Below are positions 1 to 64,000 of a DNA stretch of 64,000 bases, one piece after another. The notes beneath the pieces are model-generated. The model did not search any database. It was not told the DNA's origin and worked only from the letters and a program-made list of their open reading frames with translations. How positions within the stretch are numbered: the first letter of the stretch is position 1; each line of letters opens with the position of its first letter. The stretch lies in IMG/VR virus record IMGVR_UViG_3300009104_001210, positions 152,423 to 216,422 of that record; one strand, 5' to 3'. Position numbers and translations under genes: made by a program.

Positions 1-167
1 ACACAACCGACCAAGATATAGAGGAAGCAGTATTAGAGGGTGCAAGAACATTTGAAGAAGTACAGAAGAAAACTAAAGTAGGAATAGGTAATCCAAAAGT
101 TCAAATGGATGTAGAACAATTACTTAGATTCTATGTAGAGAAATATTTTGGAGAAGATGCTTTATGA
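1..167 (+). CDS. 3' end of a protein with a BFD-like (2Fe-2S) domain, probably a NifU/IscU-type Fe-S scaffold (partial)
   Basis: Frame 3 reads TTDQDIEEAVLEGARTFEEVQKKTKVGIGNPKV..., resembling BFD-like C-terminal domains of NifU-type proteins; its stop overlaps the next start (ATGA). Confidence 0.6.
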   Translation, partial: TTDQDIEEAVLEGARTFEEVQKKTKVGIGNPKVQMDVEQLLRFYVEKYFGEDAL

Positions 168-490
168 TTACAGAAGCACAAGTTATAGAAAAGTTACGAG
201 GAGTTTATGATCCAGAGATTCCAATCAATCTATATGATTTGGGATTGATATATTCTATAGGTGTAGATGAGAATACAGTAACTATAGATATGTCATTAAC
301 TACACCACATTGTGGATTGAAGGATATGATTATAAATCAAGTAGTTATGGCAGTAGAAACAATAGAAGATGCAGAGTGTGATGTGAGATTAACATTTGAT
401 CCTCAATGGACACCAACTATGTTGAGACCAGAAGCAATTGAAGTGTTGGGTGAAAATCATCCGTTAGCACAAATGGCAATAGGAGTTTAA
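164..490 (+). CDS. DUF59/SufT (PaaD-like) metal-sulfur cluster assembly factor
   Basis: VYDPEIPINLYDLGLIY, MSLTTPHC and LTFDPQWTP motifs. Confidence 0.9.
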   Translation: MITEAQVIEKLRGVYDPEIPINLYDLGLIYSIGVDENTVTIDMSLTTPHCGLKDMIINQVVMAVETIEDAECDVRLTFDPQWTPTMLRPEAIEVLGENHPLAQMAIGV

Positions 491-491
491 A

Positions 492-575
492 ATGAGTGGT
501 TGGTTACAAATAATAGCTGCATTATCAATAGTTGTAGCACTTGGTTATTGGTTATTTTGGGGAGAGGATTTTTAA
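492..575 (+). CDS. small membrane protein (27 aa)
   Basis: AGGAG RBS; MSGWLQIIAALSIVVALGYWLFWGEDF. Confidence 0.5.
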   Translation: MSGWLQIIAALSIVVALGYWLFWGEDF

Positions 576-731
576 ATGAATGAATTTTTACATTTTATAA
601 AACATTTAATTGGTTTGTGTGGTGAAACTTCACATCCAAGTTTACTAATAAGTGGTGGAGCATTTCTTACCACAATAGGATTGTATTGGAAAAAATTAAT
701 AAGTTATATGAAAAATTTGGAGGGATTTTAA
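576..731 (+). CDS. small hypothetical membrane protein
   Basis: MNEFLHFIKHLIGLCGETSHPSLLISGGAFLTTIGLYW...; abuts both neighbours. Confidence 0.55.
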   Translation: MNEFLHFIKHLIGLCGETSHPSLLISGGAFLTTIGLYWKKLISYMKNLEGF

Positions 732-938
732 ATGGATATTAGAATAGAATATTGTGTTCAATGAAATTACAAACCAAGAGCTCGTAGTTTACGACAAGAA
801 TTAAGTGATACATTTGGTTATTGGGCTGAATTAAAACCTGGAGAAAGAGGAGCATTTGAAGTGTATGTAAATGGTAATCTAATTTTTTCAAAATTAAAGG
901 AAGATAGATTTCCAAATGAAGGAGAAATAGTATTATGA
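732..938 (+). CDS. SelW/SelT/SelH (Rdx family) selenoprotein with CxxU motif
   Basis: MDIRIEYCVQ-UGA(762-764)-NYKPRARSLRQEL...GAFEVYVNGNLIFSKLKEDRFPNEGEIVL; Rdx signature on both sides of the UGA; not in the ORF track. Confidence 0.9.
765..819 (+). promoter_or_regulatory. candidate bacterial-type SECIS element
   Basis: TCGTA-GTT-TACGA hairpin (782-794) with a G-starting apical loop 22 nt after the UGA; possible lower stem AACCAA(772-777)/TTGGTT(814-819). Confidence 0.45.
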
Positions 939-1027
939 ATCAAAAATTTGGTGATATGTTTGGGAAGTTCCTTATTCTATTTGGGATGTGGACTTTTATA
1001 GCATTTATGTTTGGAATAGGATACTAA
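935..1027 (+). CDS. small membrane protein
   Basis: ATGA-coupled to the selenoprotein; MNQKFGDMFGKFLILFGMWTFIAFMFGIGY. Confidence 0.45.
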   Translation: MNQKFGDMFGKFLILFGMWTFIAFMFGIGY

Positions 1028-1046
1028 AATATAAGGAGTTATTATA

Positions 1047-2054
1047 ATGAGTCATAAGTTAGAATATATTTGGCTGGATGGTGTAGAACCAACAGCGCAG
1101 TTAAGAAGTAAAACTAAAATAGTATCAAAGTTTGGTATAGAGGGTGGTGTAACAGCAACACAAGCACCAATATGGGGATTTGATGGTTCGTCAACACAAC
1201 AAGCAGAAGGTGGGAGTTCTGATTGTGTGTTGAAACCTGTAAGATTATATCGAAATCCATTGGAAGAAGGTACATTGGTATTATGTGAAGTATGGAATGT
1301 AGATGATACACCACATAAATCTAATACAAGACATGGTTTAGATAATACATTACAGAGTTTAGATCATGATCCAGAAGAGTGGGTTGGATTTGAGCAAGAG
1401 TATACATTATATGAAGGTGGAATACCTTATGGTTGGCCACCCGATTTAAGTGATCCATTACCACAAGGCGATTATTATTGTGGTAGAAATGCTGGAGAAC
1501 ATATAATGAAAGAACATACTGATGCTTGTATAGAAGCAGGTATTAGTATTTGTGGAACTAACGCAGAAGTAATGTTAGGACAATGGGAATATCAGATTGG
1601 TGCAGGTTCTTCATTAGAAATGAGTGATGATTTATGGGTTGCTCGTTGGTTAATGGAAAAGATTTGTGCTGAATATGATGTGGAAGTTGTTTTAGATCCA
1701 AAGCCAGTTAAGGGTGATTGGAATGGTGCAGGTTGTCATACTAATTTCTCTACTAAAGATATGAGAGGACATGGTGGAGATGAACTTATATTTAAGGCGT
1801 GTATGGATTTAGAGAAGGTACATAAAGAACATATGGCAGAATATGGTGAAGGAAACGAAAGACGACTTACGGGACTTCATGAGACTCAGGCTATAGATAC
1901 ATTTAGTTGGGGAGTTTCAGACAGAGGTGCTTCCATTCGTATTCCCTGGCAAGTAGATAAAGATGGTAAAGGATATCTTGAAGATAGAAGACCATCAGCG
2001 AATTGCGATCCATATAGAGTTTGTAAAAAGTTAATTGAGACAATTATTATATGA
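1047..2054 (+). CDS. glnII: glutamine synthetase type II
   Basis: LEYIWLDG, GFDGSST, GFEQEY, EVMLGQWEYQ, WNGAGCHTNFS, HET, RGASIRIP, YLEDRRP motifs. Confidence 0.95.
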   Translation: MSHKLEYIWLDGVEPTAQLRSKTKIVSKFGIEGGVTATQAPIWGFDGSSTQQAEGGSSDCVLKPVRLYRNPLEEGTLVLCEVWNVDDTPHKSNTRHGLDNTLQSLDHDPEEWVGFEQEYTLYEGGIPYGWPPDLSDPLPQGDYYCGRNAGEHIMKEHTDACIEAGISICGTNAEVMLGQWEYQIGAGSSLEMSDDLWVARWLMEKICAEYDVEVVLDPKPVKGDWNGAGCHTNFSTKDMRGHGGDELIFKACMDLEKVHKEHMAEYGEGNERRLTGLHETQAIDTFSWGVSDRGASIRIPWQVDKDGKGYLEDRRPSANCDPYRVCKKLIETIII

Positions 2055-2920
2055 CGACAATGATTTGGAGTGGGTGTTCCATGACATTTGGGAGTGGAAT
2101 ACTTTGTGATAAATCACAAAAGAAAAATGATAAACCAGAATGGCATCATCCTAAGCTTAAAGAAATGTTTTCTGATATTAAAACAGTTGGTGAGGCTAGG
2201 GAAGTTATAAAACAAATTAGTTATCCAATGCAATTAGGTAAAAGATTGGGTATGGATACTTATAATTTATCAGTTCAGGGTTATGGTATAGAATCACAAT
2301 TTAGAACAGTATCTTCATTTTTAATCAAAAATAAAGATAAAATTGATTATACTAAAACTATGTTTTGTTATCAGATTCCAGAGTTAAGTAGAGTTGAATT
2401 GTTAATGTGGGGGCCAGGCGAAAAAGGCTGGAAACGTTCAGATCCGAATCGTGAGCCAGAAATATTTTCGTTCAATGCTAATGAGTTACCAAAAGGATTT
2501 TTAACACAACATTTTAATATTGATTATTATATAGCAAAATATTTAATGACGATGTTAGAATATAAAGGATTTTTAGAATCAAAAGGTATTAAAGTTTTTT
2601 ATTTTGATCAACAGAATCAACTATATCCACTAATGATAACTAAGAATTATAGAAAGAAAAGTGATAAGTTTATGATGAAGAATATGCTATTTTTTAATGA
2701 GTGGAATCATGAACCTGTAGGATTTCCAAGTAAACAAACTATTTTAAAAGAGTTAGACATACAAGAACTAGATATGAAGAATCCGAATTCACCAACTGGT
2801 AGGGAAATTGCAATTGAAACTTTATATGCAGGTGGTTTTCATGAGGATGGCCACTATTCACCTAAAGGACATACACAATTAGCTGAAGTATATGAGAGAT
2901 TTTTTTTAAAAATATTATGA
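2051..2920 (+). CDS. SGNH-hydrolase-like phage protein
   Basis: N-terminal WSGCSMTFG and C-terminal DGHYSPKGH. Confidence 0.55.
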   Translation: MTTMIWSGCSMTFGSGILCDKSQKKNDKPEWHHPKLKEMFSDIKTVGEAREVIKQISYPMQLGKRLGMDTYNLSVQGYGIESQFRTVSSFLIKNKDKIDYTKTMFCYQIPELSRVELLMWGPGEKGWKRSDPNREPEIFSFNANELPKGFLTQHFNIDYYIAKYLMTMLEYKGFLESKGIKVFYFDQQNQLYPLMITKNYRKKSDKFMMKNMLFFNEWNHEPVGFPSKQTILKELDIQELDMKNPNSPTGREIAIETLYAGGFHEDGHYSPKGHTQLAEVYERFFLKIL

Positions 2921-2997
2921 TAGAAAATTTATTGAATGTTATATAATATCATACTATTTATTAATGATTATGAGTATTATTATAGGGAGTAAAAAAA

Positions 2998-3321
2998 ATG
3001 GATTTAACAATAGAATATAATAAAAAATATAAAAAACATGCTTTAGAATTAGAAGAATTGTTAGAAGATGTTGATGCGTGGGATCCACACAGGTCAACTA
3101 TTTCACCTGAAGGTCAATTGAATGTGGAATTGATATTATCTGATAACGATATTTTTGAGGTGCAACACGCAGACTCAGAGATACTTTATGACAATACAGA
3201 TGTAGTTTGTGCTGATGTGATTGAAGCTTTGTTGTTAGAAGGTACTGATATGGAATCTATACCAGAAGATGACGGCACACCCGTACCTCTTCGACCTTCA
3301 AGTGAAAAATCTGAGGAATAA
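2998..3321 (+). CDS. acidic protein, putative Cys-less Rdx/SelW-fold paralog
   Basis: MDLTIEY..KYKKHA..L..LL resembles the selenoprotein N-terminus; shares WDP and VEL with the next ORF. Confidence 0.5.
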   Translation: MDLTIEYNKKYKKHALELEELLEDVDAWDPHRSTISPEGQLNVELILSDNDIFEVQHADSEILYDNTDVVCADVIEALLLEGTDMESIPEDDGTPVPLRPSSEKSEE

Positions 3322-3323
3322 TT

Positions 3324-3695
3324 GTGCTATTTGAAATTGTATATAAAAGTGATTATCAAACTCAAGCAGATGCAATAAAATCAACTTTACAAGAATATTC
3401 AGGTTCATTATGGGATCCAGATAGTATATTACATTCGACGGGTAGTTATATTGAAGTTGAATTAACATCTACTGATGATGACGATCTTAGTGTACATAAT
3501 TTAGAAATATTACATGAAGATGGATATACTTATCCATCGGGTTCTGCACATCCATCAGCAACATCAGAAAATTTAATATGGAGTAAATCAACTAAGGTTA
3601 TTAAACGAACAGGAGACGATTGGCCAGATGAAGGAGAAATAGAAGATGCGATATGGGGAACACACAGACCACATCAAGCAGAAGGGGAAGATTAA
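3324..3695 (+). CDS. Cys-less Rdx/SelW-fold paralog
   Basis: C-terminal NLIWSK...WPDEGEIEDAI matches Rdx NLIFSK...FPNEGEI; no CxxC/U. Confidence 0.6.
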   Translation: MLFEIVYKSDYQTQADAIKSTLQEYSGSLWDPDSILHSTGSYIEVELTSTDDDDLSVHNLEILHEDGYTYPSGSAHPSATSENLIWSKSTKVIKRTGDDWPDEGEIEDAIWGTHRPHQAEGED

Positions 3696-3696
3696 A

Positions 3697-3909
3697 ATGA
3701 ATAATGGATATAGGTTTATATTATTCTTTATATTAGGATTTTTCATGGCAACTACAATTGGTTGTATAAGTATACAACCTACTTCAGAAGATACAGGTTG
3801 GCCAGGAGAGTTTACACCACAATGTTGTAAAGGACAAGAAACACATACTTGTGGTATGCCAGGAATGACAGGTAAACCATTACCATTACCGAAAGGAAGA
3901 GAAAAATGA
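3697..3909 (+). CDS. small Cys/Pro-rich putative lipoprotein
   Basis: Hydrophobic N-terminus ending TTIG-C; likely start ATG 3697. Confidence 0.45.
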   Translation: MNNGYRFILFFILGFFMATTIGCISIQPTSEDTGWPGEFTPQCCKGQETHTCGMPGMTGKPLPLPKGREK

Positions 3910-4097
3910 GAAATTGGGTATATTATATGCAAGAAGGATTAAAGTCTATGTGGAAAAGTAAAGAAGTACCAGATTATAGAGAAAAAGAATATCCATACAA
4001 TATAGAATTTGGTGATGGTAGAACAAAAAAAGAAATGGATAAGATGCAAAAAGAATTAATGGAATGTGGTTGTTTACCTGATTGTGGATGCAAATAA
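3906..4097 (+). CDS. hypothetical protein with C-terminal CGCxxxCGC motif
   Basis: ORF track; ATGA coupling. Confidence 0.5.
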   Translation: MRNWVYYMQEGLKSMWKSKEVPDYREKEYPYNIEFGDGRTKKEMDKMQKELMECGCLPDCGCK

Positions 4098-4111
4098 TGA
4101 TATAGTTTTTA

Positions 4112-4582
4112 ATGAGTTATAAAATAGAGAGTTATACAAGAGAAGAATTAGAGTTATTTCCGAATGATGAATATGGATATGTTAAACAGAGAGTATGGTC
4201 TACTGGACAACTTAGTACACTTGAATACTTTGATAGAAATTTTGTAAAAATTTATTTAATAAGAGATGAAAATTTAAAAATAATAGCCTTTTCTTGTGAA
4301 AAAATACCAAGATATGAAGGCTTTGATTTTGAATGGGGATACTCATATGTTGAACCAACATATAGAGGAACTCGATGTTACTTTAAATTATGTAAATATA
4401 AAAGAGATGAGGCTCGACAACAAGGTTTGATTGGTTATACAATATGTTTAAAATCTCAACCCGCTACTGTAAAGTGTGGTAAAATCCTTTGTGATATTAA
4501 AATAGATAATCCATTACATCTTGGAGAAACAGAATCATCTTTTGATAACGAAAATTTAGAATTTTGGGGAATGATGTTATGA
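4112..4582 (+). CDS. GNAT-family acetyltransferase-like protein
   Basis: YSYVEPTYRGT resembles GNAT motif A. Confidence 0.55.
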   Translation: MSYKIESYTREELELFPNDEYGYVKQRVWSTGQLSTLEYFDRNFVKIYLIRDENLKIIAFSCEKIPRYEGFDFEWGYSYVEPTYRGTRCYFKLCKYKRDEARQQGLIGYTICLKSQPATVKCGKILCDIKIDNPLHLGETESSFDNENLEFWGMML

Positions 4583-5844
4583 ATGTAGCAATAAAATATA
4601 TTTGGCAGCCAGATCCAGATATAGTTAAATTTGAAGAACTGTATCTAAAACAAGAAACAGATACATATAAAATAAAACTAACCGATTTACCAATTAAAAA
4701 TAGTAAAGAATTGACGAAACGTGAACTACAAACGATTGATTCTGATATAGTGAAACGTGGTTTTATTTTAAAACCAATAGGAATTTGGTCAGATCCTTTA
4801 GAAGATGATACTCCTGATAAAGCACATTATTTAGTATTATGTGAAGATGGTGTATCTAAAGACTCATACCGTGATAAGTTAAAAAAATTATTAGAAAAAA
4901 CAAATTTCTATAATCCCTGGGTTGGAATAGAACAAGAGTATTATCTTTTTCCAAATGAAGATACTACTTCCCCATCAGAACAAGAATTATTTAATATACA
5001 AACATCTGAAGGAGTATGTCAAACTGTTCAAAAACTTCTTGATAACTCAACTCGAAAAAATAATAGAAGATTACTTGAACACTTATGTGTTTATTCTAAA
5101 AACGAATTATCATCATTGGATACACAAGATGATATAGTTTTTGCTTGTGCTAAAATGGGTTTAAAAGTTAATAGGGTACAGGCAGTTAAAGAACAAGGTC
5201 CTGGACATTGGGAAGTACAGTTTGGTCCTACAGAACCATTACAAACTTTAGATGAAACAATGATTGGTCGTTATATTATATGGAAAATAGGTAATGAAGA
5301 ATTAACTGTTTCATTTGAACCAAAACCAAAAGGTTGGTCTGTAGAATATGATCTTTGGGCAGGTTCTGGATTACATTTTAATTATTCTAATGATAAAACA
5401 AGAGCAGAAAGTGTTGAAGATTATTTAGATATTAAAAAAGCTGAAGATAATCCATCATCAATAATTGAAATGGATAAAGAAGAGAGAATAAATCTTATTA
5501 AAAAAGCACCATATACTAAAGCATTATTAAAACAATTAGCTAAAAATCATAGAAAACACGTAACTGAATATGGTATAGGAAATGAAAAAAGACAAGATGG
5601 TGATCACGGAACTACTACTGGTAATGTATTTGTTTTATCAAAAGAAATAGATAATAAAAATGTTTCTGTTAGAATAGTAACTATGGGTTTGAATAAAAGA
5701 TTATTATCCGACGAAGATTATTATGGATTATATCTTGAAGATAGAAGACCAAGTGCAAATGCTAATCCATATAGAGTTGCTTTAAGATATTTCGAAACAG
5801 TTGCAGAAATGCAAAAGAATAATGAAGGTAAAAAAACTAAATAG
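4579..5844 (+). CDS. divergent glutamine synthetase II-like ligase
   Basis: KYIW, GIEQEYY, GPGHWEVQFG, GSGLHFNYS, LYLEDRRPSANANPY; start moved to ATG 4579 (ATGA overlap). Confidence 0.85.
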   Translation: MNVAIKYIWQPDPDIVKFEELYLKQETDTYKIKLTDLPIKNSKELTKRELQTIDSDIVKRGFILKPIGIWSDPLEDDTPDKAHYLVLCEDGVSKDSYRDKLKKLLEKTNFYNPWVGIEQEYYLFPNEDTTSPSEQELFNIQTSEGVCQTVQKLLDNSTRKNNRRLLEHLCVYSKNELSSLDTQDDIVFACAKMGLKVNRVQAVKEQGPGHWEVQFGPTEPLQTLDETMIGRYIIWKIGNEELTVSFEPKPKGWSVEYDLWAGSGLHFNYSNDKTRAESVEDYLDIKKAEDNPSSIIEMDKEERINLIKKAPYTKALLKQLAKNHRKHVTEYGIGNEKRQDGDHGTTTGNVFVLSKEIDNKNVSVRIVTMGLNKRLLSDEDYYGLYLEDRRPSANANPYRVALRYFETVAEMQKNNEGKKTK

Positions 5845-6490
5845 TTATAAAGAATTAAGTTCAACTGTAGCAGATATAGTTGAGGAACAGCTTGTAGAAA
5901 AAGTTTTTCAACAACTAGTCCTTCCTACAGGTAGTACACCAATCGGATTATATAAAGAACTTGCTAAAAGAAATTTAAATTGGTCTTATGTTAGAACATT
6001 TAATCTTGATGTTTATATTATGAATCCAAATCATTCACAAAGTTATCAAACATTTATGAAGGAAAATTTATTTAATAGAATTAATATCTATCCTGATAAT
6101 TGTCATTTCCCATTTAGACCTACTTTAGCATATGAAGATAAAATAAATTATTTTGGTGGAGTTGATTTGTGTATATTGGGTATAGGTAGTAATGGTCATA
6201 TAGCATTTAACGAACCTGGTTCTTCATTTAAGTCAAGAACAAGAGTAGTAGATTTAGACGAACAAACTATACAAGACAATTCAAGATTTTTTGATTCAGT
6301 AGATGATGTACCTAAACAAGCAATAACTATGGGAATAGGAACTATAATGGAATCAAAGAAAATAATATTAATGGCAAGTGGAGATCATAAAAAAGACATT
6401 TTAGAAAAAGCATTAAATGGTAAAGTAACTGAAGATGTACCAGCATCAGTATTACAAACACATAAAAATGTAGAAGTGTATTATCATTGA
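5822..6490 (+). CDS. nagB: glucosamine-6-phosphate deaminase
   Basis: LPTGSTP, TFNLD, LGIGSNGHIAFNEPG, SRTR, AITMGIGTI. Confidence 0.92.
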   Translation: MKVKKLNSYKELSSTVADIVEEQLVEKVFQQLVLPTGSTPIGLYKELAKRNLNWSYVRTFNLDVYIMNPNHSQSYQTFMKENLFNRINIYPDNCHFPFRPTLAYEDKINYFGGVDLCILGIGSNGHIAFNEPGSSFKSRTRVVDLDEQTIQDNSRFFDSVDDVPKQAITMGIGTIMESKKIILMASGDHKKDILEKALNGKVTEDVPASVLQTHKNVEVYYH

Positions 6491-7290
6491 AGTATAAAAG
6501 ACTTATAGTTAATGGTTGTAGTTTCACTGCGTGTGATGGAGATGGTGTTACACCTGAAATAAATGGGTGGCCAGCAGTATTAGGAGAAAAATTAGGAGCT
6601 GAAGTAACAAATATTAGAATTGATGAAAAAAAATTTAGTAAATTTTTACCTGGTCCAAGTACTGCAGGTGGATCTAATGATAGAATAATTAGAACTACTT
6701 TAGATTGGGTATCACAATTGTGGCCATGGAAAGAACAGGAACTTAAAAAACAAATTATTACTAAAAATTTTAAAGACAGTTTGTTTATTATTGGTTGGAC
6801 AGAATTTACAAGATTTGAAATGTTTAGTAATTTAACTAAACAATATTTGAGATCAAGTAAAATACGTCATAGAGAATGGAAAAAAGAGTTTTTAAACGAA
6901 AGTGATCAATTTAGAAAATATTTAGAACAAATAATTTTTTTACAATCTTGGTTTGAAGCACATGAAATATCATATTTATTTTTTGATGCATTAGAAAATT
7001 TATTAAGTCCACTTTGTAAAGAATATAGAAAGAATAATAGTAATTTATTTCAGTTGGTTAATTTAGATAATTGGGTTCATAGTAAAGGACATTATTGGTC
7101 TTGTAAAAGTTACTTAGAAACCCTTTGTGATTCTAAAGATATATTATCGGGACTCACAATATCAGATCGTCCATTAAGAGAAGAAATTATAGAAGGCCAA
7201 TTTGGATTGTTAAGAGGTCATCCAAATGTTCTTGGGAATGAGAAATGGGCTGAAGTTTTGTATGAAAACATACGAACAAAAAAAATATAG
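6487..7290 (+). CDS. SGNH-hydrolase-like phage protein
   Basis: LIVNGCSFT, GGSNDRIIR, GHPNVLGNEKWA. Confidence 0.6.
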   Translation: MKYKRLIVNGCSFTACDGDGVTPEINGWPAVLGEKLGAEVTNIRIDEKKFSKFLPGPSTAGGSNDRIIRTTLDWVSQLWPWKEQELKKQIITKNFKDSLFIIGWTEFTRFEMFSNLTKQYLRSSKIRHREWKKEFLNESDQFRKYLEQIIFLQSWFEAHEISYLFFDALENLLSPLCKEYRKNNSNLFQLVNLDNWVHSKGHYWSCKSYLETLCDSKDILSGLTISDRPLREEIIEGQFGLLRGHPNVLGNEKWAEVLYENIRTKKI

Positions 7291-7439
7291 AAGGAAAGAG
7301 ACGTTAGGTGAATATTTATCTAGGAGACTTAATAAAAATATAGATCCTGACGAATTAGATTTCTATATTCAACAATATAAGATAAAGGAAGGTCATTCAG
7401 AATGGTCAGAACGGTTTCAAAGAAATTTTTGGGTAGAAG

Positions 7440-7763
7440 ATGAAGACTAAATGTTTATTATGTACTGCTTTAACTGAGCCGGGTCAAGGATTCTATGACC
7501 ATTTAGAAGATGTTCATATGATGCCTATTAGGCGGAAGAGAATTGTACAACCTGAGAATTGGATTCATGGTATGTCTTTAGAGAAAAAGGATATGATGAG
7601 AGAAGAAACACACGATGAATGTATGGAAAGATTTAAATTTAATCATCCTGAATATGGTACTGAACAATGTTGGTGTCCTGATTGTCTTGGTGGAGAAACA
7701 TTAGAAATGGTAAATAAAATTTGTTCTAAACATGGACAACTTTATATAAAGGGTAAACATTGA
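7440..7763 (+). CDS. Cys/His-rich protein with C2H2-type zinc-finger spacing
   Basis: C-LL-C-x12-H-LEDV-H at the N-terminus; CWCPDC later. Confidence 0.5.
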   Translation: MKTKCLLCTALTEPGQGFYDHLEDVHMMPIRRKRIVQPENWIHGMSLEKKDMMREETHDECMERFKFNHPEYGTEQCWCPDCLGGETLEMVNKICSKHGQLYIKGKH

Positions 7764-7764
7764 A

Positions 7765-9204
7765 GTGTGTGGCATAGCAGGTATTTATAGTCATAGGTCT
7801 GTAGCACCAGAATTGTATGAGTGTATAGTTCATTTACAACATAGGGGACAAGATGCCGCAGGGATGATGACATATGATGAACGTATGCACAAACATAAAG
7901 GATTGGGATTAGCTAGAGACGTATTTACAAAAAATAATATATCTTTACTTAAAGGTAATGTTGGTATTTCACATAATAGATATCCTACACATGGAGAGTT
8001 TGGTCATGGTGAGATACAACCCGTATGGACTTCCGTACCATATGGAATAGCAATAGCACATAATGGACAGATAACAAACTATGATGAATTAGTAGAAGAA
8101 GTTACACAAAAGGAAAAGAGATATCTTAATACCACAAGTGATACTGAAGTTTTATTACATATATTAGCAAATGAATTAGATAAGAATGGAATACCAAAAA
8201 CTTCAGAAGAGTTTTTTAATCATTTATGTGAGGCAGTTAGTACTATATTTACAAAAGTTAAAGGGGCTTATTCTGTTACAGGTATTATTGTTGGAAAAGG
8301 ATTAATTGTTTTTAGAGATCCACGAGGTATTAGACCATTAGTTAAAGGTGAAAGAGATGATAACGGTAAAAAGGAGTATATCTTTTCATCAGAAAATACT
8401 ATGTTTTATTCATTAGGTTATGAACCAAAGGGTAATGTATTACCTGGAGAACTTATTTACATAGATGAAAGTGGTAAGTATTTTAGCAAACGATTAGTTA
8501 AGGAAGAATTTAATCCTTGTATATTTGAGTATGTATATTTTTCACGACCAGATGCAGTACTGAATGATGTAGGTGTGTATCGTTCAAGATTGAGAATGGG
8601 TCAGAATTTAGCATATGCATGGATGAAGAAGTATCCATATATAGTACCTGATATAGTTATACCTGCACCGAGTACGGCAAATACCGCCGCATTATCATTT
8701 GCTCATGAAATAGATGTTAGATATTCAGAAGGATTGTATAAGAATCCGTTTGTTGGTAGAACATTTATTATGCCAGGACAAGAAGAACGTAAAAGTTCTG
8801 TTAAACATAAACTCGTACCACAAGATACAGAGATACGAGATAAGAAAGTATTAATAGTAGATGATAGCATTGTTCGTGGTAATACAAGTAAAGAGATAGT
8901 AAGAATGGTAAAAGATTTTGGAGCAAAAGAAGTGTATTTTGTTAGTGCTTGTCCACCAATAAAACACCCTTGTTATTATGGTGTTGATATGCCAACTAAA
9001 GAGGAATTAATTGCTGGAATTAATAAAATAGATACTATTAAAAAAGATTTAGGAGTTGATATTTTACTATATCAAGAGATAGATGATTTAGTTGAAGCAG
9101 TAACACGAAGAGGTGATCATCATATAGAGAATCCATGTATGGCTTGTCTTGATGGACACTATGTAGTTAATGGAAGAAAAGTTCATGAATTGGTACTTAA
9201 TTAA
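7765..9204 (+). CDS. purF: amidophosphoribosyltransferase
   Basis: N-terminal CGIAG, QHRGQD, HNGQI, PCIFEYVYF, VDDSIVRGNTS, terminal CMAC. Confidence 0.96.
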   Translation: MCGIAGIYSHRSVAPELYECIVHLQHRGQDAAGMMTYDERMHKHKGLGLARDVFTKNNISLLKGNVGISHNRYPTHGEFGHGEIQPVWTSVPYGIAIAHNGQITNYDELVEEVTQKEKRYLNTTSDTEVLLHILANELDKNGIPKTSEEFFNHLCEAVSTIFTKVKGAYSVTGIIVGKGLIVFRDPRGIRPLVKGERDDNGKKEYIFSSENTMFYSLGYEPKGNVLPGELIYIDESGKYFSKRLVKEEFNPCIFEYVYFSRPDAVLNDVGVYRSRLRMGQNLAYAWMKKYPYIVPDIVIPAPSTANTAALSFAHEIDVRYSEGLYKNPFVGRTFIMPGQEERKSSVKHKLVPQDTEIRDKKVLIVDDSIVRGNTSKEIVRMVKDFGAKEVYFVSACPPIKHPCYYGVDMPTKEELIAGINKIDTIKKDLGVDILLYQEIDDLVEAVTRRGDHHIENPCMACLDGHYVVNGRKVHELVLN

Positions 9205-9704
9205 TGATTAATAAGATAATGATTGTAGCGCACCCTGATGATGAAGCACTATTTGGTGGCGCTGAATTATTATCACACCCAAAAGAATATAAAGTTGTAG
9301 TAGTAGATGAATATCACAATGATGTTAGACAAAAAGAGTTTAAGGATTCCATGCAATTTATAGGAATTACAGATTTTGAACATTGGACAGGTTATAAAGG
9401 TGGAGAAGATTATCATAGAGAAAAACTTATTTATGAGTTATTGAGAGTATTGAGAGAAAAAAAATGGGAAAAGATTGTAACTCATAATAGAGCAGGTGAA
9501 TATGGTCACCCAAGACATAGAGCATTGCATGATATATTAAATCATTTAAGACCTGAAATACTATGGCAGTTTGATAAAGGTAAAGAAAGATTACCACAAG
9601 ATTTATTAATTAAGAAAAGAGATTTATTAAAAGTATATGGAAGCCAAAGAGATGTTTTAGATTGGTTTAGTCCCTGGTACGAGAAAATAACGAAGGTAAA
9701 TTGA
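9204..9704 (+). CDS. PIG-L/LmbE family deacetylase
   Basis: AHPDDE and GEYGHPRH motifs. Confidence 0.85.
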   Translation: MINKIMIVAHPDDEALFGGAELLSHPKEYKVVVVDEYHNDVRQKEFKDSMQFIGITDFEHWTGYKGGEDYHREKLIYELLRVLREKKWEKIVTHNRAGEYGHPRHRALHDILNHLRPEILWQFDKGKERLPQDLLIKKRDLLKVYGSQRDVLDWFSPWYEKITKVN

Positions 9705-10741
9705 TGAGAAGAGCATTAGCATATGATGACATAAATATTACACCTAAATATTCAGATGTGGAACATAGAGACGACATAAATATTACTACAAGATTTACTA
9801 AGAAAACTTTATTAGATATACCAATTGTATCTTCACCTATGGATACTATTACTGGATTTGATATGGCTTTTGCTATGATGGTGTTGGGTGGAGTTGGTGT
9901 TGTACATAGATTTAATACTATTGAAGAACAATCATTGATAATGAATCAGTTACATACTGAAAAGTATGATCATTGTGAATTACCATTATCTGCAGCTATT
10001 GGAGTTACAGGGGATTATTTAGAAAGGGCACAAGAATTAATTAAGAACGGATGTAATGTTCTACTTATAGATGTAGCGCATGGACATCATAAATTAGTAG
10101 GAGAAGCAATTGAAGAGGTCAAAACCAAGTTATCAGGAGTTGAAATCATTGCGGGATCAGTTGCGACAGGAGAAGCGTGTGAATACTTATGTGAAAAAGG
10201 AGCGGACTCGATTAGAGTCGGAATTGGAAATGGAAGTTTATGTGAAACGAGAATTAGAACGGGTGTCGGAATCCCTCAAGTGTCTGCTCTCATTGATTGC
10301 GTCGCCGTTGCTGATAGGTTTGATGTTCCTATTATTGGTGATGGTGGGATCCGTAATGTTGGTGATGTGTGTAAAGGACTTGCTTGTGGGGCTGACTCGA
10401 TTATGTTGGGCTCCCTGTTATCAGGTACTAAAGAAACTCCAGGCACGATTGAAAAAATAGGCCAATGGCCGAATGAAATGTTACATAAAAAATATAGAGG
10501 TTCAGCATCATTGGACTCTAAAAAATCAAGAGGGGATAATAAAAATGTCGAAGGTAATCACAAAGTTATACCATACAAAGGGAAGGTCAAAAGAATTATA
10601 CAAGATATACAAGAGGGAATTCGTAGTTCTTTCAGCTATGTTGGTGCTAACAATTTTCCTGAGTTTTATTCTAAAGTAGAGTTAATAGAAGTTACAAGAG
10701 CAGGAAATATTGAAGGTATGCCACACCTTCTTAATACTTAA
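9701..10741 (+). CDS. IMP dehydrogenase/GMP reductase family, CBS-less (GMP reductase more likely)
   Basis: SSPMDT, IDVAHGH, VGIGNGSLCET, YRGSAS...KNVEG (GuaC-like flap). Confidence 0.85.
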   Translation: MMRRALAYDDINITPKYSDVEHRDDINITTRFTKKTLLDIPIVSSPMDTITGFDMAFAMMVLGGVGVVHRFNTIEEQSLIMNQLHTEKYDHCELPLSAAIGVTGDYLERAQELIKNGCNVLLIDVAHGHHKLVGEAIEEVKTKLSGVEIIAGSVATGEACEYLCEKGADSIRVGIGNGSLCETRIRTGVGIPQVSALIDCVAVADRFDVPIIGDGGIRNVGDVCKGLACGADSIMLGSLLSGTKETPGTIEKIGQWPNEMLHKKYRGSASLDSKKSRGDNKNVEGNHKVIPYKGKVKRIIQDIQEGIRSSFSYVGANNFPEFYSKVELIEVTRAGNIEGMPHLLNT

Positions 10742-10747
10742 TAATAT

Positions 10748-11182
10748 GGGGCTGAATGGTTTCGACAGATGCTATTTGATAATATAGTGCAACGGAGTTT
10801 GAGTAAGACTTGCTATAAAAGACTCACAAACCCAAAATGGCGATAAATCGCTACAAGGGTTGGAAATTGATTGGCATTTAGCCAATACCGAACAGATGTT
10901 TGACACTTATGTTGAACCTGCAAGGGCTTCCCAACCAACTTACGCATACGCATAAGTTACTGAGTTACCTAACACTCGGTCATAAAATGAGTTAGGTGGT
11001 AGGATGGTTGGTATATGTCTTTGAGTAGGAATTAGACGATAAAGAAACCTATCAGTTAAACTCATCTGAGTAAATGAGGTATGGTGGGTTGTTAGTTGAC
11101 TACCGATTTGGAAACTAACTAAGTTGTAAATGACTATTTATTAAAAGTAGACTGGACGCGGGTTCGAATCCCGCCAGCTCCA
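10748..11182 (+). ncRNA. ssrA: tmRNA
   Basis: 5' GGGGCTGAATGGTTTCGAC; 3' T-arm GCGGGTTCGAATCCCGC plus CAGCTCCA (G3:U70); internal tag ORF ending YAYA-TAA; CCA not encoded. Confidence 0.95.
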
Positions 11183-11202
11183 CTAAAATTGAGGAGAATA
11201 TT

Positions 11203-11445
11203 ATGAGAGGGAGAACCGATCTAATAGACGCATTAACAAAATACTTTGAAGGCTGTATTGCTAAGCACAAAGTTAATATTGATAACTTGTTAGATAATCA
11301 TGTAGCTTTAGCAGAACATCCTGATATTATTGACACACTTGATAAAGAAGTTGATATAATGTCTAACTACGAAGATAAGTTGAGTGTTTTACAAAAATAT
11401 TTTGTTGTTGAAGAAACGAATAAAAAAGAACTATTAAAGGATTAA
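11203..11445 (+). CDS. hypothetical phage protein
   Basis: GAGGAG RBS; ORF track. Confidence 0.6.
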   Translation: MRGRTDLIDALTKYFEGCIAKHKVNIDNLLDNHVALAEHPDIIDTLDKEVDIMSNYEDKLSVLQKYFVVEETNKKELLKD

Positions 11446-11446
11446 T

Positions 11447-11671
11447 ATGAAGCATATTATTGCAAAGAGAGTTCCACCTGGAGATAGATGGTCTATCGAA
11501 GGAGATGAAGTTGTTCACTCAACACTTACAGATTGTCTTAATTCTATTTTTATGGTAAATGGTTCTACACGATTTGATATAGATGCTAAGGCTGGAGAAA
11601 TTTATACAGACGATGGTGTAGTTAAACCTGAACCAATCAAGAAGTATAGTTTGTATGGTGAAGAGATGTAA
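11447..11671 (+). CDS. hypothetical protein
   Basis: ORF track; abuts neighbours. Confidence 0.55.
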   Translation: MKHIIAKRVPPGDRWSIEGDEVVHSTLTDCLNSIFMVNGSTRFDIDAKAGEIYTDDGVVKPEPIKKYSLYGEEM

Positions 11672-11909
11672 TCTTATGAAAGAAAATACAGTATATAATC
11701 ATTGGGATAATCTTGTAATGGTTAGAACTAATGAAAATTTTATAAATGTTATATGTCATAAAGAAGATCAAGTTCAACCAGTATTAGATAGAATGTCTAC
11801 TGATTGTTGTATTCTATCTGAATATGAAGAGTGGGATGAAGGTGAAGATGTGAAATGGATATTAACGTTTAGATTATTGGAAGAACACGAAACAATTCAT
11901 AGTAACTAA
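11655..11909 (+). CDS. hypothetical protein
   Basis: ORF track; true start may be a downstream ATG. Confidence 0.5.
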   Translation: MVKRCNLMKENTVYNHWDNLVMVRTNENFINVICHKEDQVQPVLDRMSTDCCILSEYEEWDEGEDVKWILTFRLLEEHETIHSN

Positions 11910-12653
11910 ATGATAAATCATAAACATAAGTTTATTTTTGTACATATACCACATACTGCAGGAACAAGTATAGAAGAGGCTTTTGGTTGGTATATACCAA
12001 ATGAATCAAAGGAAATTACTAATGAAGAGTTTGCATTAATTAAAGATAGACATTTAACAGGCGCACAGAGTAAAAGAAAATATAAAAAATATTGGGATGA
12101 TTATTTTGTATTTACAATTATAAGGAATCCATTTGATTATTTAGTTTCTAGTTGGGCAAGTTCTTCTGATTATATAGATGTTAAGAATAGGTATGCTAGT
12201 TATGGTAAATATTTGGGTGATGAAATAATATATAAAAGACGTGAACGACGATTTAGTTCAAGTTCTGATAGAGACTTATTGGAAAGAATGGGGCTTAGTA
12301 TAGATAAAATTTATTTTAAAGATTATGTAAATGCTTGTATAGATTATAAAAGAAATTTGAATCAAACAAATATGTTAGGTGATTTAGGTAGATATGATTT
12401 TATTGGTAAGTTTGAAGATATAGAAAATAGTTGGCAATATATTTGTAAAGAACTTGGAGTAGAAATAATATTAGGAAACTCTAATCCAACATTTAATTTG
12501 AAGAAAAAGCATTATAGTCATTGGTATACAAAAGATATAGAGTTAATAGATAAAAGTATTCCAATACTTGATGATGAATTAATAGATAGAGTTGCAGATT
12601 ATTGTTCAAGAGATTTAGAAACATTTGATTATAAGTTCGATTATGGATTATGA
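11910..12653 (+). CDS. Sulfotransfer_2 family sulfotransferase
   Basis: FIFVHIPHTAGTSI (5'-PSB) and IIRNPFDYLVS (3'-PB). Confidence 0.85.
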   Translation: MINHKHKFIFVHIPHTAGTSIEEAFGWYIPNESKEITNEEFALIKDRHLTGAQSKRKYKKYWDDYFVFTIIRNPFDYLVSSWASSSDYIDVKNRYASYGKYLGDEIIYKRRERRFSSSSDRDLLERMGLSIDKIYFKDYVNACIDYKRNLNQTNMLGDLGRYDFIGKFEDIENSWQYICKELGVEIILGNSNPTFNLKKKHYSHWYTKDIELIDKSIPILDDELIDRVADYCSRDLETFDYKFDYGL

Positions 12654-13117
12654 AGAGTACGCCAAGCAATAAAGAAATTGGTTTTTTTAAACAGTTATAT
12701 TCAGAAGAACCACATAGTTGGGTTAATCCAATGTTCATTTCACGAAGCGATTGGCCACCACCTCAAGATTGGTTAGATGAAGCGCCACATTTAAATCATA
12801 AAATGATACATAAAAGAGCTTCAGTTTGTTTATGTGTTTGGGAAAGATTTGGTGAAGTAACAAATCGTGCACTTATAGATTACTTTAAATTAATAATACC
12901 ACACGTTCATTTACCATTAGACTTAGATGGTTTTATGAAAATAGTAGATGGTAGACATAGATTAATAGCATATAAAGAATTAGATATAATGTGTCCTGTT
13001 TATATAGGTAGAAAAAGAGTGAGATATGGTACTTGTTGGCAAAAAGGACTTGCTTATAATGATGGAACAGTTGATAAGAATGTAAGACATAGAAGTGGAT
13101 ATTATGATCTTAAATAA
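12650..13117 (+). CDS. ParB/sulfiredoxin-like domain protein
   Basis: IVDGRHRL motif. Confidence 0.5.
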   Translation: MKSTPSNKEIGFFKQLYSEEPHSWVNPMFISRSDWPPPQDWLDEAPHLNHKMIHKRASVCLCVWERFGEVTNRALIDYFKLIIPHVHLPLDLDGFMKIVDGRHRLIAYKELDIMCPVYIGRKRVRYGTCWQKGLAYNDGTVDKNVRHRSGYYDLK

Positions 13118-13820
13118 TGAATATAAATTTATTTTTATACATATCCCAAAAAATGCTGGCACTTCTTTGAGAAGTAATTTGTGTAGATTAAGTGGTATGA
13201 AACAACCGTACACTTTTGAAGAAAAAGCGTTTGCACGTTTATGTACACATACTAAACCATGTGATTGTAAAAAGGATGGCGTCTTATCAGGTAGACATAT
13301 TAGGGCTATTACATTACGAGATGAAAAAGAAATAGATAATTGGAATGATTTGTATAAGTTTGCATTTGTAAGAAATCCATATGATAGAATGGTATCATTC
13401 TGGGCATTCTATAGAAACATAGGAACATCTATGACAAATGTTAGAAGGTCAGCAGAAATGATGTCTTTTGATGATTGGGTTAAATATTTAAGAAAGAAAT
13501 CATTTGCCAAAATGGGAGAGCATCCTGAATCACTTGTTCCACCTTGGCGGTGGCCACAAGTATCTTGGATTGAAAAGGATGGTAAACAGATAATAGATTT
13601 TGTAGGTAGATACGAAAATTTACAGGAAGATTTTGAATACATATGTAAACATATTGGTTTAGATAAAGATAGTTCTTTGTGGAAAGGACATGAACAATTA
13701 GAAGAATTTAATAAATCAGGTAGATTAAAAGATTATAGACAATACTATACGGAAGAATCAAAGAAGATAGTTGGTTGGTGGTTTAAAAGAGATTTGGAAT
13801 TATTTGATTATTCCTTTTAA
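13104..13820 (+). CDS. Sulfotransfer_2 family sulfotransferase
   Basis: FIFIHIPKNAGTSL, FVRNPYDRMVS, FVGRYENLQEDF. Confidence 0.88.
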   Translation: MILNNEYKFIFIHIPKNAGTSLRSNLCRLSGMKQPYTFEEKAFARLCTHTKPCDCKKDGVLSGRHIRAITLRDEKEIDNWNDLYKFAFVRNPYDRMVSFWAFYRNIGTSMTNVRRSAEMMSFDDWVKYLRKKSFAKMGEHPESLVPPWRWPQVSWIEKDGKQIIDFVGRYENLQEDFEYICKHIGLDKDSSLWKGHEQLEEFNKSGRLKDYRQYYTEESKKIVGWWFKRDLELFDYSF

Positions 13821-13823
13821 TAT

Positions 13824-13895
13824 GGCCCCATCGTCTAATGGTGAGGACGTCGCCCTTTCAAGGCGGAGATATGGGTTCGACTCCCGTTGGGGCTA
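13824..13895 (+). tRNA. tRNA-Glu(TTC)
   Basis: Acceptor GGCCCCA/TGGGGCT; anticodon loop CT-TTC-AA; T-loop TTCGACT. Confidence 0.92.
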
Positions 13896-13896
13896 C

Positions 13897-13979
13897 GGGC
13901 AGGTAGCAAAGCGGTTAAATGCACCAAACCGTAAGTTTGGCGTCGTGAGACTACGGTGGTTCGAATCCATCCCTGCCCT
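13897..13979 (+). tRNA. tRNA-Tyr(GTA), atypical (C33, U73)
   Basis: Acceptor GGGCAGG/CCTGCCC; CCAAA-CCGTAAG-TTTGG anticodon arm; long variable arm; TTCGAAT T-loop. Confidence 0.8.
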
Positions 13980-13980
13980 C

Positions 13981-14053
13981 GGGGCTGTAGCTCATTTGGG
14001 AGAGCGCTTCCCTTGCACGGAAGAGGCAGCAGGTTCGATTCCTGTCAGCTCCA
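13981..14053 (+). tRNA. tRNA-Ala(TGC)
   Basis: GGGGCTG/CAGCTCC with G3:U70; loop CT-TGC-AC. Confidence 0.93.
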
Positions 14054-14054
14054 C

Positions 14055-14648
14055 ATGAAAAATCTATCTAGATCTGAAATAAGAGAAATAAAGAATAACC
14101 AATCAGAGTTGTATATGGAAAATGATAACTTTAAAGTTATTATACCATATACACATGATGCAGTTAAGATATATGGTAAAGGTACTAGTTGGTGTGTTTC
14201 TTGGGCAAAAGACGAAGACTATCAGTTTTATAATAAAACAGGTAAAATTCTTTTAATACTTAAAAAGAATGTTCATATTAAAGATAATACTGAAATAGAT
14301 GATGTGTGTTATAAAGTATCTATGTGGATGCCATATCAAAAATATTTGCCACTATATAGAAATTTTGGAAAAGGTGGTATAGAAGATATAGCTAAAAGAT
14401 ATGAGTCCGATAAAGAGTTATATAAAAGCGTATTAAATGGTTATGTAAATTCGGTTGATGGTATTACTATTCATAAAATAACAGCAGATTTTGAATATTA
14501 TGATGCTGATGATGCGCATTGTTTTATGCCTGTAAAGTATATAGAAGGAGATAAAGTAGTTTGCATAGATAGAGATTGGGAATTAGATTGGGAAATATTT
14601 GATAGTATAAGATATAAGTATGAATATGAGTGGCAATTTGAAGGATAA
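14055..14648 (+). CDS. hypothetical jumbo-phage protein (YGxGTxWC motif)
   Basis: Real start ATG 14055, after tRNA-Ala; KIYGKGTSWCVS. Confidence 0.6.
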   Translation: MKNLSRSEIREIKNNQSELYMENDNFKVIIPYTHDAVKIYGKGTSWCVSWAKDEDYQFYNKTGKILLILKKNVHIKDNTEIDDVCYKVSMWMPYQKYLPLYRNFGKGGIEDIAKRYESDKELYKSVLNGYVNSVDGITIHKITADFEYYDADDAHCFMPVKYIEGDKVVCIDRDWELDWEIFDSIRYKYEYEWQFEG

Positions 14649-14652
14649 TAAT

Positions 14653-14726
14653 GTGCTGGTGCCGGAGTGGTCTAACGGGGTGGGTTGCAAACCCATTATT
14701 CACAGGTTCGAATCCTGTTCAGCACT
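14653..14726 (+). tRNA. tRNA-Cys(GCA)
   Basis: GTGCTGG/TCAGCAC acceptor; loop TT-GCA-AA; U73. Confidence 0.9.
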
Positions 14727-14741
14727 CATAACTAAGGAGAA

Positions 14742-14849
14742 ATACCAATGTAATATACAACACTAAATATAAGATTAGGGTTTAGCAGTACCAATATATA
14801 AACTGTCGGTGTTTAAAGTACACCACAAAATTTAGTGTACGGATGGTAT
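14742..14849 (+). ncRNA. unclassified structured intergenic element
   Basis: Nested helices ATACCA/TGGTAT, ACACTAAAT/ATTTAGTGT, GCAGT/ACTGT, GGTGT/ACACC. Confidence 0.4.
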
Positions 14850-14879
14850 CTAAAGAGGGACGGAGGCGGGAAAAAATTA

Positions 14880-14952
14880 GCCACTTTAGCTCAGTTGGTA
14901 GAGCAGCTCACTTGTAATGAGCAGGTCCTCAGTTCGAGTCTGAGAAGTGGCT
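14880..14952 (+). tRNA. tRNA-Thr(TGT)
   Basis: GCCACTT/AAGTGGC acceptor; loop CT-TGT-AA. Confidence 0.93.
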
Positions 14953-14962
14953 CAAAAATAAT

Positions 14963-15008
14963 TAAAAAAAGGCTTGACTCGCATGGTCCAAAATGCCTAT
15001 ATTTAGGT
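14963..15008 (+). promoter_or_regulatory. early sigma70-like promoter, copy 1
   Basis: A-tract + GGC-TTGACT(14974)-N18-TATATT-TAGG; repeated four times in the window. Confidence 0.75.
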
Positions 15009-15028
15009 ATAAATGAGAGGATATAAAA

Positions 15029-15412
15029 ATGGCACATGAAACAGTAAGAGATTTTGTAAATTGGGAAGATGTCGCTGAATGTGATGATATAGTTGGTGCA
15101 GGAAAAGATTTTGATACCGCTGTGTCAAATCTTTTAGAAAATATTGAAGAAAAATTTGTTAAATCATTTCCTAATCATAGGGATATGATATTATCACTTG
15201 TGGCTGGTAGGAAATTTGTTAAAGTAGTACACGATAATAGTGTTTGGGGATTTGTTGCTAAAGTAAATGGTTTACATAAAGGTGAACCATATGAAGTTGG
15301 TGATGTATTTAAAGCCGCTAGTTGGAAATCACCAGCTAAGTATGTACGGGGTAGTATTTTTGATAGTAATACTGATTGGTATCATTGGACAGGTCCTAAT
15401 TATTTGAAATGA
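15029..15412 (+). CDS. conserved hypothetical phage protein
   Basis: GDVFKAASWKSPAK...WTGPNYL; downstream of early promoter. Confidence 0.65.
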   Translation: MAHETVRDFVNWEDVAECDDIVGAGKDFDTAVSNLLENIEEKFVKSFPNHRDMILSLVAGRKFVKVVHDNSVWGFVAKVNGLHKGEPYEVGDVFKAASWKSPAKYVRGSIFDSNTDWYHWTGPNYLK

Positions 15413-15918
15413 ACTATAGTATAGGAGCAAATAAACCCAAACCCGAATGGGTTAAAAAAAATAAGTCTATGTATGGTAAGAGGATAAAACAACTTGAACA
15501 TATAATTAAAGATGACTCATATATTCCAAAAGGAAGTACCAATGGTTATCATGATTTTATATTTAGTATGCATCGGGCATTGGTAACTGGTAGAAAAATA
15601 ACACCAAAGATGGAATCATCTATTACCAATATTGTTAAGAAATATACAGAACATTTTAATAAAGAAAAAGATCCTGAATATAGAAATGAAAAATTAAGGT
15701 ATATTAATACTACTTTAGAAAAATTAACAGTTATTAAAAACAATTTAAAAGAAGCTAAATACTCAAGATCTTATACAAGTAATAGTTTATACTTCTTAAA
15801 TTCTATCGAAACACAAGTAAAATCACGTGGTAAATTGACTATAAAACAGAGAAAAGCCCTTAATTCGATGAATTTACAGTTCAAAAAAAGAATTAAAAAT
15901 AATGAAAAAAAGGCTTGA
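15409..15918 (+). CDS. hypothetical basic protein
   Basis: ORF track; ATGA coupling. Confidence 0.6.
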   Translation: MNYSIGANKPKPEWVKKNKSMYGKRIKQLEHIIKDDSYIPKGSTNGYHDFIFSMHRALVTGRKITPKMESSITNIVKKYTEHFNKEKDPEYRNEKLRYINTTLEKLTVIKNNLKEAKYSRSYTSNSLYFLNSIETQVKSRGKLTIKQRKALNSMNLQFKKRIKNNEKKA

Positions 15919-15948
15919 CTCGTATGGTCCTTTATGCGTATGATCAGG
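15905..15948 (+). promoter_or_regulatory. early sigma70-like promoter, copy 2
   Basis: AAAAAAAGGC-TTGACT(15915)-N18-TATGAT-CAGG. Confidence 0.75.
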
Positions 15949-15990
15949 TGTAATGAGAGTTAAGTCAATTAAAAAAGAAAAGGATAATAA

Positions 15991-17157
15991 ATGAATAAAG
16001 TTGTAGTCAAAATCGAAATGTCGGGAAACCGATATAACGCTTTTGATTCTGATGGTAATAAATACACATCAGAAATTGGTACTGGAACACGTAAAAGAGC
16101 ATTTGAACAAGGTATGGCTCTTGAACGTCGTGAAGGTAAAACTGGTAAAACCTATTGGTGGAAAGTTCCAATGAGTGAATTTGAAGTATCATCAGTTCCT
16201 GAGTTTGATGTTTCTTCGGTAGAAGTACCTGAAGAACATGGTGAGATGTTGAATTTCATTCATAGTTCATATAAACTGAAACCTAAAGGTTTGGTTATGA
16301 AGGAACTGAAGTGGAAATATTTAGTTCGTTCAGGTGTTAGAGGTAAGAACATTCTAATGACAGGTCCTGCCGGATGTGGTAAAACATTGGCAGCTAAGTC
16401 GTTAGTTAACGCACTTGATCGTCCTGATTTTTACTTTAATTTGGGTGCGACTCAAGACCCTCGTTCCTCTCTAATTGGTAATACTCACTTTGATAAGTCA
16501 AAGGGTACTTACTTTTCAGAATCACTTTTTGTGAAGGCGATTTCGACGCCTAACTCAGTTATTCTGTTAGATGAGTTAAGTAGGGCTCACCCTGACGCTT
16601 GGAATATTTTGATGACAGTTCTTGATGAAGGTCAGAGATATCTAAGGTTGGATGAGGCTGACGGGCAGGCGACGATTAAAGTTGCAAGTGGTGTTACTTT
16701 TGTAGCGACAGCGAACATTGGTAATGAATACACTTCTACAAGAGTTATGGATAAAGCCTTAATGGATAGATTCATTATTGTAGAAATGGATGTTCTAAAC
16801 TCTGATGAGGAATATGGATTGTTACAATATATGTTTCCTCATGTGGATCCTGAGTTATTGAAAGCAGTTGCTGAGATAGCTCACGCATCAAGGTCAGAAT
16901 CAAAATCAGAAGCAGGTAGGATTTCAAGTGGAATTTCGACAAGAACTTCAGTTGAAATGTCTGGTCTTCTGTATGATGGTTTTGGATTAGATGAAGCGTC
17001 TGAAGTTAGTATCTATCCTCAGTATTCTGAAGATGGTGGAATGGAATCTGAAAGAACTTACATTAGACAGTTAGTACAGAAGTTCGTTTCTGATGGTAGT
17101 TCTGAAGACCTCTTTAATGAAGACGAAATAGAATCTACAGAAGATTCTGATTCTTAA
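15991..17157 (+). CDS. MoxR/CbbQ-like AAA+ ATPase
   Basis: Walker A GPAGCGKT, Walker B LLDELSRA, FVATAN, DRF. Confidence 0.88.
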   Translation: MNKVVVKIEMSGNRYNAFDSDGNKYTSEIGTGTRKRAFEQGMALERREGKTGKTYWWKVPMSEFEVSSVPEFDVSSVEVPEEHGEMLNFIHSSYKLKPKGLVMKELKWKYLVRSGVRGKNILMTGPAGCGKTLAAKSLVNALDRPDFYFNLGATQDPRSSLIGNTHFDKSKGTYFSESLFVKAISTPNSVILLDELSRAHPDAWNILMTVLDEGQRYLRLDEADGQATIKVASGVTFVATANIGNEYTSTRVMDKALMDRFIIVEMDVLNSDEEYGLLQYMFPHVDPELLKAVAEIAHASRSESKSEAGRISSGISTRTSVEMSGLLYDGFGLDEASEVSIYPQYSEDGGMESERTYIRQLVQKFVSDGSSEDLFNEDEIESTEDSDS

Positions 17158-17175
17158 TAATTGACTGACTACTAA

Positions 17176-17218
17176 AAAACAGCGCCCGAAATAAAATACA
17201 TTTTCGGGCGTTTGTTTT
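17176..17218. terminator. intrinsic terminator after the AAA ATPase
   Basis: CGCCCGAAA/TTTCGGGCG stem flanked by A- and T-rich runs. Confidence 0.75.
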
Positions 17219-17296
17219 ATATTTATAGGAGACAAAGATATAAGGTAATTATAAATTAAATTAAAATATAGAATGATTTTACTCTCTCATTCCAAC

Positions 17297-17333
17297 GAGC
17301 CCGTTCCTCTTATAGAAGTTCGGGCTTTTTTTT
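17297..17333 (+). terminator. terminator-like hairpin in a leader
   Basis: GAGCCCG/CGGGCTT followed by a T-run. Confidence 0.5.
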
Positions 17334-17351
17334 AATATAAAGAGGTTTTTT

Positions 17352-18191
17352 ATGAAACAATTAATAAAAGATGTATTAGAGACTCAAGCAGCTAATCAAG
17401 TAAATCTATCATCAGATGCTGCACGTGAACAAATAGCTAATGCTATCTTAGCAAAGATAAAGAATAATAATACAGGTTGGACTTTGGATCTTAGTACTTT
17501 AGACGGCAAAGCAAAGTTAACACCCGAAGAAATAGAAGAGCAGAATTATAAAGAATTTTGGACCTGTGCAATTTGTGGTGAAGATACTTCAAAAGTAGAT
17601 TATGATTATATAGGCTCAGGGACTAATCATTTAGGCTGTGAACTAAAAACAGAGCAAGAGATAGAAGAGTTTGTTGAAGATATAGATGAGCAAGCATACG
17701 CACAGGGACGTAAAAGTAGTTATGATGGAGATTCACTTCAACAAAAAGAAGATTTTGAGAAAAGATCAACCAAAGATAGACGAAAAGGTGATAGACGAGA
17801 AAAGAATTGGGCTCAAAAGAAACATGAAGAAAAAGTTTTTGGTATTGAAGCTGAAGCATCAGCTCGTAGAACATCAAAATCATTTGAAAAAGGTGATGCG
17901 TCTTCAATAGCAACAAAAGCTTATGTAGAAATGACTGCTGATGGATTACCTCCTGGTGGAGACGCACAAGCTGTATTAGAATCGCATAAGTTAGCAGAGG
18001 AAATAGTAGATAACCAAGAAGGTAAATGGATTTATGAATCTCCTGATGGTGGTAAAACAGTTTTTCGAAGACCATTTGGTGATTATGATATGAAGAATAA
18101 AGAAGAAATAAATTGGGAAACGAAACAACCTACAGGTAGAATGTTTACTCAATTTCCATTTCCCTCAGATGAGATAGTGAAAGAGGTGTAA
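17352..18191 (+). CDS. hypothetical protein
   Basis: ORF track; GAGG RBS. Confidence 0.65.
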   Translation: MKQLIKDVLETQAANQVNLSSDAAREQIANAILAKIKNNNTGWTLDLSTLDGKAKLTPEEIEEQNYKEFWTCAICGEDTSKVDYDYIGSGTNHLGCELKTEQEIEEFVEDIDEQAYAQGRKSSYDGDSLQQKEDFEKRSTKDRRKGDRREKNWAQKKHEEKVFGIEAEASARRTSKSFEKGDASSIATKAYVEMTADGLPPGGDAQAVLESHKLAEEIVDNQEGKWIYESPDGGKTVFRRPFGDYDMKNKEEINWETKQPTGRMFTQFPFPSDEIVKEV

Positions 18192-18192
18192 A

Positions 18193-18504
18193 TTGATGGA
18201 AAGAAAATATTGGTCTGATTATGATGTGTATATTGAGATGGCACATTCCCATACAAATAGATTAGAAGTAAGTTATTCGGGTTTTATAAGATTTAAAAAA
18301 GTAAAAGAAGTAATAAGTTCTATAGCAAATACAAACCCAGACTCTAAACATTTTTTATATGAAGGAGAAATAGTGCCAAAAAAAATTAGTCAAACAGAAG
18401 CACTATCTATACTTGATAATATTTATAAAGGTAAGTGGGATAAAACCACTGCGAAATGTATAAGAGTTGCGAATCAAGTAGGAATTGATTTAAGAAAAGA
18501 ATAA
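18193..18504 (+). CDS. hypothetical protein
   Basis: ORF track. Confidence 0.55.
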   Translation: MMERKYWSDYDVYIEMAHSHTNRLEVSYSGFIRFKKVKEVISSIANTNPDSKHFLYEGEIVPKKISQTEALSILDNIYKGKWDKTTAKCIRVANQVGIDLRKE

Positions 18505-18540
18505 GCCGAAGACTTTTCTTCGGTTAAACGGAGAAGAGTT

Positions 18541-19038
18541 ATGGCTAAAAAAGTAGATGTTAAAGAATATCAATGTAAGTTAATTAAGGTTTTAGATGGA
18601 GATACTATAGATTGTTTTATTGATTTAGGTTTCAATCTGAAAACTAAAAAACGTATACGATATATGGGAATAGATACTTGGGAATCAAGAACAAGAGATT
18701 TAGAAGAAAAGGCAAAAGGTTTAAAAGCTAAAGCTCGTAATAAAGAATTATTAGAAGGTGGAGTTTTTAAACTTAAATCATTTGGTACAGGTAAGTTCGG
18801 TAGAGTGTTAGGTGAAGTGTTTGTGGATCCTGATATTGTAGGAGAACATATTCAAGAGTGCATAGTAAATGATGATAGTGATATTGATTTAGACCATGAT
18901 GGTTGGGTAAGTGTTAATGATATCTTAATCGAAGAAGGACACGCTTACGAATATCATGGTGGTAAGAAAAAAGATTTCAAAAAAGAAATCAAAGAAGAAA
19001 AAGCTAACGCTAAATTAGTTAAAGGTAATGAAGTATGA
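18541..19038 (+). CDS. staphylococcal-nuclease (thermonuclease)-like protein
   Basis: VLDGDT, RIRYMGIDTWES, KFGRVLG. Confidence 0.85.
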   Translation: MAKKVDVKEYQCKLIKVLDGDTIDCFIDLGFNLKTKKRIRYMGIDTWESRTRDLEEKAKGLKAKARNKELLEGGVFKLKSFGTGKFGRVLGEVFVDPDIVGEHIQECIVNDDSDIDLDHDGWVSVNDILIEEGHAYEYHGGKKKDFKKEIKEEKANAKLVKGNEV

Positions 19039-19280
19039 AAACATTAAAATATTTTTCAGCAACTTGGTGTGGTCCTTGTAAGGCGTTTAAACCTGTTATG
19101 AATGAAATTGCATCAGAAGGGCATTTAGTAGAATTTATTGATATAGATAGATCACAGGATGTAGCATCAAAATATGGAATTAGATCTGTACCTACTGTAA
19201 TAATAGAACAAGGTGGACAAGAAGTTGACAGATTTTCAGGTGCTTTGCCAAAACAATTAGTATTGGAGAAAATAACCTAA
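19035..19280 (+). CDS. trxA: thioredoxin
   Basis: WCGPC; IRSVPT. Confidence 0.92.
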   Translation: MKTLKYFSATWCGPCKAFKPVMNEIASEGHLVEFIDIDRSQDVASKYGIRSVPTVIIEQGGQEVDRFSGALPKQLVLEKIT

Positions 19281-19442
19281 ATGCCTAGAATTTTTGGTAA
19301 TGAAGAACCTTCGAAAACAGGTAAGAGTACAAGACAAGGAATGGGTAGAGGAACTAAGTGGGGAACTAAACCTGCTGGTAAAGGTAATAAGAAAGCATTA
19401 ACCCGTTATAAGAAAAAATATCGTGGCCAAGGAAAGAGATAA
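19281..19442 (+). CDS. small highly basic protein (53 aa)
   Basis: MPRIFGNEEPSKTGKSTRQGMGRG...KKKYRGQGKR; not in the ORF track. Confidence 0.55.
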   Translation: MPRIFGNEEPSKTGKSTRQGMGRGTKWGTKPAGKGNKKALTRYKKKYRGQGKR

Positions 19443-20151
19443 AGTCGCAAATAGTTTATGGATAGGTAAGAAATTATTACCACAAAATATAATATCTATA
19501 AAATCTTTTTTACAAAATGGATTTGATTATAACTTATATGTTTATGATGAAGTAAAAGATATTCCATCAGGAGTAAATGTTCTTGATGGTAATGATATAT
19601 TACCTGATTCTGCTATATGGTACTACGGCAAAGGATTTAATAAAGGATCACCTTCAGGTTTTTCAAATGAATTTAGATTTACTTTCCTATATGATATTGG
19701 TGGATTATGGACTGATACTGATATAGTTTTATTGAAAGAATTCAATTTAGAACAACCTTTAATTTTTATAAGTCAAGAAAATCCTGATCAAAGTATAATG
19801 GCAACTACTTCTTTAATATATTCAAAACATCCAAAATTAGAAATTTTTAAAGATGCTTTAAATGAAATAACTTTTAGAAATAAAGAAAGAATTAAACATG
19901 GAGAAACTGGTCCAGATTTACTTGATTATTTAGTAAAGAAATATCAATTAGAAGAATTTGTTTTAGGTTATAATGCGTTTTGTTCAATAGGTTGGCATGA
20001 AATAGATAAGTTAATTAATGGAACTAAACTTTCAGAAGAAGCTATAGGATTACATTTGTTTAATGCTAGATGGGAAGCTGATGGAATTGATATTGATAAT
20101 TATAGTACATCTAAATCTATTCTTACTGAATTGAAGAAAAAGTATTTATGA
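19423..20151 (+). CDS. GT32/capsular-synthesis-type glycosyltransferase
   Basis: FSNEFRF...GGLWTDTD (DxD); HGETGP. Confidence 0.75.
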   Translation: MAKERDKVANSLWIGKKLLPQNIISIKSFLQNGFDYNLYVYDEVKDIPSGVNVLDGNDILPDSAIWYYGKGFNKGSPSGFSNEFRFTFLYDIGGLWTDTDIVLLKEFNLEQPLIFISQENPDQSIMATTSLIYSKHPKLEIFKDALNEITFRNKERIKHGETGPDLLDYLVKKYQLEEFVLGYNAFCSIGWHEIDKLINGTKLSEEAIGLHLFNARWEADGIDIDNYSTSKSILTELKKKYL

Positions 20152-21101
20152 AATTAAGTAGAGAGAAAAGAAGAGAAGTAGCATTATATCAAAGTGTTTA
20201 TTTTTATGATAGGAATACAAGATTTAATACTGATATTCATCCAGATGATTTTTTTCATACAACTAAATTTAGATCTTATTTTGATGATGATAATAGAATT
20301 AACGGTATTGTTCCTATAAATAAAATAGAGCAATCTATTTTTTTTAAAGATAAATATTATTATCCTAAAACTTATATTAAAAATCCAAAGTTAGAAGGAA
20401 TTTGGTTTATTAAACCAACGGATGGGTCTTTGGGTAATGATATTGAAATAACTGATGATTTAAGTTCAGTAAAAAATAATAAAAAAGCTATTTATCAACA
20501 ATCAATTGATAATCCTTTATTACATAAAAATAAAAAAATAGATTTTAGAACTTTTTTATTATTACAAACATTTGAGGGAAAATTTAGAGCATATTTTTAT
20601 AAAGATTCTATGTTAAGATGGACAACACTTGATTATAAAAAAGATGATTTTACATTGGAACGCCAAATAACAAATTATCTTGCAAAAAGAGATGGTAAAT
20701 TTTTTGGTAATACTATGGTTAGGGCATATTCTAAACACACATATCATTATTATAAAGAGTTACATGAAACTATGAAAAATATTATTGTAGATATTTCAAA
20801 AAGTATTTTTGATAGAGTGAATAATAAAACACAAAGAAATATATTTCAATTGTTTGGTGTAGATTTTATTCCTGATGAAGATAAGAATGTTTGGTTATTA
20901 GAAATGAATGGTAATCCAGGTCCTTATTTACATTTAGATAGACCATTAACAAAACAATTAAAGAATTGGACTTTAGATATAGTTGAAGATATATTTGATT
21001 TAACAGTATATCCAATGTATTATGGAAGAAAAAAAAAGTTAGGTGAATTTGAATTAGTATTTGAAAAAGATTTACAATTTGAAAAATGGATAGAAGTATG
21101 A
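20148..21101 (+). CDS. tubulin-tyrosine-ligase (TTL/TTLL) family ATP-grasp ligase
   Basis: WFIKP..GSLG..I; QQSIDNPLL..KKIDFR; FQLFGVDF...WLLEMNGNP. Confidence 0.85.
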   Translation: MKLSREKRREVALYQSVYFYDRNTRFNTDIHPDDFFHTTKFRSYFDDDNRINGIVPINKIEQSIFFKDKYYYPKTYIKNPKLEGIWFIKPTDGSLGNDIEITDDLSSVKNNKKAIYQQSIDNPLLHKNKKIDFRTFLLLQTFEGKFRAYFYKDSMLRWTTLDYKKDDFTLERQITNYLAKRDGKFFGNTMVRAYSKHTYHYYKELHETMKNIIVDISKSIFDRVNNKTQRNIFQLFGVDFIPDEDKNVWLLEMNGNPGPYLHLDRPLTKQLKNWTLDIVEDIFDLTVYPMYYGRKKKLGEFELVFEKDLQFEKWIEV

Positions 21102-21103
21102 AT

Positions 21104-21565
21104 ATTAACAGAAAAAGAGATAGACATATAGTAGATTATTTAAATAATCATTTTTATTGTAAATTAGGTATATCAAAAGTTCATGGTATAGGAGTTTTTG
21201 CATTAAGAGATATACCTGCTGGTATTGATCCGTTTGTTTTACCTAAAAAAGATAGGTTGGTTACAGTATATAAAGCAAGTTTGAAAAATTTAGATGAGAA
21301 TATTAAAGAATGGTTAGCTGAAAAATTTATAAATGATGATAAAGTTCAAACAATTTTACTTACTGATACTTTACAAAAACAGTTTAAATACTATTTTAAT
21401 CATAATGAAAAACCAAATTTAGAGTGGAATACACCAAAACATCGCCATCCATGTATGCCACCTTGTCCAAAATGTGGCGGACAAAATTTTATTACATTAC
21501 AAGATATAAAAAAAGATGAAGAAATTTTTGTTAATTATGCTATTGACACTAATATTTATAATTGA
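21104..21565 (+). CDS. SET-domain lysine methyltransferase
   Basis: HGIGVFALRDIPAG, YFNH, DIKKDEEIFVNY; start uncertain (track gives 21086). Confidence 0.85.
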   Translation: MNRKRDRHIVDYLNNHFYCKLGISKVHGIGVFALRDIPAGIDPFVLPKKDRLVTVYKASLKNLDENIKEWLAEKFINDDKVQTILLTDTLQKQFKYYFNHNEKPNLEWNTPKHRHPCMPPCPKCGGQNFITLQDIKKDEEIFVNYAIDTNIYN

Positions 21566-21597
21566 CATATTTATACTTAGGAATATGGAGTTAATTA

Positions 21598-22932
21598 ATG
21601 ACATGGATTAATACTAAAACGGTATTCACTTGGAATACTAAGGACAAAAAGTACGAAGAAACTCTTAATGAGGGTTATGATTATACTGGTCCTACTGCTG
21701 AATGTTTTGGTTGTTTTATAGCAGGAACAGCTGTACCTACCTCAGATGTAACATATGAGTTGATAGAAAATTTAAAAGTTGGTGATACAGTACTTACAGT
21801 TAATACAAATACAAAACCATTCACATTAGAAGAAAATAAAATACTTGAAATAGCTACACCTGTTCATGAGAATATGGTTGAGATAAAATTTGATGCTAAA
21901 ATGTTCAAAGATGGTATGCCAACATATAAGTATAGTTTAGATGAAGCAAAACCATCTCCCTCTAAGATAGCAGTTGGTCCGAAGAAATTTCCAGAGTTCT
22001 GGCTTGAAGTTTCAGAACTAGATAAACTTTCTGATGATGAGAAAGAAGCAGAGTTTAATAAATATATTGACGCCACTTGGAAGGATTTAGTAAATACAAA
22101 TACATTTGATCACCCATATTTGGTAAAAAATAAAGGTTGGTGTTCATATAAACCAAGTTTAACTAAAGAAACATATAGTATGGATGTTGGTCAGCTTGAA
22201 GTTGGTGATATTTGTTATGTGCTCAATCCTGTAAGGGGAAGAAGTCCTTTTACTGAGGTAAAGATTGTTAGTATTGAAGAAAAAAATGAAGAAACCCAAA
22301 CATATAACTTAGCTAGTGTTGAAAATAATCATAATTATTTAGCTAATGGTGTATTAGTTCACAATAAAGAAAGTTTGGGTGGTGAAGATGTAACTATTTT
22401 AAGTAGTTCTGTTGACCACGCTGATGGAGAAGTACATGCTTCTATGTCAATTGATGATAAAGTTTTAGCAGCTAGTATTTCAGGTTTACCTGATACAGAT
22501 GTAGCATCAGAATTTTTATTGTGGGAATATACGGGCAGTGATATTGCTTCTCAAATTACATTAGTTACTGCTTCAGTTGATTATATTATGTCTTCTTCTC
22601 GTAACAATTGGTTAAATATTGATTGTAAAAATGGTAGATCTGATACTTTTAGAATTACACCTGGACACCCATTATTAGTTAAGAGTGAAAGTTATGGTGA
22701 GGGATATGGGCTTCCTGGTTCTACAGGATCAGCAGCACTTACAGGATCTGTTTGGTATTTTGATTATGCAGGAGACATTAATACAAATTATAAACTTTTA
22801 AGTTCTTCATTGGAAGAGGTAGACATTGAATCAATTACACCATATAGTGCGTCTGAATCGTCTAGCTTTTTTAGATTTGATATAGAACCACAGGATACAT
22901 ATTTCGTAGATCACATATTAATACATAATTAG
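21598..22932 (+). CDS. tandem Hint-domain (intein-like) autoprocessing protein
   Basis: 38-aa leader; Hint 1 CFIAGT...TFDHP...VLVHN; KE linker; Hint 2 SLGGED...TPGHP...ILIHN-stop. Confidence 0.85.
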   Translation: MTWINTKTVFTWNTKDKKYEETLNEGYDYTGPTAECFGCFIAGTAVPTSDVTYELIENLKVGDTVLTVNTNTKPFTLEENKILEIATPVHENMVEIKFDAKMFKDGMPTYKYSLDEAKPSPSKIAVGPKKFPEFWLEVSELDKLSDDEKEAEFNKYIDATWKDLVNTNTFDHPYLVKNKGWCSYKPSLTKETYSMDVGQLEVGDICYVLNPVRGRSPFTEVKIVSIEEKNEETQTYNLASVENNHNYLANGVLVHNKESLGGEDVTILSSSVDHADGEVHASMSIDDKVLAASISGLPDTDVASEFLLWEYTGSDIASQITLVTASVDYIMSSSRNNWLNIDCKNGRSDTFRITPGHPLLVKSESYGEGYGLPGSTGSAALTGSVWYFDYAGDINTNYKLLSSSLEEVDIESITPYSASESSSFFRFDIEPQDTYFVDHILIHN

Positions 22933-22939
22933 AGGTTAC

Positions 22940-23854
22940 ATGATATTAACTACTTCTTATACAAGTCCACCTGGATTTGGTCATAGAATTTTTGTTTGGG
23001 AATATCTTTATTTAATTAATCAATATAATGATTTCAAATTTGATTTAGTTTTATCCGATAGTGTTTATGAGGAAACTAAATATTTAGATTTTCCAAAAAC
23101 AAAAATAGTGTCGGATGATAGATATACTACTAAGAAATTTAGAGCGAAAAAAATCGTAGCTGAGATATTAGATAAACAATTAACTTCACACGACCATATG
23201 CTCAAAGATTGGGATTGTTGTTATTACCATAACGAAAATATTTTTATACCTGATATAGATACTCTTAGACCAATTCAAGAAATTCAAATGAAAGACAAAA
23301 AACTATTACAGAAAATAAAAGATACTGTTAAAGATTGTATTGGAATTCATGTGAGACGGGGAGATTTAAAAGATGATGGTAGTGAGAATTATAAAAAATG
23401 GTTAAATAGAGATAATAACAATTGGAGATATGCATACTTAGAAGATAATTATTATCTTACAAGATTAGAAAATCATCCAAATAAAAAATTCTATTTAAGT
23501 TCAGATGCTACATTAGAAGAATTAAAATTTATTACAGATAACTATGATGTTATTATGAGTGATGATATTTTAGGAGAAAAAAAAGAAAGAATTAAATGGG
23601 GATTTAATGACAACTATTATATGCATGGTGGTCCTAAAATAGATTTACATTCAATAGTAGATTTGATGGCACTAACATATTCTAAAAAATTTATTGCAAG
23701 TAATTCTATGTGGAGTGAATTTATTTCAAATTATAAACAAGATAGTTGGAATAATACAGATACTATTTATCCAACAAGATGTTATAAAGTTGCACCAAGA
23801 GAAGGATTATATTATTTGGATTACGGATTTCCGTCATCTATGTTACACTCATGA
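22940..23854 (+). CDS. GT11/fucosyltransferase-like glycosyltransferase
   Basis: GFGHR, IGIHVRRGD, FYLSSD, DLMAL...FIASNS. Confidence 0.7.
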   Translation: MILTTSYTSPPGFGHRIFVWEYLYLINQYNDFKFDLVLSDSVYEETKYLDFPKTKIVSDDRYTTKKFRAKKIVAEILDKQLTSHDHMLKDWDCCYYHNENIFIPDIDTLRPIQEIQMKDKKLLQKIKDTVKDCIGIHVRRGDLKDDGSENYKKWLNRDNNNWRYAYLEDNYYLTRLENHPNKKFYLSSDATLEELKFITDNYDVIMSDDILGEKKERIKWGFNDNYYMHGGPKIDLHSIVDLMALTYSKKFIASNSMWSEFISNYKQDSWNNTDTIYPTRCYKVAPREGLYYLDYGFPSSMLHS

Positions 23855-24579
23855 GTTTATATAAACATCCAATAAAATTCGATCTAGATAAATTATTAAA
23901 AGAAAAAGACTATGCTGAATCAGTAGTTACATATGATTCAGGATTTAGAAATCATTGTATATCTTTGTTAGGTAGAAAAGAAGAAGAAATGGAAGGTTGG
24001 AATCTTTATTTAGCAGAAATGAATAGGCATAGAATATGGAAAGATTATAATAGACAAGTGAATGTATTATATGATACAGAAATCTTACAAGATATTCCTT
24101 TTGATAGAAAACATTTACCTTATATGAATAGTGTATTTGATATATTTAATGAAGGAACTGAAGTTTTAGTTGCTAGATTAATTCGAAGAGAATCACATTC
24201 TTCATACGGCATACATAGAGATTATGGAAAAGGTATGGAAGAACTTGAAGATTCTAAGAAGATGATGTGGAGATTTCAGATTCCACTTATATCAAATAAA
24301 GACTGCTACTTAATTATTTTTAAAGATCATGTAGTTGACAAATGGAAAGAGTTATATGGTGAATATCAATTAGAAGATTTTTTAGATAAACCATCTGATG
24401 ATTTTCAGGTTCATCATTTAGAGGATGGTTATTTATATCACTTTAAAGTTTGGAAGTATGCACACACGGTATGGAATATGGGGGAAACAGATAGATATAC
24501 ATTAGTAGTTGATACAATACCAAATGAGTGGATAGAAAATTGGGCAAAGGAAAATTTAAATGAAGTTTTACCTTCATAA
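23851..24579 (+). CDS. 2OG-Fe(II) oxygenase (Asp/Asn beta-hydroxylase-like)
   Basis: HRD (HxD), RFQIPL, HTVWN, DRYTLVVD. Confidence 0.7.
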   Translation: MSLYKHPIKFDLDKLLKEKDYAESVVTYDSGFRNHCISLLGRKEEEMEGWNLYLAEMNRHRIWKDYNRQVNVLYDTEILQDIPFDRKHLPYMNSVFDIFNEGTEVLVARLIRRESHSSYGIHRDYGKGMEELEDSKKMMWRFQIPLISNKDCYLIIFKDHVVDKWKELYGEYQLEDFLDKPSDDFQVHHLEDGYLYHFKVWKYAHTVWNMGETDRYTLVVDTIPNEWIENWAKENLNEVLPS

Positions 24580-25528
24580 AGATATTTTATATGAAGATCA
24601 AGCGTGGAAAACTGTTAAGTTTTTATTAGATGTAAAAAAAATATCTAATGAGGTTGTAGATATGCACAATATAGAATCTATAAAGCAATTAAATGTTTCA
24701 AGTGATGATATATGTTTTGCTAGATTTGGTCATCATTTTGATGATAAGATAGCAACTAATAAAGCATATGATGTATTAACTCAAAAATTTAATAAAATAT
24801 ATCCTTCAAAAGACGCATATTATTATTATGATGATAAATTAAAGCAATATGAATTTATGTTAGAAAATGATATACCTTGTTTGAAAACATATTATGTAGG
24901 TAGTAAAGAAGAGATAGAAAAATTAAATATAAAATTTCCTATAGTTACTAAAAAAACTTGGGGGGCTGGAACTGAACAAGTTAATAAGTGGGATGATTAT
25001 GAATCTATTGTTGATAATAAAGATACTCGAAGTTGGACAGGGGGATCTATATTTCCATGTTTAGTTCAAGAATATAAAGATGTAGATTATGATATTAGAG
25101 TTAGAATTTTAAACTCTAAAGTTTTCTTTACTAAAAGAATGCACGAATTTAAAACAAAAAATAAAGATAATTTTCCATATGGTACAAAAGAGATTCTTAA
25201 AAAAGATAGAATAAAATATCATTTACCACCATATGAAGTTCCTGTAGCATTACCAATAAATGATTTAGCAGAAGTAGAAGATATTATACCTATAGTAGAA
25301 AAATTACATAAGATTCAAAATGAAAAATTGAATAGTAATTTTGTGGTGTGGGATATTCTTAGAACAAATGAAGGAATAAAAATTCTTGAATTTAGTCATG
25401 TTACAGTATATAAAAGTTTTCCACAAATTTATTATGATATAGAATATAAAGAAGCAAATAAATTAACAATAAAAAATCGTGAACATTTTTTTTATTTGTA
25501 TAACGAAATATTAAAAGGATTAATATGA
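24560..25528 (+). CDS. RimK-like ATP-grasp ligase
   Basis: DKLKQYEFM, PIVTKKTWGAG, LVQEY...YDIRV, VWDIL...ILEFS. Confidence 0.75.
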   Translation: MKFYLHKDILYEDQAWKTVKFLLDVKKISNEVVDMHNIESIKQLNVSSDDICFARFGHHFDDKIATNKAYDVLTQKFNKIYPSKDAYYYYDDKLKQYEFMLENDIPCLKTYYVGSKEEIEKLNIKFPIVTKKTWGAGTEQVNKWDDYESIVDNKDTRSWTGGSIFPCLVQEYKDVDYDIRVRILNSKVFFTKRMHEFKTKNKDNFPYGTKEILKKDRIKYHLPPYEVPVALPINDLAEVEDIIPIVEKLHKIQNEKLNSNFVVWDILRTNEGIKILEFSHVTVYKSFPQIYYDIEYKEANKLTIKNREHFFYLYNEILKGLI

Positions 25529-27090
25529 AGAAAGTTATTATAGTTGGTGGTGGATTTGCAGGTTACTTAACAGCGTTGTTTTTAAATAAAAAATTTCCTA
25601 AATTAAAAATTGATATAATAAAATCATCAGATAAAGAACAAATTTCTGCTGGAGAACAAACAGGCAAAGAACAACTACAATTGTTTTTTGAATCATTAGG
25701 AATTGAAGAAACTGAATGGTTTAGTAGAACAAAATCTTTTTTAAAAATAGGTAATTCTTTTGTTGGGTGGGGAAACCGTGAAAATTTTGATCCTCGAGTT
25801 GGTGGACCAGATGTAGTTAATCATAGTTTTGTAATGGAAAATAAATTATTACCTTTACTTAGGAATGGTGGTGGTATGAAATCCGTAAAGGATTCTATGA
25901 AATATAATGATAAGTTACATACTGAATTATATCAAAATAGTTTTTTAGAAACACCCATAGATAATACGGATGATTATATAGATAGTTTTAAAAAACACTT
26001 TAAAAATAGTTTTTTTAATAGAAAGAATAATAGAGCCATAGCTCATATGCATGATTGGTTAGAGATAGGTAAATTTATAGAAACTAAGTTTGATGATAAT
26101 GTTAAAATAATTACTGATCATATAACTGATGTGGTTGTAGATAAAAAAAATAATACTATAGAATATCTTGTTAATAAAGATAAAGAAAAGATTAAAGCAG
26201 ATCACTACGTAGATTGTACAGGTATTAGTAGAATTTTGATTTCTAAACTTAGTAAAGTTGTAGATATTAGTGATGAATATCCTGTAAATAGTGCCGTATT
26301 TGGTCCAGTAGAATATATAGATAGAACTAAAGAGATGGTGCCAACCTTATATACTACTGCTTTTAAAAATGGTTATTCATTTAAAACACCATTACAACAT
26401 AGGATAGGAACAGGATATGTCTATTCAGATAAGTATATTAGTAAAGATGAAGCAATAGATGAGATAAATGATTATTGGGATGGTAGATTTAAGTCAGATC
26501 AAGTTAATCATTTAAAATGGACTCCATCTTATGTAGTTAAACCTTTTCAGAAAAATTGTAGCGCTGTAGGATTAGCAGGACAATTTGATTGTCCAATGGA
26601 ATCTACAGTATTTACTCAGATATCAACTGCTCTTCAACAATTAGGAAATTATTTAAATAGAGATAATAAATTATTATACATGAATCGTTCTGATATAAGA
26701 GATGAAGATATGTTAAATTATTGTAATACTTGGACTGAATATACTTTTCATAATACAAGACATTTTAAACAAATGATGTTTTATACTACAAATAGAGATG
26801 ATAGCGAATTTTGGAAGAATATTAAAACACTTAATTATTCTGATATTTTTTATAAAAAATTAAGTTTCTTTTTAGACAATTCATTTGATTATATAATAGA
26901 AAATAGAAATAAGTTTCCTGATTATACTCCACCAACAAATTTTAATATTAATGAAGATAGATTTTGGAGAGTATATCAAAAAGGATTTAAAGGATATTTT
27001 GATTATATGGGAATAAGGGGTGTAGGACATAGTATGATATTAGATGTTCATAATTGGTTAATGATTCTTGCGTATAAAAAATACATTTAA
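25525..27090 (+). CDS. tryptophan-halogenase (PrnA)-like flavoprotein
   Basis: IVGGGFAG, KIGNSFVGW, YVDCTG, PLQHRIGTGYVYS, PMEST. Confidence 0.8.
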   Translation: MKKVIIVGGGFAGYLTALFLNKKFPKLKIDIIKSSDKEQISAGEQTGKEQLQLFFESLGIEETEWFSRTKSFLKIGNSFVGWGNRENFDPRVGGPDVVNHSFVMENKLLPLLRNGGGMKSVKDSMKYNDKLHTELYQNSFLETPIDNTDDYIDSFKKHFKNSFFNRKNNRAIAHMHDWLEIGKFIETKFDDNVKIITDHITDVVVDKKNNTIEYLVNKDKEKIKADHYVDCTGISRILISKLSKVVDISDEYPVNSAVFGPVEYIDRTKEMVPTLYTTAFKNGYSFKTPLQHRIGTGYVYSDKYISKDEAIDEINDYWDGRFKSDQVNHLKWTPSYVVKPFQKNCSAVGLAGQFDCPMESTVFTQISTALQQLGNYLNRDNKLLYMNRSDIRDEDMLNYCNTWTEYTFHNTRHFKQMMFYTTNRDDSEFWKNIKTLNYSDIFYKKLSFFLDNSFDYIIENRNKFPDYTPPTNFNINEDRFWRVYQKGFKGYFDYMGIRGVGHSMILDVHNWLMILAYKKYI

Positions 27091-27120
27091 CCTTATCTAA
27101 TTAGAAGAGTCTAATATAGT

Positions 27121-27261
27121 ATGATAGATACAGAAAAATTTATAAAAAACCTACATAAAGAAATAAAACGTAGAAAAGAACGTAAACAACGTGTATTCAA
27201 TACTATTTATTTAGTAGGAGTGTTTATCTTTGATTTTATAATAGACACAGGAGAATGGATA
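27121..27261 (+). CDS. small membrane protein
   Basis: MIDTEKFIKNLHKEIKRRKERKQRVFNTIYLVGVFIF...; not in the ORF track. Confidence 0.4.
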
Positions 27262-27596
27262 TGAAAAAATATTTATTAATGTTTGCTTTTATTTTACCAT
27301 TAATGGCTCAAGAAGTTGAAGTTAAAGAAACAGATGGTAAGACAGAAGTTACCGTTAAGAAACAACACGATAAGAAAAAATGGGATCGTGGCAGTATGAA
27401 GCGCGGTATGGACAGACGTGATAAACGAATGATGATGGCTAAACGAAAAAAGATGCAAAGGAAGAGATTCTGGCGCTCAGCAGTTCGTGTAGTTGTTATT
27501 GGTGGAGTAGCTTATTATGTTGGATATACTCAAGGCCAAAAGCATGAACATAAACGTGGTTGGAATAAAAAACCATATATGGGTGATAGAAAATAA
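27255..27596 (+). CDS. secreted/membrane basic protein
   Basis: Signal peptide-like N-terminus; C-terminal hydrophobic segment. Confidence 0.55.
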   Translation: MDMKKYLLMFAFILPLMAQEVEVKETDGKTEVTVKKQHDKKKWDRGSMKRGMDRRDKRMMMAKRKKMQRKRFWRSAVRVVVIGGVAYYVGYTQGQKHEHKRGWNKKPYMGDRK

Positions 27597-28180
27597 TGAA
27601 ACTTAAAAAAATATTAATGAGTTGTGTATTACTTTTTGGGAGCTTGTCTCTATCGGGATGTTATACGCAACTCTCTATGTTTTATCCTGAACCAGAAATC
27701 GAAAATGATGATAGTGAACAGTTCTACGAAACTTATTCAAGAGCAGTTCCAAGACCTCTTAACGTAGGTATTTACGCACAAGACGGAGCAGGAACACCAT
27801 TGAGTTTAGCTTATAGTTCAATGTATAATAGATTTCAACCATACTATGGATTTGGTTATGGTTATGGTAGAAGTGGTTACTATAATAGTTACGGAACTTA
27901 TTATGGATATGATTCATATCTAATAGGTGGATATACAATGTATGTTCCAGTTAATACAGGTGAAAGAAAACCAAGAACATTTTCTACAAGTAGAGATAGT
28001 GATGGTTCACCTGGAACAAATTTAAATGTTACAAGAACAAGAAGTTCCAACACTTCACAATCAAGTAATAGTGGTTATAGTAATAGTTCGAATGTATCAA
28101 GTACAAGAAGTTCTTCAGGGCGCTCGTCAAGTTCTTCCTCAAGTTCTAATTCAGGAAGAAGAGTAACCAAGAGGAATTAA
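27596..28180 (+). CDS. lipoprotein with Tyr/Gly-rich core and Ser-rich tail
   Basis: Lipobox LSG-C (GCYTQL). Confidence 0.65.
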   Translation: MKLKKILMSCVLLFGSLSLSGCYTQLSMFYPEPEIENDDSEQFYETYSRAVPRPLNVGIYAQDGAGTPLSLAYSSMYNRFQPYYGFGYGYGRSGYYNSYGTYYGYDSYLIGGYTMYVPVNTGERKPRTFSTSRDSDGSPGTNLNVTRTRSSNTSQSSNSGYSNSSNVSSTRSSSGRSSSSSSSSNSGRRVTKRN

Positions 28181-28181
28181 T

Positions 28182-28472
28182 ATGATATTAGAATTATTAT
28201 TTAGCTTTGTACTCTTTATTACTGGTGGACATTTAATAGATACTAAATTTAAAGTACATCATTATAGTGATGAGGATTATAAGGAAATTTTCTTTCTACA
28301 AGCTAAAAAGGAAATTTCTAAGGAATGTATAAAACACTCTGTAGTGGAAACTATTACTTATAAAAATAGTTATCGTGAAGGTAAGCAACAGAGGGATTAT
28401 ACAATATCTAATCCATATCCAATACAAGATACACCACAACAAGATACTTTTAATAGTCAAAGGAGAAATTAG
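28182..28472 (+). CDS. hypothetical membrane-anchored protein
   Basis: Hydrophobic N-terminus. Confidence 0.5.
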   Translation: MILELLFSFVLFITGGHLIDTKFKVHHYSDEDYKEIFFLQAKKEISKECIKHSVVETITYKNSYREGKQQRDYTISNPYPIQDTPQQDTFNSQRRN

Positions 28473-28474
28473 TT

Positions 28475-28726
28475 ATGAGTAGTTTAGCAAAAATAATTGG
28501 AGCTATTTTAGCTGCATTAGGGTTAAGTTCTTTAGTATCAGGAAAGAAAAAAGCTGCAGTTAAGAAGATAGATGCCAAGAAAAAAGTTGTAAAGAAAAAA
28601 GTTAAAAAAATTGATAAGGAACTAAAACAGGTTAAGAAAGCACAAACAAAAGCTAAAAAACCTACTAAGAGAAAAAAAGTAAAAGACTCTGATAAGTTTC
28701 TGAAAGATTTTGCAAAGAAAAAATGA
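28475..28726 (+). CDS. membrane-anchored Lys-rich protein
   Basis: N-terminal transmembrane segment then a poly-Lys region. Confidence 0.55.
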   Translation: MSSLAKIIGAILAALGLSSLVSGKKKAAVKKIDAKKKVVKKKVKKIDKELKQVKKAQTKAKKPTKRKKVKDSDKFLKDFAKKK

Positions 28727-29091
28727 AGAAAACAAAAATGATTAGTTGGGTTGTTGGTTTCATGTTATTTTGTGGATGGGCCGATTTAGTATGGGGTCAA
28801 ACAACTTTAACTAAAGAACAAGCAGACAATCTTGCAAATAATATACAAGAGTTACAAATCAAAGCGGATTCTCTATCTACTTCAGATAGCTTAAAGACTA
28901 TTGAAATAGATTTACTTAATGAGAAAATTGATTCGTTAGAAGAAGATTTAACTCTTACAGAAAAGAAAGCTAAGTTAGTTAAGCCAAGTTGGTATGAGAA
29001 TAAGTGGTTATATTTCGGATATGGTTCAGTACTAACATATGCAGTACTTACACTTGTTGAACAAGCTGGTCACGCTATAAATATTTTTTAA
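28723..29091 (+). CDS. secreted coiled-coil protein with C-terminal TM
   Basis: Signal peptide, heptad region, hydrophobic C-terminus. Confidence 0.55.
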   Translation: MKKTKMISWVVGFMLFCGWADLVWGQTTLTKEQADNLANNIQELQIKADSLSTSDSLKTIEIDLLNEKIDSLEEDLTLTEKKAKLVKPSWYENKWLYFGYGSVLTYAVLTLVEQAGHAINIF

Positions 29092-29361
29092 ATATTTCTT
29101 TCCCTTTAATATAATATTTTTCATATACACTTAAAATCTTTTCAGGAAGATTGTGTTTTAAGCAAGCATATAAAGTTAAAACAACAATTAACTTTTTTAT
29201 ATGAGGATTTGGTGGCAAAGACATTTCTACTGCCATAATTATACAGATTAGGATCATCAATGTCCAACGTATTTGCTCTTTTAGTATGTGAAAATTCAAT
29301 TTTTTTCCTTTTTTTTTAAATAAAATGTATTTTAGACTTTTATGTTTATATATATACATAT

Positions 29362-29786
29362 AAAGTTTTTTGAAAATTTGAAATGGGAACGCATCAGCAG
29401 GCATGTTGATGTGGGGTTGACTGAATAACAGGTTGTGTTAAAGGCTTGTAATGTATCCTAATCCCTCTTGTGGTAGAGGAGTATTCACCTAAATGTTGGT
29501 AATACTGAAAGACATTTCGTGCGGGAGTTTGAGTCAATATAATTAGAAAAAGAAGCCTACTTTTTCACTTCATTGGGAGTACCCGAAAGGAAATCTCCCT
29601 GTAAACTGACCGAATAAACTTTTCTTTGAGAGTTAAGGTAGTTGTTTAGAAGTTGTATTCGCCTCAACGGTGTTAATAGCATTGAGAGAGAATCGAAGTA
29701 ACTTTCGGAAATAACGTGTGAAGCTATAAAATCAGAGTGATTCAATGCGAAATGGCATTTTCGCACCCCCAAAATTTCAAAACTTT
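29362..29786 (+). ncRNA. large ornate structured ncRNA, ROOL-like
   Basis: Closing stem 29362-29380/29770-29786; hairpins CATCAGCA/TGTTGATG, CCTCT/AGAGG, GGGAG..CCGAAAGG..CTCCC, CTCAA/TTGAG, TGCGAAA/TTTCGCA; segments TGAATAA, TTGTAATGTATCCTAATCC and AACTGACCGAATAA resemble ROOL as recalled. Confidence 0.6.
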
Positions 29787-29965
29787 TTTACGAGGAAGCC
29801 TCTTTATTCTCACTTTTATTATTTTAAATTATACTATCGAATATATGCTTCCTCAAACTTTTAATATGAGGCTCGAAAATTTTTAGTTTCCACTTGAAAT
29901 AAACAACTTAAAAATGAGGGCCTCATATTTTTTAAAAAAAAATGTATTTTTATGAAAAAACATTA

Positions 29966-29973
29966 TATTTATA
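29966..29973 (+). promoter_or_regulatory. candidate late-promoter core TATTTATA (also at 17220, 21568, 30741, 48449, 63237)
   Basis: Recurs in intergenic gaps just upstream of RBS-bearing genes. Confidence 0.5.
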
Positions 29974-29985
29974 AGTAATAAAGGT

Positions 29986-30012
29986 TTGATATCGCTCAAT
30001 TGAGGATATCAA
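29986..30012. promoter_or_regulatory. palindromic operator/hairpin upstream of hsp20
   Basis: TTGATATC-G-CTCAATTGAG-GATATCAA. Confidence 0.5.
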
Positions 30013-30048
30013 TGTTTGACTAAATAGTAAACAAAACAGGAGAAAACA

Positions 30049-30525
30049 ATGACTAAAATCGCATTTCGTACAAACATCCCTTACTTCGATAGGGATTCTT
30101 TTTTGACCCCGTTTGATAAAATATTCGATCAAATGGTTGAAACTCATTATCCAGAAATAACAAAATCCGTTGGTGTAAAACCATATGGTAATACTGCATA
30201 TCCAAAAGTTAACGTATATGAATACGACGACAAAGTGGGTATTGTAGCAGAGATTCCTGGATTAAACAAGAAACAACTCAAAGTAGATGTTGAAGATGGA
30301 ACTCTTACAATATCTGGAGATAAACACGGTTCTTTAATGAAAGATCAAGGTGCTAGAGTTATCCGTAAGGAATTAAAGCAATCTTCATTTAAAAGACAAT
30401 TTGAATTGGGTGAGTTGTTAGATGGTGAGAACATTTCAGCCAATTTTAAGGATGGAATTTTATCTGTCTCAATTCCTAAGATGGAGCAGGAACAACCGAA
30501 GAAGACTACTGTAAAAATATCCTAA
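30049..30525 (+). CDS. Hsp20/alpha-crystallin small heat-shock protein
   Basis: YPKVNVYE, AEIPG, LTISG, SSFKRQF, ANFKDGILSVSIPK. Confidence 0.95.
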   Translation: MTKIAFRTNIPYFDRDSFLTPFDKIFDQMVETHYPEITKSVGVKPYGNTAYPKVNVYEYDDKVGIVAEIPGLNKKQLKVDVEDGTLTISGDKHGSLMKDQGARVIRKELKQSSFKRQFELGELLDGENISANFKDGILSVSIPKMEQEQPKKTTVKIS

Positions 30526-30726
30526 ATGAAGGAAATGATACGCATCGGAGATGATGTGTATGTTCTACTTGGAACTGTATCGGTAAGTTCTGGTTACACA
30601 ATTGATGAACTAAAAAATATGTATTCACTTGCGGATACAGTTCTGAGAAAGAATGATTTGTGGTATATTACCCATAAAACCATAGTTGCTGAATTTGAAG
30701 ATATTATAGATAAAAAAGACAGTTAA
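30526..30726 (+). CDS. hypothetical protein
   Basis: ORF track; abuts hsp20. Confidence 0.55.
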   Translation: MKEMIRIGDDVYVLLGTVSVSSGYTIDELKNMYSLADTVLRKNDLWYITHKTIVAEFEDIIDKKDS

Positions 30727-30783
30727 GTAAATATATATTCTATTTATAATTGTATTAATAAACAGATATTAAAGGAGAATTTT

Positions 30784-30969
30784 GTGGATGATTTTTTTGA
30801 TAAATTATTTCAAAAAATAGCAGAATTTCATGAAAGAGAAATTCATATGAGTCAATCTTTAGCAGAGAATGATGAAGACATACCAATGTATGTTTTAGAG
30901 AAGGCAAGACAAGATTTTCATCTTAAAGAATATTTGTGGTTTAATAGAGATAAGATACCTAGTGCATAA
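30784..30969 (+). CDS. hypothetical protein
   Basis: AAGGAG RBS after TATTTATA. Confidence 0.5.
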   Translation: MDDFFDKLFQKIAEFHEREIHMSQSLAENDEDIPMYVLEKARQDFHLKEYLWFNRDKIPSA

Positions 30970-31181
30970 TAACATTAAGGAGTTACATGAAATATCAACG
31001 TACTGTAGAAGAAAGACTTGATCAATTATTACAAGTTATTGAAAGACTCATTGAAAGAGTAACAGATAATACTATTGATAGAGATGATCTTTCTAATCAA
31101 TTAAGTAATTTACATGAAAGATTAGAACAAGTACATGGGTTAGTAGAATTGGAAGATGAAGATTAGAGAACTAAATATTAT

Positions 31182-32015
31182 ATGCTTGAACGATTTAAAA
31201 ACTTTAAATTATTAATCGGTATATCTGCTTTAACAGTAGCAGGGTCAGCAGCGTTCTTTTCAGTATTTGGTTTATCAAAGTTATTTTCAGGAGCACAAAC
31301 TTCAGTAATTATAATGGCAGGTTCATTAGAGTTTACTAAACTTGTAGCCGCTTCATTTTTATATCAGTATTGGTATAGAGCCAGTAAGATATTAAAAACT
31401 TATTTGGGTATTGGTGTGGTTACTTTAGTGTTAATAACTTCAGCAGGTATATTCGGATATCTATCAAATGCCTATCAAGGCGCAACAATTAATTTCGAAA
31501 AACAATCCACAACTTTATTATATAAAGAAGATAGATTAGAACAATTAGAAGATGATAAAACTTATCTAAAAGAAGAGTTAGAACAATCTATTGCTTCTTT
31601 ACCAGAAAATTATATTACAGCAAAAAGAAAACTTCGTGAAGATTATAATCCAAAAGTATTAGCAGTCAATGATGAGATATTAAAAATTAAACAAGAGATT
31701 GGTGATTTAAAAGTTGAATTAATAGAAACTGGGGTGGATGTGGGTCCCGCAATTTATTTGGCAAGAGTATTTGGAACTGATGTAGATACAGTTGTAAAGT
31801 TCTTTATATTCATTTTAATTTTTGTATTCGATCCAATGGCATTAGCTATGGTATTAGCATGGAATACTGCACTTGGTAGAAGAAGTTTTGAAGTATATGA
31901 AGAGGGTGATAAAAAGGAAAAAGAAAAGGGTGATAAAAATAAAAAAGAAAGAAAAGTCCTAACAGGCCCCGAATTTGATGATAGACCACGAAAGGGAAGT
32001 GTAAAAATTGTATAA
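31182..32015 (+). CDS. multi-pass membrane protein with periplasmic coiled coil
   Basis: Four N-terminal TM segments, a coiled coil, and C-terminal FVFDPMA TM. Confidence 0.65.
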   Translation: MLERFKNFKLLIGISALTVAGSAAFFSVFGLSKLFSGAQTSVIIMAGSLEFTKLVAASFLYQYWYRASKILKTYLGIGVVTLVLITSAGIFGYLSNAYQGATINFEKQSTTLLYKEDRLEQLEDDKTYLKEELEQSIASLPENYITAKRKLREDYNPKVLAVNDEILKIKQEIGDLKVELIETGVDVGPAIYLARVFGTDVDTVVKFFIFILIFVFDPMALAMVLAWNTALGRRSFEVYEEGDKKEKEKGDKNKKERKVLTGPEFDDRPRKGSVKIV

Positions 32016-32051
32016 TAAAAATTTCACATACCGCGGGGGTGATAACCGAAA

Positions 32052-32085
32052 ACAGGCAGTTGACGCACCTGTAGAAAAATGCGTC
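32052..32085 (+). promoter_or_regulatory. H-type pseudoknot in the 5' leader of the TonB-dependent receptor
   Basis: S1 ACAGG/CCTGT; S2 GACGCA/TGCGTC; A-rich loop 3; about 20 nt before the GAGGAG RBS. Confidence 0.55.
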
Positions 32086-32115
32086 TTACACTAAAAAAAA
32101 ACGAGGAGACGTTTC

Positions 32116-34908
32116 ATGAAAAACAAACGTAATCTAATCTCATTGGTAATAACATTTCTAATGCCTATGTTCATTTATGGACAAAGTGTTAGTGGTACGG
32201 TTGCTGATGAGGCAGGGAATCCTTTGGCTGGAGCTAATGTAGTTGTACAAGGAACTGATTTGGGTGCCGCTTCTTTGGAAGATGGTACTTATTCGATTAA
32301 AATCGGAGAAGGTTCACATACACTAATAGCTTCTGTTATCGGGTATGAATCATCTTCACAAACAGTAGATGTTAGTGGAGATATTAGTCTCGACTTTAGC
32401 TTAGCGGTTTCCGCAGTCGAGATGTCAGCATTGGAAGTTTTGGCTTCCCGTGCAGGCGAAAAAACACCTGTTGCTTATACTACGGTAGAAAAAGCAGATA
32501 TGGAATTCCGTCTTGGTAGTCAAGACCTTCCAATGGCGCTTAATCTAACACCATCAGTATATGCTACGCAACAAGGTGGTGGTGCGGGTGATGCTCGTAT
32601 CAATGTTCGAGGTTTTAATCAACGGAATGTAGCAGTAATGATTAATGGAGTACCACAAAATGATATGGAAAACGGTTGGGTTTATTGGTCCAATTGGGAT
32701 GGTGTAGCAGATGCTGCACATTCTATCCAGATGCAACGTGGTTTAAGTGCTGTTAATTTAGCTACACCTTCCATTGGTGGAACTATGAACATAATTACAG
32801 ACCCTACCTCTCACATAAAGGGTGGTAAGGTAAAACAAGAAGTTGGTGCTGGTGATTTTCTTAAAACTACAGTAAACTATAATACTGGCTTGATAGGTGA
32901 TAAATTTGCCTTGAGTGGTACAGTAGTACGTAAAACTGGTGGTGGAATCATTGACAAAACGTGGACAGATGCTTGGGCATATTACTTTGGTGCAAGTTAC
33001 GCACTAAATGCTGATAACCGATTTGAATTATACGCAATCGGTGCGCCACAGCGACACGCACACAATCTATATAAACAGAATATTGGTGCATATGATGCTG
33101 ATTTTGCTGCAAGTATAGATGGATATGATACTGAAGCACTTGGTGAAGATGGTAAGTTCAAGGATGTTGGACGTACATTTAATCAAAATTGGTCTCCAGT
33201 AGACCCATCATATACAGGTAAACAATACTATTATATGTATGGTGCTAAAACAGTAGCAAGACACGATCCCAACTTTATTAACGAAAGAGAAAATTTCTTT
33301 CACAAGCCTTTAGTAAACCTAAATCATTTTCTAACTATTAATGACAAAACAATGTTAAGTTCAGTATTGTATTGGAGTGGTGGTTCAGGTGGTGGTACAG
33401 GTACTTATGGTAGGATTCCTACTATGGATGCTGATGGTAATCTTGGTGATGATGACTATAAATTTTATTATGGTCGTTCTCCCTGGACACGTGATTGGAA
33501 TGCTCTTATCGCTATGAATAGTGGTGATTCTGATACAGTTTATGTAGACAAAAGAGTAATCACACGCACACATGGTATTGATAATAATCAATCTGTAGGT
33601 ATTTTGAGAAATAGCATTAATCGTCAGAATACATATGGCCTTATTTCTAAACTTAATTATGATGTAAGTGATGAACTTCAATTACAATTAGGTATAGATT
33701 GGAGAACTGCTGGTATAGAACACGCACGTGAAGTACGTGATCTAATGGGTGGTGATTATTATGTGGATTATGCTGATGATAATGTACCTGATGGTAAAAG
33801 AGTTGGATTAGGTGATATAATCGCTTATCATAACTCAACCACAGTTGATTGGTTAGGTGGATTCTTACAAGGAGCTTATGCTTCAGGTCCACTTTCAGCC
33901 TATGGTATGGTAGGATTATCACAGATTGGATATTCATATCAAGACCATTTTACTGTAGCCGATGAGAAGATTGTAGCAGATCCTATTTCCACTTTACAAT
34001 GGAAAGGTGGGGCAATGTATGATGTTACTGATAACGTTTCAGTTTTTGGTAATTTTGGTATTGTTGAAAAGCCACCAATTATGGATAATGTAATCTATTA
34101 TGATGGTACGGTTGCTTCAGATCCTGCAAATGAAAGATTTGTAAGTTCAGAAGCTGGTGCTCACTACGCGACGGATAAAGTAGCAGTTAAAGTGTCTGCA
34201 TATAATACAGATTGGAAAGACAGAAACCTTACCAAATCTGTAACAAGCGGACAAGGTTCAAGCGGTGATACTGATGTGATTTTCCTTTCGGGGATAAATC
34301 AGAATCATAAAGGTGTTGAAGTTGAAGCTTCTACACAAGTACTTGATGTACTTAACTTACAAGCTATAGTAAGTCTTGGTACTTGGAAGTTTGTAGGTGA
34401 TGCAGCAGGTAACTATCAAGAAGATGAGTTTAACGAAGAAGGTCAAGTTATCGGACAGACAACTACACCTTATTCTTACGCACTTGATGGTTTGTTTGTT
34501 GGTGATATGCCTCAAACATCTTACGCACTTGTTGGAACGCTTACACCAATTAAAGGTCTAAAAATGCAAGCAGTATACAAACAGTATGATAATAATTATG
34601 CTGATTGGAGTCCTGACGCTCGTGAGTATGATGGCTCAGATGCTGGTGCAGATAGAGAACAAGTATGGATGGCACCTGGATATTCCAGAGTTGACTTACA
34701 TGCTTCATATGCTCTACCTTCAATTGGTGGTATGGATTTTACCGCATTTGCTCATGTATTTAATGCAACAGATGCAACATACATTCAAGATGCAGTAGAT
34801 CATAGTCAGTATAATAGCTACGGAGATAAAACTCACGCAGCACACAACGCTGAAGTTTTTCTTGGAACACCAAGATACTTTAACGCAGGAATTTCTGTAA
34901 ATTTCTAA
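32116..34908 (+). CDS. TonB-dependent outer-membrane receptor
   Basis: Signal peptide; CarboxypepD_reg-like N-domain; plug (INVRGF...VMINGVPQND; IQMQRG); beta-barrel ending in Phe (GISVNF). Confidence 0.92.
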   Translation: MKNKRNLISLVITFLMPMFIYGQSVSGTVADEAGNPLAGANVVVQGTDLGAASLEDGTYSIKIGEGSHTLIASVIGYESSSQTVDVSGDISLDFSLAVSAVEMSALEVLASRAGEKTPVAYTTVEKADMEFRLGSQDLPMALNLTPSVYATQQGGGAGDARINVRGFNQRNVAVMINGVPQNDMENGWVYWSNWDGVADAAHSIQMQRGLSAVNLATPSIGGTMNIITDPTSHIKGGKVKQEVGAGDFLKTTVNYNTGLIGDKFALSGTVVRKTGGGIIDKTWTDAWAYYFGASYALNADNRFELYAIGAPQRHAHNLYKQNIGAYDADFAASIDGYDTEALGEDGKFKDVGRTFNQNWSPVDPSYTGKQYYYMYGAKTVARHDPNFINERENFFHKPLVNLNHFLTINDKTMLSSVLYWSGGSGGGTGTYGRIPTMDADGNLGDDDYKFYYGRSPWTRDWNALIAMNSGDSDTVYVDKRVITRTHGIDNNQSVGILRNSINRQNTYGLISKLNYDVSDELQLQLGIDWRTAGIEHAREVRDLMGGDYYVDYADDNVPDGKRVGLGDIIAYHNSTTVDWLGGFLQGAYASGPLSAYGMVGLSQIGYSYQDHFTVADEKIVADPISTLQWKGGAMYDVTDNVSVFGNFGIVEKPPIMDNVIYYDGTVASDPANERFVSSEAGAHYATDKVAVKVSAYNTDWKDRNLTKSVTSGQGSSGDTDVIFLSGINQNHKGVEVEASTQVLDVLNLQAIVSLGTWKFVGDAAGNYQEDEFNEEGQVIGQTTTPYSYALDGLFVGDMPQTSYALVGTLTPIKGLKMQAVYKQYDNNYADWSPDAREYDGSDAGADREQVWMAPGYSRVDLHASYALPSIGGMDFTAFAHVFNATDATYIQDAVDHSQYNSYGDKTHAAHNAEVFLGTPRYFNAGISVNF

Positions 34909-34923
34909 AATAGTATAATATGT

Positions 34924-34946
34924 GGGGGCTGGGGAAACTGGCCCCC
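34924..34946 (+). terminator. GC-rich hairpin after the TBDR
   Basis: GGGGGC...GCCCCC; weak U-tract. Confidence 0.5.
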
Positions 34947-34955
34947 CTATTTACT

Positions 34956-35141
34956 ATGTTAAAACAGAAAGATATACCAAATAAAGATTTTGATTGTAAT
35001 CCAAAAGGTGATTGTTGGTGTAGAAAAAAACCATTTCCACAATTACCATATTCAGGATCTATTACTTTTATAGGTGATGCACCCGACATATGTTATTCAC
35101 CAAAAGAGCTAGAATTAATCATTAAAGAGCAAAAAAAATAA
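34956..35141 (+). CDS. Cys-rich CWC-type small protein
   Basis: DCNPKGDCWC...C; start ATG 34956. Confidence 0.5.
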   Translation: MLKQKDIPNKDFDCNPKGDCWCRKKPFPQLPYSGSITFIGDAPDICYSPKELELIIKEQKK

Positions 35142-35142
35142 T

Positions 35143-35187
35143 TAAAAAAAGGCTTGACTCGTATTGCATTTTATCCTTATGATCAGG
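35143..35187 (+). promoter_or_regulatory. early sigma70-like promoter, copy 3
   Basis: TTGACT(35154)-N18-TATGAT-CAGG. Confidence 0.75.
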
Positions 35188-35201
35188 ATGAAAGGGAAAT
35201 T

Positions 35202-35561
35202 ATGAGAATATACGACAAATATGATGCAGTGAAAAAAGCGGCATCTTCTTTACGATCAGAAATGAATCGTATTCTAAAACCCAAAGGGTTTAAATTAAAC
35301 ATAAAAACAAATGCAAATTATTACTATAAATATGAGTTAATTGCTACGATTTGTTCACCAAATTGGTTCGATGATTATACTGATCCTAATGACCGATGGT
35401 CAGTAACGCCTAAATTAGAAAGCCTCAGGGATTCCATTACAAAGCGTTTTATACACATATTACACGATATAGTTAAGGATATGGATGAAATTACAGATTG
35501 GGTTGAAGAAGATGATGTTAGTGCTGATATTAGGTTTAGTTACAACGTAGGTAGTTGGTAA
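35202..35561 (+). CDS. hypothetical early protein
   Basis: The track's TTG start at 35154 is the -35 box; real start is ATG 35202. Confidence 0.55.
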   Translation: MRIYDKYDAVKKAASSLRSEMNRILKPKGFKLNIKTNANYYYKYELIATICSPNWFDDYTDPNDRWSVTPKLESLRDSITKRFIHILHDIVKDMDEITDWVEEDDVSADIRFSYNVGSW

Positions 35562-35690
35562 TGGCTGATTTAAGATTACTCAGAGATAATTTTATGGAGT
35601 TTTTTATAGGTATTATGAGTGTTTGTTTATTGAGTAGTTTAATACCATTAGTATTCTATATAATGAGACTTATTAAGTGAAAAAAATAAT

Positions 35691-35735
35691 TAAAAAAAGG
35701 CTTGACTTGTATGGTCCTTTATCCTTATATTTAGG
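35691..35735 (+). promoter_or_regulatory. early sigma70-like promoter, copy 4
   Basis: TTGACT(35702)-N18-TATATT-TAGG. Confidence 0.75.
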
Positions 35736-35741
35736 TACAAA

Positions 35742-37979
35742 ATGAGTGATAAAGAAAAAGTAATGAGTGATAAAGAAAAAGTTCTGAAACATTTTAATCC
35801 CATGAAACTTCGTGAAAAATATAGTGCGAAGAATTTTTCTAATAATAGAGGAAATAATTATTCTTCATTTTGGTTAGATAATGATTGGGATAGGTCATCT
35901 TCATTTTTTGATGATGAAGAAGAAAAACCTAAAGGACCAGATTTAATTGCATTAGCATCTTATAGAAGAGCTATTGCAAATTTTGTTAATATTGTAACAA
36001 GTAAAAATATTCCTGTTACTTTTAATTCAAGTGGAGATTCTTATACTGATGGTAAAAAAGTTGTTATATCATCGAAGTTAGATGATAAACTATTTGATAG
36101 TACAGTTGGATTAGCACTTCATGAAGGTTCTCATATTTTACTTTCAGATTTTGATTTTTTGAAACAACTTGAAGTTAATATTCCTAAAGAATATTATGAT
36201 AGAGGTTTTGTTAAGGGTTATAATCAACATGAAGTTAAAGTTCATATTAAAAACTTATTAAACTTTGTAGAAGATAGACGAATTGATTATCATATCTTTA
36301 AAAACTCTCCTGGTTATAAAGGTTATTATCATTCAATGTATGATAAATATTTTAGAGCTAAAGTTGTTGATAAAGCATTAAAATCTGATGAATATACTGA
36401 TGAGAATTGGGATTCATATATTTTCAGAATTATTAATCTTACTAATACAAATACTAATTTAAAAGCAGTTAAGGGTTTAAAAAGTATTTGGAAAGTTGTT
36501 GATTTAAAAAACATTAATAGGTTAAAAAATACTGAAGATGCTTTTAATGTGGCTCTTGAAGTTTATAGTGTTATTTTAGATAATGTTCCTGATGGAAATG
36601 AAAAAACTAATAAAGATACTGGCGAAGTTTCTTATGAAAGAGCTGATGGAAGCGGTTCTACAGAAGGAAAAAATTCAGATTCTTCTGAAAACGCTCCTGA
36701 ATCAAAAGAAATGTCAGATAAAGAATTTAAAGATTTTCTTGAAGCGGTAGAAGAAGGTAATACAGATTTTAATGAATCTTCAATGAGTGGTGGTAGTGGT
36801 TCTGATGAAGGTAAGGAAAGTGGTAAAAAAGTTGGTGGTAGTAAAGTTTCTAATTCATCAAAATCTTCTGATGAAAGAACTCTTTCAGATTCACAGAAAA
36901 AACAATTAGAAAAAGCTATTACAAAACAAAAGAAATTTATGGAAGGTGAAATAACCAAAAAGAAAGTTTCTAAAAAAGATAAAGCTGCTATTGACGCCAT
37001 AGAATCAGCAGGAATGAGTTATAAAGAAGTTGGTAAAGATTATAAAGAAAATTCTTATAGTGAAGGTGTTTCTAAAACCAAATGTATTGTAGTTAAAAAT
37101 CTTACTAAAGAACTTGTAGATAGTAGTACTATTGATATGTTGAGAAAATATTATTATAGAGAAGAAGAACAAGACGAAAATATTTCTGAAGGTTTAAGAC
37201 TTGGAACTATTCTTGGTAGAAAACTTTCTGTTAGAACTGAATCAAGAGATACTAAGTATACAAGAAAGAATACAGGAAGAATTGATAAAAGATTAATTGC
37301 TGAATTGGGTTTTGGTAGTGATAATGTTTTTAGTCAAACTTTCGTGGATAGTTATCCTGACGCTTTTCTTCACATTTCAGTTGACGCTAGTGGTTCTATG
37401 GGTGGAGATAAATGGAATAAAACCATTAAGTCAGTTGTAGCGATGGTTAAAGCTATTGATATGATTGAGGGTGTGGATGTGGTTGTTTCTTTCCGTTCTA
37501 CTCAGAGAAATAGTTCGAATAGAAGAAGAAGTAGTAGTAGTGGTGATTATCCTATTATGTTAATCGCTTATGATTCTCGTAAAGATAGTTTGGTTAAAGT
37601 TAAAACTTTATGGAAATATATTTCAATTTGTGGAACTACTCCTGAAGGATTATGTTTTGAAGCGGTTATGGATGAAATGGTAGAAGGTATGAATGATAGA
37701 GAATCTTACTTTCTAAACTTTTCAGATGGAATGCCAATGTTTAGTAATGATGAAGTTAGTTATTATTATGATTCGGCTTTAAATCATACTAAGTCAATGG
37801 TAAAGAAAATTAAAGAACGTGGTGTTCAGGTTCTGTCTTATTACATTGGAGATTCTTATGATAGACGGGATAACATGAAAGATTTTAAAACAATGTATGG
37901 TAAAGATTCACAATTTGTAGATGTAACTTCCGTAACGGCTGTTGCAAGAACAATGAATAAAAAATTCTTAGAAAAATAA
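35742..37979 (+). CDS. metallopeptidase-like (HExxH) plus VWA domain protein, MoxR partner type
   Basis: ALHEGSH...VEDRRID; low-complexity Ser/Glu linker; MIDAS VDASGSM; GTTPEG; FSDG. Confidence 0.85.
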   Translation: MSDKEKVMSDKEKVLKHFNPMKLREKYSAKNFSNNRGNNYSSFWLDNDWDRSSSFFDDEEEKPKGPDLIALASYRRAIANFVNIVTSKNIPVTFNSSGDSYTDGKKVVISSKLDDKLFDSTVGLALHEGSHILLSDFDFLKQLEVNIPKEYYDRGFVKGYNQHEVKVHIKNLLNFVEDRRIDYHIFKNSPGYKGYYHSMYDKYFRAKVVDKALKSDEYTDENWDSYIFRIINLTNTNTNLKAVKGLKSIWKVVDLKNINRLKNTEDAFNVALEVYSVILDNVPDGNEKTNKDTGEVSYERADGSGSTEGKNSDSSENAPESKEMSDKEFKDFLEAVEEGNTDFNESSMSGGSGSDEGKESGKKVGGSKVSNSSKSSDERTLSDSQKKQLEKAITKQKKFMEGEITKKKVSKKDKAAIDAIESAGMSYKEVGKDYKENSYSEGVSKTKCIVVKNLTKELVDSSTIDMLRKYYYREEEQDENISEGLRLGTILGRKLSVRTESRDTKYTRKNTGRIDKRLIAELGFGSDNVFSQTFVDSYPDAFLHISVDASGSMGGDKWNKTIKSVVAMVKAIDMIEGVDVVVSFRSTQRNSSNRRRSSSSGDYPIMLIAYDSRKDSLVKVKTLWKYISICGTTPEGLCFEAVMDEMVEGMNDRESYFLNFSDGMPMFSNDEVSYYYDSALNHTKSMVKKIKERGVQVLSYYIGDSYDRRDNMKDFKTMYGKDSQFVDVTSVTAVARTMNKKFLEK

Positions 37980-38082
37980 AAAAAGGAAATAACATGGAAA
38001 GACTAAAAGAGTTTGGAACATTATTATTTATGTTTTTTGTATTTTATGTTTTTATAGTTATTGGAAACGTGTAGGAGTTAAA

Positions 38083-38277
38083 ATGACAAAAGAAGAGATT
38101 CTAACAGAATTAGAATCAATTGGTTATCAACTAGATTCAACATCTAATGGTTTTGTTGAAAATGATTCTGATTTAAGTGGTGCAAAAACTGATTTAAATT
38201 GTTTGATTGACAATTTAGAAAAAAAAGTGATCGCAGAAAATTTAAAATATGAAGATATTCAGATAGATGGGTGCTGA
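38083..38277 (+). CDS. hypothetical protein
   Basis: AGGAG RBS. Confidence 0.5.
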   Translation: MTKEEILTELESIGYQLDSTSNGFVENDSDLSGAKTDLNCLIDNLEKKVIAENLKYEDIQIDGC

Positions 38278-38689
38278 TATGAGATTACCAAGTAAAAAAG
38301 AAGTAAAAGCTATTAAAGAATCTAGTAGAAAAAAAGTTTATTCGAAATCTGATAAAGTTGTAGCACAGATGGAAGAAGAATGGCCAGAAATGACTAAAGA
38401 GTTTAAAAGATTACAACATGAACAATATGTGTTGTTCTTACATAAGCAACATGATTATGGTCCAGGTAATATAAGTGTTGGCACACAATTAAAAACAGCT
38501 GAAGATATTAAACTATCTTTAATGGGTTTGTGGTTTAGAATGAATGATAAGATTCAAAGATTGAAAACTTTATTGATGAGTGGTAGAAATAATGCAGTAG
38601 AGGGCGAACCAATGGAAGATGCTTTTCTCGATGTATCTAATTATGGTATAATGGCAACAATTGTAAAAAATGGAAAGTGGGGTAAATAA
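38267..38689 (+). CDS. DUF1599/Nmad1-like all-alpha NTP-pyrophosphatase-fold protein
   Basis: KQHDYGPGNI, RMNDKIQRL, EDAFLDVSNYGI. Confidence 0.75.
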   Translation: MGADMRLPSKKEVKAIKESSRKKVYSKSDKVVAQMEEEWPEMTKEFKRLQHEQYVLFLHKQHDYGPGNISVGTQLKTAEDIKLSLMGLWFRMNDKIQRLKTLLMSGRNNAVEGEPMEDAFLDVSNYGIMATIVKNGKWGK

Positions 38690-39132
38690 TGGTACGTAAA
38701 CAGAAAATAACATATCATAGTTATTATGAAGGTAGTATAAGATATTTGGCTTGTAGTGTATGTGGACATTATCAAAGTGTGGGTGAAGAAGCAGTTGCAG
38801 TAAAATGTAGTAATTGTACTGCAAGATATATGATGTCTAAGTTTCCACCTGAAGAAAATAAGTCAACATATAAACCTACAGGTCGTCCACCAGGATGGCA
38901 TTGGATGGCAGAGTTTGTTGATAAAGATGGTAATGTATTTCATAGAGGTAAAGAACAACCTAAGTTAAAAGGTACTTTAGCGCCAACTAAAGTGAAAGAA
39001 CCAAAGAAAAAAACTAAGCGTCGTTCACAGGATGAGATACTTGTAGCAAAGTATAAAGAAAAACAAGCATTGAAAAGAGCAATTAAGAAACAGAAGAAGT
39101 TTCTTAATCATGATATAGATAAGAATAAATAA
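38689..39132 (+). CDS. zinc-ribbon protein
   Basis: CSVC...CSNC. Confidence 0.55.
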   Translation: MVRKQKITYHSYYEGSIRYLACSVCGHYQSVGEEAVAVKCSNCTARYMMSKFPPEENKSTYKPTGRPPGWHWMAEFVDKDGNVFHRGKEQPKLKGTLAPTKVKEPKKKTKRRSQDEILVAKYKEKQALKRAIKKQKKFLNHDIDKNK

Positions 39133-39716
39133 TGACAAAAGAAGAATTACAATTGTCGTGGACTAAATCACAATATAATCCTATGTCAAATAATGAGATT
39201 CTTATAGATCAGTTGTTGTTTGAAATTGCTAATGATTCAAATTCATCTTCTTTTAGAGAAGGAGTAACCAAATTACAATTAGGATTATTGAAATCGGAAT
39301 CAAAGCATGGGTATGATGATGATTTTTCAGCTATTGAAGTGAAACCACAAAACTTTTCTGGTAAAAGTAAAGTTAATGGGGCTGGAAATTTTAATGATAT
39401 GACTTGGAGGCGGCATAAGAAATATTTAAATGAAGAAATGATTTTATTAAAATCTGGATTTTATTATGGAAAATTAATTTTCATTACAAAATTTAAATAT
39501 GAAATAATTGCACCTAAAATAGAACAACGTTTAATGAAATTTCTTCCTGATGGTGATCAAGTTGGAAAGTATGATAGGTGGGGAACATTTACAGTAGATG
39601 ATTGGAAATTAGATTATAAATTAGAATATCTTTCCCCAAATATTGAAAAGTATCAGAGTGGAATGACAGGTAAGTTATATAACATACTTAATGAAAGGAA
39701 TTATAATGGCTCGTAA
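39132..39716 (+). CDS. possible PD-(D/E)xK nuclease-fold protein
   Basis: HGYD...AIEVKP. Confidence 0.4.
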   Translation: MTKEELQLSWTKSQYNPMSNNEILIDQLLFEIANDSNSSSFREGVTKLQLGLLKSESKHGYDDDFSAIEVKPQNFSGKSKVNGAGNFNDMTWRRHKKYLNEEMILLKSGFYYGKLIFITKFKYEIIAPKIEQRLMKFLPDGDQVGKYDRWGTFTVDDWKLDYKLEYLSPNIEKYQSGMTGKLYNILNERNYNGS

Positions 39717-39914
39717 AAAGAAAAAGAAAGTTATACCGTTTCACATAAAACATAATTTAAAACAATATATGTTATTAGATGGTACTAGATATTGGGCAGC
39801 GGATGATGAAGATGCTTTGTTATATAGAAATTTTGTTTTAAAGTTAAAGGGACCTGAAGTGGCAGGGATTTTCACAAATGGAATGTTATTTAAGGAAGTA
39901 GGAGTAGATGTATA

Positions 39915-40199
39915 ATGCCACCAGATTATAATACACATGGGTCTTGGGTAAAGAGTAACCCAAGAAAAGGTGTGGATAGGATCTTAAAAAAGATTAAACA
40001 TTTAAGAACAACTTTTTTACAATTTGCTCAAGAAAGATCAATGCCTGGCGCATGGACATCTGAAATGAATAGAGATTTTGAATTTATTGAGCAAATGGAA
40101 ACAGATTATGCAATTCGCCACAAATTACTTCCAGGTGATATGCGACATTGTAATAAACTATATAATTACTATAGTATAATTTATGCAAAAAATAATTAA
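39915..40199 (+). CDS. hypothetical protein
   Basis: ORF track. Confidence 0.5.
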   Translation: MPPDYNTHGSWVKSNPRKGVDRILKKIKHLRTTFLQFAQERSMPGAWTSEMNRDFEFIEQMETDYAIRHKLLPGDMRHCNKLYNYYSIIYAKNN

Positions 40200-40776
40200 T
40201 TGTTTCAAAGAAGACAATCCAGTTATAAATAAAAAACTGAGGAAGGTTTCAATAGATGAAGGACTTAAAATTGCCGAGATTTTATTCACTACACTCAATG
40301 AGAGGAAAGATGGAATTGGTCTTGCGGCTAACCAAGTGGGTATTGATGCTAGTGTTGCTGTGGTTAATGTTAGGGAGCCGCTTATTCTAATTAATCCTGT
40401 TATTAAAGAACAATGGGATGAGATAGATTATTATGAGGGTTGTTTAAGTTATCCAAAAAAAGGTGTACACACTAAACGATATAAAAATGTAGTTATTAAA
40501 ACTGAACAAGAAGAATGTGATTGGTATTTTAGTGGTGCAGAAAATCCGTCAAAGGGAACAGGTAGTTGGGAAGAATTAGATAATAATAAACAAGATGAGG
40601 AATTACGAATACTTGAATCAGTTTGTATTCAACATGAAATTGATCATTTAAATGGTGTATCTTGTATTGATAAAGCAATAGATATTACTGTTAAAGTTGA
40701 AAAGAAGCCAGGTAGAAATGAACCTTGTCATTGTGGTAGTGGTAAGAAATATAAAAAATGTTGTATAAAAAAATGA
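40183..40776 (+). CDS. def: peptide deformylase fused to a SEC-C motif
   Basis: GIGLAANQVG, EGCLS, QHEIDH; C-terminal GRNEPCHCGSGKKYKKCC. Confidence 0.93.
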   Translation: MQKIINCFKEDNPVINKKLRKVSIDEGLKIAEILFTTLNERKDGIGLAANQVGIDASVAVVNVREPLILINPVIKEQWDEIDYYEGCLSYPKKGVHTKRYKNVVIKTEQEECDWYFSGAENPSKGTGSWEELDNNKQDEELRILESVCIQHEIDHLNGVSCIDKAIDITVKVEKKPGRNEPCHCGSGKKYKKCCIKK

Positions 40777-41223
40777 ATAAAGTTATTTGGATAATATGGT
40801 TATTGTTAACAATAGCATGGCATTATTATTTTCCAAATGCTATACCATTTGATGATGTGGCTGTTGCAACTATTTTATCTATATTCGCAATTTATGTACA
40901 TAGGAATTTCACATCTTAGAAAGAGAAAAATTAATAATAAAATTAGAAGATTTACGAACACGAATAGAAACGTGGGCGGCTGAATATGGTTATGAAAATA
41001 TCAGTAACGCTAATGAGACTCGTAATGATGAAGGTGAAATAGTGTGGAGTCGTACTGATTGGGCATATGTTGATGACTTACATAATGGTCTTATTAATAA
41101 TGACGAATATTATTATGGTAAAAAAACATTGGAAGATTTAAATAGATTGTGGAAAAAATATTCAATGGTAGAAACTTGGAAAAGAGAAGAAGTATTTAGA
41201 AAAGCAAAAAAAGAAGTTTTTGA

Positions 41224-41412
41224 TTGATTAAATGGGTTATAAACAAGTGGTATAAACATAGTCCTATGTGTGTATGTGGATATAGAATGAAACCTAATGA
41301 TAAAAGAAAATTCCAAACAGAAGATAGTTGGGAATGTTTATTTACTAAAAAATGTGGTTGGGAAACATATCAGACTTTAAATGGTAAATTACATTGGTTG
41401 AGAAAAAATTGA
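41224..41412 (+). CDS. small zinc-ribbon-like protein
   Basis: CVCG...WECLFTKKCGW. Confidence 0.45.
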   Translation: MIKWVINKWYKHSPMCVCGYRMKPNDKRKFQTEDSWECLFTKKCGWETYQTLNGKLHWLRKN

Positions 41413-42218
41413 AGATAGCTATTTGTGGAGATAGTTTTGGTGCTACTGTATCTGAACGGTCATGGCCTTCATTATTACAAGAAGAATATGATGCAGAAAT
41501 AGTATGTAGAGGAGAAAAAGGTTGGAGTTTATTTCATGCATATGAGAGATTATTAGAAAATATTGATGGAGTAGATTATATTATATTTTGTATTACAGAC
41601 CCAAGTAGATTATCTAGTCCTTTTAAAGTACCAATTTCAGTTGGCGACATTTATGATAATAAAGCTTATGAACATTTTGATAAGAAAAAATTTCATATTC
41701 ATAAACATGGAATTCCATCTACAAGATTTAATGCTGAAGAATTACGAACTGCTATAAAATATTATTATAAAATGTTATATGATGATACTTATATGGAAAT
41801 TGTACAAAAAGGATTATTGAAAGAAATAGAAGATGTTGTAAAAGATTATAAATGTATATTTTTAAAAAGTTTTAATACTAGCTTTCCAAGTGATTATATT
41901 CCAAAAAAAGTAGTTTGGGGAAATTTAAATTTATATCAAGATATTTCTTTAAAAGAAGTTGGGTTAATGTCAAAAGAAGAAATAGAATTTATGGGTGATA
42001 AAGGATTATATTTTATGGGCGATCCAAGATTAAATCATATAAATGAAGAAAATAATTATAATTTGTTTTCCGTTTTGAGAGATATTATAGATGAAGATAA
42101 TTGGGATTCAAGAGAAGTGAATATGGATAAATACTTTTCACATTTAGATGGAGTTACAGAAAAACAAATTAAAAATGCAGTTAATAAAATTTCAAAGAAA
42201 AGTAGGATTAAACATTGA
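41394..42218 (+). CDS. SGNH-hydrolase-like phage protein
   Basis: IAICGDSF; RLNH. Confidence 0.55.
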   Translation: MVEKKLKIAICGDSFGATVSERSWPSLLQEEYDAEIVCRGEKGWSLFHAYERLLENIDGVDYIIFCITDPSRLSSPFKVPISVGDIYDNKAYEHFDKKKFHIHKHGIPSTRFNAEELRTAIKYYYKMLYDDTYMEIVQKGLLKEIEDVVKDYKCIFLKSFNTSFPSDYIPKKVVWGNLNLYQDISLKEVGLMSKEEIEFMGDKGLYFMGDPRLNHINEENNYNLFSVLRDIIDEDNWDSREVNMDKYFSHLDGVTEKQIKNAVNKISKKSRIKH

Positions 42219-42330
42219 TAAAAACATTTTTTATTAGCACAGTAGTTTTAATTATAGTATTAACATGGCTTACTGAAAGAGATTGGGGTAAGAAAAAAAC
42301 AAAGTGGAATAAAAGAAAGAAGAGATACGA

Positions 42331-42798
42331 ATGATATTGTGGTTTACAGGACAGCCAGGTAGTGGTAAAACAACATTGGCAAAAAGATTTATAGATGATA
42401 AGTTAATTAATTTTATGAAAGTGAATCCAAAAGATATTATTCATATTGATGGTGAAGAATTGCGAAACGTAACAAATAATAAAAATTTAACAAAACCAGG
42501 TCGTATATGGAATATAAAATTAGCTATTAATATGGCAAGGTTTTTAGATAATAAAGGTTATATAGTAATAGCATCATTAGTTTCACCATATAGAGATTTA
42601 CGAGAAGAATTAAAAATGGAAAGAAATATAGCAGAGTTCTATTTACATACAACAGAAATACGCGGAAAAGAATCTTATTTTGTAAGTGATTATGAACCAC
42701 CATTACATAACTTTACAGATTTAGATACAGATAAACCAATAGAGGAATGTTTAGATGAAATACTCGCTGTTTATAGGAAAATGGCAGCCGTGGCATAA
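42331..42798 (+). CDS. cysC: adenylyl-sulfate (APS) kinase
   Basis: LWFTGQPGSGKTT, IDGEELR, IASLVSPY...R. Confidence 0.85.
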   Translation: MILWFTGQPGSGKTTLAKRFIDDKLINFMKVNPKDIIHIDGEELRNVTNNKNLTKPGRIWNIKLAINMARFLDNKGYIVIASLVSPYRDLREELKMERNIAEFYLHTTEIRGKESYFVSDYEPPLHNFTDLDTDKPIEECLDEILAVYRKMAAVA

Positions 42799-43087
42799 AG
42801 GTCATAAGTGGTTGATAGAACAAAGATTAAAGTTAGGTAAAAATATTTTGATAGGAATAAGAGAAATAGAAAATCCTAAATATACGCCAAGAGAAATTAT
42901 GATACAAATATTTCATGAGTTTCCAAATGAAGTAAATGATGGAACGATTGATTTTGTAGAATTACCTGATATAGAGTCTATTAATTATGGAAGAGAAGTT
43001 GGATACGATATAATTGAGCATGAACCACCTGAAGATATAAAAAGAATCTCGGGAACAAAAATAAGGAATCAACGTGGAGATAAATGA
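42755..43087 (+). CDS. HxGH-class nucleotidyltransferase (cytidyltransferase-like)
   Basis: FIGKWQPWHKGH; ISGTKIR. Confidence 0.8.
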   Translation: MKYSLFIGKWQPWHKGHKWLIEQRLKLGKNILIGIREIENPKYTPREIMIQIFHEFPNEVNDGTIDFVELPDIESINYGREVGYDIIEHEPPEDIKRISGTKIRNQRGDK

Positions 43088-43276
43088 AATTAAAGAAAAA
43101 TTAGAAGAAGCTTTGGAAGCAGAAAATTGGGATATTATAATTGAAATAATTGGTGATCTTGAAACACAAGAGCATTATGTAAACCCATATGACGCTTATG
43201 ATGAAGATGAAATATAGAAGAATAATTGGCAAATTAGAAATGTTAAATGATAATTATTAATAATAAGGAGTTAAAT

Positions 43277-43786
43277 ATGAACAATGTTAAGTGGTTCACA
43301 ATATTAGCTATGTCAATGTTAATCGTTAATATAGTTGGACTAGAAAAAATATTAAGTTTATATAAAGAGAGGGAGTTAAAAGTTATTGAATCATTAGTGA
43401 TGAAAAGTGATTCTTTAACACAAGAACTTAGGAAATACGAGGAGTATGGAGTGGCTGTTAAAGTAACTATGTACCAACCTGTTCGTTATCAGACCGATTC
43501 TACACCGAACATTCTCGCAGATGGAACGCGCATTCGAGCACAAAGTGCTTCAGATTACAAATATATAGCGGTGAGTAGAAATCTTCTGAAACGATGGGGT
43601 GGTTTTTTAGATTATGGTGATTTTGTACTTTTAAAAGGAACTGATAATAAAGATGGTGTATATCAAGTTAGAGATACTATGGCAGCACGTTGGGTAAATC
43701 GTATTGATATTTTGGAATCAGTACACGTTGATCCATATATGTATCCTAAAGCTGAGATAGTTAGATTAAATTGGACTATGAATTAA
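43277..43786 (+). CDS. membrane-anchored 3D-domain (MltA-like) peptidoglycan hydrolase
   Basis: N-terminal TM; VTMY, TADG-like LADG, IAVSR, VRDTM, RIDIL. Confidence 0.7.
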   Translation: MNNVKWFTILAMSMLIVNIVGLEKILSLYKERELKVIESLVMKSDSLTQELRKYEEYGVAVKVTMYQPVRYQTDSTPNILADGTRIRAQSASDYKYIAVSRNLLKRWGGFLDYGDFVLLKGTDNKDGVYQVRDTMAARWVNRIDILESVHVDPYMYPKAEIVRLNWTMN

Positions 43787-43812
43787 ATCAATAATAAAAT
43801 AAAGGTTGTAAT

Positions 43813-45015
43813 TTGGGATTTAACATAGAAGGTTTTTTCGATATTTCTACAGATTTTCCTTATGATGAGGAAAAACAATCGTTTATTGATCACATGAACT
43901 CATTAAAAGAAATGACAGTTCAAGAACAAACACTTTATAAAAAATGGAAAGAGTGGAATTATGATCCTTATGGTATGACACAAAAGGGTACTAAGATAGA
44001 TTTAGCTAAAAAACAATTGTGGATGCCAAAAGATATTAATGATTTAGAGGGAACTTTTGAAGAGATAAAAAGTATAATACCAATAGCAATACCTGTAAAA
44101 CAAGGTGATGCTAAAGCAAATGATGCTTGGTCAGTTACACGAAGATTAATTCACACAATGGAATTCACAGCCAATCCTGGCAGAAATCTTAAATTTTATG
44201 TTAAAGATAAAACAACAAACAAAATACTTGGATTAATATGTTTAGGTAGTGATGTTATTGCATTAAGAGTTAGAGATAAATGGATTGGTTGGTCAAAAGA
44301 AAATAGATTAGATGGTGGATTATTAAATCATACTGCTATTGCTACTACAATTTGTTCTACACAACCATTCGGATATAATTTCTTAGGTGGTAAGTTGATT
44401 GCTACTATGGTAAATTCTAAAGTAGTTCGTGATGAATGGGAAAAAGTTTATAATCAAAAATTAGTTGGATTTACAACAACATCACTTTATGGTATACATT
44501 CGATGTATAATGGAATTCCACATTGGAAGGGATTAGGAGAATCTACAGGAAGAATTGGTTTAAAACCTGATGATGAATATTATGATAAGTGGCATGAATG
44601 GATTAAAGAAAATAGAGCAGAAGAATATAAAAAGAAAATAGAATCTAAAGGTGGAAAATCAGGACCTGTAACAGGAATCAAACAAAGAATTTTAAGTATT
44701 ATATTAAATGAAATTGGTATATCACAAACTAAATACCAACATGGATTTAAACGTGGTGTATTTTTTTCAGAGTTATATGATAATACAAGACCATTTCTAA
44801 GAGGTGAGATAAAAGAAGATGAATTGGTTTTGAAAAAAAGATTAGAAAATGATGTAGATGGTATAACAAAATGGTGGTGTAAAAAGGGATTAAAAAGATA
44901 TTTTAAGTTATACGAACAAAATAGATTAAAACCTGAAATGTTATTCTATGCAGATATGATAGGTAAATCTTGGGAAGAAGCAAAAGAAAAATACTTAGGA
45001 GAAGTTGGTAGATGA
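43813..45015 (+). CDS. DUF4338/Druantia DruA-like protein
   Basis: PGRNLKFYV, RDKWIGW, QPFGYNFLGGKL, TTTSLYG. Confidence 0.75.
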   Translation: MGFNIEGFFDISTDFPYDEEKQSFIDHMNSLKEMTVQEQTLYKKWKEWNYDPYGMTQKGTKIDLAKKQLWMPKDINDLEGTFEEIKSIIPIAIPVKQGDAKANDAWSVTRRLIHTMEFTANPGRNLKFYVKDKTTNKILGLICLGSDVIALRVRDKWIGWSKENRLDGGLLNHTAIATTICSTQPFGYNFLGGKLIATMVNSKVVRDEWEKVYNQKLVGFTTTSLYGIHSMYNGIPHWKGLGESTGRIGLKPDDEYYDKWHEWIKENRAEEYKKKIESKGGKSGPVTGIKQRILSIILNEIGISQTKYQHGFKRGVFFSELYDNTRPFLRGEIKEDELVLKKRLENDVDGITKWWCKKGLKRYFKLYEQNRLKPEMLFYADMIGKSWEEAKEKYLGEVGR

Positions 45016-46238
45016 GTAAACCCACAAATTATATAGGTTATCACGTAGGTGATGTTGATGATGAATATGATGGTTCAGCTGAACATCCAAATTGGGAAGA
45101 TATTTACAACAACTCAAATAAATTAGAATGTATCTTAGGTAATGAACCAATCTCATATCAAGCATTTGTTTATGAATATGTATACGATTATGTAACTAAT
45201 AATATGCAAAGAACCATAATAGAATATGGGACAAAAGAAGATATGTACAATTTAGAAAGAGATTTGCATAATAAGTTCGATGTGGCAAAATCAGAAAAGT
45301 ATTTTAATTTAGTAAAAAGTGGTGGTGCATATAAGACAATCAAAGTAGATGACTTGGAAGAATTAAAAAAACGTATTAAAAAAGGTGAATTTACAAAAAA
45401 TAAAAAAGAAAAGATAGAAGATTTATATAATGAATTAATTCCAAAAAGACTTCAAAACAGAACATCAGAAGACGCTTCGTTTGTAAGGGATATTAGAGAT
45501 GATATTAAATTTGAAGAGAGTACAGACTATTGTGAACCAATTAGAGTAAAAGTTAATATAGATGGTTCAAGAAAAATGTTTGATGGTAACACTACTATTA
45601 TGGCTGCTTATACTGCAAGAAAAAAGGTAAAAGATGGAAGCATTAGGGTAGATGAAATACCTTATGAGATTGCAAAGCTATATACAGATGATGAGTTTAA
45701 CGAATTGGGTGTTTTATTAAATGAGAAACCAAAAGTAAGAAAACGACACGCTTCAAAAGAAGATGTTGCTAGTGTGATATGGAAAAGATTTATGAATAAT
45801 CATACACCAATCAAAGACAAAAAAAATAAAGAATATATTGTAAAGACTGGACATAGAACAACAGATATTTATAAAATTGTTAATTCTTGGTTTCAAAAAG
45901 GTGGACAAGTTGGAACTTACATTAATTATCAACTTGAACATTACAAAAAGAAATTGGAAGAGGTGGTAAAAAATGCTACAAATTCTGAAACAAAAGTTTT
46001 TTCTTTTTCATCTGCTAAATTTAGAGACGAGGATGTAAATAAATGGTTAGGTGAAAACACTAATTATGGAAATAAAAAACCAGAAAAAAATAAACTATTA
46101 ATAGTAATTTACCATTCTAATTCAGTAGCAGAAACTAAATGGGATGATGCTATGGCACAAAAGAAAAAAGAAATTAAGTATTTAGCCAGATTAACAGGTG
46201 TTAATTTTATTGGTTTTAAATATATGGATACACAATAA
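45012..46238 (+). CDS. protein with GIY-YIG/Seg-like N-terminus and ParB-like central region
   Basis: NYIGYH...YDGS...E...YFNL; DGNT. Confidence 0.4.
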   Translation: MSKPTNYIGYHVGDVDDEYDGSAEHPNWEDIYNNSNKLECILGNEPISYQAFVYEYVYDYVTNNMQRTIIEYGTKEDMYNLERDLHNKFDVAKSEKYFNLVKSGGAYKTIKVDDLEELKKRIKKGEFTKNKKEKIEDLYNELIPKRLQNRTSEDASFVRDIRDDIKFEESTDYCEPIRVKVNIDGSRKMFDGNTTIMAAYTARKKVKDGSIRVDEIPYEIAKLYTDDEFNELGVLLNEKPKVRKRHASKEDVASVIWKRFMNNHTPIKDKKNKEYIVKTGHRTTDIYKIVNSWFQKGGQVGTYINYQLEHYKKKLEEVVKNATNSETKVFSFSSAKFRDEDVNKWLGENTNYGNKKPEKNKLLIVIYHSNSVAETKWDDAMAQKKKEIKYLARLTGVNFIGFKYMDTQ

Positions 46239-46254
46239 TAATAAAGGTTACAAT

Positions 46255-47046
46255 ATGAAACAACTTACAGCAGAACAAATCCAAGAGAATTGGATTGCAC
46301 TTCTAAATTTAATAAAAGATACATTTGAAGGTGAACGACTTGAAAAGTTGTTAAAAATGTATGAGTATTTTGAAGAGAGAATGATAGTAGCGCCAGCAAG
46401 TGGTAAAGAACATTATCACAATGCACACGTTGGTGGTTATGTAGAACACGTCATTCATGTTACAGATTTGGCAGTGAAGTTAAGAAAAATGTGGGAAGCA
46501 GAAGGGGCTACAATAGATTTTACAGAAGAAGAAGTTATCTTTGCAGCTTTACATCACGACTTAGGTAAAGTAGGTGATATGGATAATGATTACTATGTAC
46601 CACAAGATTCAGAGTGGCATAGAAAAAATCGTGGTGAAATCTTTACACATAATGGTCAACTATCTTATATGACAGTTACAGATAGAGCCATTTTCTTGTT
46701 GAATCAGTTTGGTATCACAATGAGTGAAAATGAATACATTGGTTTAAGACTTACTGATGGTTTGTATGAAGAAGCTAATAAAAACTATTATATTAGTTGG
46801 AATCCTGATTGGGCATTGAAGTCTAATATAGCATATGTACTTCATGCAGCAGATAGTATGGCTACTCATATTGAATATGATGTGTGGAAACGTGGTGATA
46901 TAGAAGAAGTTGAAGCTAAACAGGAAAAATTAACTTCATTAAAGAAAGCATTGACGGTTGATGATAATGAAAAGAAACCACAATCGCCTGAATTATCAAA
47001 AAAATCTCAAGATTTATTTGATGAACTATTTGGAGATAAAAAATGA
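46255..47046 (+). CDS. HD-domain phosphohydrolase
   Basis: HYHNAHVGGYVEH, ALHHDLGK, LHAAD; start ATG 46255. Confidence 0.85.
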   Translation: MKQLTAEQIQENWIALLNLIKDTFEGERLEKLLKMYEYFEERMIVAPASGKEHYHNAHVGGYVEHVIHVTDLAVKLRKMWEAEGATIDFTEEEVIFAALHHDLGKVGDMDNDYYVPQDSEWHRKNRGEIFTHNGQLSYMTVTDRAIFLLNQFGITMSENEYIGLRLTDGLYEEANKNYYISWNPDWALKSNIAYVLHAADSMATHIEYDVWKRGDIEEVEAKQEKLTSLKKALTVDDNEKKPQSPELSKKSQDLFDELFGDKK

Positions 47047-47327
47047 TTATAGAAATATTATTAGGAATATTCGTTACTGCATTTTTAACTAGCTGTTTTA
47101 CTATTTGGAATCTAATGAAAAAACAAGAGCTAACAGAAGATTGGTTAATAGCTGTAGAAAATAGATTAACAAATATAATTACTGAAACTAAAGACATAGA
47201 TGAAAAAGGTATGTTTGAAGCAGATGATGAAGTTGGATCTATTTTTGAACAAATTAATACACTAATACAAACATTAAATGATTTTGTAACAATAGAAGGG
47301 GAAGAGGAAGACAATGCCAGTAGTTAA
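47043..47327 (+). CDS. membrane-anchored hypothetical protein
   Basis: N-terminal TM. Confidence 0.55.
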   Translation: MIIEILLGIFVTAFLTSCFTIWNLMKKQELTEDWLIAVENRLTNIITETKDIDEKGMFEADDEVGSIFEQINTLIQTLNDFVTIEGEEEDNASS

Positions 47328-48045
47328 AAAGAAAAAGAGGAAAATGTATTTTGGACAAGTAACTGAAGATGCTATCGTAAGATATAATAAATCAGAAGAT
47401 CCTATTTTAAGAAATACAATTTATAATGACTATATTCGAAAACCATTTGAGAAATTGGCAGAGAATATCATCCACACTTTTAAGTTTTATTACTTTGATG
47501 TTCCAAGTGAAGATGTAAAACATGAAGTAGTTTCATTTCTTGTTATGAATATGCACAAATATAAAGAGGGTAAAGGAAAAGCATTTTCTTACTTCAGTAT
47601 TGTTGCTAAGAATTATTTAATTCTACATAACAATAATAATTACAAAAAAATGAAAGCTACCGATGATCTAGATGTTTTAGATTTTTCAAGAAACATTAGT
47701 AGTGAGCAAGAACAAAAAGTAGTTAAAGATTACTATGAAGTTTTCTTTGATGAAATGTTAGAGTATTGGGATGTTCATCTTACAGAATTATTTAAACGCA
47801 AAAAAGATTTAAATGTTGCTGATTCTGTAATTTATTTGTTTAAGAATAGAGATAACATAGAAAACTTTAATAAGAAAGCTTTGTATATCTTGATCAGAGA
47901 ACGAACAGGTTCTAATACTCAACATATTACTAGAGTAATAAATCAAATGAAAAAACAATATACTAAGATGCAAAAAGTATTTCAAGCATCAGGTTCTGTT
48001 ACTAATATGACTACGGGATCGTATATGAATGTTTTATTTTCTTAA
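47314..48045 (+). CDS. sigma-factor-like protein (T4 gp55-like late sigma candidate)
   Basis: Region-2-like EDVKHEVVSFL...KGKAFSYFSIVAKNYL. Confidence 0.65.
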   Translation: MPVVKKKKRKMYFGQVTEDAIVRYNKSEDPILRNTIYNDYIRKPFEKLAENIIHTFKFYYFDVPSEDVKHEVVSFLVMNMHKYKEGKGKAFSYFSIVAKNYLILHNNNNYKKMKATDDLDVLDFSRNISSEQEQKVVKDYYEVFFDEMLEYWDVHLTELFKRKKDLNVADSVIYLFKNRDNIENFNKKALYILIRERTGSNTQHITRVINQMKKQYTKMQKVFQASGSVTNMTTGSYMNVLFS

Positions 48046-48064
48046 TTAGAGAATAACATATAAT

Positions 48065-48093
48065 AAAAAAGGGGACCACATGGTCCCCTTTTT
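48065..48093. terminator. bidirectional intrinsic terminator
   Basis: AAAAAAGGGGACCA-CA-TGGTCCCCTTTTT between convergent genes. Confidence 0.9.
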
Positions 48094-48134
48094 ATGTGTC
48101 CTATATTTGTAGGAAATATAAGACGTATTCCGTC

Positions 48135-48356
48135 CTACTTGCGGAATAAACCCACCAACACCAATAAGGCGACAAGTCCAGCGAAACCAGACTCGCCAAA
48201 CGTATTTATGATGGATGTCAGGTTACCTATAACATTCACACCAAAGACACCTGTTCCAAATATTACTTCAGAAACAGCACCTATGGCGACAAAAGACATG
48301 AGTAAATGAGCTAAGTCATCAACCCACCCTTTAACTTGTGTTATGATTTCCTTCAT
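48135..48356 (-). CDS. small membrane protein (the only credible minus-strand gene)
   Basis: MKEIITQVKGWVDDLAHLLMSFVAIGAVSEVIFG...; GGGAG RBS; points into the bidirectional terminator. Confidence 0.8.
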   Translation of the reverse strand: MKEIITQVKGWVDDLAHLLMSFVAIGAVSEVIFGTGVFGVNVIGNLTSIINTFGESGFAGLVALLVLVGLFRK

Positions 48357-48520
48357 CGGTTTTCTCCCGTTAGTTAACAAAAAAAAGGTTGCTCAGTTGG
48401 AATAACCAAGCAACCTCTACAATAACTATGTAAAATCTTATAATTTTATATTTATATAATGAAACATCTTTTGGAAATTACAATAGGTTAAATCTTAACT
48501 GAATATAAAACGGAGTTTAA

Positions 48521-48910
48521 ATGGCTACAGATTATGAAGTATTTGAAGGTAAATCTCTATCTGACGTATTCAAAGATATTTACGACAATACTGAGAAAAA
48601 TAGAAAGCAATTAGATGTATTAACAAGGGAACTTGTATCCTTTATTAAAGATGGTGATACTGCAGTTCAAATTGTTCCTATGTTAAAAGAATACCTCGAA
48701 ATCAACGTAAAAAATGATGATCAGTTGGTTAAAATAGCAGGTATAGTTCAAAGATTAATTGCAGCAGATGGAAAAGTTGGCTCTGAAGATGCCTTTGCAT
48801 TATCAGATACAGAGAAAGAACAGTTAATGAAAGCTGTAGAGTCTACCGTAGAAGATGTACAAAAATATTCTGATAAAATTTCGACGGAAATAAATTCATT
48901 GGAAGATTAA
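48521..48910 (+). CDS. conserved hypothetical protein at the start of the late structural operon
   Basis: GGAG RBS after TATTTATA at 48449. Confidence 0.7.
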   Translation: MATDYEVFEGKSLSDVFKDIYDNTEKNRKQLDVLTRELVSFIKDGDTAVQIVPMLKEYLEINVKNDDQLVKIAGIVQRLIAADGKVGSEDAFALSDTEKEQLMKAVESTVEDVQKYSDKISTEINSLED

Positions 48911-50332
48911 ATGTCTAAAATCACAATACCTGATAGCTTACTATCACAAGTTGGATATACAAATATCTATGACGTTGATAATCAGGTTAGAAAAATATTA
49001 ACACCAGTTGTTAATCAAATCAATTCTTTATTTAGTCAAACAGCTGGAGAGTTGGCTGAAGTAAGAGAAGTGTATGCTATTGAGAATCAACTACCATTAA
49101 CTGAAGAAGGTTTACCAAATTATAAATTACTTGGTGCAATAAAAATACGAACTGTTTTACAAGATCAATATTTAAGTGAAGAAGAATTACCTATAGCCGT
49201 ACCATTAGATCCTAATATTAAAAGTTTTCCTGTAAAAGGAGAATATGTTTTTGTTGAAAGTATTTTTGGAGATAAGTTTTATTCGAGAAGAATAAATATA
49301 CACAATAATCCTAATAACTCATCACATACAGGATTAAGTAGCAAGTTTAGTATAAGTTCTAAAAACAGTTCAGATAAGAAAACATTAGAGACTGCTAATA
49401 CGGGAATAGCAAAAAATGTAGATGATGCTGAAGTAATTCCATTAGGAGACTTTTTTCAATCTGATTTTAATTTTAGACAGTTAATTCCAAACGAAGGTGA
49501 TGTAATTGTAAGTGGTAGATTTGGAAATTCTGTTAGGTTGGGTAGTAATATTGTAAATGGGGTTCAAAATTCGCCAAATGTAAAATTGAGAGCAGGACAA
49601 TTACAAGATGCTGTAAAATTTGATGAAGAAGGTTTGGTAGAATCTTTAAATGAATCACGTTTTGTACCTGTAACAGAAAATATAAATTCTGATGGATCTT
49701 CATTGTGGATGACTACTGATGAAGTTATTCCATTAAAACCTGCTACATTCGATTCCACAGATTTCTATTTATCTACAGTAAAGGAAAAGGATAGAATTGA
49801 AGAGTTTGGTGGTAAGCAAGTTGTATTGAATTCTGGTAGATTGATATTTAATAGTAAGGAAAGTGGAATATATGGATTTAGTAATGGGCCAGTAGAGATA
49901 TCTACCTTAAATGGTTTTGGTATATCTGCTCAGCAATATGTAGATATTAACAGTCCAATAATAGAATTTGGTAGAGGTGAAGAAAAAACCAAAGCAGTTA
50001 ATGTTAGAACAGTTAATTTTGATGTTGAGAATACAAAAGGTTACTCTACATTAGCAAGTAAAGGAATACGTTTAGGGCAGGGAAATTATGAACCTGCTGT
50101 AAAAGGAAATGAATTACAGGATATACTTACTGATATGATGGATACTATAAGTGATTTAGCATCAGCAGTAACTACGATAGCAGTAACACCTATTACGATT
50201 CCTGTATTAGTAACACCAACACCACAAGCATATGCATCTGAAGCAGCAAAAACTGCACAGGTCATGAGTTTATTAGCAGGGTTACAGATTAAGTTAAATA
50301 GAATGTTAAGTCGTGTGGTTGAAGTAGAATAA
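48911..50332 (+). CDS. baseplate hub/spike (gp5/VgrG-like)
   Basis: OB-fold-like PLDPNIKSFPVKGEYV; EGDVIVSGRFGNSVRLGS; beta-helix-type repeats; position before gp25. Confidence 0.6.
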   Translation: MSKITIPDSLLSQVGYTNIYDVDNQVRKILTPVVNQINSLFSQTAGELAEVREVYAIENQLPLTEEGLPNYKLLGAIKIRTVLQDQYLSEEELPIAVPLDPNIKSFPVKGEYVFVESIFGDKFYSRRINIHNNPNNSSHTGLSSKFSISSKNSSDKKTLETANTGIAKNVDDAEVIPLGDFFQSDFNFRQLIPNEGDVIVSGRFGNSVRLGSNIVNGVQNSPNVKLRAGQLQDAVKFDEEGLVESLNESRFVPVTENINSDGSSLWMTTDEVIPLKPATFDSTDFYLSTVKEKDRIEEFGGKQVVLNSGRLIFNSKESGIYGFSNGPVEISTLNGFGISAQQYVDINSPIIEFGRGEEKTKAVNVRTVNFDVENTKGYSTLASKGIRLGQGNYEPAVKGNELQDILTDMMDTISDLASAVTTIAVTPITIPVLVTPTPQAYASEAAKTAQVMSLLAGLQIKLNRMLSRVVEVE

Positions 50333-50347
50333 AACAAGAGGTATAAA

Positions 50348-50836
50348 ATGAAGAAATCAGATCTCATTAAAGTTATAAGAAAAATAGTTAGTGAAGAGGT
50401 TAAAAAAGAAGTAAATAAGATATTTATTAAAGAGAATAAGTCAATATCTGAAAAAACGTTCAAAGAACCTATCAGAAAACAATATAAAACTAAACCTAAG
50501 AAAAAAGTTCGTTATACATCAAATGAATCTTTAAATAAGGTTTTGAATGAAACTGTTGGTGGACTTCCACAAGAAGGTGGAATGATGAGCGGAGCAAGTA
50601 TATCTGAAGAAGAATATCCTGATATGGGTGGTAAACAATATACTACACAAAATATGGCTGATGTTTTAGGTTATGGTGATATAGTATCAGCAGATCCACA
50701 ACATGGTAGAGATAAACTAGCAGCACAAACTTTAGCAGAAAAAGGTGTAACACCTGATCAAGTAGGTGATGGTGTTGTAAAAGCACTCACAAGAGATTAT
50801 AGTGGTTTAATGAAAGTAATGAATAAGGGTAAATAA
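50348..50836 (+). CDS. hypothetical virion-operon protein
   Basis: ORF track. Confidence 0.6.
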   Translation: MKKSDLIKVIRKIVSEEVKKEVNKIFIKENKSISEKTFKEPIRKQYKTKPKKKVRYTSNESLNKVLNETVGGLPQEGGMMSGASISEEEYPDMGGKQYTTQNMADVLGYGDIVSADPQHGRDKLAAQTLAEKGVTPDQVGDGVVKALTRDYSGLMKVMNKGK

Positions 50837-51243
50837 TGTCATCTATAGCAAACGATTTAAATCCTGATACCTTTGTAGGTTTATCTTTTCCATTAGGAAG
50901 AGATACATCAGGAACTTGGTTTAAAAGGCACAAGACTCTTTTAGAACAAGCTAGAGATAATTTAAAAAATTTGTTATTAACTAATGTTGGAGAAAGACCA
51001 GCTCAGCCAGAATTTGGTTCTCGACTATTATCAGTTGTTTTTGAGTTTAAAGATGATAGTTTAATTGAAGAAGTTATAAATGAAGCAGTAGATAGATGGC
51101 TACCTTATATTAATATAAAAGCAATAAATACTACAGTAGAACCAAGAAATCCAAATCAACTTAATGTTGAAATAAAATTCGGAGTAACTACTGATCCTGA
51201 AGCAACGGAACAAATTACATTAGATTTTGCTCAAGGTGAATAG
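50836..51243 (+). CDS. baseplate wedge subunit gp25-like
   Basis: DNLKNLLLTNVGERPAQPEFGS. Confidence 0.9.
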   Translation: MSSIANDLNPDTFVGLSFPLGRDTSGTWFKRHKTLLEQARDNLKNLLLTNVGERPAQPEFGSRLLSVVFEFKDDSLIEEVINEAVDRWLPYINIKAINTTVEPRNPNQLNVEIKFGVTTDPEATEQITLDFAQGE

Positions 51244-51253
51244 GAGAATATAA

Positions 51254-52933
51254 ATGCCAACAAATACCGTAGGGCCAAAAACAGATATTAGCAAAGATGT
51301 TAAATATCTTAATAAAGATTTTCAAGGATTTAGAAATGATTTGATAGAATTTGCTAAAACTTATTTTCCAACAAGTTATACGGATTTTAATGAATCAAGT
51401 CCTGGAATGATGTTTATAGAAATGGCAGCTTATATTGGTGATGTTCTTTCTTATTATGTAGATAATCAATTTAAAGAATCTTTAATGGCATATGCTGAAG
51501 AAAAAAGAACTATATTGGATATAGCACAATCTTTAGGATATAAACCAAAAATTAGTTATCCATCATTTGTAACTTTAGATGTTTATCAAACTGTACCAGC
51601 TGTTGGTGCTGCAGATGCTGTTAGACCAAATATGAATTATGCTTTAACTGTTAAAAGTAATACGAGAGCAAAATCAGTTACTACAGGAAAAACTTTTAGA
51701 TTTTTAGATGATGTTAATTTTAAATATTCAAGTTCTTACGATTCTACTACAGTTTCTATTTTTGAAACAAATAGTAATGTTCCTACAAAATATTTGTTAA
51801 AGAAAAGAGTTAGGGCTGTTAGTGGTGAAATAAAAGAAGAATTGTTTACTTTCGTAACAGCAGTTAAGTATGATAAAGTAGTATTATCTAATCCAAAAGT
51901 TATTGATATAATTTCAGTAACCGATAGTGATGGAAACTTATGGTATGAAGTTCCTTTCTTAGCACAAGATACAATATATGATGAAGTGGAGAATGTATCA
52001 GCAAATGATTCTGATTTAACTCAATATAATGATACTGCACCTTATCTATTAAAGTTAAGAAAGACACCACGAAGATTTACAACATATGTTAGAGATGATA
52101 ATAGAACTGAGTTAAGATTTGGTGCAGGTGTTTCGGATAATCCTGATGAGGAGATAGTTCCAAATCCAGATAACGTTGGTTCTAGTTTACCAGGAGGTGT
52201 TTCAAAATTAGACCAAGCGTTTGATCCAGCAAACTTTCTTAATACAAGAACTTATGGATTAGCACCAGCCAACACAACATTGACAATTAAGTATACTGTA
52301 GGTGGTGGTATCGAAGATAATGTTTTTTCTAATGATATTAAAAATTTAAGTGATATTTCATATGAAATAGACGAATCTAATTTAGTAGCTGGTACTGTTA
52401 CACAAGTTAAAGAATCTGTAGCAGTTAACAATCCTGATCCTGCTACAGGTGGTAGATCGGGTGAATCATTGACTGAAATTAAACAAAATTCTTTAGCATA
52501 TTTTCAAGCACAAAGTAGAGCAGTTACGAAAGAGGATTATATGGTAAGAGCATTATCATTACCACAAAGATTTGGGAACATAGCAAAAGTATATCTTGTT
52601 CAAGATGAACAACTAAATCAATCTGAAGAACAAGTTCAAGAGCCAGAAGTTAGTGTACAAGATGCAGCACCAGCACTTGAACAACAAATTGAAGAAATTT
52701 CACCTATAAGACAAGTTAAAGCAGACATGAAATCTGCAGCAGCTACACCAGCTTTAGAATCACCTGTTAAAGTTAGAAAAACTATAGCAAAAGCTAGAAA
52801 AGTATCACGTTCACAGAAAGTTCAAGCAAGAAAAGGTAAAGGTAGACCTGCTAGTAATATAAGAAAAGGTGGAATTAGTCGTGGTCGTCCAATGTCAGAT
52901 AAAGGTGCAACAAAAGGTAAAAGGGGAGGATAG
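51254..52933 (+). CDS. baseplate wedge gp6-like, N-terminal part
   Basis: DFNESSPGMMFIEMAAYIGDVLSYY; AQSLGY; YTVGGG; RAVTKEDY. Confidence 0.88.
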   Translation: MPTNTVGPKTDISKDVKYLNKDFQGFRNDLIEFAKTYFPTSYTDFNESSPGMMFIEMAAYIGDVLSYYVDNQFKESLMAYAEEKRTILDIAQSLGYKPKISYPSFVTLDVYQTVPAVGAADAVRPNMNYALTVKSNTRAKSVTTGKTFRFLDDVNFKYSSSYDSTTVSIFETNSNVPTKYLLKKRVRAVSGEIKEELFTFVTAVKYDKVVLSNPKVIDIISVTDSDGNLWYEVPFLAQDTIYDEVENVSANDSDLTQYNDTAPYLLKLRKTPRRFTTYVRDDNRTELRFGAGVSDNPDEEIVPNPDNVGSSLPGGVSKLDQAFDPANFLNTRTYGLAPANTTLTIKYTVGGGIEDNVFSNDIKNLSDISYEIDESNLVAGTVTQVKESVAVNNPDPATGGRSGESLTEIKQNSLAYFQAQSRAVTKEDYMVRALSLPQRFGNIAKVYLVQDEQLNQSEEQVQEPEVSVQDAAPALEQQIEEISPIRQVKADMKSAAATPALESPVKVRKTIAKARKVSRSQKVQARKGKGRPASNIRKGGISRGRPMSDKGATKGKRGG

Positions 52934-53502
52934 TGGCAACAAAAAAACAAGCATCAAGAATACCTAATCCATTAGCATTGAATATGTATGTGTTAGGATA
53001 TGATGCAAATAAAAAATTAACAAATTTAAATCAAGCCGTTAAAGAAAATTTACAAACTTATCTTGGTCAATACAGAATGGTTACTGATGCGATTAATATT
53101 AAAAACGCTTATGTAATAAACATTGGTGTTCAGTTTAGTATTATGACAAGAGCAAATTATAATAAGAGTGAAGTTTTATTAAGATCTATTCAAACAGTTA
53201 AAACATTTTTTGATATTGATAGGTGGCAAGTAAATCAACCAATTATATTATCAGATTTAGTTTATCAATTAAGTTTAGTAGATGGTGTAGCATCAGTAGT
53301 TCCACCTGTAGAAGATAATTCACAATCTCTGCCAATTGTAATAAAAAACAAATATAAAGTAGCAAATGGTTATTCTGGTAATCTATATGATATGGCTGCA
53401 GCTACAAAGAATGGTGTTATTTATCCATCATTAGATCCTTCAATTTTTGAATTAAAATATCCATCTACAGATATTGAAGGTAGGGTAGTAGGAGATCAAT
53501 AA
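52933..53502 (+). CDS. baseplate wedge gp6-like, C-terminal part
   Basis: NPLALNMYVLGYD...LQTYLGQYRMVTDAINI; GTG start overlapping TAG, with GGAGG SD. Confidence 0.75.
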   Translation: MATKKQASRIPNPLALNMYVLGYDANKKLTNLNQAVKENLQTYLGQYRMVTDAINIKNAYVINIGVQFSIMTRANYNKSEVLLRSIQTVKTFFDIDRWQVNQPIILSDLVYQLSLVDGVASVVPPVEDNSQSLPIVIKNKYKVANGYSGNLYDMAAATKNGVIYPSLDPSIFELKYPSTDIEGRVVGDQ

Positions 53503-54641
53503 TGAATTATTTTGAATTTGCTACAGCAGACGCAACATTATATGAGGGTGAAGCAACCCAATCAGTAAACACAGGTTTAGATCCTATACTTGAAGTTCGT
53601 AAAGATATGAATGATTCGGGGACAGTAATTGCTGTTTCTCGTGCTTTAATTAAATTTGATTTATCATATATTAAAAGTTCAGTAACAAATGGTTTAATAC
53701 CAAAAAGTGCAAAGTATTATTTAAATTTATATGATGCAGGTTCTTCAGAATTACCATCATCACAAACACTTTATGGTTATCCCGTAAGTCAATCATGGGT
53801 ACAAGGAGATGGAACTTATGGTGATAATCCAAAAACAACTGAAGGTGTTAGTTGGAGATATCGTGATGGAGAAACATCAGGTACACAATGGATTTTGTCA
53901 AGTAATGATACGGGTGGAACTTGGTTTAGTGGTAGTTATGCAGGTGGAACAAGAAACTTAACTTGTTCTGCTTCTTTATCATACGAAACTACAGATATTA
54001 GAATGGATGTAACTGATATTGTTCATGGTTGGATATATAGTAGTTCTGCTTTTCCAAATGAAGGATTTATGATAAAGAGAAGTGGTAGTGTAGGAAATGC
54101 AAATTCAAGTGTAGATGAAGGAAGTACTACTGCTTTTGGACAATTAAAATTCTTTTCAAGAGACACATCTACAATTTATCCGCCAAAGTTAGAAGCAGAA
54201 TGGAATAGTAGCGCTTGGAGTACAGGTTCTTTAGCACCACTTACAGGTTCTGCATTAGAAGATACTGTAGTTTATTTTACAGGAATGAGAGGTGAATATA
54301 AACAAAACAGTAAAATTAAATTTAAACTTGTAGGAAGAGAAAGATATCCTAAGAAAACATTTTCTACAACTTCTCAAAATTTAGTTGTAAAACATTTTCC
54401 AAGTGCTAGTGTTTGGTTTTCTGTTAAAGACGCTTTGACAGAAGATGTAATAATTCCATTTGGAACAGGATCGTATATATCATGTGATTCTTCAGGACAT
54501 TATTTTAATATGTGGATGAATGGACTTCAAGCAGAAAGATATTATAAGTTTGAAATAAAAGTTCAGAGTGGTTCAAAAACAGATGCTAATCAAATTGTAA
54601 ATTATTATGATGATGATTGGACATTTAAAGTGGTTAGATAA
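53502..54641 (+). CDS. virion structural protein (DNRLRE/CBM96-like)
   Basis: DATLY, RALIKFD, SQSW..G.G, PPKLE. Confidence 0.55.
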   Translation: MNYFEFATADATLYEGEATQSVNTGLDPILEVRKDMNDSGTVIAVSRALIKFDLSYIKSSVTNGLIPKSAKYYLNLYDAGSSELPSSQTLYGYPVSQSWVQGDGTYGDNPKTTEGVSWRYRDGETSGTQWILSSNDTGGTWFSGSYAGGTRNLTCSASLSYETTDIRMDVTDIVHGWIYSSSAFPNEGFMIKRSGSVGNANSSVDEGSTTAFGQLKFFSRDTSTIYPPKLEAEWNSSAWSTGSLAPLTGSALEDTVVYFTGMRGEYKQNSKIKFKLVGRERYPKKTFSTTSQNLVVKHFPSASVWFSVKDALTEDVIIPFGTGSYISCDSSGHYFNMWMNGLQAERYYKFEIKVQSGSKTDANQIVNYYDDDWTFKVVR

Positions 54642-55717
54642 TGCCTTATACGCCAGAACAATTAGCAAATAATTCATATTTTGAAAAAGTTTTAGAATCT
54701 AATCGAAAAGAGCAAGTAGATAGTTTTCTAAGAGAAAAGTTAAAAACGGATGCTTCAGGTTCTAATGCTGCAGCTTCGGAAACTATTAGAATGAAAACAG
54801 GAGAATTTGTATCTATTCCTGAATTAGAAGATGCAGGTTCTACTTCACAGCAAGTAACAATTTCAAATAGAACTAGACACATTTCATCTGATGAAAAAGT
54901 TTTTGTAGATAAAGAAATAAAAGAATTATTAAATAATGAACCAGCAAAGGTACTTTCAGTAGAAGAATTTTTTACTGAATATGAAAGATTGAAAACAGTT
55001 ATGTCTGCAGAAGGTAATAGAGATTCGCACAGATATCTTGTAGATACTTCTAAAACATTTATTAATACAGATGATGATGAAGTAGCAAAATTAAAAGCAA
55101 GATTACAAGAAGAATTAGATAAGTTACAGGCAATACAAAAAAGATTAGAAGAAACTACTTTAGCAATTATTGCAGAACAAGAGGCAGAAGCTGCAGAGGA
55201 TGCGGCATATGAGTTATATTATTCAACAATGAGTTCACAATTTTTGAATACAGCTAGACCATATACAAGACAAGAATGGGATGCACATGGAATGCCAGAG
55301 GCTGCAGAAAATAATGGATGGGGCAAATTAAGATTTATAAGAGATGCAGCAGGAAATTATAAAGGTAGTCAACATACTAAAAATAGCATTTCTGTTACAT
55401 ATTATGGTCGTGGTCGAAAGAAAAATAAAAAAGTTCGTAAAGGAAATCAATATTTAGAGGCATCAGTTGAGGCTGTAGGAGATCCTAATTTAACTTACGA
55501 TTGGGTAGATAATAAAACAGGAGTAAGTTTACAATATGATTCTGACGCAGATCATTTTTCGGGTATAGATACACCAACTTTGTCTGTTACACAAGGAAGT
55601 AAATACAAAAATAGTTTTAGTTGTCCAACATTCAAATGTAAAATAAAAGATTCTTCAGGGGAAGTATTCTCTAAATCGGTAGACATTTATAGAAGAACTA
55701 TCTATGGTGGGAGTTAA
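54641..55717 (+). CDS. structural-operon protein with C-terminal Ig-like segment
   Basis: ORF track; LTYDW...FKCKI. Confidence 0.5.
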   Translation: MPYTPEQLANNSYFEKVLESNRKEQVDSFLREKLKTDASGSNAAASETIRMKTGEFVSIPELEDAGSTSQQVTISNRTRHISSDEKVFVDKEIKELLNNEPAKVLSVEEFFTEYERLKTVMSAEGNRDSHRYLVDTSKTFINTDDDEVAKLKARLQEELDKLQAIQKRLEETTLAIIAEQEAEAAEDAAYELYYSTMSSQFLNTARPYTRQEWDAHGMPEAAENNGWGKLRFIRDAAGNYKGSQHTKNSISVTYYGRGRKKNKKVRKGNQYLEASVEAVGDPNLTYDWVDNKTGVSLQYDSDADHFSGIDTPTLSVTQGSKYKNSFSCPTFKCKIKDSSGEVFSKSVDIYRRTIYGGS

Positions 55718-55719
55718 TA

Positions 55720-56763
55720 ATGCCAATTCCAGGATTCGCAGGCGGAAAACAAGCTAGTGCTGAAATAAGACCTGTAGCAAATACTGCTACAAATACTAGT
55801 ACTGCAAAAAGTAGAGCTGGTTATGTGCCACCAATTACTGTTGATTTTAAAAATGATTTTGGAGAAAAATCAGGAGATTTTATAGAATATTATGTTTATG
55901 ACATGGATGGTAATTTTATAGGATCTGAAATTAGAGAAGGTGGTGTTTCAGGAGATAAAGTAAATTTAAATCCTGGTGAAGATATAAGAGCATTAGGTTT
56001 AATAGCAGGAAAATATAGAATAGTATATAATTTTTTACGACAAAGAGGTGGTAAACCAAGAGTATTTTTCATTGATAGTGATAATGACATTTGGAATGGT
56101 ACAGTTAGAGAAGAAGATGGTAAGTGGTTTAAAGGTGCTGAGTTAGATTTAACTAATCCAACTACAAGAGAAGAAGTTTTTGTTTTTGATGACAATTATT
56201 TAATTCAAGATATATCACCATCAAGAACTGAAGTAAGAGTTATACCAAAGAGTTCTGAAATTGGTGAATATAAAAATGGATTTGCGTCTCTTCAATTTAA
56301 AGAAATACAATATGATCCTGTACTTACTGACATTACAGGAGATATAAGTGTAGATAGTACTGATTCAACAAAACTTGTTGCTAATTTAGACGATTCTGAT
56401 AGTGGTTTTAATGAGAATATGGTTGGTGGAGAATTAATAATTAAAAACGCATTTATAACGGGATATAATACTGATATTATATATAAAAAACATCCAAATC
56501 CAAATTGGGAAGGTCCTCCACCTGAAAATAAAGTAGAAGATGCTAAAACTACAGCAAAAGAAGAAGCAATTCAAAGGCGAGAAAATGCTAAAACTGACCC
56601 ATTACCTCCTGAATCAAAATATGGAGAAGATCCTATAACAGAGATAGATCCAAATGTATTATCTATGCAAGATACAGCTGATGCTAGAGGTGGTGGTTAT
56701 GATCCTGTTACTAACTATGGAGACGGTGAAGGTTGGGAAGGTGATATGGGTGGAGATATATAG
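55720..56763 (+). CDS. structural-operon protein
   Basis: DFIEYYVYD; IQDISPSRTEVR. Confidence 0.55.
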   Translation: MPIPGFAGGKQASAEIRPVANTATNTSTAKSRAGYVPPITVDFKNDFGEKSGDFIEYYVYDMDGNFIGSEIREGGVSGDKVNLNPGEDIRALGLIAGKYRIVYNFLRQRGGKPRVFFIDSDNDIWNGTVREEDGKWFKGAELDLTNPTTREEVFVFDDNYLIQDISPSRTEVRVIPKSSEIGEYKNGFASLQFKEIQYDPVLTDITGDISVDSTDSTKLVANLDDSDSGFNENMVGGELIIKNAFITGYNTDIIYKKHPNPNWEGPPPENKVEDAKTTAKEEAIQRRENAKTDPLPPESKYGEDPITEIDPNVLSMQDTADARGGGYDPVTNYGDGEGWEGDMGGDI

Positions 56764-56765
56764 TT

Positions 56766-59700
56766 ATGGCTAGACGACGTTTACCTGGAATCTTTGGAAG
56801 AAGAATAACAAAAAGAAAAAAGAAGTCTTCTGATGTAGCAGCGCAACAAGCAGCTCAAGCTGCTAGTACGTCTACACAAGGAACTAGACCAGAACCACGT
56901 CGTTTTAGAACAATAGGAGATGAATCAAGAACTATAGTAGATGTTGTTGAACAAGTAACAGAACAAAAACAAGTTACAGTTGATTCTGAAGGATCAGCGG
57001 TAACTGAATTACCTGATAGTCTTGAATCAGCAAAAGGGAAACCAGTACCTAAAGAAATTAAAGTTGCAGATGAAGTTAAAGAAGTAAAATCTAGAAACGA
57101 ACCACCTATTGTAGAAAATCCGCCGGCGCCTGAACCAGAATTTATTACTGAAGAAATTAAAATCGTTACACCTATATATGCAGATTTTCACGCAGATATA
57201 GTAGAAGTTGTAAATAAAAATACAGTAAAAGTAAATCAAGATTGGAATAGTTTAGCACAATCGCTTGGAAGTCTTGATGGAGATTATGAGGGTACTAATC
57301 CAAGAAGTAGATTAACTTTTAATGTTACGTATCCACATTTTGATTTAACAGAATTAAAAACTCATTTAATGTTTGATGAAGATAATGAAGCATTAGTAAC
57401 TAATTTACAACTTGATAAAGATACAATTAAAGAATATCCATATTCATATGTTTTAAAATTGATGGATCCTCTTGATGAAGAAGTTCAAAAAACGGATGAA
57501 GTTATATTTGCAGATAAAATGTTGGAAACATATTCTGAAGATGTGGTTTTAGTTCCACCTGCAGAAGATGAAGAATATGTAGTTCTTAGATCGCCTGATG
57601 TAGATTCTTTAGAATCTCCTGTAAGAGATAGACAAACAAGTTATATTACAGAAGATAGTTTAAAAACCACTGATCCAAAAATTAAAAAAGATTTTGAAGA
57701 TACTCTTATATCTGCAAGTTTAGCTAGTACAGATTTAAATGTTGATTTTTCTCAATATTCTAATTTCGTAAATTATAGTTCAGCTGAACAAAGATTAAAG
57801 AATTTTAAATATAAAGTTTCTCAAATAGATTCATATACTGCTGAAAGTTCTTCTATGATAACTACTAGCGGTTCTTCTGCAGATAAAAGAAAATGGGATA
57901 GAAAGATAAGAGAAGTTAAACAAGGATTTACGCTTTATGAAAAATATTTGTGGAATACTTCTACTTCTTTCGTTTCGGGTTCAGTAATACAAGATACAGT
58001 TAGATATAATAGTGCGTGGCCAAAGTCGGGTGGTTCAGGAACTTATTCAAGTCCTTATATAAATTATCCTGTTACTGCTTCGCAAGCAGTTTCTTGGTAT
58101 GATGGACAAATAGCAAGTGCTAGTGCATTTGATAAAGTTAATTTAAATAGTATAAAAAATCTTTTACCACAATTTGTAAAAGAAGATAGTTCTAATAATG
58201 ACTTTTTTAAATTTGCAGGAATGGTTGGAGAGTTTTATGATAATATATGGTTATACATTACTCATATGACTAAGGTGCATGATAGAAATGAAGGGTTAGA
58301 AGATAGAAATGAAGGTTTTGCTGATGAGTTAGTTTTTGATGTAGCAAAATCTTTAGGATTAAATATAAAATCAAACAAAGATTTGATTTCGTTAGAAAGA
58401 TGGCATTTAGGTCAATATCTATCAGGTTCAACTTATGTTCAGTATTCATCTAAACCAGAAAAAGATATACAAGCAGAAATACAAAAAAGACTTATTAACA
58501 ACTTACCTTTCTTCCTTAAAACGAAAGGTACAATAAGAGCATTAAAAGGTATTATAAATTGTTATGGTATACCATCTACGATATTAAGAGTTAGAGAGTT
58601 TGGAGGTCCTGATGTTAAAGGGAAACCAAATTTTTTAATAACAAAGAAATTTACAAAAGCATTAGATTTTAAAGGTGAACAATATATTATAACACCATGG
58701 CCAAAAGATACAGTAGATGGTAAAAGACCAGATACAGTAGAGTTTAGGTTTAGAGGTGTTAATAGTGGTAGTGGATTAAATAATAGATATTTAATTGAAG
58801 CACAAGATTCGGGCTCTGATACATTTAAATGGGGTGTTGTATTAAGAGATAATGGTTCTACAGATTCAAGAGGACACATAGATTTTGTATTATCAGGCTC
58901 TAATGGATTCCTATCAGCATCAGTTCAAAACTTTCCTGTATATGACGGTGATTACATTTCAGTAATGTTATCAAGAGTATCACAAAGTGGTGCTGAAATG
59001 ACAGTTGACAATCCTGCTTTAAAAACAAGATATGATTTATATGCAAAACGATATGATGCAGGTAGAAGTAAAATATTTTTAGAACAAACAGCTTCACTTA
59101 ATATAACAGCTTCTTCTTATAATACTTCATTTCAAACTGGTTCAAATATAATGTATATTGGTGGATTAGCAAATGCCTCAGGACTTCAAGGTGGTTATAA
59201 TAAATTTACAGGTTCTATGATGGAGTTTAGATATTGGACTGCACCATTAAGTGAATCAGCATTTGATAATCATGTAGCGGCACCAGGAGCATATAATGGT
59301 AATCATGCATCTGCTTCTTATACTGATTTAATTTTAAGATATTCTTTTAACGATAATCAAAATTTACAAAGTAATACATCAATAGCCGATACTAGTGGTG
59401 ATGTTCACTATGTACAGACAGGTAGTGCAGTAGGATTTACAGGAAACTTTTTTAATAGTGTAGTAGATGAACATAAAATGAAAGTTCCAAATCTTGGACC
59501 AAATAGAATGATGAGTACTAAAATTAGAATAGAAGATTCTAAATTAGTTGGTAATTTAAATCCTAAGAAAAAAATGGAACAATCTACTTTTGATTTAGCA
59601 CCTGTAGACTCACCAAAGGTTGGAATATATTTTGCACCATCCGATGTTATTAATGAGGATATTATTCGTTCTGTAGCAGATTTAGATTTTGATCAATATA

Positions 59701-60506
59701 TTGGTGATCCAAGAGATGAATATAAATACAAATATCGTGGTTTAAAAAAGATAGCAGATTCTTATTGGCAGAAGTATAGTTCACCAAATAGCTTTTGGGA
59801 TTATATGAGATTGATTAAATATTATGATAATTCTATATTTGAATTAGCAAGAAAATTTACACCTTTTAGGTCTAGTAAAACATATGGAATAGTTATAGAA
59901 CCTAATATATTTGAAAGAAGTAAAGAAGTATTAGGAAAAGCACCTAGTTTTGATAATAAATCTTATAGAGGTGAAATAGATTTAACAGAATATGCCGCAG
60001 AAACACTCTTTTCTGCTAGTGCTGAATATTTAACTTATAGAGGAATAATTGGTTATGATGATAATCATTCTGGGTCATTTGAAGCAGATATTTTTAGAAG
60101 ATCATCTTTATATAAATTGGAATCAATAGATAATCTTGGGGGTTATGGTGCAAATTATCATACAGCTTCAGTAACAAGAGGTGGTCCAAATTATATTTTT
60201 TCAGAAGGACTTTCACCGTTTATAAGTGGTTCTAGAATATCTGAACATAATTATGAACATAGATTCTTCTTTAGTAGTTCAATAAGTGAATCTAAAGGAA
60301 ATTCTTATTCTTCTTCGCTTGCAGCGTCAGAATATGATGCTAAGTATAATCATTATTCAAATTTATTTAATTTGTTTTATGATGGGTGTAAACAAACAAT
60401 TGAAACAACTCCTGATGGTTTTTCACCCATAGAAACAACCGATGTAAAACAAACAAGACTTGTGGTTCAGGAGCCTGGCAAGTCAAGATTAAAAACAGAG
60501 AGATAA
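56766..60506 (+). CDS. large baseplate/tail structural protein
   Basis: 1246 aa; NFVNYSSAEQRL; KTKGTIRALK (P2 gpI-like); LamG-like central region. Confidence 0.6.
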   Translation: MARRRLPGIFGRRITKRKKKSSDVAAQQAAQAASTSTQGTRPEPRRFRTIGDESRTIVDVVEQVTEQKQVTVDSEGSAVTELPDSLESAKGKPVPKEIKVADEVKEVKSRNEPPIVENPPAPEPEFITEEIKIVTPIYADFHADIVEVVNKNTVKVNQDWNSLAQSLGSLDGDYEGTNPRSRLTFNVTYPHFDLTELKTHLMFDEDNEALVTNLQLDKDTIKEYPYSYVLKLMDPLDEEVQKTDEVIFADKMLETYSEDVVLVPPAEDEEYVVLRSPDVDSLESPVRDRQTSYITEDSLKTTDPKIKKDFEDTLISASLASTDLNVDFSQYSNFVNYSSAEQRLKNFKYKVSQIDSYTAESSSMITTSGSSADKRKWDRKIREVKQGFTLYEKYLWNTSTSFVSGSVIQDTVRYNSAWPKSGGSGTYSSPYINYPVTASQAVSWYDGQIASASAFDKVNLNSIKNLLPQFVKEDSSNNDFFKFAGMVGEFYDNIWLYITHMTKVHDRNEGLEDRNEGFADELVFDVAKSLGLNIKSNKDLISLERWHLGQYLSGSTYVQYSSKPEKDIQAEIQKRLINNLPFFLKTKGTIRALKGIINCYGIPSTILRVREFGGPDVKGKPNFLITKKFTKALDFKGEQYIITPWPKDTVDGKRPDTVEFRFRGVNSGSGLNNRYLIEAQDSGSDTFKWGVVLRDNGSTDSRGHIDFVLSGSNGFLSASVQNFPVYDGDYISVMLSRVSQSGAEMTVDNPALKTRYDLYAKRYDAGRSKIFLEQTASLNITASSYNTSFQTGSNIMYIGGLANASGLQGGYNKFTGSMMEFRYWTAPLSESAFDNHVAAPGAYNGNHASASYTDLILRYSFNDNQNLQSNTSIADTSGDVHYVQTGSAVGFTGNFFNSVVDEHKMKVPNLGPNRMMSTKIRIEDSKLVGNLNPKKKMEQSTFDLAPVDSPKVGIYFAPSDVINEDIIRSVADLDFDQYIGDPRDEYKYKYRGLKKIADSYWQKYSSPNSFWDYMRLIKYYDNSIFELARKFTPFRSSKTYGIVIEPNIFERSKEVLGKAPSFDNKSYRGEIDLTEYAAETLFSASAEYLTYRGIIGYDDNHSGSFEADIFRRSSLYKLESIDNLGGYGANYHTASVTRGGPNYIFSEGLSPFISGSRISEHNYEHRFFFSSSISESKGNSYSSSLAASEYDAKYNHYSNLFNLFYDGCKQTIETTPDGFSPIETTDVKQTRLVVQEPGKSRLKTER

Positions 60507-60577
60507 ATATGAAAAGTATATATTTATTAGAGAAGTATACTTATCTTATTTTATCCAATCCTATAGGAGATTAAAAA

Positions 60578-61216
60578 ATGGGTTATCTTGATAACACAAC
60601 AACAACCGTAGACGCTATATTAACAAAAAAAGGTCGTGAGTTATTAGCTCGTGGTGGTGATGAATTCAAAATATCCAAATTTGCTTTAGGTGATGATGAA
60701 GTTGACTATTCCCTTTGGGATGTAACTCATCCAAATGGTACTAATTCTTATGGTTCTGCCATAGAAAATTTACCATTATTGGAAGCATTTCCTGATGAAA
60801 ATCAGATTATGAGATACAAATTGGTTAGTTTACCAAAAGGTACAACCAAAATGCCTATTCTTGAATTGGCAATTCCTTCTACAGGATACACCTTTTCAAG
60901 TGCAGGACAAAAAACTTCACTTTCACCTGATACAAAAAATGGATCAGATGGACAATTAGGATATACAGTTATCCTTCACAATTCAGATGCAGCAGATTTA
61001 ACTGTAGCACAGGGTGGTGAAGTAGTAGTTGGTGGTGCAACTACGCCAGTTTTTCTTAGTGATGCTGAAAGAAAGAAAAGTTTATCAGTTATTGGTAAAA
61101 CATTTTCTATCGTAGCAAGAAGCACTACTACTAAGATTGTAACACAAGTTACAATTATTGGAAATGAAACTGGTGCAGTAGTTACCGTTCCTATAACAGT
61201 TAAGGCTAACGCTTAG
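60578..61216 (+). CDS. conserved jumbo-phage virion structural protein
   Basis: VDAILTKKGRELLA, FALGDDEVDY, IENLPLLEA. Confidence 0.65.
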   Translation: MGYLDNTTTTVDAILTKKGRELLARGGDEFKISKFALGDDEVDYSLWDVTHPNGTNSYGSAIENLPLLEAFPDENQIMRYKLVSLPKGTTKMPILELAIPSTGYTFSSAGQKTSLSPDTKNGSDGQLGYTVILHNSDAADLTVAQGGEVVVGGATTPVFLSDAERKKSLSVIGKTFSIVARSTTTKIVTQVTIIGNETGAVVTVPITVKANA

Positions 61217-61226
61217 GAGATAAATC

Positions 61227-62240
61227 ATGGCTGAAATTTTTACAAGATTTAATCCCGCTGATGATATGGTGTCTAATTTAAGACAAACAGTTTCTTCAGG
61301 TATGTGGAGTGGTGGTGTTGGCACATTAACTACAATGTATACTTCTTCAATTCAAAGTTCAAGTAATGGACAATATTACTATGACGTGTATAAAACAAAT
61401 CCAGCTTCAGACTCAGAAGCAGAAATTCAACTTTCTGTTGCATATGGGCATGTAAATGGTAGTGGTTCATTAGGTCAGACAGGAAACTATCCAAGTAAAG
61501 CAATTTACAGGCAATATAGAAATTTACTATTAACGCCTGGAGATTCTAAATTTACATTTGGTGGTTCTGTAGATGCTGATGATGTATACGTTATTAGTGT
61601 TGCTAGAGCAAGACTTCGTGAAAAAATGGATCCAGGTAATTGGGAATTACATTTAACAGGAAGCAGCAACAAAAAAGTTAAACTAATTGATGATAGTGGT
61701 GCTACTACAAATCCTTCTGTTAATGCAGGTGGAAGAGTATTTAATGTAGTTAGTGGTTCTATAGCAACGGGAACAGCAGTAACTAAAACTGCGGCATCAG
61801 CTCAACCAGGTGGTGGATATGGATTATTTTATCCTGATTTAGGAATTATCGTATTAAATGCTCCTGTAACTGCAACATCAGCTTCTTTTTCAAGAACAGT
61901 AGGTGCGGCAGGAACAGATTCAAATAATGCAGGTGCTTTCTTTAATTCAGTATCTAATGGTGTGTATTTTGTTTCTCGACGTGAGGAACAATTGAATACA
62001 ACTCACTATTTTGCAAGAGTAACAAATAAGAAATTTAACTTTAGTAATAATCCAACGTTCTTTACTGCTTCTGATGGTGCATTAGTGCAACCTTCATTTA
62101 AGTCAGACCCTAAAACATATATTACTACAGTTGGTTTGTATAACGATTCTAATGAACTTTTAGCAGTTGCTAAACTTAGTAAACCAATATTGAAAAGTTT
62201 TAGTAGAGAAGCTATAATTAAAGTTAAATTAGATTACTAA
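61227..62240 (+). CDS. tail/baseplate structural protein (paralog 1)
   Basis: C-terminal YITTVGLYNDSNELLAVAKL. Confidence 0.6.
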   Translation: MAEIFTRFNPADDMVSNLRQTVSSGMWSGGVGTLTTMYTSSIQSSSNGQYYYDVYKTNPASDSEAEIQLSVAYGHVNGSGSLGQTGNYPSKAIYRQYRNLLLTPGDSKFTFGGSVDADDVYVISVARARLREKMDPGNWELHLTGSSNKKVKLIDDSGATTNPSVNAGGRVFNVVSGSIATGTAVTKTAASAQPGGGYGLFYPDLGIIVLNAPVTATSASFSRTVGAAGTDSNNAGAFFNSVSNGVYFVSRREEQLNTTHYFARVTNKKFNFSNNPTFFTASDGALVQPSFKSDPKTYITTVGLYNDSNELLAVAKLSKPILKSFSREAIIKVKLDY

Positions 62241-62258
62241 TACAGGAAGGAGACTAGG

Positions 62259-63233
62259 GTGTTTAAAAACATAGACCCTTCCGACGTATCTATAAAACCA
62301 TATAAATCCCATAAATCGTATACGATTTCTGATGCGGATAGTGGTAGTGGTGCTTTTGGTATTGCAGGTATATCATCAAGTGGATATGCTTTTGCAGTAG
62401 ATACTGCGGCTAAAACAGACTTTACAAATTCTGTCTATCCTTATAGTCAGTCGTTTTTTCATATGCCAATTTTTAGGCAGGTGAAACATATGTACTATAG
62501 AGATTGGCCTGCACCATACAATTCTTATTGTTTTGATTCATCTTCTATTAGAGAACTTCATGGATCTTGTACTGTACTTACAATTCCTCGTCAATTTTTT
62601 GGAGAAAGGGTAAATCCATATTCTATTAAATTAGTAGACGATTCAGCTAATTCAACTTTTACAATTAAAGATGATGGTAAGGGTAATTTATATGACCAAG
62701 CTTTTTCATCAAGTTTTGCAGCAAGAACACCAAATGCAAATAATTCAGGATCACAAGTTGGAAATATTTTTTATGAACATGGCGTAATGGTTATTACAGA
62801 TACGGGTAGTTATTCTAATGTTGGAACAGGAAATGGTGGTGATGGATTTCAATTAACTTTTGAAGGTACACATACTCATTATGAATATGAAATTGGCGTA
62901 ACTGCAAATGAAGGTGAATTTAATTCCACAACAAACATTTCTATAACTCAAGATAGAAGTGGTTCTATGCAAGTTGTTCAGGGAGTTGGTAATATACATT
63001 CTATATTTGCGCCAGGTGATAACCCAACAAATGGAACAGGTAGTTTAAAATTATTTTATAATCCTACTGAAAATGTAATAGGGCCAGCAACACATTCTGA
63101 GTTTCGACCATATATAACTACTATAGGACTTTATAGTGATAATAATGAACTCTTAGCTGCAGGTAAATTAGCCCAACCTATAAAGAATGATGATGAATTA
63201 TCTTTGAAGTTTATAGTCAGATTTGATGTGTAA
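62259..63233 (+). CDS. tail/baseplate structural protein (paralog 2)
   Basis: C-terminal YITTIGLYSDNNELLAAGKL; shares GNIFY/GLFY and L.DD motifs with paralog 1. Confidence 0.6.
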   Translation: MFKNIDPSDVSIKPYKSHKSYTISDADSGSGAFGIAGISSSGYAFAVDTAAKTDFTNSVYPYSQSFFHMPIFRQVKHMYYRDWPAPYNSYCFDSSSIRELHGSCTVLTIPRQFFGERVNPYSIKLVDDSANSTFTIKDDGKGNLYDQAFSSSFAARTPNANNSGSQVGNIFYEHGVMVITDTGSYSNVGTGNGGDGFQLTFEGTHTHYEYEIGVTANEGEFNSTTNISITQDRSGSMQVVQGVGNIHSIFAPGDNPTNGTGSLKLFYNPTENVIGPATHSEFRPYITTIGLYSDNNELLAAGKLAQPIKNDDELSLKFIVRFDV

Positions 63234-63278
63234 CGATATTTATAATTGTATAAAACTATATTATTTTGGAGAATAAAA

Positions 63279-64000
63279 ATGCGAAACCTTTTGATTACGA
63301 TGTTATTATTAATGTCTACTCTATTTGGTCAAATAGAAGGGGCGTTTTCCAACTTTTTTAAATACTCAACTGTTTATGCAGGATTTAATATGCATTCGCC
63401 AATGCACCAGGATGATAGATATAAACTGTCAATGATTGACCCTGAAACAGGATTAGAAAATTGGTTAAATGGTGAATTAACTGTACATAAAGAAAAAAGA
63501 GAATTAAAACCTGATTATGATATAGCATTTGGTATAAGAAAAATTGCACGATTTCATTATGAAGGAAAACGTGGTGTAAAAAATGCTGGTGTGGGTGGAG
63601 ATTGGTATAAAGGTATGCAAGACGCAAGTCCAAATGAAGCCGCAACAGTTGGTAGAGTAAAAGGATTTGAATACTTAGTAAAGTATATGGAACACCGTCG
63701 TTGGGATATGAAACACGCAAGTAAAGAATATCAATTGAGATATCTTGGTGATTGGTTTATTTTTAAATTAAGATATGCTGATTTGGGTTTAGAAGAAATA
63801 AAATATGGTCAAAGTGATTTAAGATTACGAAAAGAATTTGTAACTGATAATGGTAGTTTTAATATTTCAGTTGGCGTTGGAGCAAGAACACATCCAGCAT
63901 ACGGATTCGCACCAACTGTTATTGATAGTTCATGGTATACTTCTGCATGGTGGGATTTTGCAGAAGATGAATTTGGTGTAGATGATAAAAGATACTCAGG
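63279..64000 (+). CDS. secreted, putative outer-membrane beta-barrel protein (partial)
   Basis: GGAG RBS; signal peptide MRNLLITMLLLMSTLFG; frame open to the window end. Confidence 0.55.
   Translation, partial: MRNLLITMLLLMSTLFGQIEGAFSNFFKYSTVYAGFNMHSPMHQDDRYKLSMIDPETGLENWLNGELTVHKEKRELKPDYDIAFGIRKIARFHYEGKRGVKNAGVGGDWYKGMQDASPNEAATVGRVKGFEYLVKYMEHRRWDMKHASKEYQLRYLGDWFIFKLRYADLGLEEIKYGQSDLRLRKEFVTDNGSFNISVGVGARTHPAYGFAPTVIDSSWYTSAWWDFAEDEFGVDDKRYS

Follow-up and report, generated by a model that had tools for sequence, protein, structure and literature searches.

SelW-like selenoproteins and viral use of selenocysteine

SelW-like proteins of the Rdx family form the most abundant selenoprotein family of the ocean, with published counts of 48 genes in the Sargasso Sea, 427 Sec against 56 Cys forms in GOS, and 11.3% of all selenoprotein genes in a later GOS survey (PMC1088965, PMC2398784, PMC9402790). 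These sequences were attributed to bacteria because of their bacterial type of SECIS, a stem-loop immediately downstream of the UGA with a small apical loop containing G (PMC1088965), and the later survey reported that families other than RNR II, plastocyanin and Cu-Zn SOD have few or no viral sequences (PMC9402790). The SECIS of Escherichia coli fdhF, which is decoded in a SelB-dependent manner, likewise appears to be a hairpin inside the coding sequence shortly after the UGA, with G and U exposed in the apical loop.

Selenoproteins are also known from eukaryotic viruses, such as the poxvirus glutathione peroxidase homologues (reviewed in PMC6769590 and PMC8310308), which rely on the selenocysteine insertion machinery of the host but belong to a different protein family and use eukaryotic 3'-UTR SECIS elements. 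In huge wastewater phages tRNA-Sec genes have been annotated, hinting that phages interact with Sec decoding, although that study reported tRNAs only and no selenoprotein gene (PMC10747093). We found no report of a bacteriophage selenoprotein gene in the literature, and a 2026 review of prokaryotic selenoproteomes does not mention phages or viruses.

Here we describe a SelW-like gene carried by a large marine phage, in which an in-frame UGA is very probably read as selenocysteine with the help of a conserved RNA hairpin. The domain, the N-terminal CxxU motif, the size (about 70-80 aa), the hairpin position and the small G-containing loop are shared with the SelW-like genes of the marine surveys, and the copies in bacterial genomes (L012-L024) align with it without gaps over the SECIS. 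What differs is that this copy lies on a phage genome and that its stem is shorter and A/U-rich. Compared to fdhF, the loop G seems to lie about one codon further from the UGA, and the stem is 5-6 bp with no bulged U. The protein family and the decoding mechanism are thus known, while the phage setting is new as far as we can tell.

A SelW-like gene skipped by gene callers

The window, i.e. the whole stretch of 64,000 nucleotides that was analysed, corresponds to the last 64 kb (positions 152,423 to 216,422) of the 216,422-bp IMG/VR record IMGVR_UViG_3300009104_001210. A sequence-only reading had proposed that it contains a SelW/Rdx selenoprotein gene missed by ORF calling, with a CVQU redox motif and a small hairpin 22 nt downstream of the UGA, and this observation was confirmed. 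Translation gives ten residues ending in C-V-Q, then TGA, then 57 residues and a TGA stop, which amounts to 68 residues if the first TGA is decoded (Table 1). The 57-residue piece following the TGA scores 52.6 bits against the Pfam Rdx profile (cut-off 22.6), starting from profile position 11 of 74, and also matches TIGR02174 CXXU_selWTH (52.8 bits against a cut-off of 34.2) and, from position 10, the Campylobacter SelT/W/H (seleno)protein model. The ten upstream residues plus the TGA therefore fill exactly the missing N-terminal positions, which carry the CxxC/CxxU motif. A profile of the pieces also finds the solved Rdx-fold proteins, so that a thioredoxin-like fold is predicted from sequence similarity only. 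Gene calls on four independent contigs leave this stretch empty.

Table 1. Features of the SelW-like locus and its surroundings (window coordinates unless stated otherwise)
Position	Strand	Feature	Observation
164-490	+	DUF59/SufT-like Fe-S assembly protein	PF01883, TIGR02945; last gene of a NifS-like, NifU, SufT cassette whose first two genes lie just upstream of the window
492-731	+	Two tiny hydrophobic ORFs (27 and 51 aa)	No family match for the 51-aa ORF; the ORF preceding the SelW-like gene stops at 729-731
719-724	+	Shine-Dalgarno sequence GGAGGG	7 nt upstream of the ATG
732-761	+	N-terminal ten codons with the first Cys of the CxxU motif	Peptide conserved through synonymous changes in relatives (AGA/CGT, ATA/ATT, TGT/TGC)
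762-764	+	In-frame UGA, predicted selenocysteine codon (residue 11)	TGA in relatives; TGC or TGT in Cys-form homologues
765-935	+	Remaining 57 codons of the Rdx/SelW-like domain	PF10262 (E 5.5e-14), TIGR02174, NF041051; PDB relatives 2LJK, 3DEX and 2FA8
764-772 with 782-790		Alternative hairpin starting at the last base of the UGA	Overlaps the SECIS stem; not supported by covariation
781-795	+	Bacterial-type SECIS hairpin	Arms 782-786 and 790-794, loop G787-U788-U789; outer pair 781/795 is a C-C mismatch here but C-G in most relatives
936-938	+	True stop codon, TGA	Overlaps the ATG (935-937) of the next small ORF
1047-2054, 4564-5844, 5801-6490, 7765-9204, 9701-10741		Block of metabolic genes	GlnII-type glutamine synthetase, a second glutamine-synthetase-like protein, 6-phosphogluconolactonase-like protein, amidophosphoribosyltransferase (purF), IMPDH/GMP-reductase family protein
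10748-11185	+	tmRNA	Full-length Rfam match (77.5 bits, E about 2e-28)
14653-14727	+	tRNA-Cys (GCA)	In a five-tRNA cluster (Glu, Tyr, Ala, Cys, Thr)
20148-21101, 21598-22932, 25525-27090		Tubulin-tyrosine-ligase-like ATP-grasp protein, protein with Hint/intein-splicing and AXH-like matches, tryptophan-halogenase-like protein	
32116-34908	+	930-aa protein with CarboxypepD_reg and TonB-receptor Plug domains at its N-terminus	54.8 bits to SusC/RagA against a cut-off of 368
43813-45015	+	Druantia DruA family match	PF14236, E 2e-28
L043 (contig just upstream of the window) 8117-10327		Fe-S cassette, together with window 164-490	Aminotran_5 and NifU_N
L046 (77%-identical relative) 2-1099		SufBD gene	In the place of the cassette

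Conservation of the UGA codon

A protein word search returned six relatives with 68-100% identity (P0001-P0006), all of which show W at the critical position, however their DNA revealed that each W is a TGA translated with code 4 on short contigs; the 100% identical entry even runs through the real stop. Pattern searches that do not include the Sec position provided 13 further IMG/VR viral loci, 14 bacterial genome loci from Myxococcota, Chloroflexota, Alphaproteobacteria, Bacillota and others, and 254 metagenomic relatives, of which the best 80 were fetched. Wherever the locus includes the aligned codon it is TGA, viz. in 23 of 23 distinct sequences and in 80 of 80 metagenome loci, giving 103 relatives in total. 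Within the window's own clade pairwise dS is 0.3-1.7 with dN/dS of 0.12-0.35, and the ten codons upstream of the TGA change synonymously while keeping the peptide.

Genuine Cys forms of the protein also exist. Among the 150 best of 1065 representative clusters, 16 have CxxC, 26 have CxxW, which was TGA read as Trp in every case checked at the DNA level, and 57 are short N-terminally truncated calls, as expected for mis-annotated Sec forms. Four Cys forms examined at the DNA level (L126-L129) carry TGC or TGT at the aligned codon, and this is the classical Sec/Cys pair.

A covarying hairpin downstream of the UGA

The hairpin lies with exactly 22 nt between the UGA and the loop G, as the sequence-only reading had stated. 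On its own it is no better than chance, with an MFE of -3.9 kcal/mol and a z of -0.17, and 78 of 200 shuffles fold as well; it is only the comparative evidence that makes it convincing. In an ungapped alignment of 23 distinct Sec forms the five inner pairs are formed in 22-23 of 23 sequences, each pair showing two to four pair types, with 36 cells changed on both sides against 10.4 +/- 3.0 in column shuffles, a value reached by 0 of 500 shuffles, and every slid register scores far lower. RNAalifold independently returned the same helix, with compensatory changes at four of the five pairs. These changes use synonymous codon choices (Arg CGA/AGA, Leu UUA/UUG/CUC), so they act at the RNA level. 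Of the 80 metagenome loci, 77 have all five pairs and 77 have a GUU loop, while four Cys-form homologues used as controls pair at only 3, 4, 4 and 3 of 5 positions in the same register, and only one of these keeps a GU loop.

A longer alternative hairpin is the MFE fold in several relatives. Its outer five pairs are mostly kept, but its inner pairs fail in 9-17 of 23 sequences with little covariation, and as it also conflicts with the covarying helix it was rejected as the SECIS. No Rfam SECIS family matches the region, even at E up to 10, although bacterial SECIS elements are poorly represented there.

Phage origin, host and selenocysteine machinery

The contig was also recovered as a 202-kb scaffold and as shorter contigs from other samples. 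All long ORFs of the window are on one strand, GC is about 30%, and there is a tRNA cluster, a tmRNA and a baseplate wedge protein with 43-50% identity to those of Microcystis phage Mel-JY01 and Flavobacterium phage 'immuto'. Other Rdx-carrying contigs hold baseplate, cobS-like, UvsX-like, SSB and methyltransferase genes. The metagenome loci have a median GC of 32%, and in the 20 longest checked all but one have every large ORF co-directional with the Rdx gene. The predicted selenoprotein gene is therefore spread through a group of large marine myoviruses at 44-80% protein identity, although a tblastn search of the post-UGA piece against 50,697 deposited phage genome records found no match. 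One bacterial hit, L016 (LUQU01000041.1), a 4.6-kb contig of a 'SAR86 cluster bacterium' MAG, carries the TGA-Rdx gene next to the same CbbQ-like AAA ATPase and SNase genes as the viral contigs and is probably phage DNA binned with the MAG, so it was rejected as a clue to the host.

ARAGORN and Rfam searches found no tRNA-Sec in the window, in the tRNA cluster at relaxed thresholds, or in the 10 kb upstream, and there is no tRNA with a UCA anticodon in the cluster. None of the ORFs of 277 aa or more in the window, nor the genes called upstream, is SelA-, SelB- or SelD-like, and E. coli SelD used as a probe against IMG/VR found nothing, although such a search finds only close relatives. As the examined part covers 74 of the 216 kb of the contig, the dependence on host SelA/SelB/tRNA-Sec suggested by the sequence-only reading is an inference rather than a result.

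The clues to the host are weak and no host was identified. Baseplate and purF relatives scatter over Microcystis, Flavobacterium, Acinetobacter and other phages. A TonB-receptor-like gene in the window's most GC-rich stretch (36%), which resembles SusC/RagA only at its N-terminus and far below the cut-off, may be a host-derived outer-membrane receptor. Together with the baseplate relatives it hints, weakly, at a Gram-negative and possibly Bacteroidota host, whereas a 2006 survey found no Sec decoding in Bacteroidetes or Cyanobacteria (PMC1794560), a tension that is unresolved. According to a 2026 preprint, Pelagibacter genomes lack selC, whereas Actinomarina genomes all carry Sec machinery (10.64898/2026.04.03.716425).

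Genomic context and possible role

Directly upstream of the locus lies a phage-encoded Fe-S cluster assembly cassette composed of a NifS/IscS-like class-V aminotransferase (404 aa), a NifU-like scaffold (227 aa) and the DUF59/SufT-like protein; the two tiny ORFs follow, then the SelW-like gene and then the GlnII-type glutamine synthetase. In the closest relative with enough flanking DNA, L046, the gene follows a SufBD protein, however the more distant Rdx-carrying phages lack this neighbourhood.

We consider it likely that the locus is an intact, expressed-type gene for a 68-residue SelW-like selenoprotein. In the proposed mechanism, when the ribosome reaches the UGA during infection, SelB-GTP-Sec-tRNA(Sec), inferred to be that of the host, binds the hairpin and inserts selenocysteine instead of terminating, although no experiment shows selenium in the protein. 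The product would carry a Cys8-x-x-Sec11 redox centre at the start of a predicted thioredoxin-like domain and act as a thiol/selenol oxidoreductase, which in this phage clade probably serves the adjacent Fe-S cluster assembly genes or general redox balance during infection; this role is inferred from adjacency only. The repeated adjacency offers a lead to the still unknown function of bacterial SelW-like proteins. A phage gene of this kind would add selenocysteine recoding to the list of host functions that phages exploit, would attribute part of the ocean's most abundant selenoprotein family to viruses, and could provide a marker for host prediction, because a host must decode Sec for the gene to be useful.

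A more speculative reading, which we regard as doubtful, is that a large share of the low-GC marine SelW-like genes is carried by phages rather than bacteria, and that in the window's clade the protein is a dedicated redox partner of phage-encoded Fe-S cluster assembly. The NifS-like enzyme might then also act as a selenocysteine lyase that feeds selenium to the host Sec pathway, and Sec dependence would be a hidden determinant of which hosts these phages can exploit fully.

Alternative explanations

Considering whether the UGA is simply a lesion, TGA is one substitution away from either Cys codon and gene callers treat the site as a stop. Its retention at the same codon across phages and several bacterial phyla, the purifying selection at dS up to about 1.6, the conserved upstream decapeptide and the covarying hairpin that follows effectively refute a pseudogene, and the relatives are not copies of one recent sequence, as 45 distinct 63-nt regions were found. 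A changed genetic code is equally improbable, even though database gene callers translated short contigs of this family with TGA as W. With the standard code, 72 non-overlapping long ORFs cover 88% of the window, 22 of them end in TGA, 12 of these in ATGA overlaps, TGG makes up 1.5% of codons, and treating TGA as sense does not improve coverage. One of the W-containing entries, P0001, runs through the gene's real stop into the next gene, the aligned residue in true homologues is Cys and not Trp, and a scan of uncovered gaps and same-frame upstream TGAs revealed no other candidate read-through gene in the window. The claim of the sequence-only reading that recoding is site-specific is therefore supported.

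It is also possible, though unlikely, that the UGA is passed without selenocysteine, either by a near-cognate tRNA inserting Cys or Trp at low level in a host without Sec machinery, or with only a truncated or re-initiated product being made. The lack of any Sec machinery found in the examined part of the phage, the lack of an assigned host and the weakness of the hairpin in this copy are compatible with this. However, the hairpin has the features of a bacterial SECIS (PMC1088965) and covaries only in TGA forms, which points to selection for SelB binding, the domain cannot fold from the 25-residue internal ORF, and the same gene with the same hairpin occurs in bacterial genomes. Finally, the family is known from bacteria and the window holds many metabolic genes (GlnII, purF, IMPDH-like, 6PGL), which might indicate a mis-classified cellular contig, but the baseplate wedge protein, the one-strand gene layout, the tRNA cluster plus tmRNA and the phage genes on other Rdx-carrying contigs make this very unlikely.

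Other features of the window

The phage appears to encode its own tmRNA, which was not called by ARAGORN and whose aligned tag region does not look like a usual ...ALAA tag. Besides the metabolic block, the window contains genes for a tubulin-tyrosine-ligase-like ATP-grasp protein, a protein with Hint/intein-splicing and AXH-like matches, a tryptophan-halogenase-like protein and a protein matching the Druantia DruA family.

What the first reader, a model, noticed from the sequence alone, without database searches (positions are those of the whole stretch)
10748..11182. Phage tmRNA with a very long (38-codon) tag ending YAYA
The frame ending at TAA 10953 is open back to an AAAT-GGC resume-like context at 10839, giving GDKSLQGLEIDWHLANTEQMFDTYVEPARASQPTYAYA. 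Typical tags are about 10-15 aa and end in AA. The 435-nt length fits an expanded mRNA domain. The tag could redirect rescued proteins to a different protease, block degradation, or add a functional peptide.
Basis: partly seen in the sequence, partly recalled or inferred. Interest (0 to 1): 0.7.

Follow-up and report, generated by a model that had tools for sequence, protein, structure and literature searches.

The report
Phage tmRNA with 38-codon tag
A large marine phage carries a ribosome-rescue RNA (tmRNA) that encodes a 38-residue tag, about three times the usual length, and both ends of the tag are conserved in over a hundred related phage sequences, so it probably does more than act as a plain destruction signal.

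Summary
Window 10748-11182 (+) is a one-piece tmRNA: Rfam RF00023 scores 77.5 bits against a cut-off of 47. It lies in a complete 216-kb marine phage genome. ARAGORN misses it.

I collected 104 distinct homologues from viral contigs. The other two frames close after a median of 5 and 1 codons.

The resume codon at 10839 (GGC) fits every test I could apply:
- A at -4 and T at -1 in 104/104.
- 12 nt after a covarying pseudoknot 1.
- The same position in the Rfam alignment.
- In phase with a peptide under purifying selection (dN/dS 0.17 for GLxIDWHLA and 0.21 for QPxYAYA(A); 0.7-2.0 in the other frames).

Length changes in the tag are all multiples of three. Three covarying helices fold the coding region, and one starts exactly at the resume codon. 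Metatranscriptome contigs cover only the tmRNA and end at 10747/10748.

The phage genome has no SmpB, ClpP, Lon or SspB. The tag has three parts: a conserved motif, a variable acidic linker, and an ssrA-like end. Degradation is inferred, and the role of the motif is unknown.

This is a new variant of a known kind.

The parts
10748..11182 (+). One-piece tmRNA gene, from the 5' G to the discriminator A. CCA is not encoded (the next bases are CTA).
   Evidence: Rfam RF00023 at 77.5 bits over the full model. RNA-library contigs end at 10747/10748 and cover only this gene.
10748..10754 (+). Acceptor stem, 5' strand. It pairs with 11175-11181, and G10750-U11179 is the G3-U70 alanine identity pair.
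   Evidence: RNAalifold on A1: 7 pairs, with the G-U pair kept in 11/11 sequences.
10766..10793 (+). Helix 2, 5' strand. It pairs with 11123-11154.
   Evidence: RNAalifold on A1, with many pairs changed on both sides.
10795..10826 (+). Pseudoknot 1: stem 1 is 10795-10798 with 10808-10811, and stem 2 is 10800-10804 with 10822-10826.
   Evidence: In 78 sequences, 7 of the 9 pairs show changes on both sides. The observed covariation beats 500/500 shuffles and all slid controls.
10827..10838 (+). Single-stranded 12-nt spacer before the resume codon, with A10835 at -4 and T10838 at -1.
   Evidence: A at -4 and T at -1 in 104/104 sequences. The rule comes from PMC2481249.
10839..10841 (+). Resume codon GGC (Gly).
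   Evidence: The Rfam alignment places the consensus resume codon here. In the family the first codon is GGC 87, AGC 11, GAC 3, GGT 3.
10839..10852 (+). Hairpin that starts at the resume codon: 5-bp stem 10839-10843 with 10848-10852, loop UAAA.
   Evidence: 98.7% of cells are paired in 78 sequences. G-C changes to A-U, C-G changes to U-A, and the closing pair alternates G-U and A-U. Divergent members have rebuilt stems.
10839..10955 (+). Tag reading frame: 38 codons plus TAA (10953-10955).
   Evidence: Open in 104/104 homologues; dN/dS and codon-phase tests support translation.
10857..10883 (+). Codons 7-15, the conserved peptide motif GLxIDWHLA.
   Evidence: The core GLx[I/V]DW[H/Q][L/F/M/I] is present in 57/57 sequences found without using the tag. 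dN/dS is 0.165 for codons 6-15. Parsimony steps over codons 10-15 are 17/1/49 by codon position.
10884..10931 (+). Codons 16-31, a variable acidic linker.
   Evidence: Length classes span 24-33 codons from D11 to the stop, all in frame. Mean net charge of the tags is -6.5.
10858..10865 (+). Long-range helix, 5' strand. It pairs with 10929-10936 and closes the middle of the reading frame.
   Evidence: Predicted on A1. On 104 sequences six pairs hold in 89-104, and the outer pair covaries A-U 59, C-G 21, G-U 7, G-C 5.
10932..10952 (+). Codons 32-38, QPTYAYA, an ssrA-like C-terminal end.
   Evidence: dN/dS is 0.21 against 1.8-2.0 in the other frames. The family ends in ...AA in 51 members and in ...[Y/F/N/T/S]A in 51.
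10937..10958 (+). Helix 5: 10937-10942 with 10953-10958. The stop codon lies in the 3' strand.
   Evidence: RNAalifold. Thr ACT to Ser TCT is matched by GTT to GAT downstream.
10960..10997 (+). Pseudoknot 2: 10960-10965 with 10974-10979, and 10967-10973 with 10991-10997.
   Evidence: Read by eye from A1, with compensatory CTGAGT/ACTCGG to CTTGGGT/ACCCGAG. The second stem is also predicted.
11158..11174 (+). T-arm of the tRNA-like domain.
   Evidence: Five pairs, all with double changes in some sequences.

Best explanation
This is a working one-piece tmRNA of a 216-kb marine tailed phage. It is made as a stable RNA and probably cut at its 5' end by RNase P at G10748. It carries the G3-U70 pair that lets the host alanyl-tRNA synthetase charge it. 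Because the phage has no SmpB of its own, it must use the host's SmpB and EF-Tu to enter stalled ribosomes. Translation resumes at GGC 10839 and adds alanine plus 38 residues. The tag has three parts. Residues 7-15 form a strongly conserved motif, GLxIDWHLA. Next comes a variable, acidic, proline-rich linker of changing length. The end, QPxYAYA(A), resembles the ordinary ssrA degradation signal. The most likely outcome is that rescued, unfinished proteins are handed to a host AAA+ protease such as ClpXP. The long disordered tail would serve as an easy entry point, and the conserved motif as an extra recognition or tethering site. The RNA is shown to exist, and the frame, the resume codon, selection on the peptide and the folded coding region are supported by comparison. 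Charging, SmpB use, degradation and the role of the motif are inferred.
For: Identity:
- Rfam RF00023 scores 77.5 bits over the full model.
- The acceptor stem with G3-U70 is kept in 11/11, and the T-arm and helix 2 covary.
- Both stems of pseudoknot 1 covary.

Expression:
- Contigs from two metatranscriptomes of the source study cover 10747/10748-11053 and nothing in the flanking genes across 9700-12700.

Resume codon:
- The Rfam alignment places it at 10839.
- A at -4 and T at -1 occur in 104/104, matching the natural rule (PMC2481249).
- It lies 12 nt after pseudoknot 1.
- Two members have an in-frame stop two codons upstream, which bounds the start.

Translation of the whole frame:
- Frame 0 is open for 34-43 codons in 103/104; the other frames have medians of 5 and 1.
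- All ten length classes of the variable part are in frame.
- In 57 sequences found without using the tag, dN/dS is 0.165 for the motif and 0.21 for the C-terminal end, against 0.68-1.97 in shifted frames.
- On a tree built from the non-coding parts, changes at codon positions 1/2/3 are 17/1/49 for codons 10-15 (P = 3e-11), and only 10 of 61 codon changes alter the residue.

Host dependence:
- SmpB, ClpP, Lon and SspB are absent from the complete phage genome.

Tag nature:
- AlphaFold gives no structure (pLDDT 58.7).
- Mean net charge is -6.5.
- One member ends YALAA, like E. coli.
Against: - There is no direct evidence of trans-translation, charging or degradation.
- Codons 1-5 have dN/dS 0.73-0.84, so selection on the peptide cannot fix the first five codons. 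They are pinned only by the -4 A rule, the spacing from pseudoknot 1, in-frame 3-nt insertions and the Rfam alignment.
- Part of the conservation of the motif and of QP is at the RNA level, because GGUUGG pairs with CCAACC.
- A plain count of polymorphic sites by codon position was not significant. Only the tree-based count was.
- ARAGORN does not call the gene.
- The host is unknown.
- The RNA-library evidence comes from assembled contigs of small runs.
- Half of the family ends in ...YA and not ...AA, and one lineage has lost the stop codon.
Confidence: 0.8

Rival explanations
1. The tag is short. Translation resumes further downstream in the same frame, for example at the conserved Ala codon GCC 10881 (a 24-residue tag) or where ARAGORN starts it in relatives. 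The conserved stretch before that point would then be structural RNA only.
For: ARAGORN gives in-frame tags of 11-25 residues for 50 family members and for L201. GCN is the commonest resume codon (PMC1168896). The upstream stretch takes part in helices. Codons 1-5 show no selection on the peptide.
Against: ARAGORN's start points are not homologous between relatives. The base at -4 of GCC 10881 is T/C/A, not A, by direct reading of the alignment. Codons 10-15 change almost only at third positions or by Leu-synonymous first positions, in phase with the downstream frame (17/1/49 steps, P = 3e-11). The hairpin loop codon for Leu14 varies only among Leu and other hydrophobic codons. No stop occurs in the first 15 codons (10 in codon 1 to D11 plus the 3-nt insertions) in any of 104 sequences.
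Confidence: 0.08
2. The long tag is not a degradation signal. It protects rescued proteins, or it gives them a new activity or location.
For: Half of the family lacks the terminal AA. The conserved internal motif has no known counterpart in degradation tags. Other phage tmRNAs also have odd ends: Bxz1 ends ...AALV, and LR756508.1 ends ...PAAV by eye.
Against: The end Y-A-[Y/F/L]-A-(A) is close to YALAA, and one member has exactly YALAA. The C-terminal end is under purifying selection. The candidate host lineage uses ...AAA and ...AYA ends and has clpP-clpX. Giving random truncated proteins a new function is hard to justify.
Confidence: 0.12
3. The RNA is a decoy or a remnant. It could be an SmpB-titrating inhibitor like the TLD-only RNA of phage DS6A, or a piece of host ssrA picked up at an integration site, in which case its frame is not used.
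For: Phages are known to carry ssrA fragments and a TLD-only molecule (PMC4131195; PMC9004378).
Against: The gene is full length with all domains. More than 100 distinct viral copies keep the frame, the peptide and the helices. Apart from three short MAG contigs, no cellular genome among about 185,000 species holds the tag pattern.
Confidence: 0.03
4. The frame is an ordinary small gene translated from its own start codon, not by trans-translation.
For: Gene callers have called ORFs of 33-81 residues over these loci in public data.
Against: The only nearby ATG (10837) is out of frame, and it is ATA in many relatives. No conserved start codon or ribosome-binding site precedes codon 1. The frame sits inside a tmRNA between pseudoknot 1 and helix 5.
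Confidence: 0.02

Closest known systems
Mycoplasma tmRNA with an extended tag (27 residues in M. pneumoniae, ending ...AFA, recognised by Lon)
   Same: The tag is much longer than the 11 and 14 residues of E. coli and B. subtilis. It is rich in hydrophobic and aromatic residues, ends Y-A-x-A, and has determinants spread along its length (PMC8403727; PMC3985003).
   Different: This tag is 34-43 residues and phage-encoded. Its conserved motif GLxIDWHLA is unrelated to the Mycoplasma tag. Mycoplasmas lack ClpXP, whereas the candidate host lineage here has clpP-clpX. Recognition by Lon was not tested.
Mycobacteriophage Bxz1-type tmRNA
   Same: A one-piece tmRNA of about 435 nt in a large myovirus, next to a tRNA cluster, with a long acidic tag of 25 residues (listed in PMC4131195).
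   Different: There is no detectable sequence similarity (blastn against phages). The tag is 13 residues shorter, has no shared motif and ends ...AALV. ARAGORN calls it without trouble.
E. coli / Caulobacter ssrA tag with the SspB adaptor
   Same: Both have a two-site layout: an N-proximal site for a delivery factor and a C-terminal site for the unfoldase (PMC3985003).
   Different: No SspB is found in the phage or in the candidate host genomes. The two conserved sites are about 16-25 residues apart and not adjacent. No partner for the motif was found.
Two-piece tmRNAs of marine pelagimyophages and OM43 phage Melnitz
   Same: They are tmRNAs encoded by abundant marine myophages and are proposed to keep the hijacked translation machinery running or to recycle host protein (PMC9004378).
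   Different: Those are permuted two-piece RNAs of alphaproteobacterial type under a glutamine riboswitch. This one is one-piece, and that survey found only 2.5% of one-piece phage tmRNAs to be marine.
Plastid tmRNAs with long mRNA-like domains (up to 126 nt in Odontella sinensis)
   Same: The coding region is of comparable length (117 nt here including the stop), so this is near the top of the reported range without clearly exceeding it (PMC1168896).
   Different: Those are organellar RNAs undergoing reductive evolution. I did not compare their tags here.

Membership tests
tmRNA (Rfam RF00023, one-piece) | Covariance-model score above the curated gathering score over the full model | tested here: met
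   77.5 bits against 47, model positions 1-374. Family members score 57-103 bits.
tmRNA (Rfam RF00023, one-piece) | tRNA-like domain: a 7-bp acceptor stem joining the 5' and 3' ends, a G3-U70 pair, a T-arm and a discriminator A | tested here: met
   All pairs are present, G-U is kept in 11/11, and the T-arm covaries.
tmRNA (Rfam RF00023, one-piece) | Pseudoknot 1 shortly upstream of the resume codon | tested here: met
   Both stems are supported by double changes in 78 sequences. The spacer is 12 nt, against about 11 nt in E. coli (my knowledge).
tmRNA (Rfam RF00023, one-piece) | Resume-codon context: A at -4, a pyrimidine at -1, a purine at -3 | tested here: met
   A at -4 in 104/104, T at -1 in 104/104, a purine at -3 in 94/104. 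Rule from PMC2481249.
tmRNA (Rfam RF00023, one-piece) | A short reading frame ending at a stop codon in helix 5 | tested here: met
   The stop TAA lies in the 3' strand of a covarying 6-bp helix. The frame is 38 codons, far above the typical length.
tmRNA (Rfam RF00023, one-piece) | The tag ends in a hydrophobic, Ala-rich degradation signal (ALAA type) | tested here: inconclusive
   The window ends YAYA. The family ends ...AA in 51 members and ...xA in 51, and one member ends YALAA. Recognition by a protease was not tested.
tmRNA (Rfam RF00023, one-piece) | Present as a stable RNA | tested here: met
   RNA-library contigs cover only the gene and end at its 5' end. The caveat is that these are assembled contigs from small runs.
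tmRNA (Rfam RF00023, one-piece) | Alanylation, SmpB and EF-Tu binding, and tagging of stalled nascent chains | not testable with these tools
   There is no SmpB in the phage, so host factors would be needed.
Lon-directed extended tags (Mycoplasma type) | The host lacks ClpXP/ClpAP and the tag has co-evolved with Lon | tested here: inconclusive
   The host is unknown. The MAG lineage in which two phage-type contigs were binned has clpP and clpX, which argues against this type if that lineage is the host.
Adaptor-assisted (SspB-type) tags | A cognate adaptor that binds the N-proximal part of the tag | tested here: not met
   PF04386 is absent from the phage and from five candidate-host genomes. 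The commonest neighbour gene is a membrane-anchored protein of unknown function, not an adaptor.

The most novel reading that the evidence does not exclude
The tag is a phage-designed, three-part delivery signal. The invariant GLxIDWHLA motif would be a built-in tether to a host unfoldase domain, or to a still unknown phage or host factor. The acidic linker sets the spacing, and the YAYA(A) end engages the pore. Phage-rescued proteins would then outcompete the host's own short-tagged substrates, or go to a different fate. In parallel, the covarying hairpin that begins exactly at the resume codon would be a new frame-setting or gating element of trans-translation. Long acidic tags may be a general trait of phage tmRNAs: Bxz1 has 25 residues and LR756508.1 about 36.
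Probability: 0.3. Interest if true: 0.75.

Novelty: new variant of a known kind. Interest (0 to 1): 0.62.

Why it matters
tmRNA tags are usually treated as short degradation signals of 8 to about 15 residues, and the 27-residue mycoplasma tag is already called unusually long. This is an abundant, expressed family of marine phage tmRNAs whose tags are 34-43 residues. They have two separately conserved peptide modules and a coding region folded into three covarying helices. Three things follow.

First, the standard annotation tool misses half of these genes and truncates the tag in the rest. Surveys of phage tmRNAs therefore undercount them and misreport their tags.

Second, the family offers a natural test case for how the ribosome finds the resume codon when that codon is the first base of a stable hairpin.

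Third, it suggests that phages tune the fate of rescued proteins and do not merely top up the host's rescue capacity.

The tag also gives a concrete search target for marine metaproteomes: the tryptic peptide formed by tag residues 4-29.

Tried and rejected
- **ARAGORN as arbiter of the resume codon.** It finds nothing in the window even at lowered thresholds. On relatives it gives inconsistent truncated tags.
- **blastn of the tmRNA against 50,697 phage records.** No match.
- **A phage-encoded partner for the tag.** SmpB, ClpP, SspB and Lon are absent. The one AAA_2 hit (window 15991-17157) is a MoxR/CobS-type ATPase (AAA_5 plus CbbQ_C), not a Clp unfoldase.
- **The gene most often next to the tmRNA as an adaptor.** A protein of about 175 residues lies directly downstream in 65 of 91 loci. 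The window's copy has an N-terminal hydrophobic segment that looks like a membrane anchor, and the family has no known domain (phrog_21574). In this genome it lies 32 kb away at 43247-43786, so I dropped it as an adaptor candidate.
- **Naming the host.** Three MAGs hold phage-type contigs. The tools give their lineage no name. Atlas look-ups pointed weakly to Bacteroidota/Fidelibacterota for one protein and nowhere for ArgS. A relative's 16S 5' domain is 74-77% identical to E. coli.
- **AlphaFold of the tag.** Disordered.
- **Complex prediction of the tag with the ClpX zinc-binding domain of a candidate host.** The tool returned 'no answer', which counts neither for nor against binding.
- **Plain count of polymorphic sites by codon position.** Not significant. 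I replaced it with a tree-based count.
- **Profile search of 1.84 billion proteins with the tag.** It found only ORFs miscalled over tmRNA genes, plus a probably coincidental match to an FG-GAP/VCBS-type repeat.
- **Promoter and terminator scan.** Nothing above chance.

Full report
**What is there**

The Rfam tmRNA model matches window 10748-11185 (+) over its whole length, at 77.5 bits against a gathering score of 47. The window is the last 64 kb of a 216,422-bp IMG/VR virus record that CheckV rates as complete. The gene lies 6 nt after a GMP reductase gene (9701-10741). It is 2.6 kb upstream of a cluster of five tRNA genes. ARAGORN finds the tRNAs but not the tmRNA, even with lowered thresholds.

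**Relatives**

The neighbouring GMP reductase led to 14 viral loci, and ten of them carry a homologous tmRNA. I then ran two DNA-pattern scans of IMG/VR. One pattern lay inside the tag and one lay in the 3' part of the RNA, so the second was blind to the tag. An nhmmer profile recovered 141 full-length copies, 104 of them distinct and 399-448 nt long. Source runs are marine or seawater metagenomes. No record in a collection of 50,697 phage genomes matches at blastn sensitivity.

The closest cultured phages by baseplate protein are Microcystis phage Mel-JY01 (50% identity) and Flavobacterium phage immuto (43%). No tmRNA above the Rfam cut-off was found in either. A 484-kb uncultured phage (LR756508.1) does have one. 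By eye it carries a GGC-started frame of about 36 codons.

**Is the long frame translated?**

Several lines say yes.
The +1 and +2 frames close after a median of 5 and 1 codons.
- The variable middle comes in ten length classes, all multiples of three.
- I limited the next tests to the 57 distinct sequences reached without using the tag pattern. dN/dS is 0.165 for codons 6-15 and 0.21 for the last codons. The same nucleotides read in the other two frames give 0.68-1.97.
- On a tree built only from the non-coding parts of the RNA, parsimony changes at codon positions 1/2/3 are 17/1/49 for codons 10-15 (P = 3e-11), and only 10 of 61 codon changes alter the residue. The counts are 28/21/88 for codons 6-15 and 29/9/44 for the C-terminal codons.
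- A cruder count of polymorphic sites was not significant.
- The motif GLx[I/V]DW[H/Q][L/F/M/I] is present in 57/57.

**Where does translation resume?**

Five observations agree on 10839.
- The Rfam alignment sets the consensus resume codon on GGC 10839.
- A at -4 and T at -1 are invariant in 104/104, and -3 is a purine in 94. In natural tmRNAs the A at -4 (A86 in E. coli) is the most conserved and most important base for frame setting, -1 is C or U, and -3 is a purine (PMC2481249). No other codon in the first 15 has an A at -4 across the family (read).
- The codon lies 12 nt after pseudoknot 1, and both stems of that pseudoknot covary.
- Insertions between codon 1 and the motif are 3 nt long.
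- Two members have a stop two codons upstream.

Codons 1-5 show no selection on the peptide (dN/dS 0.73-0.84). The exact first codon therefore rests on RNA-level rules and not on the peptide. First codons in the family are GGC 87, AGC 11, GAC 3 and GGT 3. Gly, Ser and Asp are all known, if uncommon, resume residues (PMC1168896).

**A folded coding region**

Three helices lie inside the reading frame.
- A 5-bp hairpin begins with the first base of the resume codon (10839-10843 with 10848-10852, loop UAAA). It is paired in 98.7% of cells. It shows G-C to A-U and C-G to U-A double changes and a closing pair that alternates G-U and A-U. In divergent members both the stem and the peptide are rebuilt, for example GCGAGG/CCUUGC with one extra codon.
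- A long-range helix (10858-10865 with 10929-10936) joins the Gly-Leu codons of the motif to the Gln-Pro codons near the end. Its outer pair covaries A-U 59, C-G 21, G-U 7, G-C 5.
- Helix 5 (10937-10942 with 10953-10958) holds the stop codon. A Thr-to-Ser change is matched by a change downstream.

Some of the conservation of the peptide ends is therefore shared with RNA structure. The hairpin-loop and non-helical codons still vary only synonymously. In E. coli a helix around the resume codon has been predicted from energy alone, and strengthening it was proposed to block function (PMC1168896; PMC2481249). Here the helix starts at +1, leaves the upstream bases free, and has comparative support.

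**Expression**

Contigs from two small metatranscriptomes of the same study as the source sample cover 10747/10748 to 11030/11053. They cover nothing else between 9700 and 12700, and one contig ends exactly at 10748. That is what a stable, 5'-processed RNA would give. Contigs are not reads, though, and the 3' third is not covered. Other marine RNA runs hold relatives at 90-95% identity, again only over the tmRNA. No + strand terminator follows the gene, and promoter-like matches are below chance. Processing from a longer transcript is plausible.

**What the tag looks like**

It has three parts: a conserved motif at residues 7-15, a variable acidic Pro/Ser/Val/Tyr-rich linker, and QP[T/S]YA[Y/F/L]A(A). 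Mean net charge is -6.5 (range -9 to -3). Fifty-one tags end ...AA and 51 end ...xA, and one ends YALAA. AlphaFold with a 50-sequence alignment predicts no structure. A profile of the tag searched against 1.84 billion proteins finds only ORFs of 33-81 residues miscalled across tmRNA genes. The one long hit is an FG-GAP/VCBS-type repeat protein (GLLLDWQMANGT), which I take to be coincidence. The motif occurs nowhere else in the phage genome.

**Who acts on it?**

The phage has no SmpB, ClpP, Lon or SspB. Its one AAA_2-like protein is of the MoxR/CobS type. Host factors must therefore act.

The tag pattern occurs in only three cellular assemblies among about 185,000 species, each time on a short contig of a marine MAG. 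Each MAG also has its own ordinary tmRNA. Two of the MAGs belong to one lineage whose tags read ADYGYAAAA, ADYGYVAAA, ADNYGMAYA or ANNGQIAYA. These are short tags, some ending ...AYA like the phage tag. That lineage has a clpP-clpX operon and no SspB. This is a lead to the host, not a demonstration, because binning of short contigs is unreliable and the third MAG is unrelated. A complex prediction of the tag with that ClpX zinc-binding domain gave no answer.

**Comparison with known systems**

[quoted passage not shown] Reported mRNA-like domains span 48-126 nt (PMC1168896). At 117 nt with its stop, this one is near the top of that range. Bxz1 carries a 25-residue acidic tag and phage G a 13-residue one. 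Marine phage tmRNAs described so far are mainly two-piece (PMC9004378). I found no paper describing this family or its motif. That search covers open-access text only.

**Verdict**

The observation and the main interpretation are correct. The best-supported mechanism is ordinary trans-translation with host factors, adding an exceptionally long three-part tag whose end resembles a ClpXP-type signal. The function of the conserved internal motif and of the resume-codon hairpin is open, and these two features are what make the finding interesting.

Noticed in passing
window 13824-14953: Cluster of five tRNA genes (Glu-TTC, Tyr-GTA, Ala-TGC, Cys-GCA, Thr-TGT) 2.6 kb downstream of the tmRNA. The tRNA-Thr is 90-94% identical to tRNA-Thr genes of Vibrio and Aeromonas phages.
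   Followed up: partly
window 7765-10741 and 11910-13820: Metabolic genes flank the tmRNA: a PurF-like glutamine amidotransferase/phosphoribosyltransferase, a PIG-L family deacetylase, GMP reductase, and two Sulfotransfer_2 proteins. A tryptophan-halogenase-like gene lies at 25525-27090.
   Followed up: partly
window 43068-43786, compared with loci such as L130:1342-1863: In most relatives the tmRNA sits between a roughly 52-residue ORF (5-6 nt upstream, 55 loci) and a roughly 175-residue protein of unknown function (65 of 91 loci); the window's copy of the latter has an N-terminal hydrophobic segment. In this genome those two genes are adjacent with no tmRNA between them, and the tmRNA lies 32 kb away next to GMP reductase. 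The gene has therefore moved within the lineage.
   Followed up: partly
L145:2732-3319 and 40 other loci; own genome C1:192632-193105 (window about 40210-40683): A peptide deformylase with a C-terminal SEC-C zinc motif lies near the tmRNA in 41 related loci and is also present in this genome. With the tRNAs it forms a translation-related module.
   Followed up: no
L004:5155-5584, L005, L052, L102: One sublineage, seen in four loci from at least three contigs, has CAA in place of the TAA stop. Its tag runs 11 codons further, through helix 5 and into pseudoknot 2, and ends ...NTRT. A related ORF in public data (P0002) also reads through after YAYA.
   Followed up: no
P0001 (a 53-residue ORF from the protein library): A miscalled ORF holds two copies of the IDWHLAEYD motif in tandem. 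This suggests a tmRNA variant with a duplicated motif region.
   Followed up: no
L189:1501-1947 (LR756508.1, 484-kb uncultured phage): Its tmRNA scores 72 bits. ARAGORN gives it an implausible 8-residue tag. By eye, a GGC codon preceded by TAACT opens a 36-codon acidic frame ending ...KPAAV. Long tags may be common in large-phage tmRNAs.
   Followed up: partly
L198, L199, L218-L231 (MAG lineage of G002/G003): This unnamed lineage of small-genome marine bacteria has 9-residue tags: ADYGYAAAA, ADYGYVAAA, ADNYGMAYA, ADNGYIAAA and ANNGQIAYA. The tmRNA usually lies next to tRNA-Lys. Two of its MAGs contain a phage-type tmRNA contig.
   Followed up: partly
window 10937-10958, both strands: Because helix 5 is nearly palindromic, the reverse strand also reads ...TYAYA followed by a stop. 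I take this to be a by-product of the hairpin, not a second gene.
   Followed up: yes
window 15991-17157: A MoxR/CobS-type AAA+ ATPase (AAA_5 plus CbbQ_C) lies 5 kb downstream of the tmRNA.
   Followed up: yes

What the first reader, a model, noticed from the sequence alone, without database searches (positions are those of the whole stretch)
19423..27090. Eight-gene modification cluster surrounding an autoprocessing precursor
GT32, a TTL ligase, a SET methyltransferase, the tandem-Hint protein, a GT11-like enzyme, a 2OG hydroxylase, a RimK ligase and a halogenase-like oxidase are contiguous and mostly overlapping. All are tailoring enzymes for proteins, peptides or glycans. The layout resembles a RiPP-like or virion-decoration pathway acting on a shared substrate, possibly the Hint-released peptide (inference).
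Basis: inference. Interest (0 to 1): 0.75.

Follow-up and report, generated by a model that had tools for sequence, protein, structure and literature searches.

The report
Phage self-cleaving peptide tailoring island
A marine jumbo phage carries a tight block of eight protein- and sugar-modifying enzyme genes built around a gene that fuses a small conserved peptide to self-cleaving Hint domains; dozens of related phages keep three of these genes together, which points to an undescribed way of making a modified (glyco)peptide, though no function has been shown.

Summary
The eight ORFs exist as described and all eight family calls hold. Four are above curated thresholds (TTL, SET, Hint, halogenase). 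Four rest on motifs, profiles or folds (GT32, fucosyltransferase-like, AspH-like, RimK-like).

Across 87 marine contigs, only GT32, the Hint gene and the RimK-like ATP-grasp ligase form a conserved core. TTL, SET and the fucosyltransferase-like gene are kept in one sub-lineage. The AspH-like gene is rare, and the halogenase was found only in this phage and its strains.

The ancestral Hint gene is a conserved 20- or 37-residue N-peptide, a Gly-rich linker and a special Hint domain ("Hint B"). Hint B has an invariant Ser1, a TxxH motif, a terminal His-Asn that ends the protein, and a unique invariant 25-residue insert. The window's first Hint ("Hint A", a Cys...His-Asn-Lys bacterial intein-like domain) is one of 0-2 optional modules inserted exactly at the peptide/Hint B junction.

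My best reading (confidence about 0.45) is a self-processing precursor whose peptide, or Hint B itself, is glycosylated and ligated by the core enzymes and further tailored by lineage-specific ones. Chemistry and biological role are inferred, not shown. I rate it a new variant of known kinds, with interest about 0.7.

The parts
19423..20151 (+). g1: GT32-like retaining glycosyltransferase with a DxD motif. Conserved core gene.
   Evidence: Pfam score is 22.7 bits against a cut-off of 23. DTD is invariant. The AF2 model matches A4GALT with TM 0.73. The closest solved structures are protein-O-glycosylating GT-A enzymes (YeGT, PaToxG, SetA, glycogenin). Homologs at 1e-81 to 1e-90 lie next to Hint genes.
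20148..21101 (+). g2: tubulin-tyrosine-ligase-family ATP-grasp ligase. Sub-lineage accessory gene.
   Evidence: Pfam TTL 3.6e-26 and PDB TTL 1e-11. Present in 13 of 21 loci with the long N-peptide and 1 of 37 with the short one, always upstream of the Hint gene.
21086..21565 (+). g3: SET-domain methyltransferase. Accessory gene.
   Evidence: Pfam SET 4e-10 with motifs present. Nine loci carry it, always immediately upstream of the Hint gene, at 27-38% identity.
21598..21711 (+). N-peptide (residues 1-38 of P0001), long class, W-I-N-T-K type, ending in Gly38 just before Cys39.
   Evidence: Conserved in 17 distinct long-class sequences. The AF2 model predicts a beta-hairpin at residues 4-28.
21712..22365 (+). 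Hint A (residues 39-256): a bacterial intein-like module with Cys39, T169-x-x-H172 and H255-N256. The next residue is Lys257. It carries an insert of about 65 residues that is polymorphic between strains.
   Evidence: Pfam, alignment A1 and Foldseek, where the best matches are the BIL2 and BIL domains 6y75 and 2lwy. The module is optional, with 0-2 copies in relatives, always at the peptide/Hint B junction. An indel at 21928-22082 is seen in run X5.
22372..22929 (+). Hint B (residues 259-444): the conserved Hint domain of the family. It has an invariant Ser259, T354-x-x-H357, an invariant insert G-L-P-D-T-D...L-L-W-E-Y-T-G-S, and H443-N444 as the last residues of the protein.
   Evidence: Alignments A1 and A2. 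hhalign against Hint A gives 98.2% probability. Ser is conserved in 59 of 60 distinct sequences. The family has only about 16 clusters at 50% identity.
22940..23854 (+). g5: fucosyltransferase-superfamily enzyme (GT11/GT23/GT65-like). Sub-lineage accessory gene.
   Evidence: The HxRRGD motif is invariant. Weak GT11 Pfam hits occur in 7 of 10 homologs, and Atlas features agree. It follows the Hint gene in 14 of 21 long-class loci. GDP-mannose 4,6-dehydratase lies nearby in relatives.
23851..24579 (+). g6: Asp/Asn beta-hydroxylase-like 2OG/Fe(II) oxygenase. Sporadic accessory gene.
   Evidence: Pfam is sub-threshold. HxD...H is present. Atlas structure matches give TM 0.6-0.72. Homologs occur in only 3 of 87 loci.
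24560..25528 (+). g7: RimK-like ATP-grasp carboxylate-amine ligase. Conserved core gene.
   Evidence: Pfam is sub-threshold. The profile hits ATP-grasp PDB entries at 1.7e-5. Atlas neighbours are RimK clusters. It lies downstream of the Hint gene in 22 of 24 loci with enough DNA.
25525..27090 (+). g8: flavin-dependent halogenase family member. Lineage-specific accessory gene.
   Evidence: Pfam 2e-58, phrog_2928 and PDB halogenases including VirX1. GxGxxG, a Lys in S-F-L-K-I-G and E-S-T are present, but W-x-W-x-I-P reads Y-S-F-K-T-P. No homolog in 87 related loci. Present in strain variant X5.
19035..19280 (+). Thioredoxin gene: backbone gene marking the upstream edge of the island.
   Evidence: Pfam. 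SNase and Trx precede the island in 12-13 related loci.
27255..27596 (+). Conserved backbone ORF marking the downstream edge of the island.
   Evidence: Its homologs directly follow the island in 7 related loci.

Best explanation
**What it is.** The region is a hypervariable tailoring island of a 216-kb marine myovirus, built around a conserved three-gene module. The module is a GT32-like glycosyltransferase (g1), a self-processing precursor (g4) and a RimK-like ATP-grasp ligase (g7).

**The precursor.** Its ancestral form is a small conserved N-peptide, a Gly-rich linker and a specialised Hint domain (Hint B) that ends the protein. In the window, one bacterial intein-like module (Hint A) has been inserted exactly at the peptide/Hint B junction.

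**Proposed mechanism (inferred).**
1. Cys39 of Hint A and Ser259 of Hint B make (thio)ester intermediates at their N-terminal junctions.
2. Asn256 cyclisation frees Hint A.
3. The 38-residue N-peptide is therefore detached, either with a free or activated C-terminus or after BIL-type ligation to Lys257.
4. Hint B ends up with a free N-terminal Ser.
5. The core enzymes act on this precursor or its products. GT32 starts O-glycosylation and the ATP-grasp forms an amide at a carboxylate exposed by cleavage. The residue before the cleavage site is mostly Glu or Asp after a Gly run.
6. Lineage-specific enzymes add further marks. In the window these are TTL (amino-acid ligation), SET (Lys methylation), a fucosyltransferase-like enzyme, an AspH-like hydroxylase and a halogenase. 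The peptide has two conserved Trp residues.

**Likely purpose (weakest step).** A decorated (glyco)peptide or protein used on the virion or its fibres. In most relatives the module lies directly beside tail-fibre genes, other Hint-bearing proteins and further glycosyltransferases.
For: **Shown**
- Gene families.
- Core synteny: 37 of 44 loci have GT32 upstream and 22 of 24 have the ATP-grasp downstream. Core homologs reach 1e-42 to 1e-90.
- The N-peptide falls into two strongly conserved classes. It is joined to Hint B directly through variable Gly linkers, or through 1-2 Hint A modules at the same point.
- Ser1 is invariant, and TxxH and the terminal HN are conserved.
- The window's Hint A has all the residues needed for thioester formation and Asn cyclisation. 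Its best structural matches are BIL domains.
- Accessory enzyme sets track the N-peptide class. For the long class, the fucosyltransferase-like gene occurs in 14 of 21 loci and TTL in 13 of 21. For the short class, the counts are 0 of 37 and 1 of 37.
- TTL and SET hold the slot just upstream of the precursor at about 35% identity, in both genome backbones.
- TTL, SET, AspH and RimK are families whose characterised members act on proteins (established knowledge).
- The nearest solved structures to g1 are protein-O-glycosyltransferases.
- Fibre adjacency and Hint paralogs flanking a GT-B enzyme.
- The phage recurs in seawater metagenomes of at least 12 studies.
- Short contigs of the Hint gene occur in two metatranscriptome libraries.
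Against: - No cleavage, modification or interaction has been observed. The complex prediction of g7 with the precursor gave no answer.
- Eight loci lack the N-peptide but keep GT32 and the ATP-grasp, and sometimes TTL or SET. No separate peptide gene was found in them.
- Hint B is much more conserved than self-cleavage requires, and it carries an invariant insert of unknown role. Hint B itself may therefore be the functional product.
- Many accessory genes in relatives are sugar-nucleotide enzymes (DegT-like, GDP-mannose dehydratase, CMP-sugar synthase-like, GT7). These fit glycan building on any acceptor.
- Canonical GT32 enzymes act on glycans and glycolipids.
- The link between accessory sets and peptide class may simply reflect shared descent.
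- RNA-library contigs do not prove transcription.
Confidence: 0.45

Rival explanations
1. It is a virion or fibre glycosylation island with no peptide product. The glycosyltransferases and sugar-tailoring enzymes build a glycan on structural proteins. The Hint proteins are self-removing C-terminal modules or decoration proteins, analogous to the S74 intramolecular chaperones of fibres. The N-peptide is only a pro-segment.
For: - In most relatives the module directly follows a tail-fibre gene with a Peptidase_S74 domain, a Hint paralog and a GT-B enzyme. It is followed by GT7+LamG enzymes, sulfotransferases and sugar-nucleotide enzymes.
- The window's own genome has these partners at its start, at positions 154-15008.
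- The phage has further sugar islands.
Against: - It does not explain the strong conservation of a 20-37-residue N-peptide, nor its flexible tether.
- In the window the island is more than 40 kb from the fibre genes along the record.
- The window's accessory genes are mostly protein-directed families (TTL, SET, AspH-like, RimK-like).
Confidence: 0.25
2. Hint B is the functional product. All gene variants converge on a free Hint B with an N-terminal Ser. The N-peptide and the Hint A modules are a removable pro-segment and selfish inserts. GT32 and the ATP-grasp modify or cooperate with Hint B, whose invariant insert is the working surface.
For: - Hint B is the only part present in every homolog. 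It has 62% mean column identity and an invariant 25-residue insert.
- Variants without the N-peptide keep the core genes.
- Hint A copy number varies from 0 to 2, and one lineage has a Hint A without its Cys.
- The family is small and sharply separated from other Hint domains.
Against: - The N-peptide is itself strongly conserved in two classes and always starts the protein.
- No known Hint domain has a function after cleavage (own knowledge).
Confidence: 0.18
3. There is no shared pathway. The eight genes are independent accessory genes that accumulate in a hypervariable slot of the genome. Only the adjacency of the three core genes is meaningful.
For: - Halogenase and AspH-like genes are absent from nearly all relatives.
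- The slot's content changes from locus to locus.
- The phage carries many other auxiliary genes nearby, including GS-like, PurF-like and GMP-reductase-like genes and sulfotransferases.
- Cyanophages have unrelated halogenase/2OG clusters (PMC7824862).
Against: - What replaces a tailoring gene is always another tailoring gene.
- TTL and SET keep a fixed position next to the precursor at about 35% identity in two backbones.
- The genes overlap, consistent with translational coupling.
Confidence: 0.12

Closest known systems
Bacterial intein-like (BIL) domains, including BIL2 of the Tetrahymena BUBL locus (PDB 6y75, 6tmm) and the Clostridium thermocellum BIL (2lwy)
   Same: Hint A has Cys1, TxxH and a C-terminal His-Asn, with a non-nucleophilic residue after it. 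These are its best structural matches (E 2e-9). BIL2 releases and conjugates a small upstream domain through a Lys-epsilon isopeptide without ATP (PMC8616854). Here the residue after Hint A is Lys in at least 90% of homologs.
   Different: Here the BIL module sits between a 38-residue peptide and a second Hint domain, not between ubiquitin-like domains. The setting is a phage. An ATP-grasp ligase is a conserved partner. Isopeptide formation is untested.
Hedgehog/Hog C-terminal autoprocessing domains
   Same: Hint B is a C-terminal Hint with no C-extein. It can therefore only cleave, or transfer, what lies upstream. Hedgehog domains appear among the fold matches (1at0, 6tyy).
   Different: The nucleophile is Ser, not Cys. 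The terminal His-Asn is retained. A unique 25-residue invariant insert replaces any sterol-recognition region. The cargo is a 20-38-residue peptide. No transfer to an acceptor is known.
RiPP biosynthetic clusters (for example ATP-grasp graspetides, or NHLP/Nif11 precursors with peptide halogenases and AspH-type hydroxylases)
   Same: A gene-encoded peptide lies next to a changing set of tailoring enzymes: ATP-grasp, halogenase, 2OG hydroxylase, radical SAM, methyltransferase, sulfotransferase and glycosyltransferase. AspH-like relatives fused to Nif11 occur among the structural neighbours of g6.
   Different: The core peptide is N-terminal. Its 'follower' is a self-cleaving Hint domain rather than a leader removed by a protease. 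No RRE domain or protease is present. The host is a phage. A full-text search for 'Hint domain' together with 'RiPP' and 'precursor peptide' listed no paper holding 'Hint domain' among its top 12.
Ubiquitin/Pup-type peptide tagging (established knowledge)
   Same: A small peptide has a Gly-rich tail ending mostly in Glu or Asp that is exposed by processing. It is paired with a carboxylate-amine ligase.
   Different: The ligase is an ATP-grasp enzyme, not PafA or an E1-E3 system. No target is known. This is resemblance only.
Phage and giant-virus virion glycosylation gene islands, and the cyanophage halogenase/2OG cluster described in PMC7824862
   Same: Clusters of glycosyltransferases, sugar-tailoring enzymes, 2OG oxygenases and a halogenase occur in large phages, often near structural genes.
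   Different: Those clusters have no Hint-fused peptide gene, TTL or SET. The carbamoyltransferase and HemK core of the cyanophage cluster is absent here.

Membership tests
Canonical intein (Hint A, residues 39-256) | N-terminal Cys, Ser or Thr nucleophile | tested here: met
   Cys39 is nearly invariant in alignment A3.
Canonical intein (Hint A) | Block B TxxH and C-terminal His-Asn | tested here: met
   T169-x-x-H172 and H255-N256 are present.
Canonical intein (Hint A) | Cys, Ser or Thr immediately after the C-terminal Asn | tested here: not met
   Lys257 follows, and it is Lys in at least 90% of homologs. Hint A is therefore BIL-like and not a canonical intein.
Canonical intein (Hint A) | Insertion in a conserved site of a host protein that is restored by splicing | tested here: inconclusive
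   Hint A is inserted exactly at the N-peptide/Hint B junction, which is contiguous in homologs without Hint A. Splicing itself is not testable here.
Hint superfamily (Hint B, residues 259-444) | Homology to Hint domains with nucleophile, TxxH and terminal motif | tested here: met
   hhalign against Hint A gives 98.2% probability, E 6e-14. Ser259 is conserved in 59 of 60 distinct sequences. T354-x-x-H357 and H443-N444 are present.
Hedgehog-type autoprocessing domain (Hint B) | Cleavage at the N-terminal junction with transfer to a nucleophile | not testable with these tools
   Only the architecture fits: there is no C-extein and the protein ends at His-Asn.
RiPP cluster | Precursor peptide gene co-located with tailoring enzymes across relatives | tested here: met
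   Shown by the synteny of 87 loci.
RiPP cluster | The peptide is modified by the neighbouring enzymes and released as a mature product | not testable with these tools
   This needs mass spectrometry. The complex prediction gave no answer.
GT32 (g1) | Gly_transf_sug domain with DxD, and a GT-A fold like A4GALT or Och1 | tested here: met
   DTD is invariant. TM 0.73 to A4GALT. Pfam scores 22.7 bits, just under the cut-off of 23.
TTL family (g2) | Pfam TTL above the gathering score | tested here: met
   92.5 bits against a cut-off of 20.1. PDB TTL and TTLL6 hits.
SET methyltransferase (g3) | SET domain above threshold with the NH..PN and C-terminal Tyr motifs | tested here: met
   40.5 bits against a cut-off of 22.4. 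The motifs are visible in the translation.
GT11/fucosyltransferase superfamily (g5) | HxRRGD nucleotide-sugar motif and a family profile match | tested here: inconclusive
   The motif is invariant. Pfam GT11 hits are all below the cut-off (best 5.7e-4, 7 of 10 members). Atlas feature neighbours are NodZ, FUT8, O-FucT and GT11. No structure was predicted.
Asp/Asn beta-hydroxylase-type 2OG oxygenase (g6) | HxD...H triad and family fold | tested here: met
   H122-x-D124 and H205 are present. Atlas structure matches give TM 0.6-0.72. Pfam is below the cut-off.
RimK-like ATP-grasp (g7) | ATP-grasp fold and RimK profile | tested here: inconclusive
   RimK scores 19 bits against a cut-off of 21. The profile hits ATP-grasp PDB entries at 1.7e-5. 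Atlas neighbours are RimK clusters. The subfamily is not resolved.
Flavin-dependent Trp halogenase (g8) | Family profile, GxGxxG, and catalytic Lys and Glu | tested here: met
   Pfam 2e-58. The motifs were read by eye in the translation.
Flavin-dependent Trp halogenase (g8) | WxWxIP motif | tested here: not met
   It reads Y-S-F-K-T-P. Substrate and halogenating activity remain uncertain.

The most novel reading that the evidence does not exclude
This is a previously undescribed class of ribosomal (glyco)peptide or peptide tag made by phages. A conserved 20-38-residue peptide is fused to a dedicated Ser-nucleophile Hint domain. The Hint domain acts as a self-cleaving follower and possibly as a transfer platform. 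An ATP-grasp ligase and a GT32 enzyme are the fixed partners, and a swappable set of tailoring enzymes surrounds them. BIL modules are nested exactly at the scissile junction.
Probability: 0.3. Interest if true: 0.9.

Novelty: new variant of a known kind. Interest (0 to 1): 0.7.

Why it matters
- **New chemistry.** If the precursor self-cleaves and its peptide or Hint domain is tailored by its neighbours, this adds a new maturation logic to ribosomal natural products and protein tagging. That logic is autoproteolytic Hint release in place of a leader protease.
- **A useful natural case.** It would be an example of Hint domains nested at another Hint's active junction.
- **Phage biology.** It would assign a role to TTL and SET enzymes in a phage, where such families are unusual in my experience (the literature search found no report).
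- **Scale.** The module recurs in dozens of marine phage contigs, and this phage occurs in seawater metagenomes of many studies. The product may therefore matter for virion surface properties or phage-host interplay in the ocean.
- **Tools.** Ser-Hint and BIL modules with defined junctions are also candidate protein-engineering tools.

Tried and rejected
- **PHROGs.** Only the halogenase has a family.
- **Cultured phage records.** The 7.7-kb DNA stretch, the Hint protein and TTL found nothing. GT32, the ATP-grasp and the GT-B enzyme matched mainly one uncultured 484-kb phage, LR756508. That phage has a Hint paralog, GT-B and GT32 close together but no peptide-Hint B gene in the 28-kb stretch examined.
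- **Viral-contig scans.** They returned only an identical contig and one distant locus.
- **Genome-contig scan.** It gave only weak generic Hint hits in Nannocystis, so there is no host clue.
- **PDB profile searches.** The searches for Hint B and g5 were empty.
- **Complex prediction.** The run of the ATP-grasp with the precursor gave no answer and is not used as evidence.
- **Separate N-peptide gene.** None was found in loci that lack the peptide, nor a second copy in the genome.
- **'TTL and SET act only on the long N-peptide'.** Rejected as stated, because they also occur with short-peptide and peptide-less precursors.
- **Promoter and terminator scan.** No better than shuffles.
- **Literature searches.** Searches on Hint with RiPP or phage, and on TTL or SET in phages, listed no description of this module.

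Full report
**Setting.** The window is the last 64 kb of a 216,422-bp IMG/VR virus record that CheckV rates complete. GC content is about 30% and nearly all genes lie on the + strand. It carries five tRNAs and a myovirus baseplate and tail module at 48-64 kb. The baseplate wedge protein is 43-50% identical to those of Flavobacterium phage immuto, 'Microcystis phage Mel-JY01' and a 484-kb uncultured phage. A Bacteroidota host is therefore a weak guess. Near-identical DNA occurs in seawater metagenomes of at least 12 studies.

**Observation.**
- TTL, SET, Hint and the halogenase pass curated Pfam thresholds (PDB support).
- GT32 is a hair below threshold. It has an invariant DTD motif, and its AF2 model (pLDDT 82) superposes on the GT32 enzyme A4GALT at TM 0.73. 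The closest solved structures are protein-O-glycosylating GT-A enzymes such as YeGT, PaToxG, SetA and glycogenin. No GT32 entry appeared among the listed PDB matches, so this does not settle the acceptor.
- ORF 22940 has an invariant HxRRGD motif, which I recall as the fucosyltransferase signature. Seven of 10 homologs give weak GT11 hits, and its Atlas neighbours are NodZ, FUT8, O-FucT and GT11. In relatives, a GDP-mannose 4,6-dehydratase sits two genes downstream.
- ORF 23851 has an HxD...H triad and AspH-like structure matches.
- ORF 24560 is an ATP-grasp enzyme nearest to RimK.
- The halogenase has GxGxxG, the Lys and the Glu, but a degenerate WxWxIP motif.

**The Hint gene.** A homolog search and alignment showed three things: a variable N-terminus, one or two Cys...His-Asn modules, and an invariant C-terminal region of about 185 residues that ends the protein in His-Asn.
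- Profile comparison shows this C-terminal region is itself a Hint domain (98.2% probability, E 6e-14). It carries a 25-residue insert that is the most conserved stretch of the protein.
- 'Tandem Hint' is therefore correct.
- The AF2 model (pLDDT 71) matches BIL domains best, then mini-inteins and Hedgehog.

**The decisive comparison.** A metagenome scan with the Hint B profile gave 80 loci.
- Many homologs are only about 190 residues. They consist of a conserved N-peptide, a Gly-rich linker of variable length and Hint B.
- The N-peptide comes in a short class of about 20 residues with a W-G-G-K motif and a long class of about 37 residues with a W-I-N-T-K motif.
- Hint A modules, in 0, 1 or 2 copies, are always inserted at the same point, between the peptide and the Ser that starts Hint B.
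- That Ser is conserved in 59 of 60 distinct sequences. It lines up with Cys1 of ordinary Hint domains by eye. The residue before it is mostly Glu or Asp.
- After Hint A the next residue is Lys, not a nucleophile, so Hint A is BIL-like and not a canonical intein.
- Eight loci have no N-peptide at all, and no separate peptide gene was found in them.
- One lineage has a Hint A without its Cys, next to a B12/radical SAM gene.
- In 1.8 billion representatives the Hint B family proper has only about 16 clusters, followed by a sharp drop to generic Hint domains.

**Synteny.**
- GT32 lies upstream in 37 of 44 informative loci, and the ATP-grasp lies downstream in 22 of 24.
- Two genome contexts exist. 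In most relatives the order is tail fibre (S74 chaperone), a Hint paralog, a GT-B enzyme, GT32, the precursor, 0-3 variable genes, the ATP-grasp, a protein of about 100 residues, GT7+LamG enzymes and more sugar enzymes.
- In the window's lineage the island lies between SNase/thioredoxin and the homolog of ORF 27255.
- The fibre, two Hint paralogs, GT-B and three GT7+LamG genes lie at the start of the same genome record.
- TTL (13 of 21), the fucosyltransferase-like gene (14 of 21), a small 2OG oxygenase and a Sulfotransfer_1 enzyme go with the long peptide.
- Short-peptide loci carry DegT-like fragments, Sulfotransfer_4 and unknown genes instead.
- TTL and SET stay immediately upstream of the precursor at 27-39% identity and also occur in a fibre-adjacent, short-peptide locus (L077). 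This argues for long co-residence, not recent transfer.
- AspH-like homologs occur in 3 loci and the halogenase in none. A strain variant from another study does keep the halogenase, and it shows an indel in the Hint A insert.

**Interpretation.**
- Shown: the families, the architecture and the synteny.
- Inferred from Hint chemistry (established knowledge; BIL2 details from PMC8616854): Cys39 and Ser259 form (thio)esters, and Asn256 cyclisation frees Hint A. The N-peptide is released or transferred, and Hint B is left with a free N-terminal Ser.
- Inferred from synteny and family properties: GT32 and the ATP-grasp act on the precursor or its products, and the window's other five enzymes are lineage-specific tailoring steps.
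- The peptide offers matching residue types, with conserved Trp, Lys, Tyr, Thr, Asp and Glu. This is only a correspondence.
- The purpose is the weakest step. Fibre adjacency and the sugar genes suggest virion decoration.

**Rivals.** The alternatives I weighed are a glycan island with no peptide product, Hint B as the real product, and unrelated accessory genes. The peptide-less variants and the extreme conservation of Hint B keep the second rival alive.

**Evidence that gave nothing.** The complex prediction gave no answer. The RNA-library contigs show presence, not transcription. Literature searches listed no description of this module. The jumbo-phage survey describes an unrelated cyanophage halogenase/2OG cluster and sporadic ATP-grasp peptide ligases.

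**Verdict.** The unit is a three-gene core with swappable accessories, not a fixed eight-gene pathway. The precursor's architecture is new and makes a clear, testable prediction.

Noticed in passing
G000:C1:154-15008 (L022), the start of the same virus record: The record starts with a tail fibre carrying a Peptidase_S74 chaperone. It is followed by two Hint paralogs (an N-domain, a Cys...His-Asn Hint and a short tail) flanking a GT-B-like enzyme. Then come three GT7+LamG enzymes, an SDR epimerase and a radical-SAM-like protein. In most relatives this block is contiguous with the GT32/precursor/ATP-grasp module.
   Followed up: partly
window 21928-22082: There is a strain-level indel inside the low-confidence insert of Hint A. 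A variant from another study replaces 153 nt with 27 nt, which matches the 402-residue homolog P0003.
   Followed up: partly
window 1047-10741: This stretch holds two glutamine-synthetase-like amidoligases (1047, 4564), a glucosamine-6-P isomerase/lactonase-like gene (5801) and a DUF6071 gene (6487). It also holds a PurF-like amidophosphoribosyltransferase (7765) and a GMP-reductase/IMPDH-like gene (9701). It is a second block of auxiliary metabolic or ligase genes.
   Followed up: no
window 11910-12653 and 13095-13820: Two Sulfotransfer_2 paralogs lie here. Their homologs occur in the fibre-adjacent islands of relatives (L006).
   Followed up: no
window 13824-14953: A cluster of five tRNA genes: Glu-TTC, Tyr-GTA, Ala-TGC, Cys-GCA and Thr-TGT.
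   Followed up: no
window 15991-19442 and 30049-30525: Backbone genes conserved with relatives: a CobS/MoxR-like AAA ATPase, two unknown genes, a staphylococcal-nuclease-like gene, thioredoxin and a small conserved ORF at 19281-19442 that overlaps the GT32 start. An Hsp20 gene lies further downstream.
   Followed up: partly
G000:C1:39842-49309: A further sugar island in the same genome. It holds two SDR epimerase/dehydratases, a paralog of the fucosyltransferase-like g5 (42336-43487), a homolog of an unknown gene found between the Hint gene and the ATP-grasp in relatives, and a radical-SAM-like gene.
   Followed up: no
L105 (LR756508.1:118000-146000): A 484-kb uncultured phage keeps a Hint paralog, GT-B, two unknown genes and GT32 close together. 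No peptide-Hint B gene was found in this 28-kb stretch, and its ATP-grasp homolog is far away.
   Followed up: partly
L006, L043, L055, L085, L087: In this lineage Hint A has Glu in place of Cys1 and a different short N-terminus. A B12-binding radical SAM gene always lies directly upstream.
   Followed up: no
window 21750-21903 and 22530-22772: Short contigs at 99% identity or more occur in two seawater metatranscriptome libraries. They show presence only, because DNA carry-over is not excluded.
   Followed up: partly

What the first reader, a model, noticed from the sequence alone, without database searches (positions are those of the whole stretch)
20148..21565. Eukaryote-type TTL ligase and SET methyltransferase as an adjacent pair in a phage
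All three TTL/TTLL signature blocks and the SET motifs are intact. These families write tubulin glutamylation/tyrosination and lysine methylation in eukaryotes. A coupled pair in a bacteriophage suggests a phage protein-modification code on host or virion proteins.
Basis: partly seen in the sequence, partly recalled or inferred. Interest (0 to 1): 0.7.

Follow-up and report, generated by a model that had tools for sequence, protein, structure and literature searches.

The report
Phage tubulin-ligase-like gene with Hint partner
A marine T4-like phage really does carry intact eukaryote-type TTL ligase and SET methyltransferase genes side by side, but the ligase came from giant viruses and its constant partner across related phages is a self-cleaving Hint-domain protein, with SET only an optional extra.

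Summary
Observation confirmed. Window 20148-21101 encodes a 317-aa TTL-family ATP-grasp ligase (Pfam TTL 92.5 bits against YheC/D 33.5). All catalytic residues are present, and the confident model matches only TTL/TTLL structures. Window 21086-21565 encodes a 159-aa SET protein with intact motifs. The genome is a complete 216-kb T4-like marine phage without tubulin or PhuZ.

Interpretation partly supported. No TTL relative was found in 50,697 catalogued phages or in one genome each of 185,579 prokaryote species. The phage proteins form one clade nested among TTLs from giant-virus-like contigs (support 99/97 and 99/93), which points to a giant virus to phage transfer.

In 44 related loci with downstream sequence, 42 have a Hint-family gene after TTL (9 of 9 lineages). 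SET lies between them in only 4 of 9 lineages. Other neighbours vary: GT32-like glycosyltransferase, 2OG oxygenase, sulfotransferase, radical-SAM enzymes. The phage also has a second, unrelated SET 22 kb away.

The Hint protein is a highly conserved ~36-aa leader plus an autoprocessing Hint domain (Ser1, TxxH, terminal HN). The residue before the cleavage site is always Asp or Glu. My inferred model is that self-cleavage exposes an acidic C-terminus that the TTL-like ligase extends, and that SET and the others are optional tailoring enzymes. This is untested.

The parts
20148..21101 (+). TTL-family ATP-grasp amino-acid ligase, 317 aa. It is a minimal core with no microtubule-binding extension.
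   Evidence: Pfam TTL 92.5 bits. Catalytic K89, K130/D132/R134, D239, E252/N254 are conserved. AF2 pLDDT 88.3, pTM 0.90. Foldseek top hits are TTLL6/TTL/TTLL11 in PDB and giant-virus TTLs in BFVD.
21086..21565 (+). Small SET-domain methyltransferase, 159 aa. It overlaps the TTL 3' end by 16 nt. It has no post-SET zinc cluster. A lineage-specific Cys-rich insert lies at residues ~118-129.
   Evidence: Pfam SET 40.5 bits. GxG, NH and EE..Y motifs are conserved. Profile hits to MLL/SETD2 SET domains. All fold hits are SET domains, including vSET, but TM is only ~0.4.
21598..22932 (+). Hint-family autoprocessing protein, 444 aa, the constant downstream partner of TTL. It consists of a leader, an inserted Hint-1 module, a Lys-Glu linker and a Hint-2 module.
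   Evidence: Pfam Hint_2/Hint/Intein_splicing/AXH hits. Homologs follow TTL in 42 of 44 loci.
21598..21711 (+). Conserved N-terminal leader, residues 1-38 (starts MTWINTK, ends AECFG). It is the candidate modified peptide.
   Evidence: In the base forms 20 of the first 31 residues are invariant across 21 loci, and Cys36 is nearly invariant.
21712..22365 (+). Hint-1, residues 39-256: an intein-like module (Cys1 ... VLVHN) inserted after the leader. Its +1 residue is Lys, so it is not a canonical splicing intein. It carries an in-frame strain polymorphism at 21928-22082.
   Evidence: Pfam Hint_2 starts at residue 39. The same insertion site is used in L055 and L067, and the base forms lack the module. 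A 153-nt to 27-nt replacement is seen in contigs from other studies.
22372..22929 (+). Hint-2, residues 259-444: a Hint domain that ends at the protein's C-terminal His-Asn. Ser259 is at the nucleophile position and is preceded by Glu258.
   Evidence: hhalign of the base-form family against the Hint-1 modules gives probability 96.8%, E 2.1e-10, end to end. Ser aligns with Cys1, TxxH with block B, HN with HN. The -1 residue is Asp or Glu in all sequences.
19423..20151 (+). GT32-like (DXD) glycosyltransferase, 242 aa. It overlaps the TTL start by 4 nt and is the frequent upstream neighbour.
   Evidence: Pfam Gly_transf_sug 22.7 bits, just under the cut-off. Orthologs at 42-61% identity lie upstream of TTL in most loci.
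19035..19280 (+). Thioredoxin, part of the conserved backbone upstream of the island (SNase, Trx, small ORF, GT).
   Evidence: The same order is seen in L016, L025 and many metagenome loci.
22940..27090 (+). Downstream run of further tailoring-type genes: weak GT11-like (22940-23854), weak Asp/Arg-hydroxylase-like (23851-24579), weak RimK-like ATP-grasp (24560-25528), tryptophan halogenase (25525-27090).
   Evidence: Pfam hits are weak and sub-threshold. PHROG 2928 tryptophan halogenase scores 244 bits. No + strand terminator-like site was found between 18400 and 27400.

Best explanation
The TTL-like gene encodes an active ATP-dependent amino-acid ligase that a lineage of marine T4-like phages acquired from giant viruses of eukaryotes. 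Its functional partner is the gene that always follows it: a small protein made of a highly conserved ~36-residue leader, a Gly-rich linker and a Hint autoprocessing domain.

Shown: family membership of all three proteins, intact catalytic residues, the giant-virus affinity of TTL, the near-universal TTL-Hint adjacency, and the invariant acidic residue before the Hint nucleophile.

Inferred: the Hint domain cleaves at its N-terminal junction through a Ser ester and releases the leader peptide with a C-terminal Asp or Glu. The TTL-like ligase activates that carboxylate, or a Glu side chain in the leader, as an acyl phosphate and adds one or more amino acids, as TTL does on the C-terminal Glu of alpha-tubulin. 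SET (Lys methylation) would then be one of several interchangeable tailoring enzymes acting on the same substrate, alongside the GT32-like glycosyltransferase, 2OG oxygenase, sulfotransferase or radical-SAM enzymes found in sister lineages. The amino acid added and the biological role of the product are unknown.
For: TTL identity and integrity.

Origin: only 4 clusters at E<=1e-30 among 1.84 billion representatives. None in 50,697 phage records and none in the GTDB species genomes by family peptide patterns. In the careful tree the phage clade has support 100/95, is sister to P0017/P0022 (99/97), and sits inside a clade of giant-virus-context proteins (99/93).

TTL-Hint linkage: 42 of 44 loci and 9 of 9 lineages. 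It persists while both flanks change: Trx-GT-TTL, GT-oxygenase-TTL, sulfotransferase-TTL, radical SAM-357 aa-TTL. In IMG/VR the leader-bearing Hint gene was found only in TTL-bearing records.

Hint chemistry: hhalign 96.8% with Ser1, TxxH and terminal HN in register. The -1 residue is always Asp or Glu. The Hint protein is more conserved (64-89% identity) than TTL (46-77%) in the same loci.

SET is facultative.
Against: There is no direct evidence of cleavage, ligation or methylation. The complex prediction for TTL with the base-form Hint protein gave no answer (score 0.00). Two lineages lack the leader (Met-Gly directly before Hint-1 in L016/L079 and L043) and one has a different short leader (L011/L035), so the leader cannot be the universal substrate, although the acidic -1 residue at Hint-2 is kept. 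All loci come from related phages that share a backbone, so adjacency partly reflects common descent. The island also holds sugar-pathway genes, which fits a glycan role. No RNA run was listed as holding the genes. Strain-level dN/dS is uninformative.
Confidence: 0.4

Rival explanations
1. One reading: TTL and SET are an obligate functional pair that together write a combined modification (amino-acid ligation plus lysine methylation) on host or virion proteins unrelated to the neighbouring genes.
For: The ORFs overlap by 16 nt. TTL-SET adjacency is kept at 31-39% TTL identity in four lineages. Those are the earliest-branching lineages, so the pair may be ancestral. A different ATP-grasp enzyme is followed by three tandem small SET genes in L021/L022.
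Against: Five of nine TTL lineages lack SET. A second, unrelated SET lies 22 kb from TTL in the same phage. SET relatives also occur in bacterial contigs without any ATP-grasp neighbour. There is no tubulin or PhuZ in the genome.
Confidence: 0.2
2. TTL acts on a host or other phage protein with an acidic tail (for example a host cytoskeletal or ribosomal protein, or the phage MoxR/CobS-like AAA+ protein). Its neighbours are simply co-resident cargo of a hypervariable island.
For: TTL-family enzymes modify acidic tails (established knowledge). The most acidic C-terminal tail in the phage proteome belongs to the AAA+ protein at 15991-17157, 3 kb upstream, and that tail is conserved in composition in L025. 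The giant-virus sister TTLs presumably act on host proteins (PMC11915834).
Against: It does not explain why the Hint gene stays fixed about 30 nt downstream of TTL while everything else around it is exchanged.
Confidence: 0.2
3. The ligase amidates a carboxylate on a sugar or other small molecule, as part of a glycan or metabolite tailoring pathway together with the glycosyltransferase and sugar enzymes.
For: A GT32-like glycosyltransferase is the commonest upstream neighbour. NDP-hexose 2,3-dehydratase, a sugar C-methyltransferase and a DegT-type aminotransferase follow the module in L025 and L072. There is a weak hit to the sugar-transfer-associated ATP-grasp family, 19 bits.
Against: All characterised TTL-family members ligate amino acids to proteins (established knowledge). 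The TTL score far exceeds any other ATP-grasp family. Several lineages have TTL-Hint without a GT nearby.
Confidence: 0.12
4. The genes are decaying or neutral relics of horizontal transfer and have no function in the phage.
For: Strain-level substitutions are mostly nonsynonymous (TTL 4 synonymous, 11 nonsynonymous; SET 0 synonymous, 8 nonsynonymous), but the numbers are too small to test.
Against: The frames are intact, and 40-50 invariant positions, including every catalytic residue, are kept across lineages only 31-47% identical. The genes occur in many marine samples collected over ten years.
Confidence: 0.03

Closest known systems
Giant-virus (Nucleocytoviricota) TTL homologs, e.g. those of Cafeteria roenbergensis virus, Hokovirus and Marseillevirus LCMAC
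   Same: They are short (~300 aa) stand-alone TTL cores. They are the best structural matches in the viral library (E 1e-15 to 1e-18, TM 0.58-0.68). Proteins from giant-virus-like contigs are the sister group in the tree. TTL forms deep viral clades in giant viruses (PMC11915834).
   Different: Their hosts have tubulin, and this phage's bacterial host and the phage itself do not. The neighbours also differ: a 122-aa protein and a Ser/Thr kinase in the giant-virus loci, against GT, SET and Hint in the phage.
Eukaryotic tubulin tyrosine ligase (TTL) and TTLL glutamylases/glycylases
   Same: The same ATP-grasp core and catalytic residues. Sequence matches to solved TTL reach E 1e-11. Fold matches go to TTLL6, TTL, TTLL11, TTLL3 and TTLL8.
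   Different: The phage protein has no microtubule-binding domain and ends right after the core. It cannot be assigned to a tyrosine, glutamate or glycine subfamily. Its substrate cannot be tubulin.
Small viral and prokaryotic SET proteins (chlorovirus vSET, bacterial and archaeal SET proteins)
   Same: A minimal SET domain without a post-SET zinc cluster. vSET is among the top fold hits.
   Different: About 16-20% identity only. The window lineage has a Cys-rich insert. The substrate is unknown, and there are no histones in the system.
Hedgehog-type Hog proteins and bacterial intein-like (BIL) / pretoxin-Hint domains
   Same: A Hint domain with a position-1 nucleophile, TxxH and terminal HN, placed C-terminal to a cargo segment that it would release by N-terminal cleavage. 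Atlas look-alikes are PT-HINT, intein and Vint families from tailed phages.
   Different: The cargo is only about 40 residues and highly conserved. Ser replaces Cys at position 1 of Hint-2. There is no C-extein, so no splicing. Linkage to a TTL-type ligase was not found in the literature searched.
RiPP-like peptide tailoring systems with ATP-grasp ligases (graspetides) and RimK-type tail extension of ribosomal protein S6
   Same: An ATP-grasp enzyme lies next to a small conserved peptide-bearing gene and a changing set of tailoring enzymes. RimK adds Glu to a C-terminal Glu (established knowledge).
   Different: The ligase belongs to the TTL family, not the RimK/MdnC family. The proposed peptide release is by a fused Hint domain rather than a separate protease. 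All of this is inferred.

Membership tests
TTL/TTLL family (Pfam PF03133) | The sequence matches the family model above its curated threshold and better than other ATP-grasp families | tested here: met
   92.5 bits against a cut-off of 20.1. The next family, YheC/D, scores 33.5. The whole-genome search gives 91.6 bits at one locus.
TTL/TTLL family (Pfam PF03133) | ATP-grasp catalytic set: ATP-binding lysines, the Arg of the K-x-D-x-R block, and the Mg-binding Asp/Glu/Asn | tested here: met
   K89, K130, D132, R134, D239, E252 and N254 align to the corresponding residues of solved TTL. They are invariant or nearly invariant in 73 relatives.
TTL/TTLL family (Pfam PF03133) | Three-domain TTL fold | tested here: met
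   AF2 pLDDT 88.3, pTM 0.90. The top 50 PDB hits listed are all TTLL6, TTL or TTLL11, at E 1e-13 to 1e-15 and TM about 0.6.
TTL/TTLL family (Pfam PF03133) | Tubulin or microtubule recognition elements (the cationic microtubule-binding domain of TTLLs) and a tubulin substrate | tested here: not met
   The protein ends at residue 317, directly after the core, and the alignments to TTLL6 cover only its core. No tubulin-family gene is in the phage genome.
TTL/TTLL family (Pfam PF03133) | ATP-dependent ligation of Tyr, Glu or Gly to a protein carboxylate | not testable with these tools
   The subfamily is not resolved: glycylases and glutamylases score alike.
SET-domain methyltransferases (Pfam PF00856) | Match above the curated threshold, with the GxG, NH and ELxxxY (catalytic Tyr) motifs | tested here: met
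   40.5 bits against a cut-off of 22.4. G34, G36, N105, H106, E145, E146 and Y151 are conserved across relatives.
SET-domain methyltransferases (Pfam PF00856) | SET beta-fold with pseudoknot | tested here: inconclusive
   The model has pLDDT 79.5 from a shallow alignment. All fold hits are SET domains with probability 1.0, but TM is only about 0.4.
SET-domain methyltransferases (Pfam PF00856) | Post-SET zinc cluster (present in many eukaryotic histone methyltransferases) | tested here: not met
   The protein ends 8 residues after Tyr151, as in minimal viral and prokaryotic SET proteins.
Hint / intein superfamily (for the gene at 21598-22932) | Nucleophile at position 1, block-B TxxH, C-terminal His-Asn | tested here: met
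   Hint-1 runs from Cys39 to His255-Asn256 (Pfam Hint_2). Hint-2 has Ser259, Thr354..His357 and His443-Asn444, shown in register by hhalign at 96.8% probability.
Canonical splicing inteins | Cys, Ser or Thr at the +1 position of the C-extein | tested here: not met
   The +1 residue after Hint-1 is Lys, Leu or Val in all six lineages. Hint-2 has no C-extein at all.
Tailed phage of the T4-like kind (context of the claim 'in a phage') | gp23-type major capsid and T4-type baseplate genes | tested here: met
   Gp23 PF07068 scores 257 bits and a baseplate wedge PHROG scores 69 bits. The capsid is 52-57% identical to those of Flavobacterium phage immuto and Microcystis phage Mel-JY01, and 28% identical to classical T4-likes.

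The most novel reading that the evidence does not exclude
A previously undescribed kind of phage-encoded peptide or protein maturation module. A Hint domain cleaves itself off a conserved ~40-residue peptide and exposes an acidic C-terminus. A TTL ligase captured from giant viruses then extends or branches that end with amino acids. Lineage-specific enzymes (SET, oxygenase, sulfotransferase, glycosyltransferase, radical SAM) decorate it further. This would be tubulin-tail chemistry reused in a bacterial virus to make a modified peptide or protein of unknown role.
Probability: 0.25. Interest if true: 0.85.

Novelty: new variant of a known kind. Interest (0 to 1): 0.62.

Why it matters
TTL-family enzymes are regarded as eukaryotic tubulin-tail writers, with giant-virus copies assumed to act on host microtubules. 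This is a monophyletic TTL clade living in tailed phages of bacteria, where no tubulin exists, so the enzyme must have a different substrate. The gene neighbourhood nominates a specific, easily testable one.

It also appears to be a gene transfer between two unrelated virus realms, giant viruses and tailed phages, that share the same seawater.

If the proposed Hint-plus-TTL mechanism holds, it would add a new route to C-terminally modified peptides or proteins, and a compact ligase with possible use in protein-tagging chemistry. If it does not hold, the result still corrects the reading of the locus, because SET is an accessory rather than the partner.

Tried and rejected
- **Complex prediction.** TTL with the base-form Hint protein, using my own alignments A5 and A6, gave no answer (score 0.00). 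It counts neither for nor against binding.
- **Tubulin/PhuZ in the genome.** None found.
- **psbA as a cyanophage marker.** None found.
- **Strain-level dN/dS, window against L003.** Too few substitutions to interpret.
- **RNA evidence.** No RNA run was listed as holding the pair.
- **Block transfer from giant viruses.** The GT and RimK-like genes beside a giant-virus TTL (L027) show no BLASTP similarity to the phage's copies, so only TTL is shared.
- **Inherited backbone as an explanation for GT-TTL-Hint.** The nearest catalogued phage with the GT (LR756508) has it in another context. No catalogued phage has the Hint-family protein.
- **IMG/VR records for the giant-virus sister TTLs, to test for an NCLDV capsid.** The attempts failed. 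The 'giant-virus context' label therefore rests on neighbouring genes, very low GC, BFVD fold hits and the literature.
- **Acidic-tail parallel in giant-virus loci.** The conserved 122-aa neighbour has no acidic tail.
- **Subfamily and amino-acid specificity of TTL.** Not resolvable from sequence or fold.
- **Iyer et al. 2009 on amidoligases.** The paper is not held in the library.
- **Promoter scan.** No more sites than chance.
Full report
**1. The observation**

- The first ORF matches Pfam TTL at 92.5 bits (E 3.6e-26, cut-off 20.1). The next ATP-grasp family, YheC/D, reaches only 33.5 bits.
- The second ORF matches SET at 40.5 bits (cut-off 22.4).
- Against solved TTL, and across 73 relatives, the catalytic set is in place: K89 in the W-x-x-K-P block, K130/D132/R134 in the K-x-D-x-R block, and D239 and E252/N254 in the F-G-x-D ... 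L-L-E-x-N block.
- An AlphaFold2 model is confident (pLDDT 88.3, pTM 0.90). Its 50 best PDB matches are all TTLL6, TTL or TTLL11.
- SET keeps G34-x-G36, N105-H106 and E145-E146...Y151. It matches MLL/SETD2-type SET domains by profile. By fold it matches only SET domains, including chlorovirus vSET, though with modest TM because the alignment behind the model is shallow.

**2. The genome**

- The window is the last 64 kb of a 216,422-bp virus record (31% GC, 246 of 259 ORFs on one strand) that CheckV rates complete.
- It has a T4-type gp23 capsid gene (257 bits) and a gp6-like baseplate wedge.
- The capsid is 52-57% identical to those of Flavobacterium phage immuto, Microcystis phage Mel-JY01 and an uncultured 484-kb phage. 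It is only 28% identical to classical T4-likes.
- There is no psbA and no tubulin-family gene. The host is unknown.
- The locus is real. At least 20 marine or seawater runs from 12 studies hold it. Contigs from other studies span GT-TTL-SET-Hint start with about 1.3% substitutions.

**3. Where the TTL comes from**

- tblastn found no relative in 50,697 catalogued phage genomes.
- Family-specific peptide patterns found none in one genome each of 185,579 prokaryote species.
- IMG/VR holds only one other record, at 34% identity.
- An exhaustive HMMER search of 1.84 billion representatives gave 3,130 hits, but only four clusters at E <= 1e-30. Beyond these lie proteins of ~300 aa from metagenomes and long eukaryotic TTLLs such as Paramecium and Diplonema 'tubulin glycylase 3'.
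- In a bootstrapped tree the phage proteins are one clade (100/95). Their sister is P0017/P0022 (99/97). Both nest in a clade (99/93) whose other members I traced, for five of seven, to very AT-rich contigs (21-24% GC, one at 34%). Those contigs carry eukaryote-type topoisomerase II, ubiquitin, ankyrin, RING fingers, Ser/Thr kinases, RNR and a dual-specificity phosphatase.
- In the viral structure library the ten best matches are all giant-virus TTLs (CroV, Hokovirus, Marseillevirus LCMAC, ChoanoV1). Phage ATP-grasp proteins start at rank 13 with TM below 0.4.
- TTL is a known giant-virus gene with deep viral clades (PMC11915834).
- The simplest reading is one transfer from a giant virus into this phage lineage. 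I could not fetch named giant-virus records to test this formally.

**4. Is TTL-SET a coupled pair?**

A metagenome scan with the phage-family alignment gave about 50 further loci. I tabulated their neighbours with HMMs built from the window and its relatives.

- Of 44 loci with sequence downstream of TTL, 42 have a Hint-family gene next: 36 directly (about 30 nt away) and 6 with SET in between. Two have the glycosyltransferase next.
- After clustering TTLs at 70% identity there are nine lineages. The Hint gene follows TTL in 9 of 9, and SET is present in 4 of 9.
- The SET-bearing lineages (window, L016, L011) are the three earliest branches of the phage clade. SET may therefore have been there from the start and been lost once, in the lineage that instead carries a 2OG-Fe(II) oxygenase upstream.
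- The same phage also has a second, unrelated SET gene 22 kb away, next to a class-V aminotransferase.
- SET relatives elsewhere sit in a bacterial contig without any ATP-grasp neighbour. In one case they form three tandem copies behind a GARS-type ATP-grasp gene.
- SET is thus a real but facultative neighbour.

**5. The constant partner**

The proteins called 'unknown' after TTL in L004 and L025 turned out to be 45-48% identical to the window's Hint protein.

- The base form (~220 aa) has a leader (consensus MKWINTKVEFTWDSKKQKYVETDVQGYHYSGPIAQC), a Gly-rich linker and a C-terminal domain ending in VLVHN.
- Twenty of the first 31 residues are invariant in 21 loci. The protein is more conserved (64-89% identity) than TTL in the same loci (46-77%).
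- Pfam does not recognise the C-terminal domain. A profile-profile comparison with the Pfam-recognised Hint-1 modules gives 96.8% probability (E 2e-10), end to end. An invariant Ser sits at the Cys1 nucleophile position, TxxH sits at block B, and the terminal His-Asn is in register.
- The residue before that Ser is Asp or Glu in every sequence.
- The window's 444-aa version has an additional intein-like Hint-1 (Cys39 to Asn256) inserted just after the leader, at the same site as in L055 and L067. The residue after it is Lys, so it is not a canonical intein.
- Hint-1 carries an in-frame strain polymorphism.
- Two lineages lack the leader and one has a different short one.
- In IMG/VR the leader-bearing gene occurs only in TTL-bearing records.
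- No catalogued phage has it.

**6. The changing periphery**

Around the fixed TTL-Hint core the neighbours change between lineages:

- Trx-GT-TTL-SET-Hint in the window, L016 and L011.
- Trx-GT-oxygenase-TTL-Hint, followed by a sugar C-methyltransferase and an NDP-hexose dehydratase, in L025.
- A sulfotransferase directly before TTL in L043.
- Radical SAM, a 357-aa protein, TTL and Hint, followed by three more radical-SAM enzymes including a SPASM type and a B12-binding type, in L072.
- In the window the run continues with weak GT11-like, hydroxylase-like and RimK-like genes and a tryptophan halogenase.
- No terminator-like site was found on the + strand between 18400 and 27400.

**7. Mechanism**

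Shown: family membership, intact catalytic residues, the giant-virus affinity, the TTL-Hint linkage, and the acidic -1 residue.

Inferred: the Hint domain undergoes an N-O acyl shift at its Ser and releases the upstream segment with a C-terminal Asp or Glu. The TTL-like ligase then does what the family does, which is to activate a carboxylate in a flexible acidic tail and add an amino acid. SET and the other enzymes would be alternative decorations.

I put this at about 0.4 for the general statement (the Hint protein is the substrate or partner and SET is an accessory). I put the full cleavage-then-extension scheme at about 0.25.

The points against are the leaderless variants, the uninformative complex prediction, the absence of expression data, and the shared ancestry of all the loci.

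The rivals are:

- An obligate TTL-SET pair acting on other proteins.
- A host or phage acidic-tail substrate. The AAA+ protein at 15991-17157 has the most acidic tail in the proteome.
- A sugar or small-molecule amidation role.
- Neutral relics of transfer.

**8. Novelty**

I found no report of TTL-family genes in bacteriophages in the searched literature. A broad survey of jumbo phages mentions R2K ATP-grasp ligases shared with giant viruses but not TTL or SET.

The parts all belong to known families. The new elements are their occurrence in a tailed phage, the apparent origin in giant viruses, and the fixed TTL-Hint pairing. I rate this a new variant of a known kind, with interest 0.62.

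Noticed in passing
genome 149956-150255 (about 2.2 kb before the window start; locus L088:1429-1875): A second SET-domain gene (148 aa, SET 40.5 bits) in the same phage. It has no significant pairwise similarity to the TTL-adjacent SET and lies next to a class-V (NifS-like) aminotransferase.
   Followed up: partly
window 21928-22082: An in-frame strain polymorphism inside the inserted Hint-1 module. Contigs from other studies replace 153 nt with 27 nt, a net loss of 42 codons. The L003/L030 variants encode the 402-aa form.
   Followed up: partly
window 22096-22227 (Hint protein residues 167-210): The Pfam AXH model (the ataxin-1/HBP1 module) matches the block-B region of Hint-1 at 58.5 bits, above its cut-off of 33. 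Atlas clusters of phage proteins also carry AXH together with PT-HINT. No paper holding both 'AXH' and 'Hint domain' was found.
   Followed up: partly
window 15991-17157: The MoxR/CobS-like AAA+ protein has the most acidic C-terminal tail of the whole phage proteome (ends EDEIESTEDSDS). The tail's composition is conserved in the 78%-identical L025 ortholog. It is a possible alternative TTL substrate.
   Followed up: partly
window 13824-14953: A cluster of five tRNA genes: Glu-TTC, Tyr-GTA, Ala-TGC, Cys-GCA and Thr-TGT.
   Followed up: no
window 22940-27090: A run of further tailoring-type genes after the Hint gene: weak GT11-like, weak Asp/Arg-hydroxylase-like cupin, weak RimK-like ATP-grasp, and a clear tryptophan halogenase (PHROG 2928, 244 bits).
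   Followed up: partly
window 21437-21475 (SET residues ~118-129): A lineage-specific insert rich in His, Cys and Pro (HRHPCMPPCPKCGG) between the NH motif and the catalytic Tyr. It is absent from the other SET relatives and has low confidence in the model. It may bind a metal.
   Followed up: no
L021:2260-6296 and L022: Three tandem small SET genes (175, 137 and 151 aa) lie directly after a 474-aa GARS_A/GARS_C ATP-grasp gene and before an M29 aminopeptidase. This is another ATP-grasp plus SET association, with a different ligase family.
   Followed up: no
L072:2289-10745: In a sister phage lineage the TTL-Hint core lies among four radical-SAM genes (one with a SPASM domain, one B12-binding) and a DegT-type aminotransferase fragment.
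   Followed up: partly
L043:2715-3482 (the same gap exists in L055 and L067): A sulfotransferase (Sulfotransfer_3, 40 bits) lies directly upstream of TTL, after two tandem 2OG-Fe(II) oxygenase genes.
   Followed up: partly
L013:2753-5337 and L017:1936-4455: In the giant-virus-like sister loci TTL has its own conserved neighbours: a 122-aa protein upstream (45% identical between the two loci) and a ~393-aa Ser/Thr kinase downstream. L027 holds two TTL paralogs side by side.
   Followed up: partly
genome 2007-2975 and 4029-5144 (outside the window): Two further Hint-domain paralogs in the same phage (22-25% identical to the TTL-linked one), near the genome start. They have no leader and no TTL nearby.
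   Followed up: no
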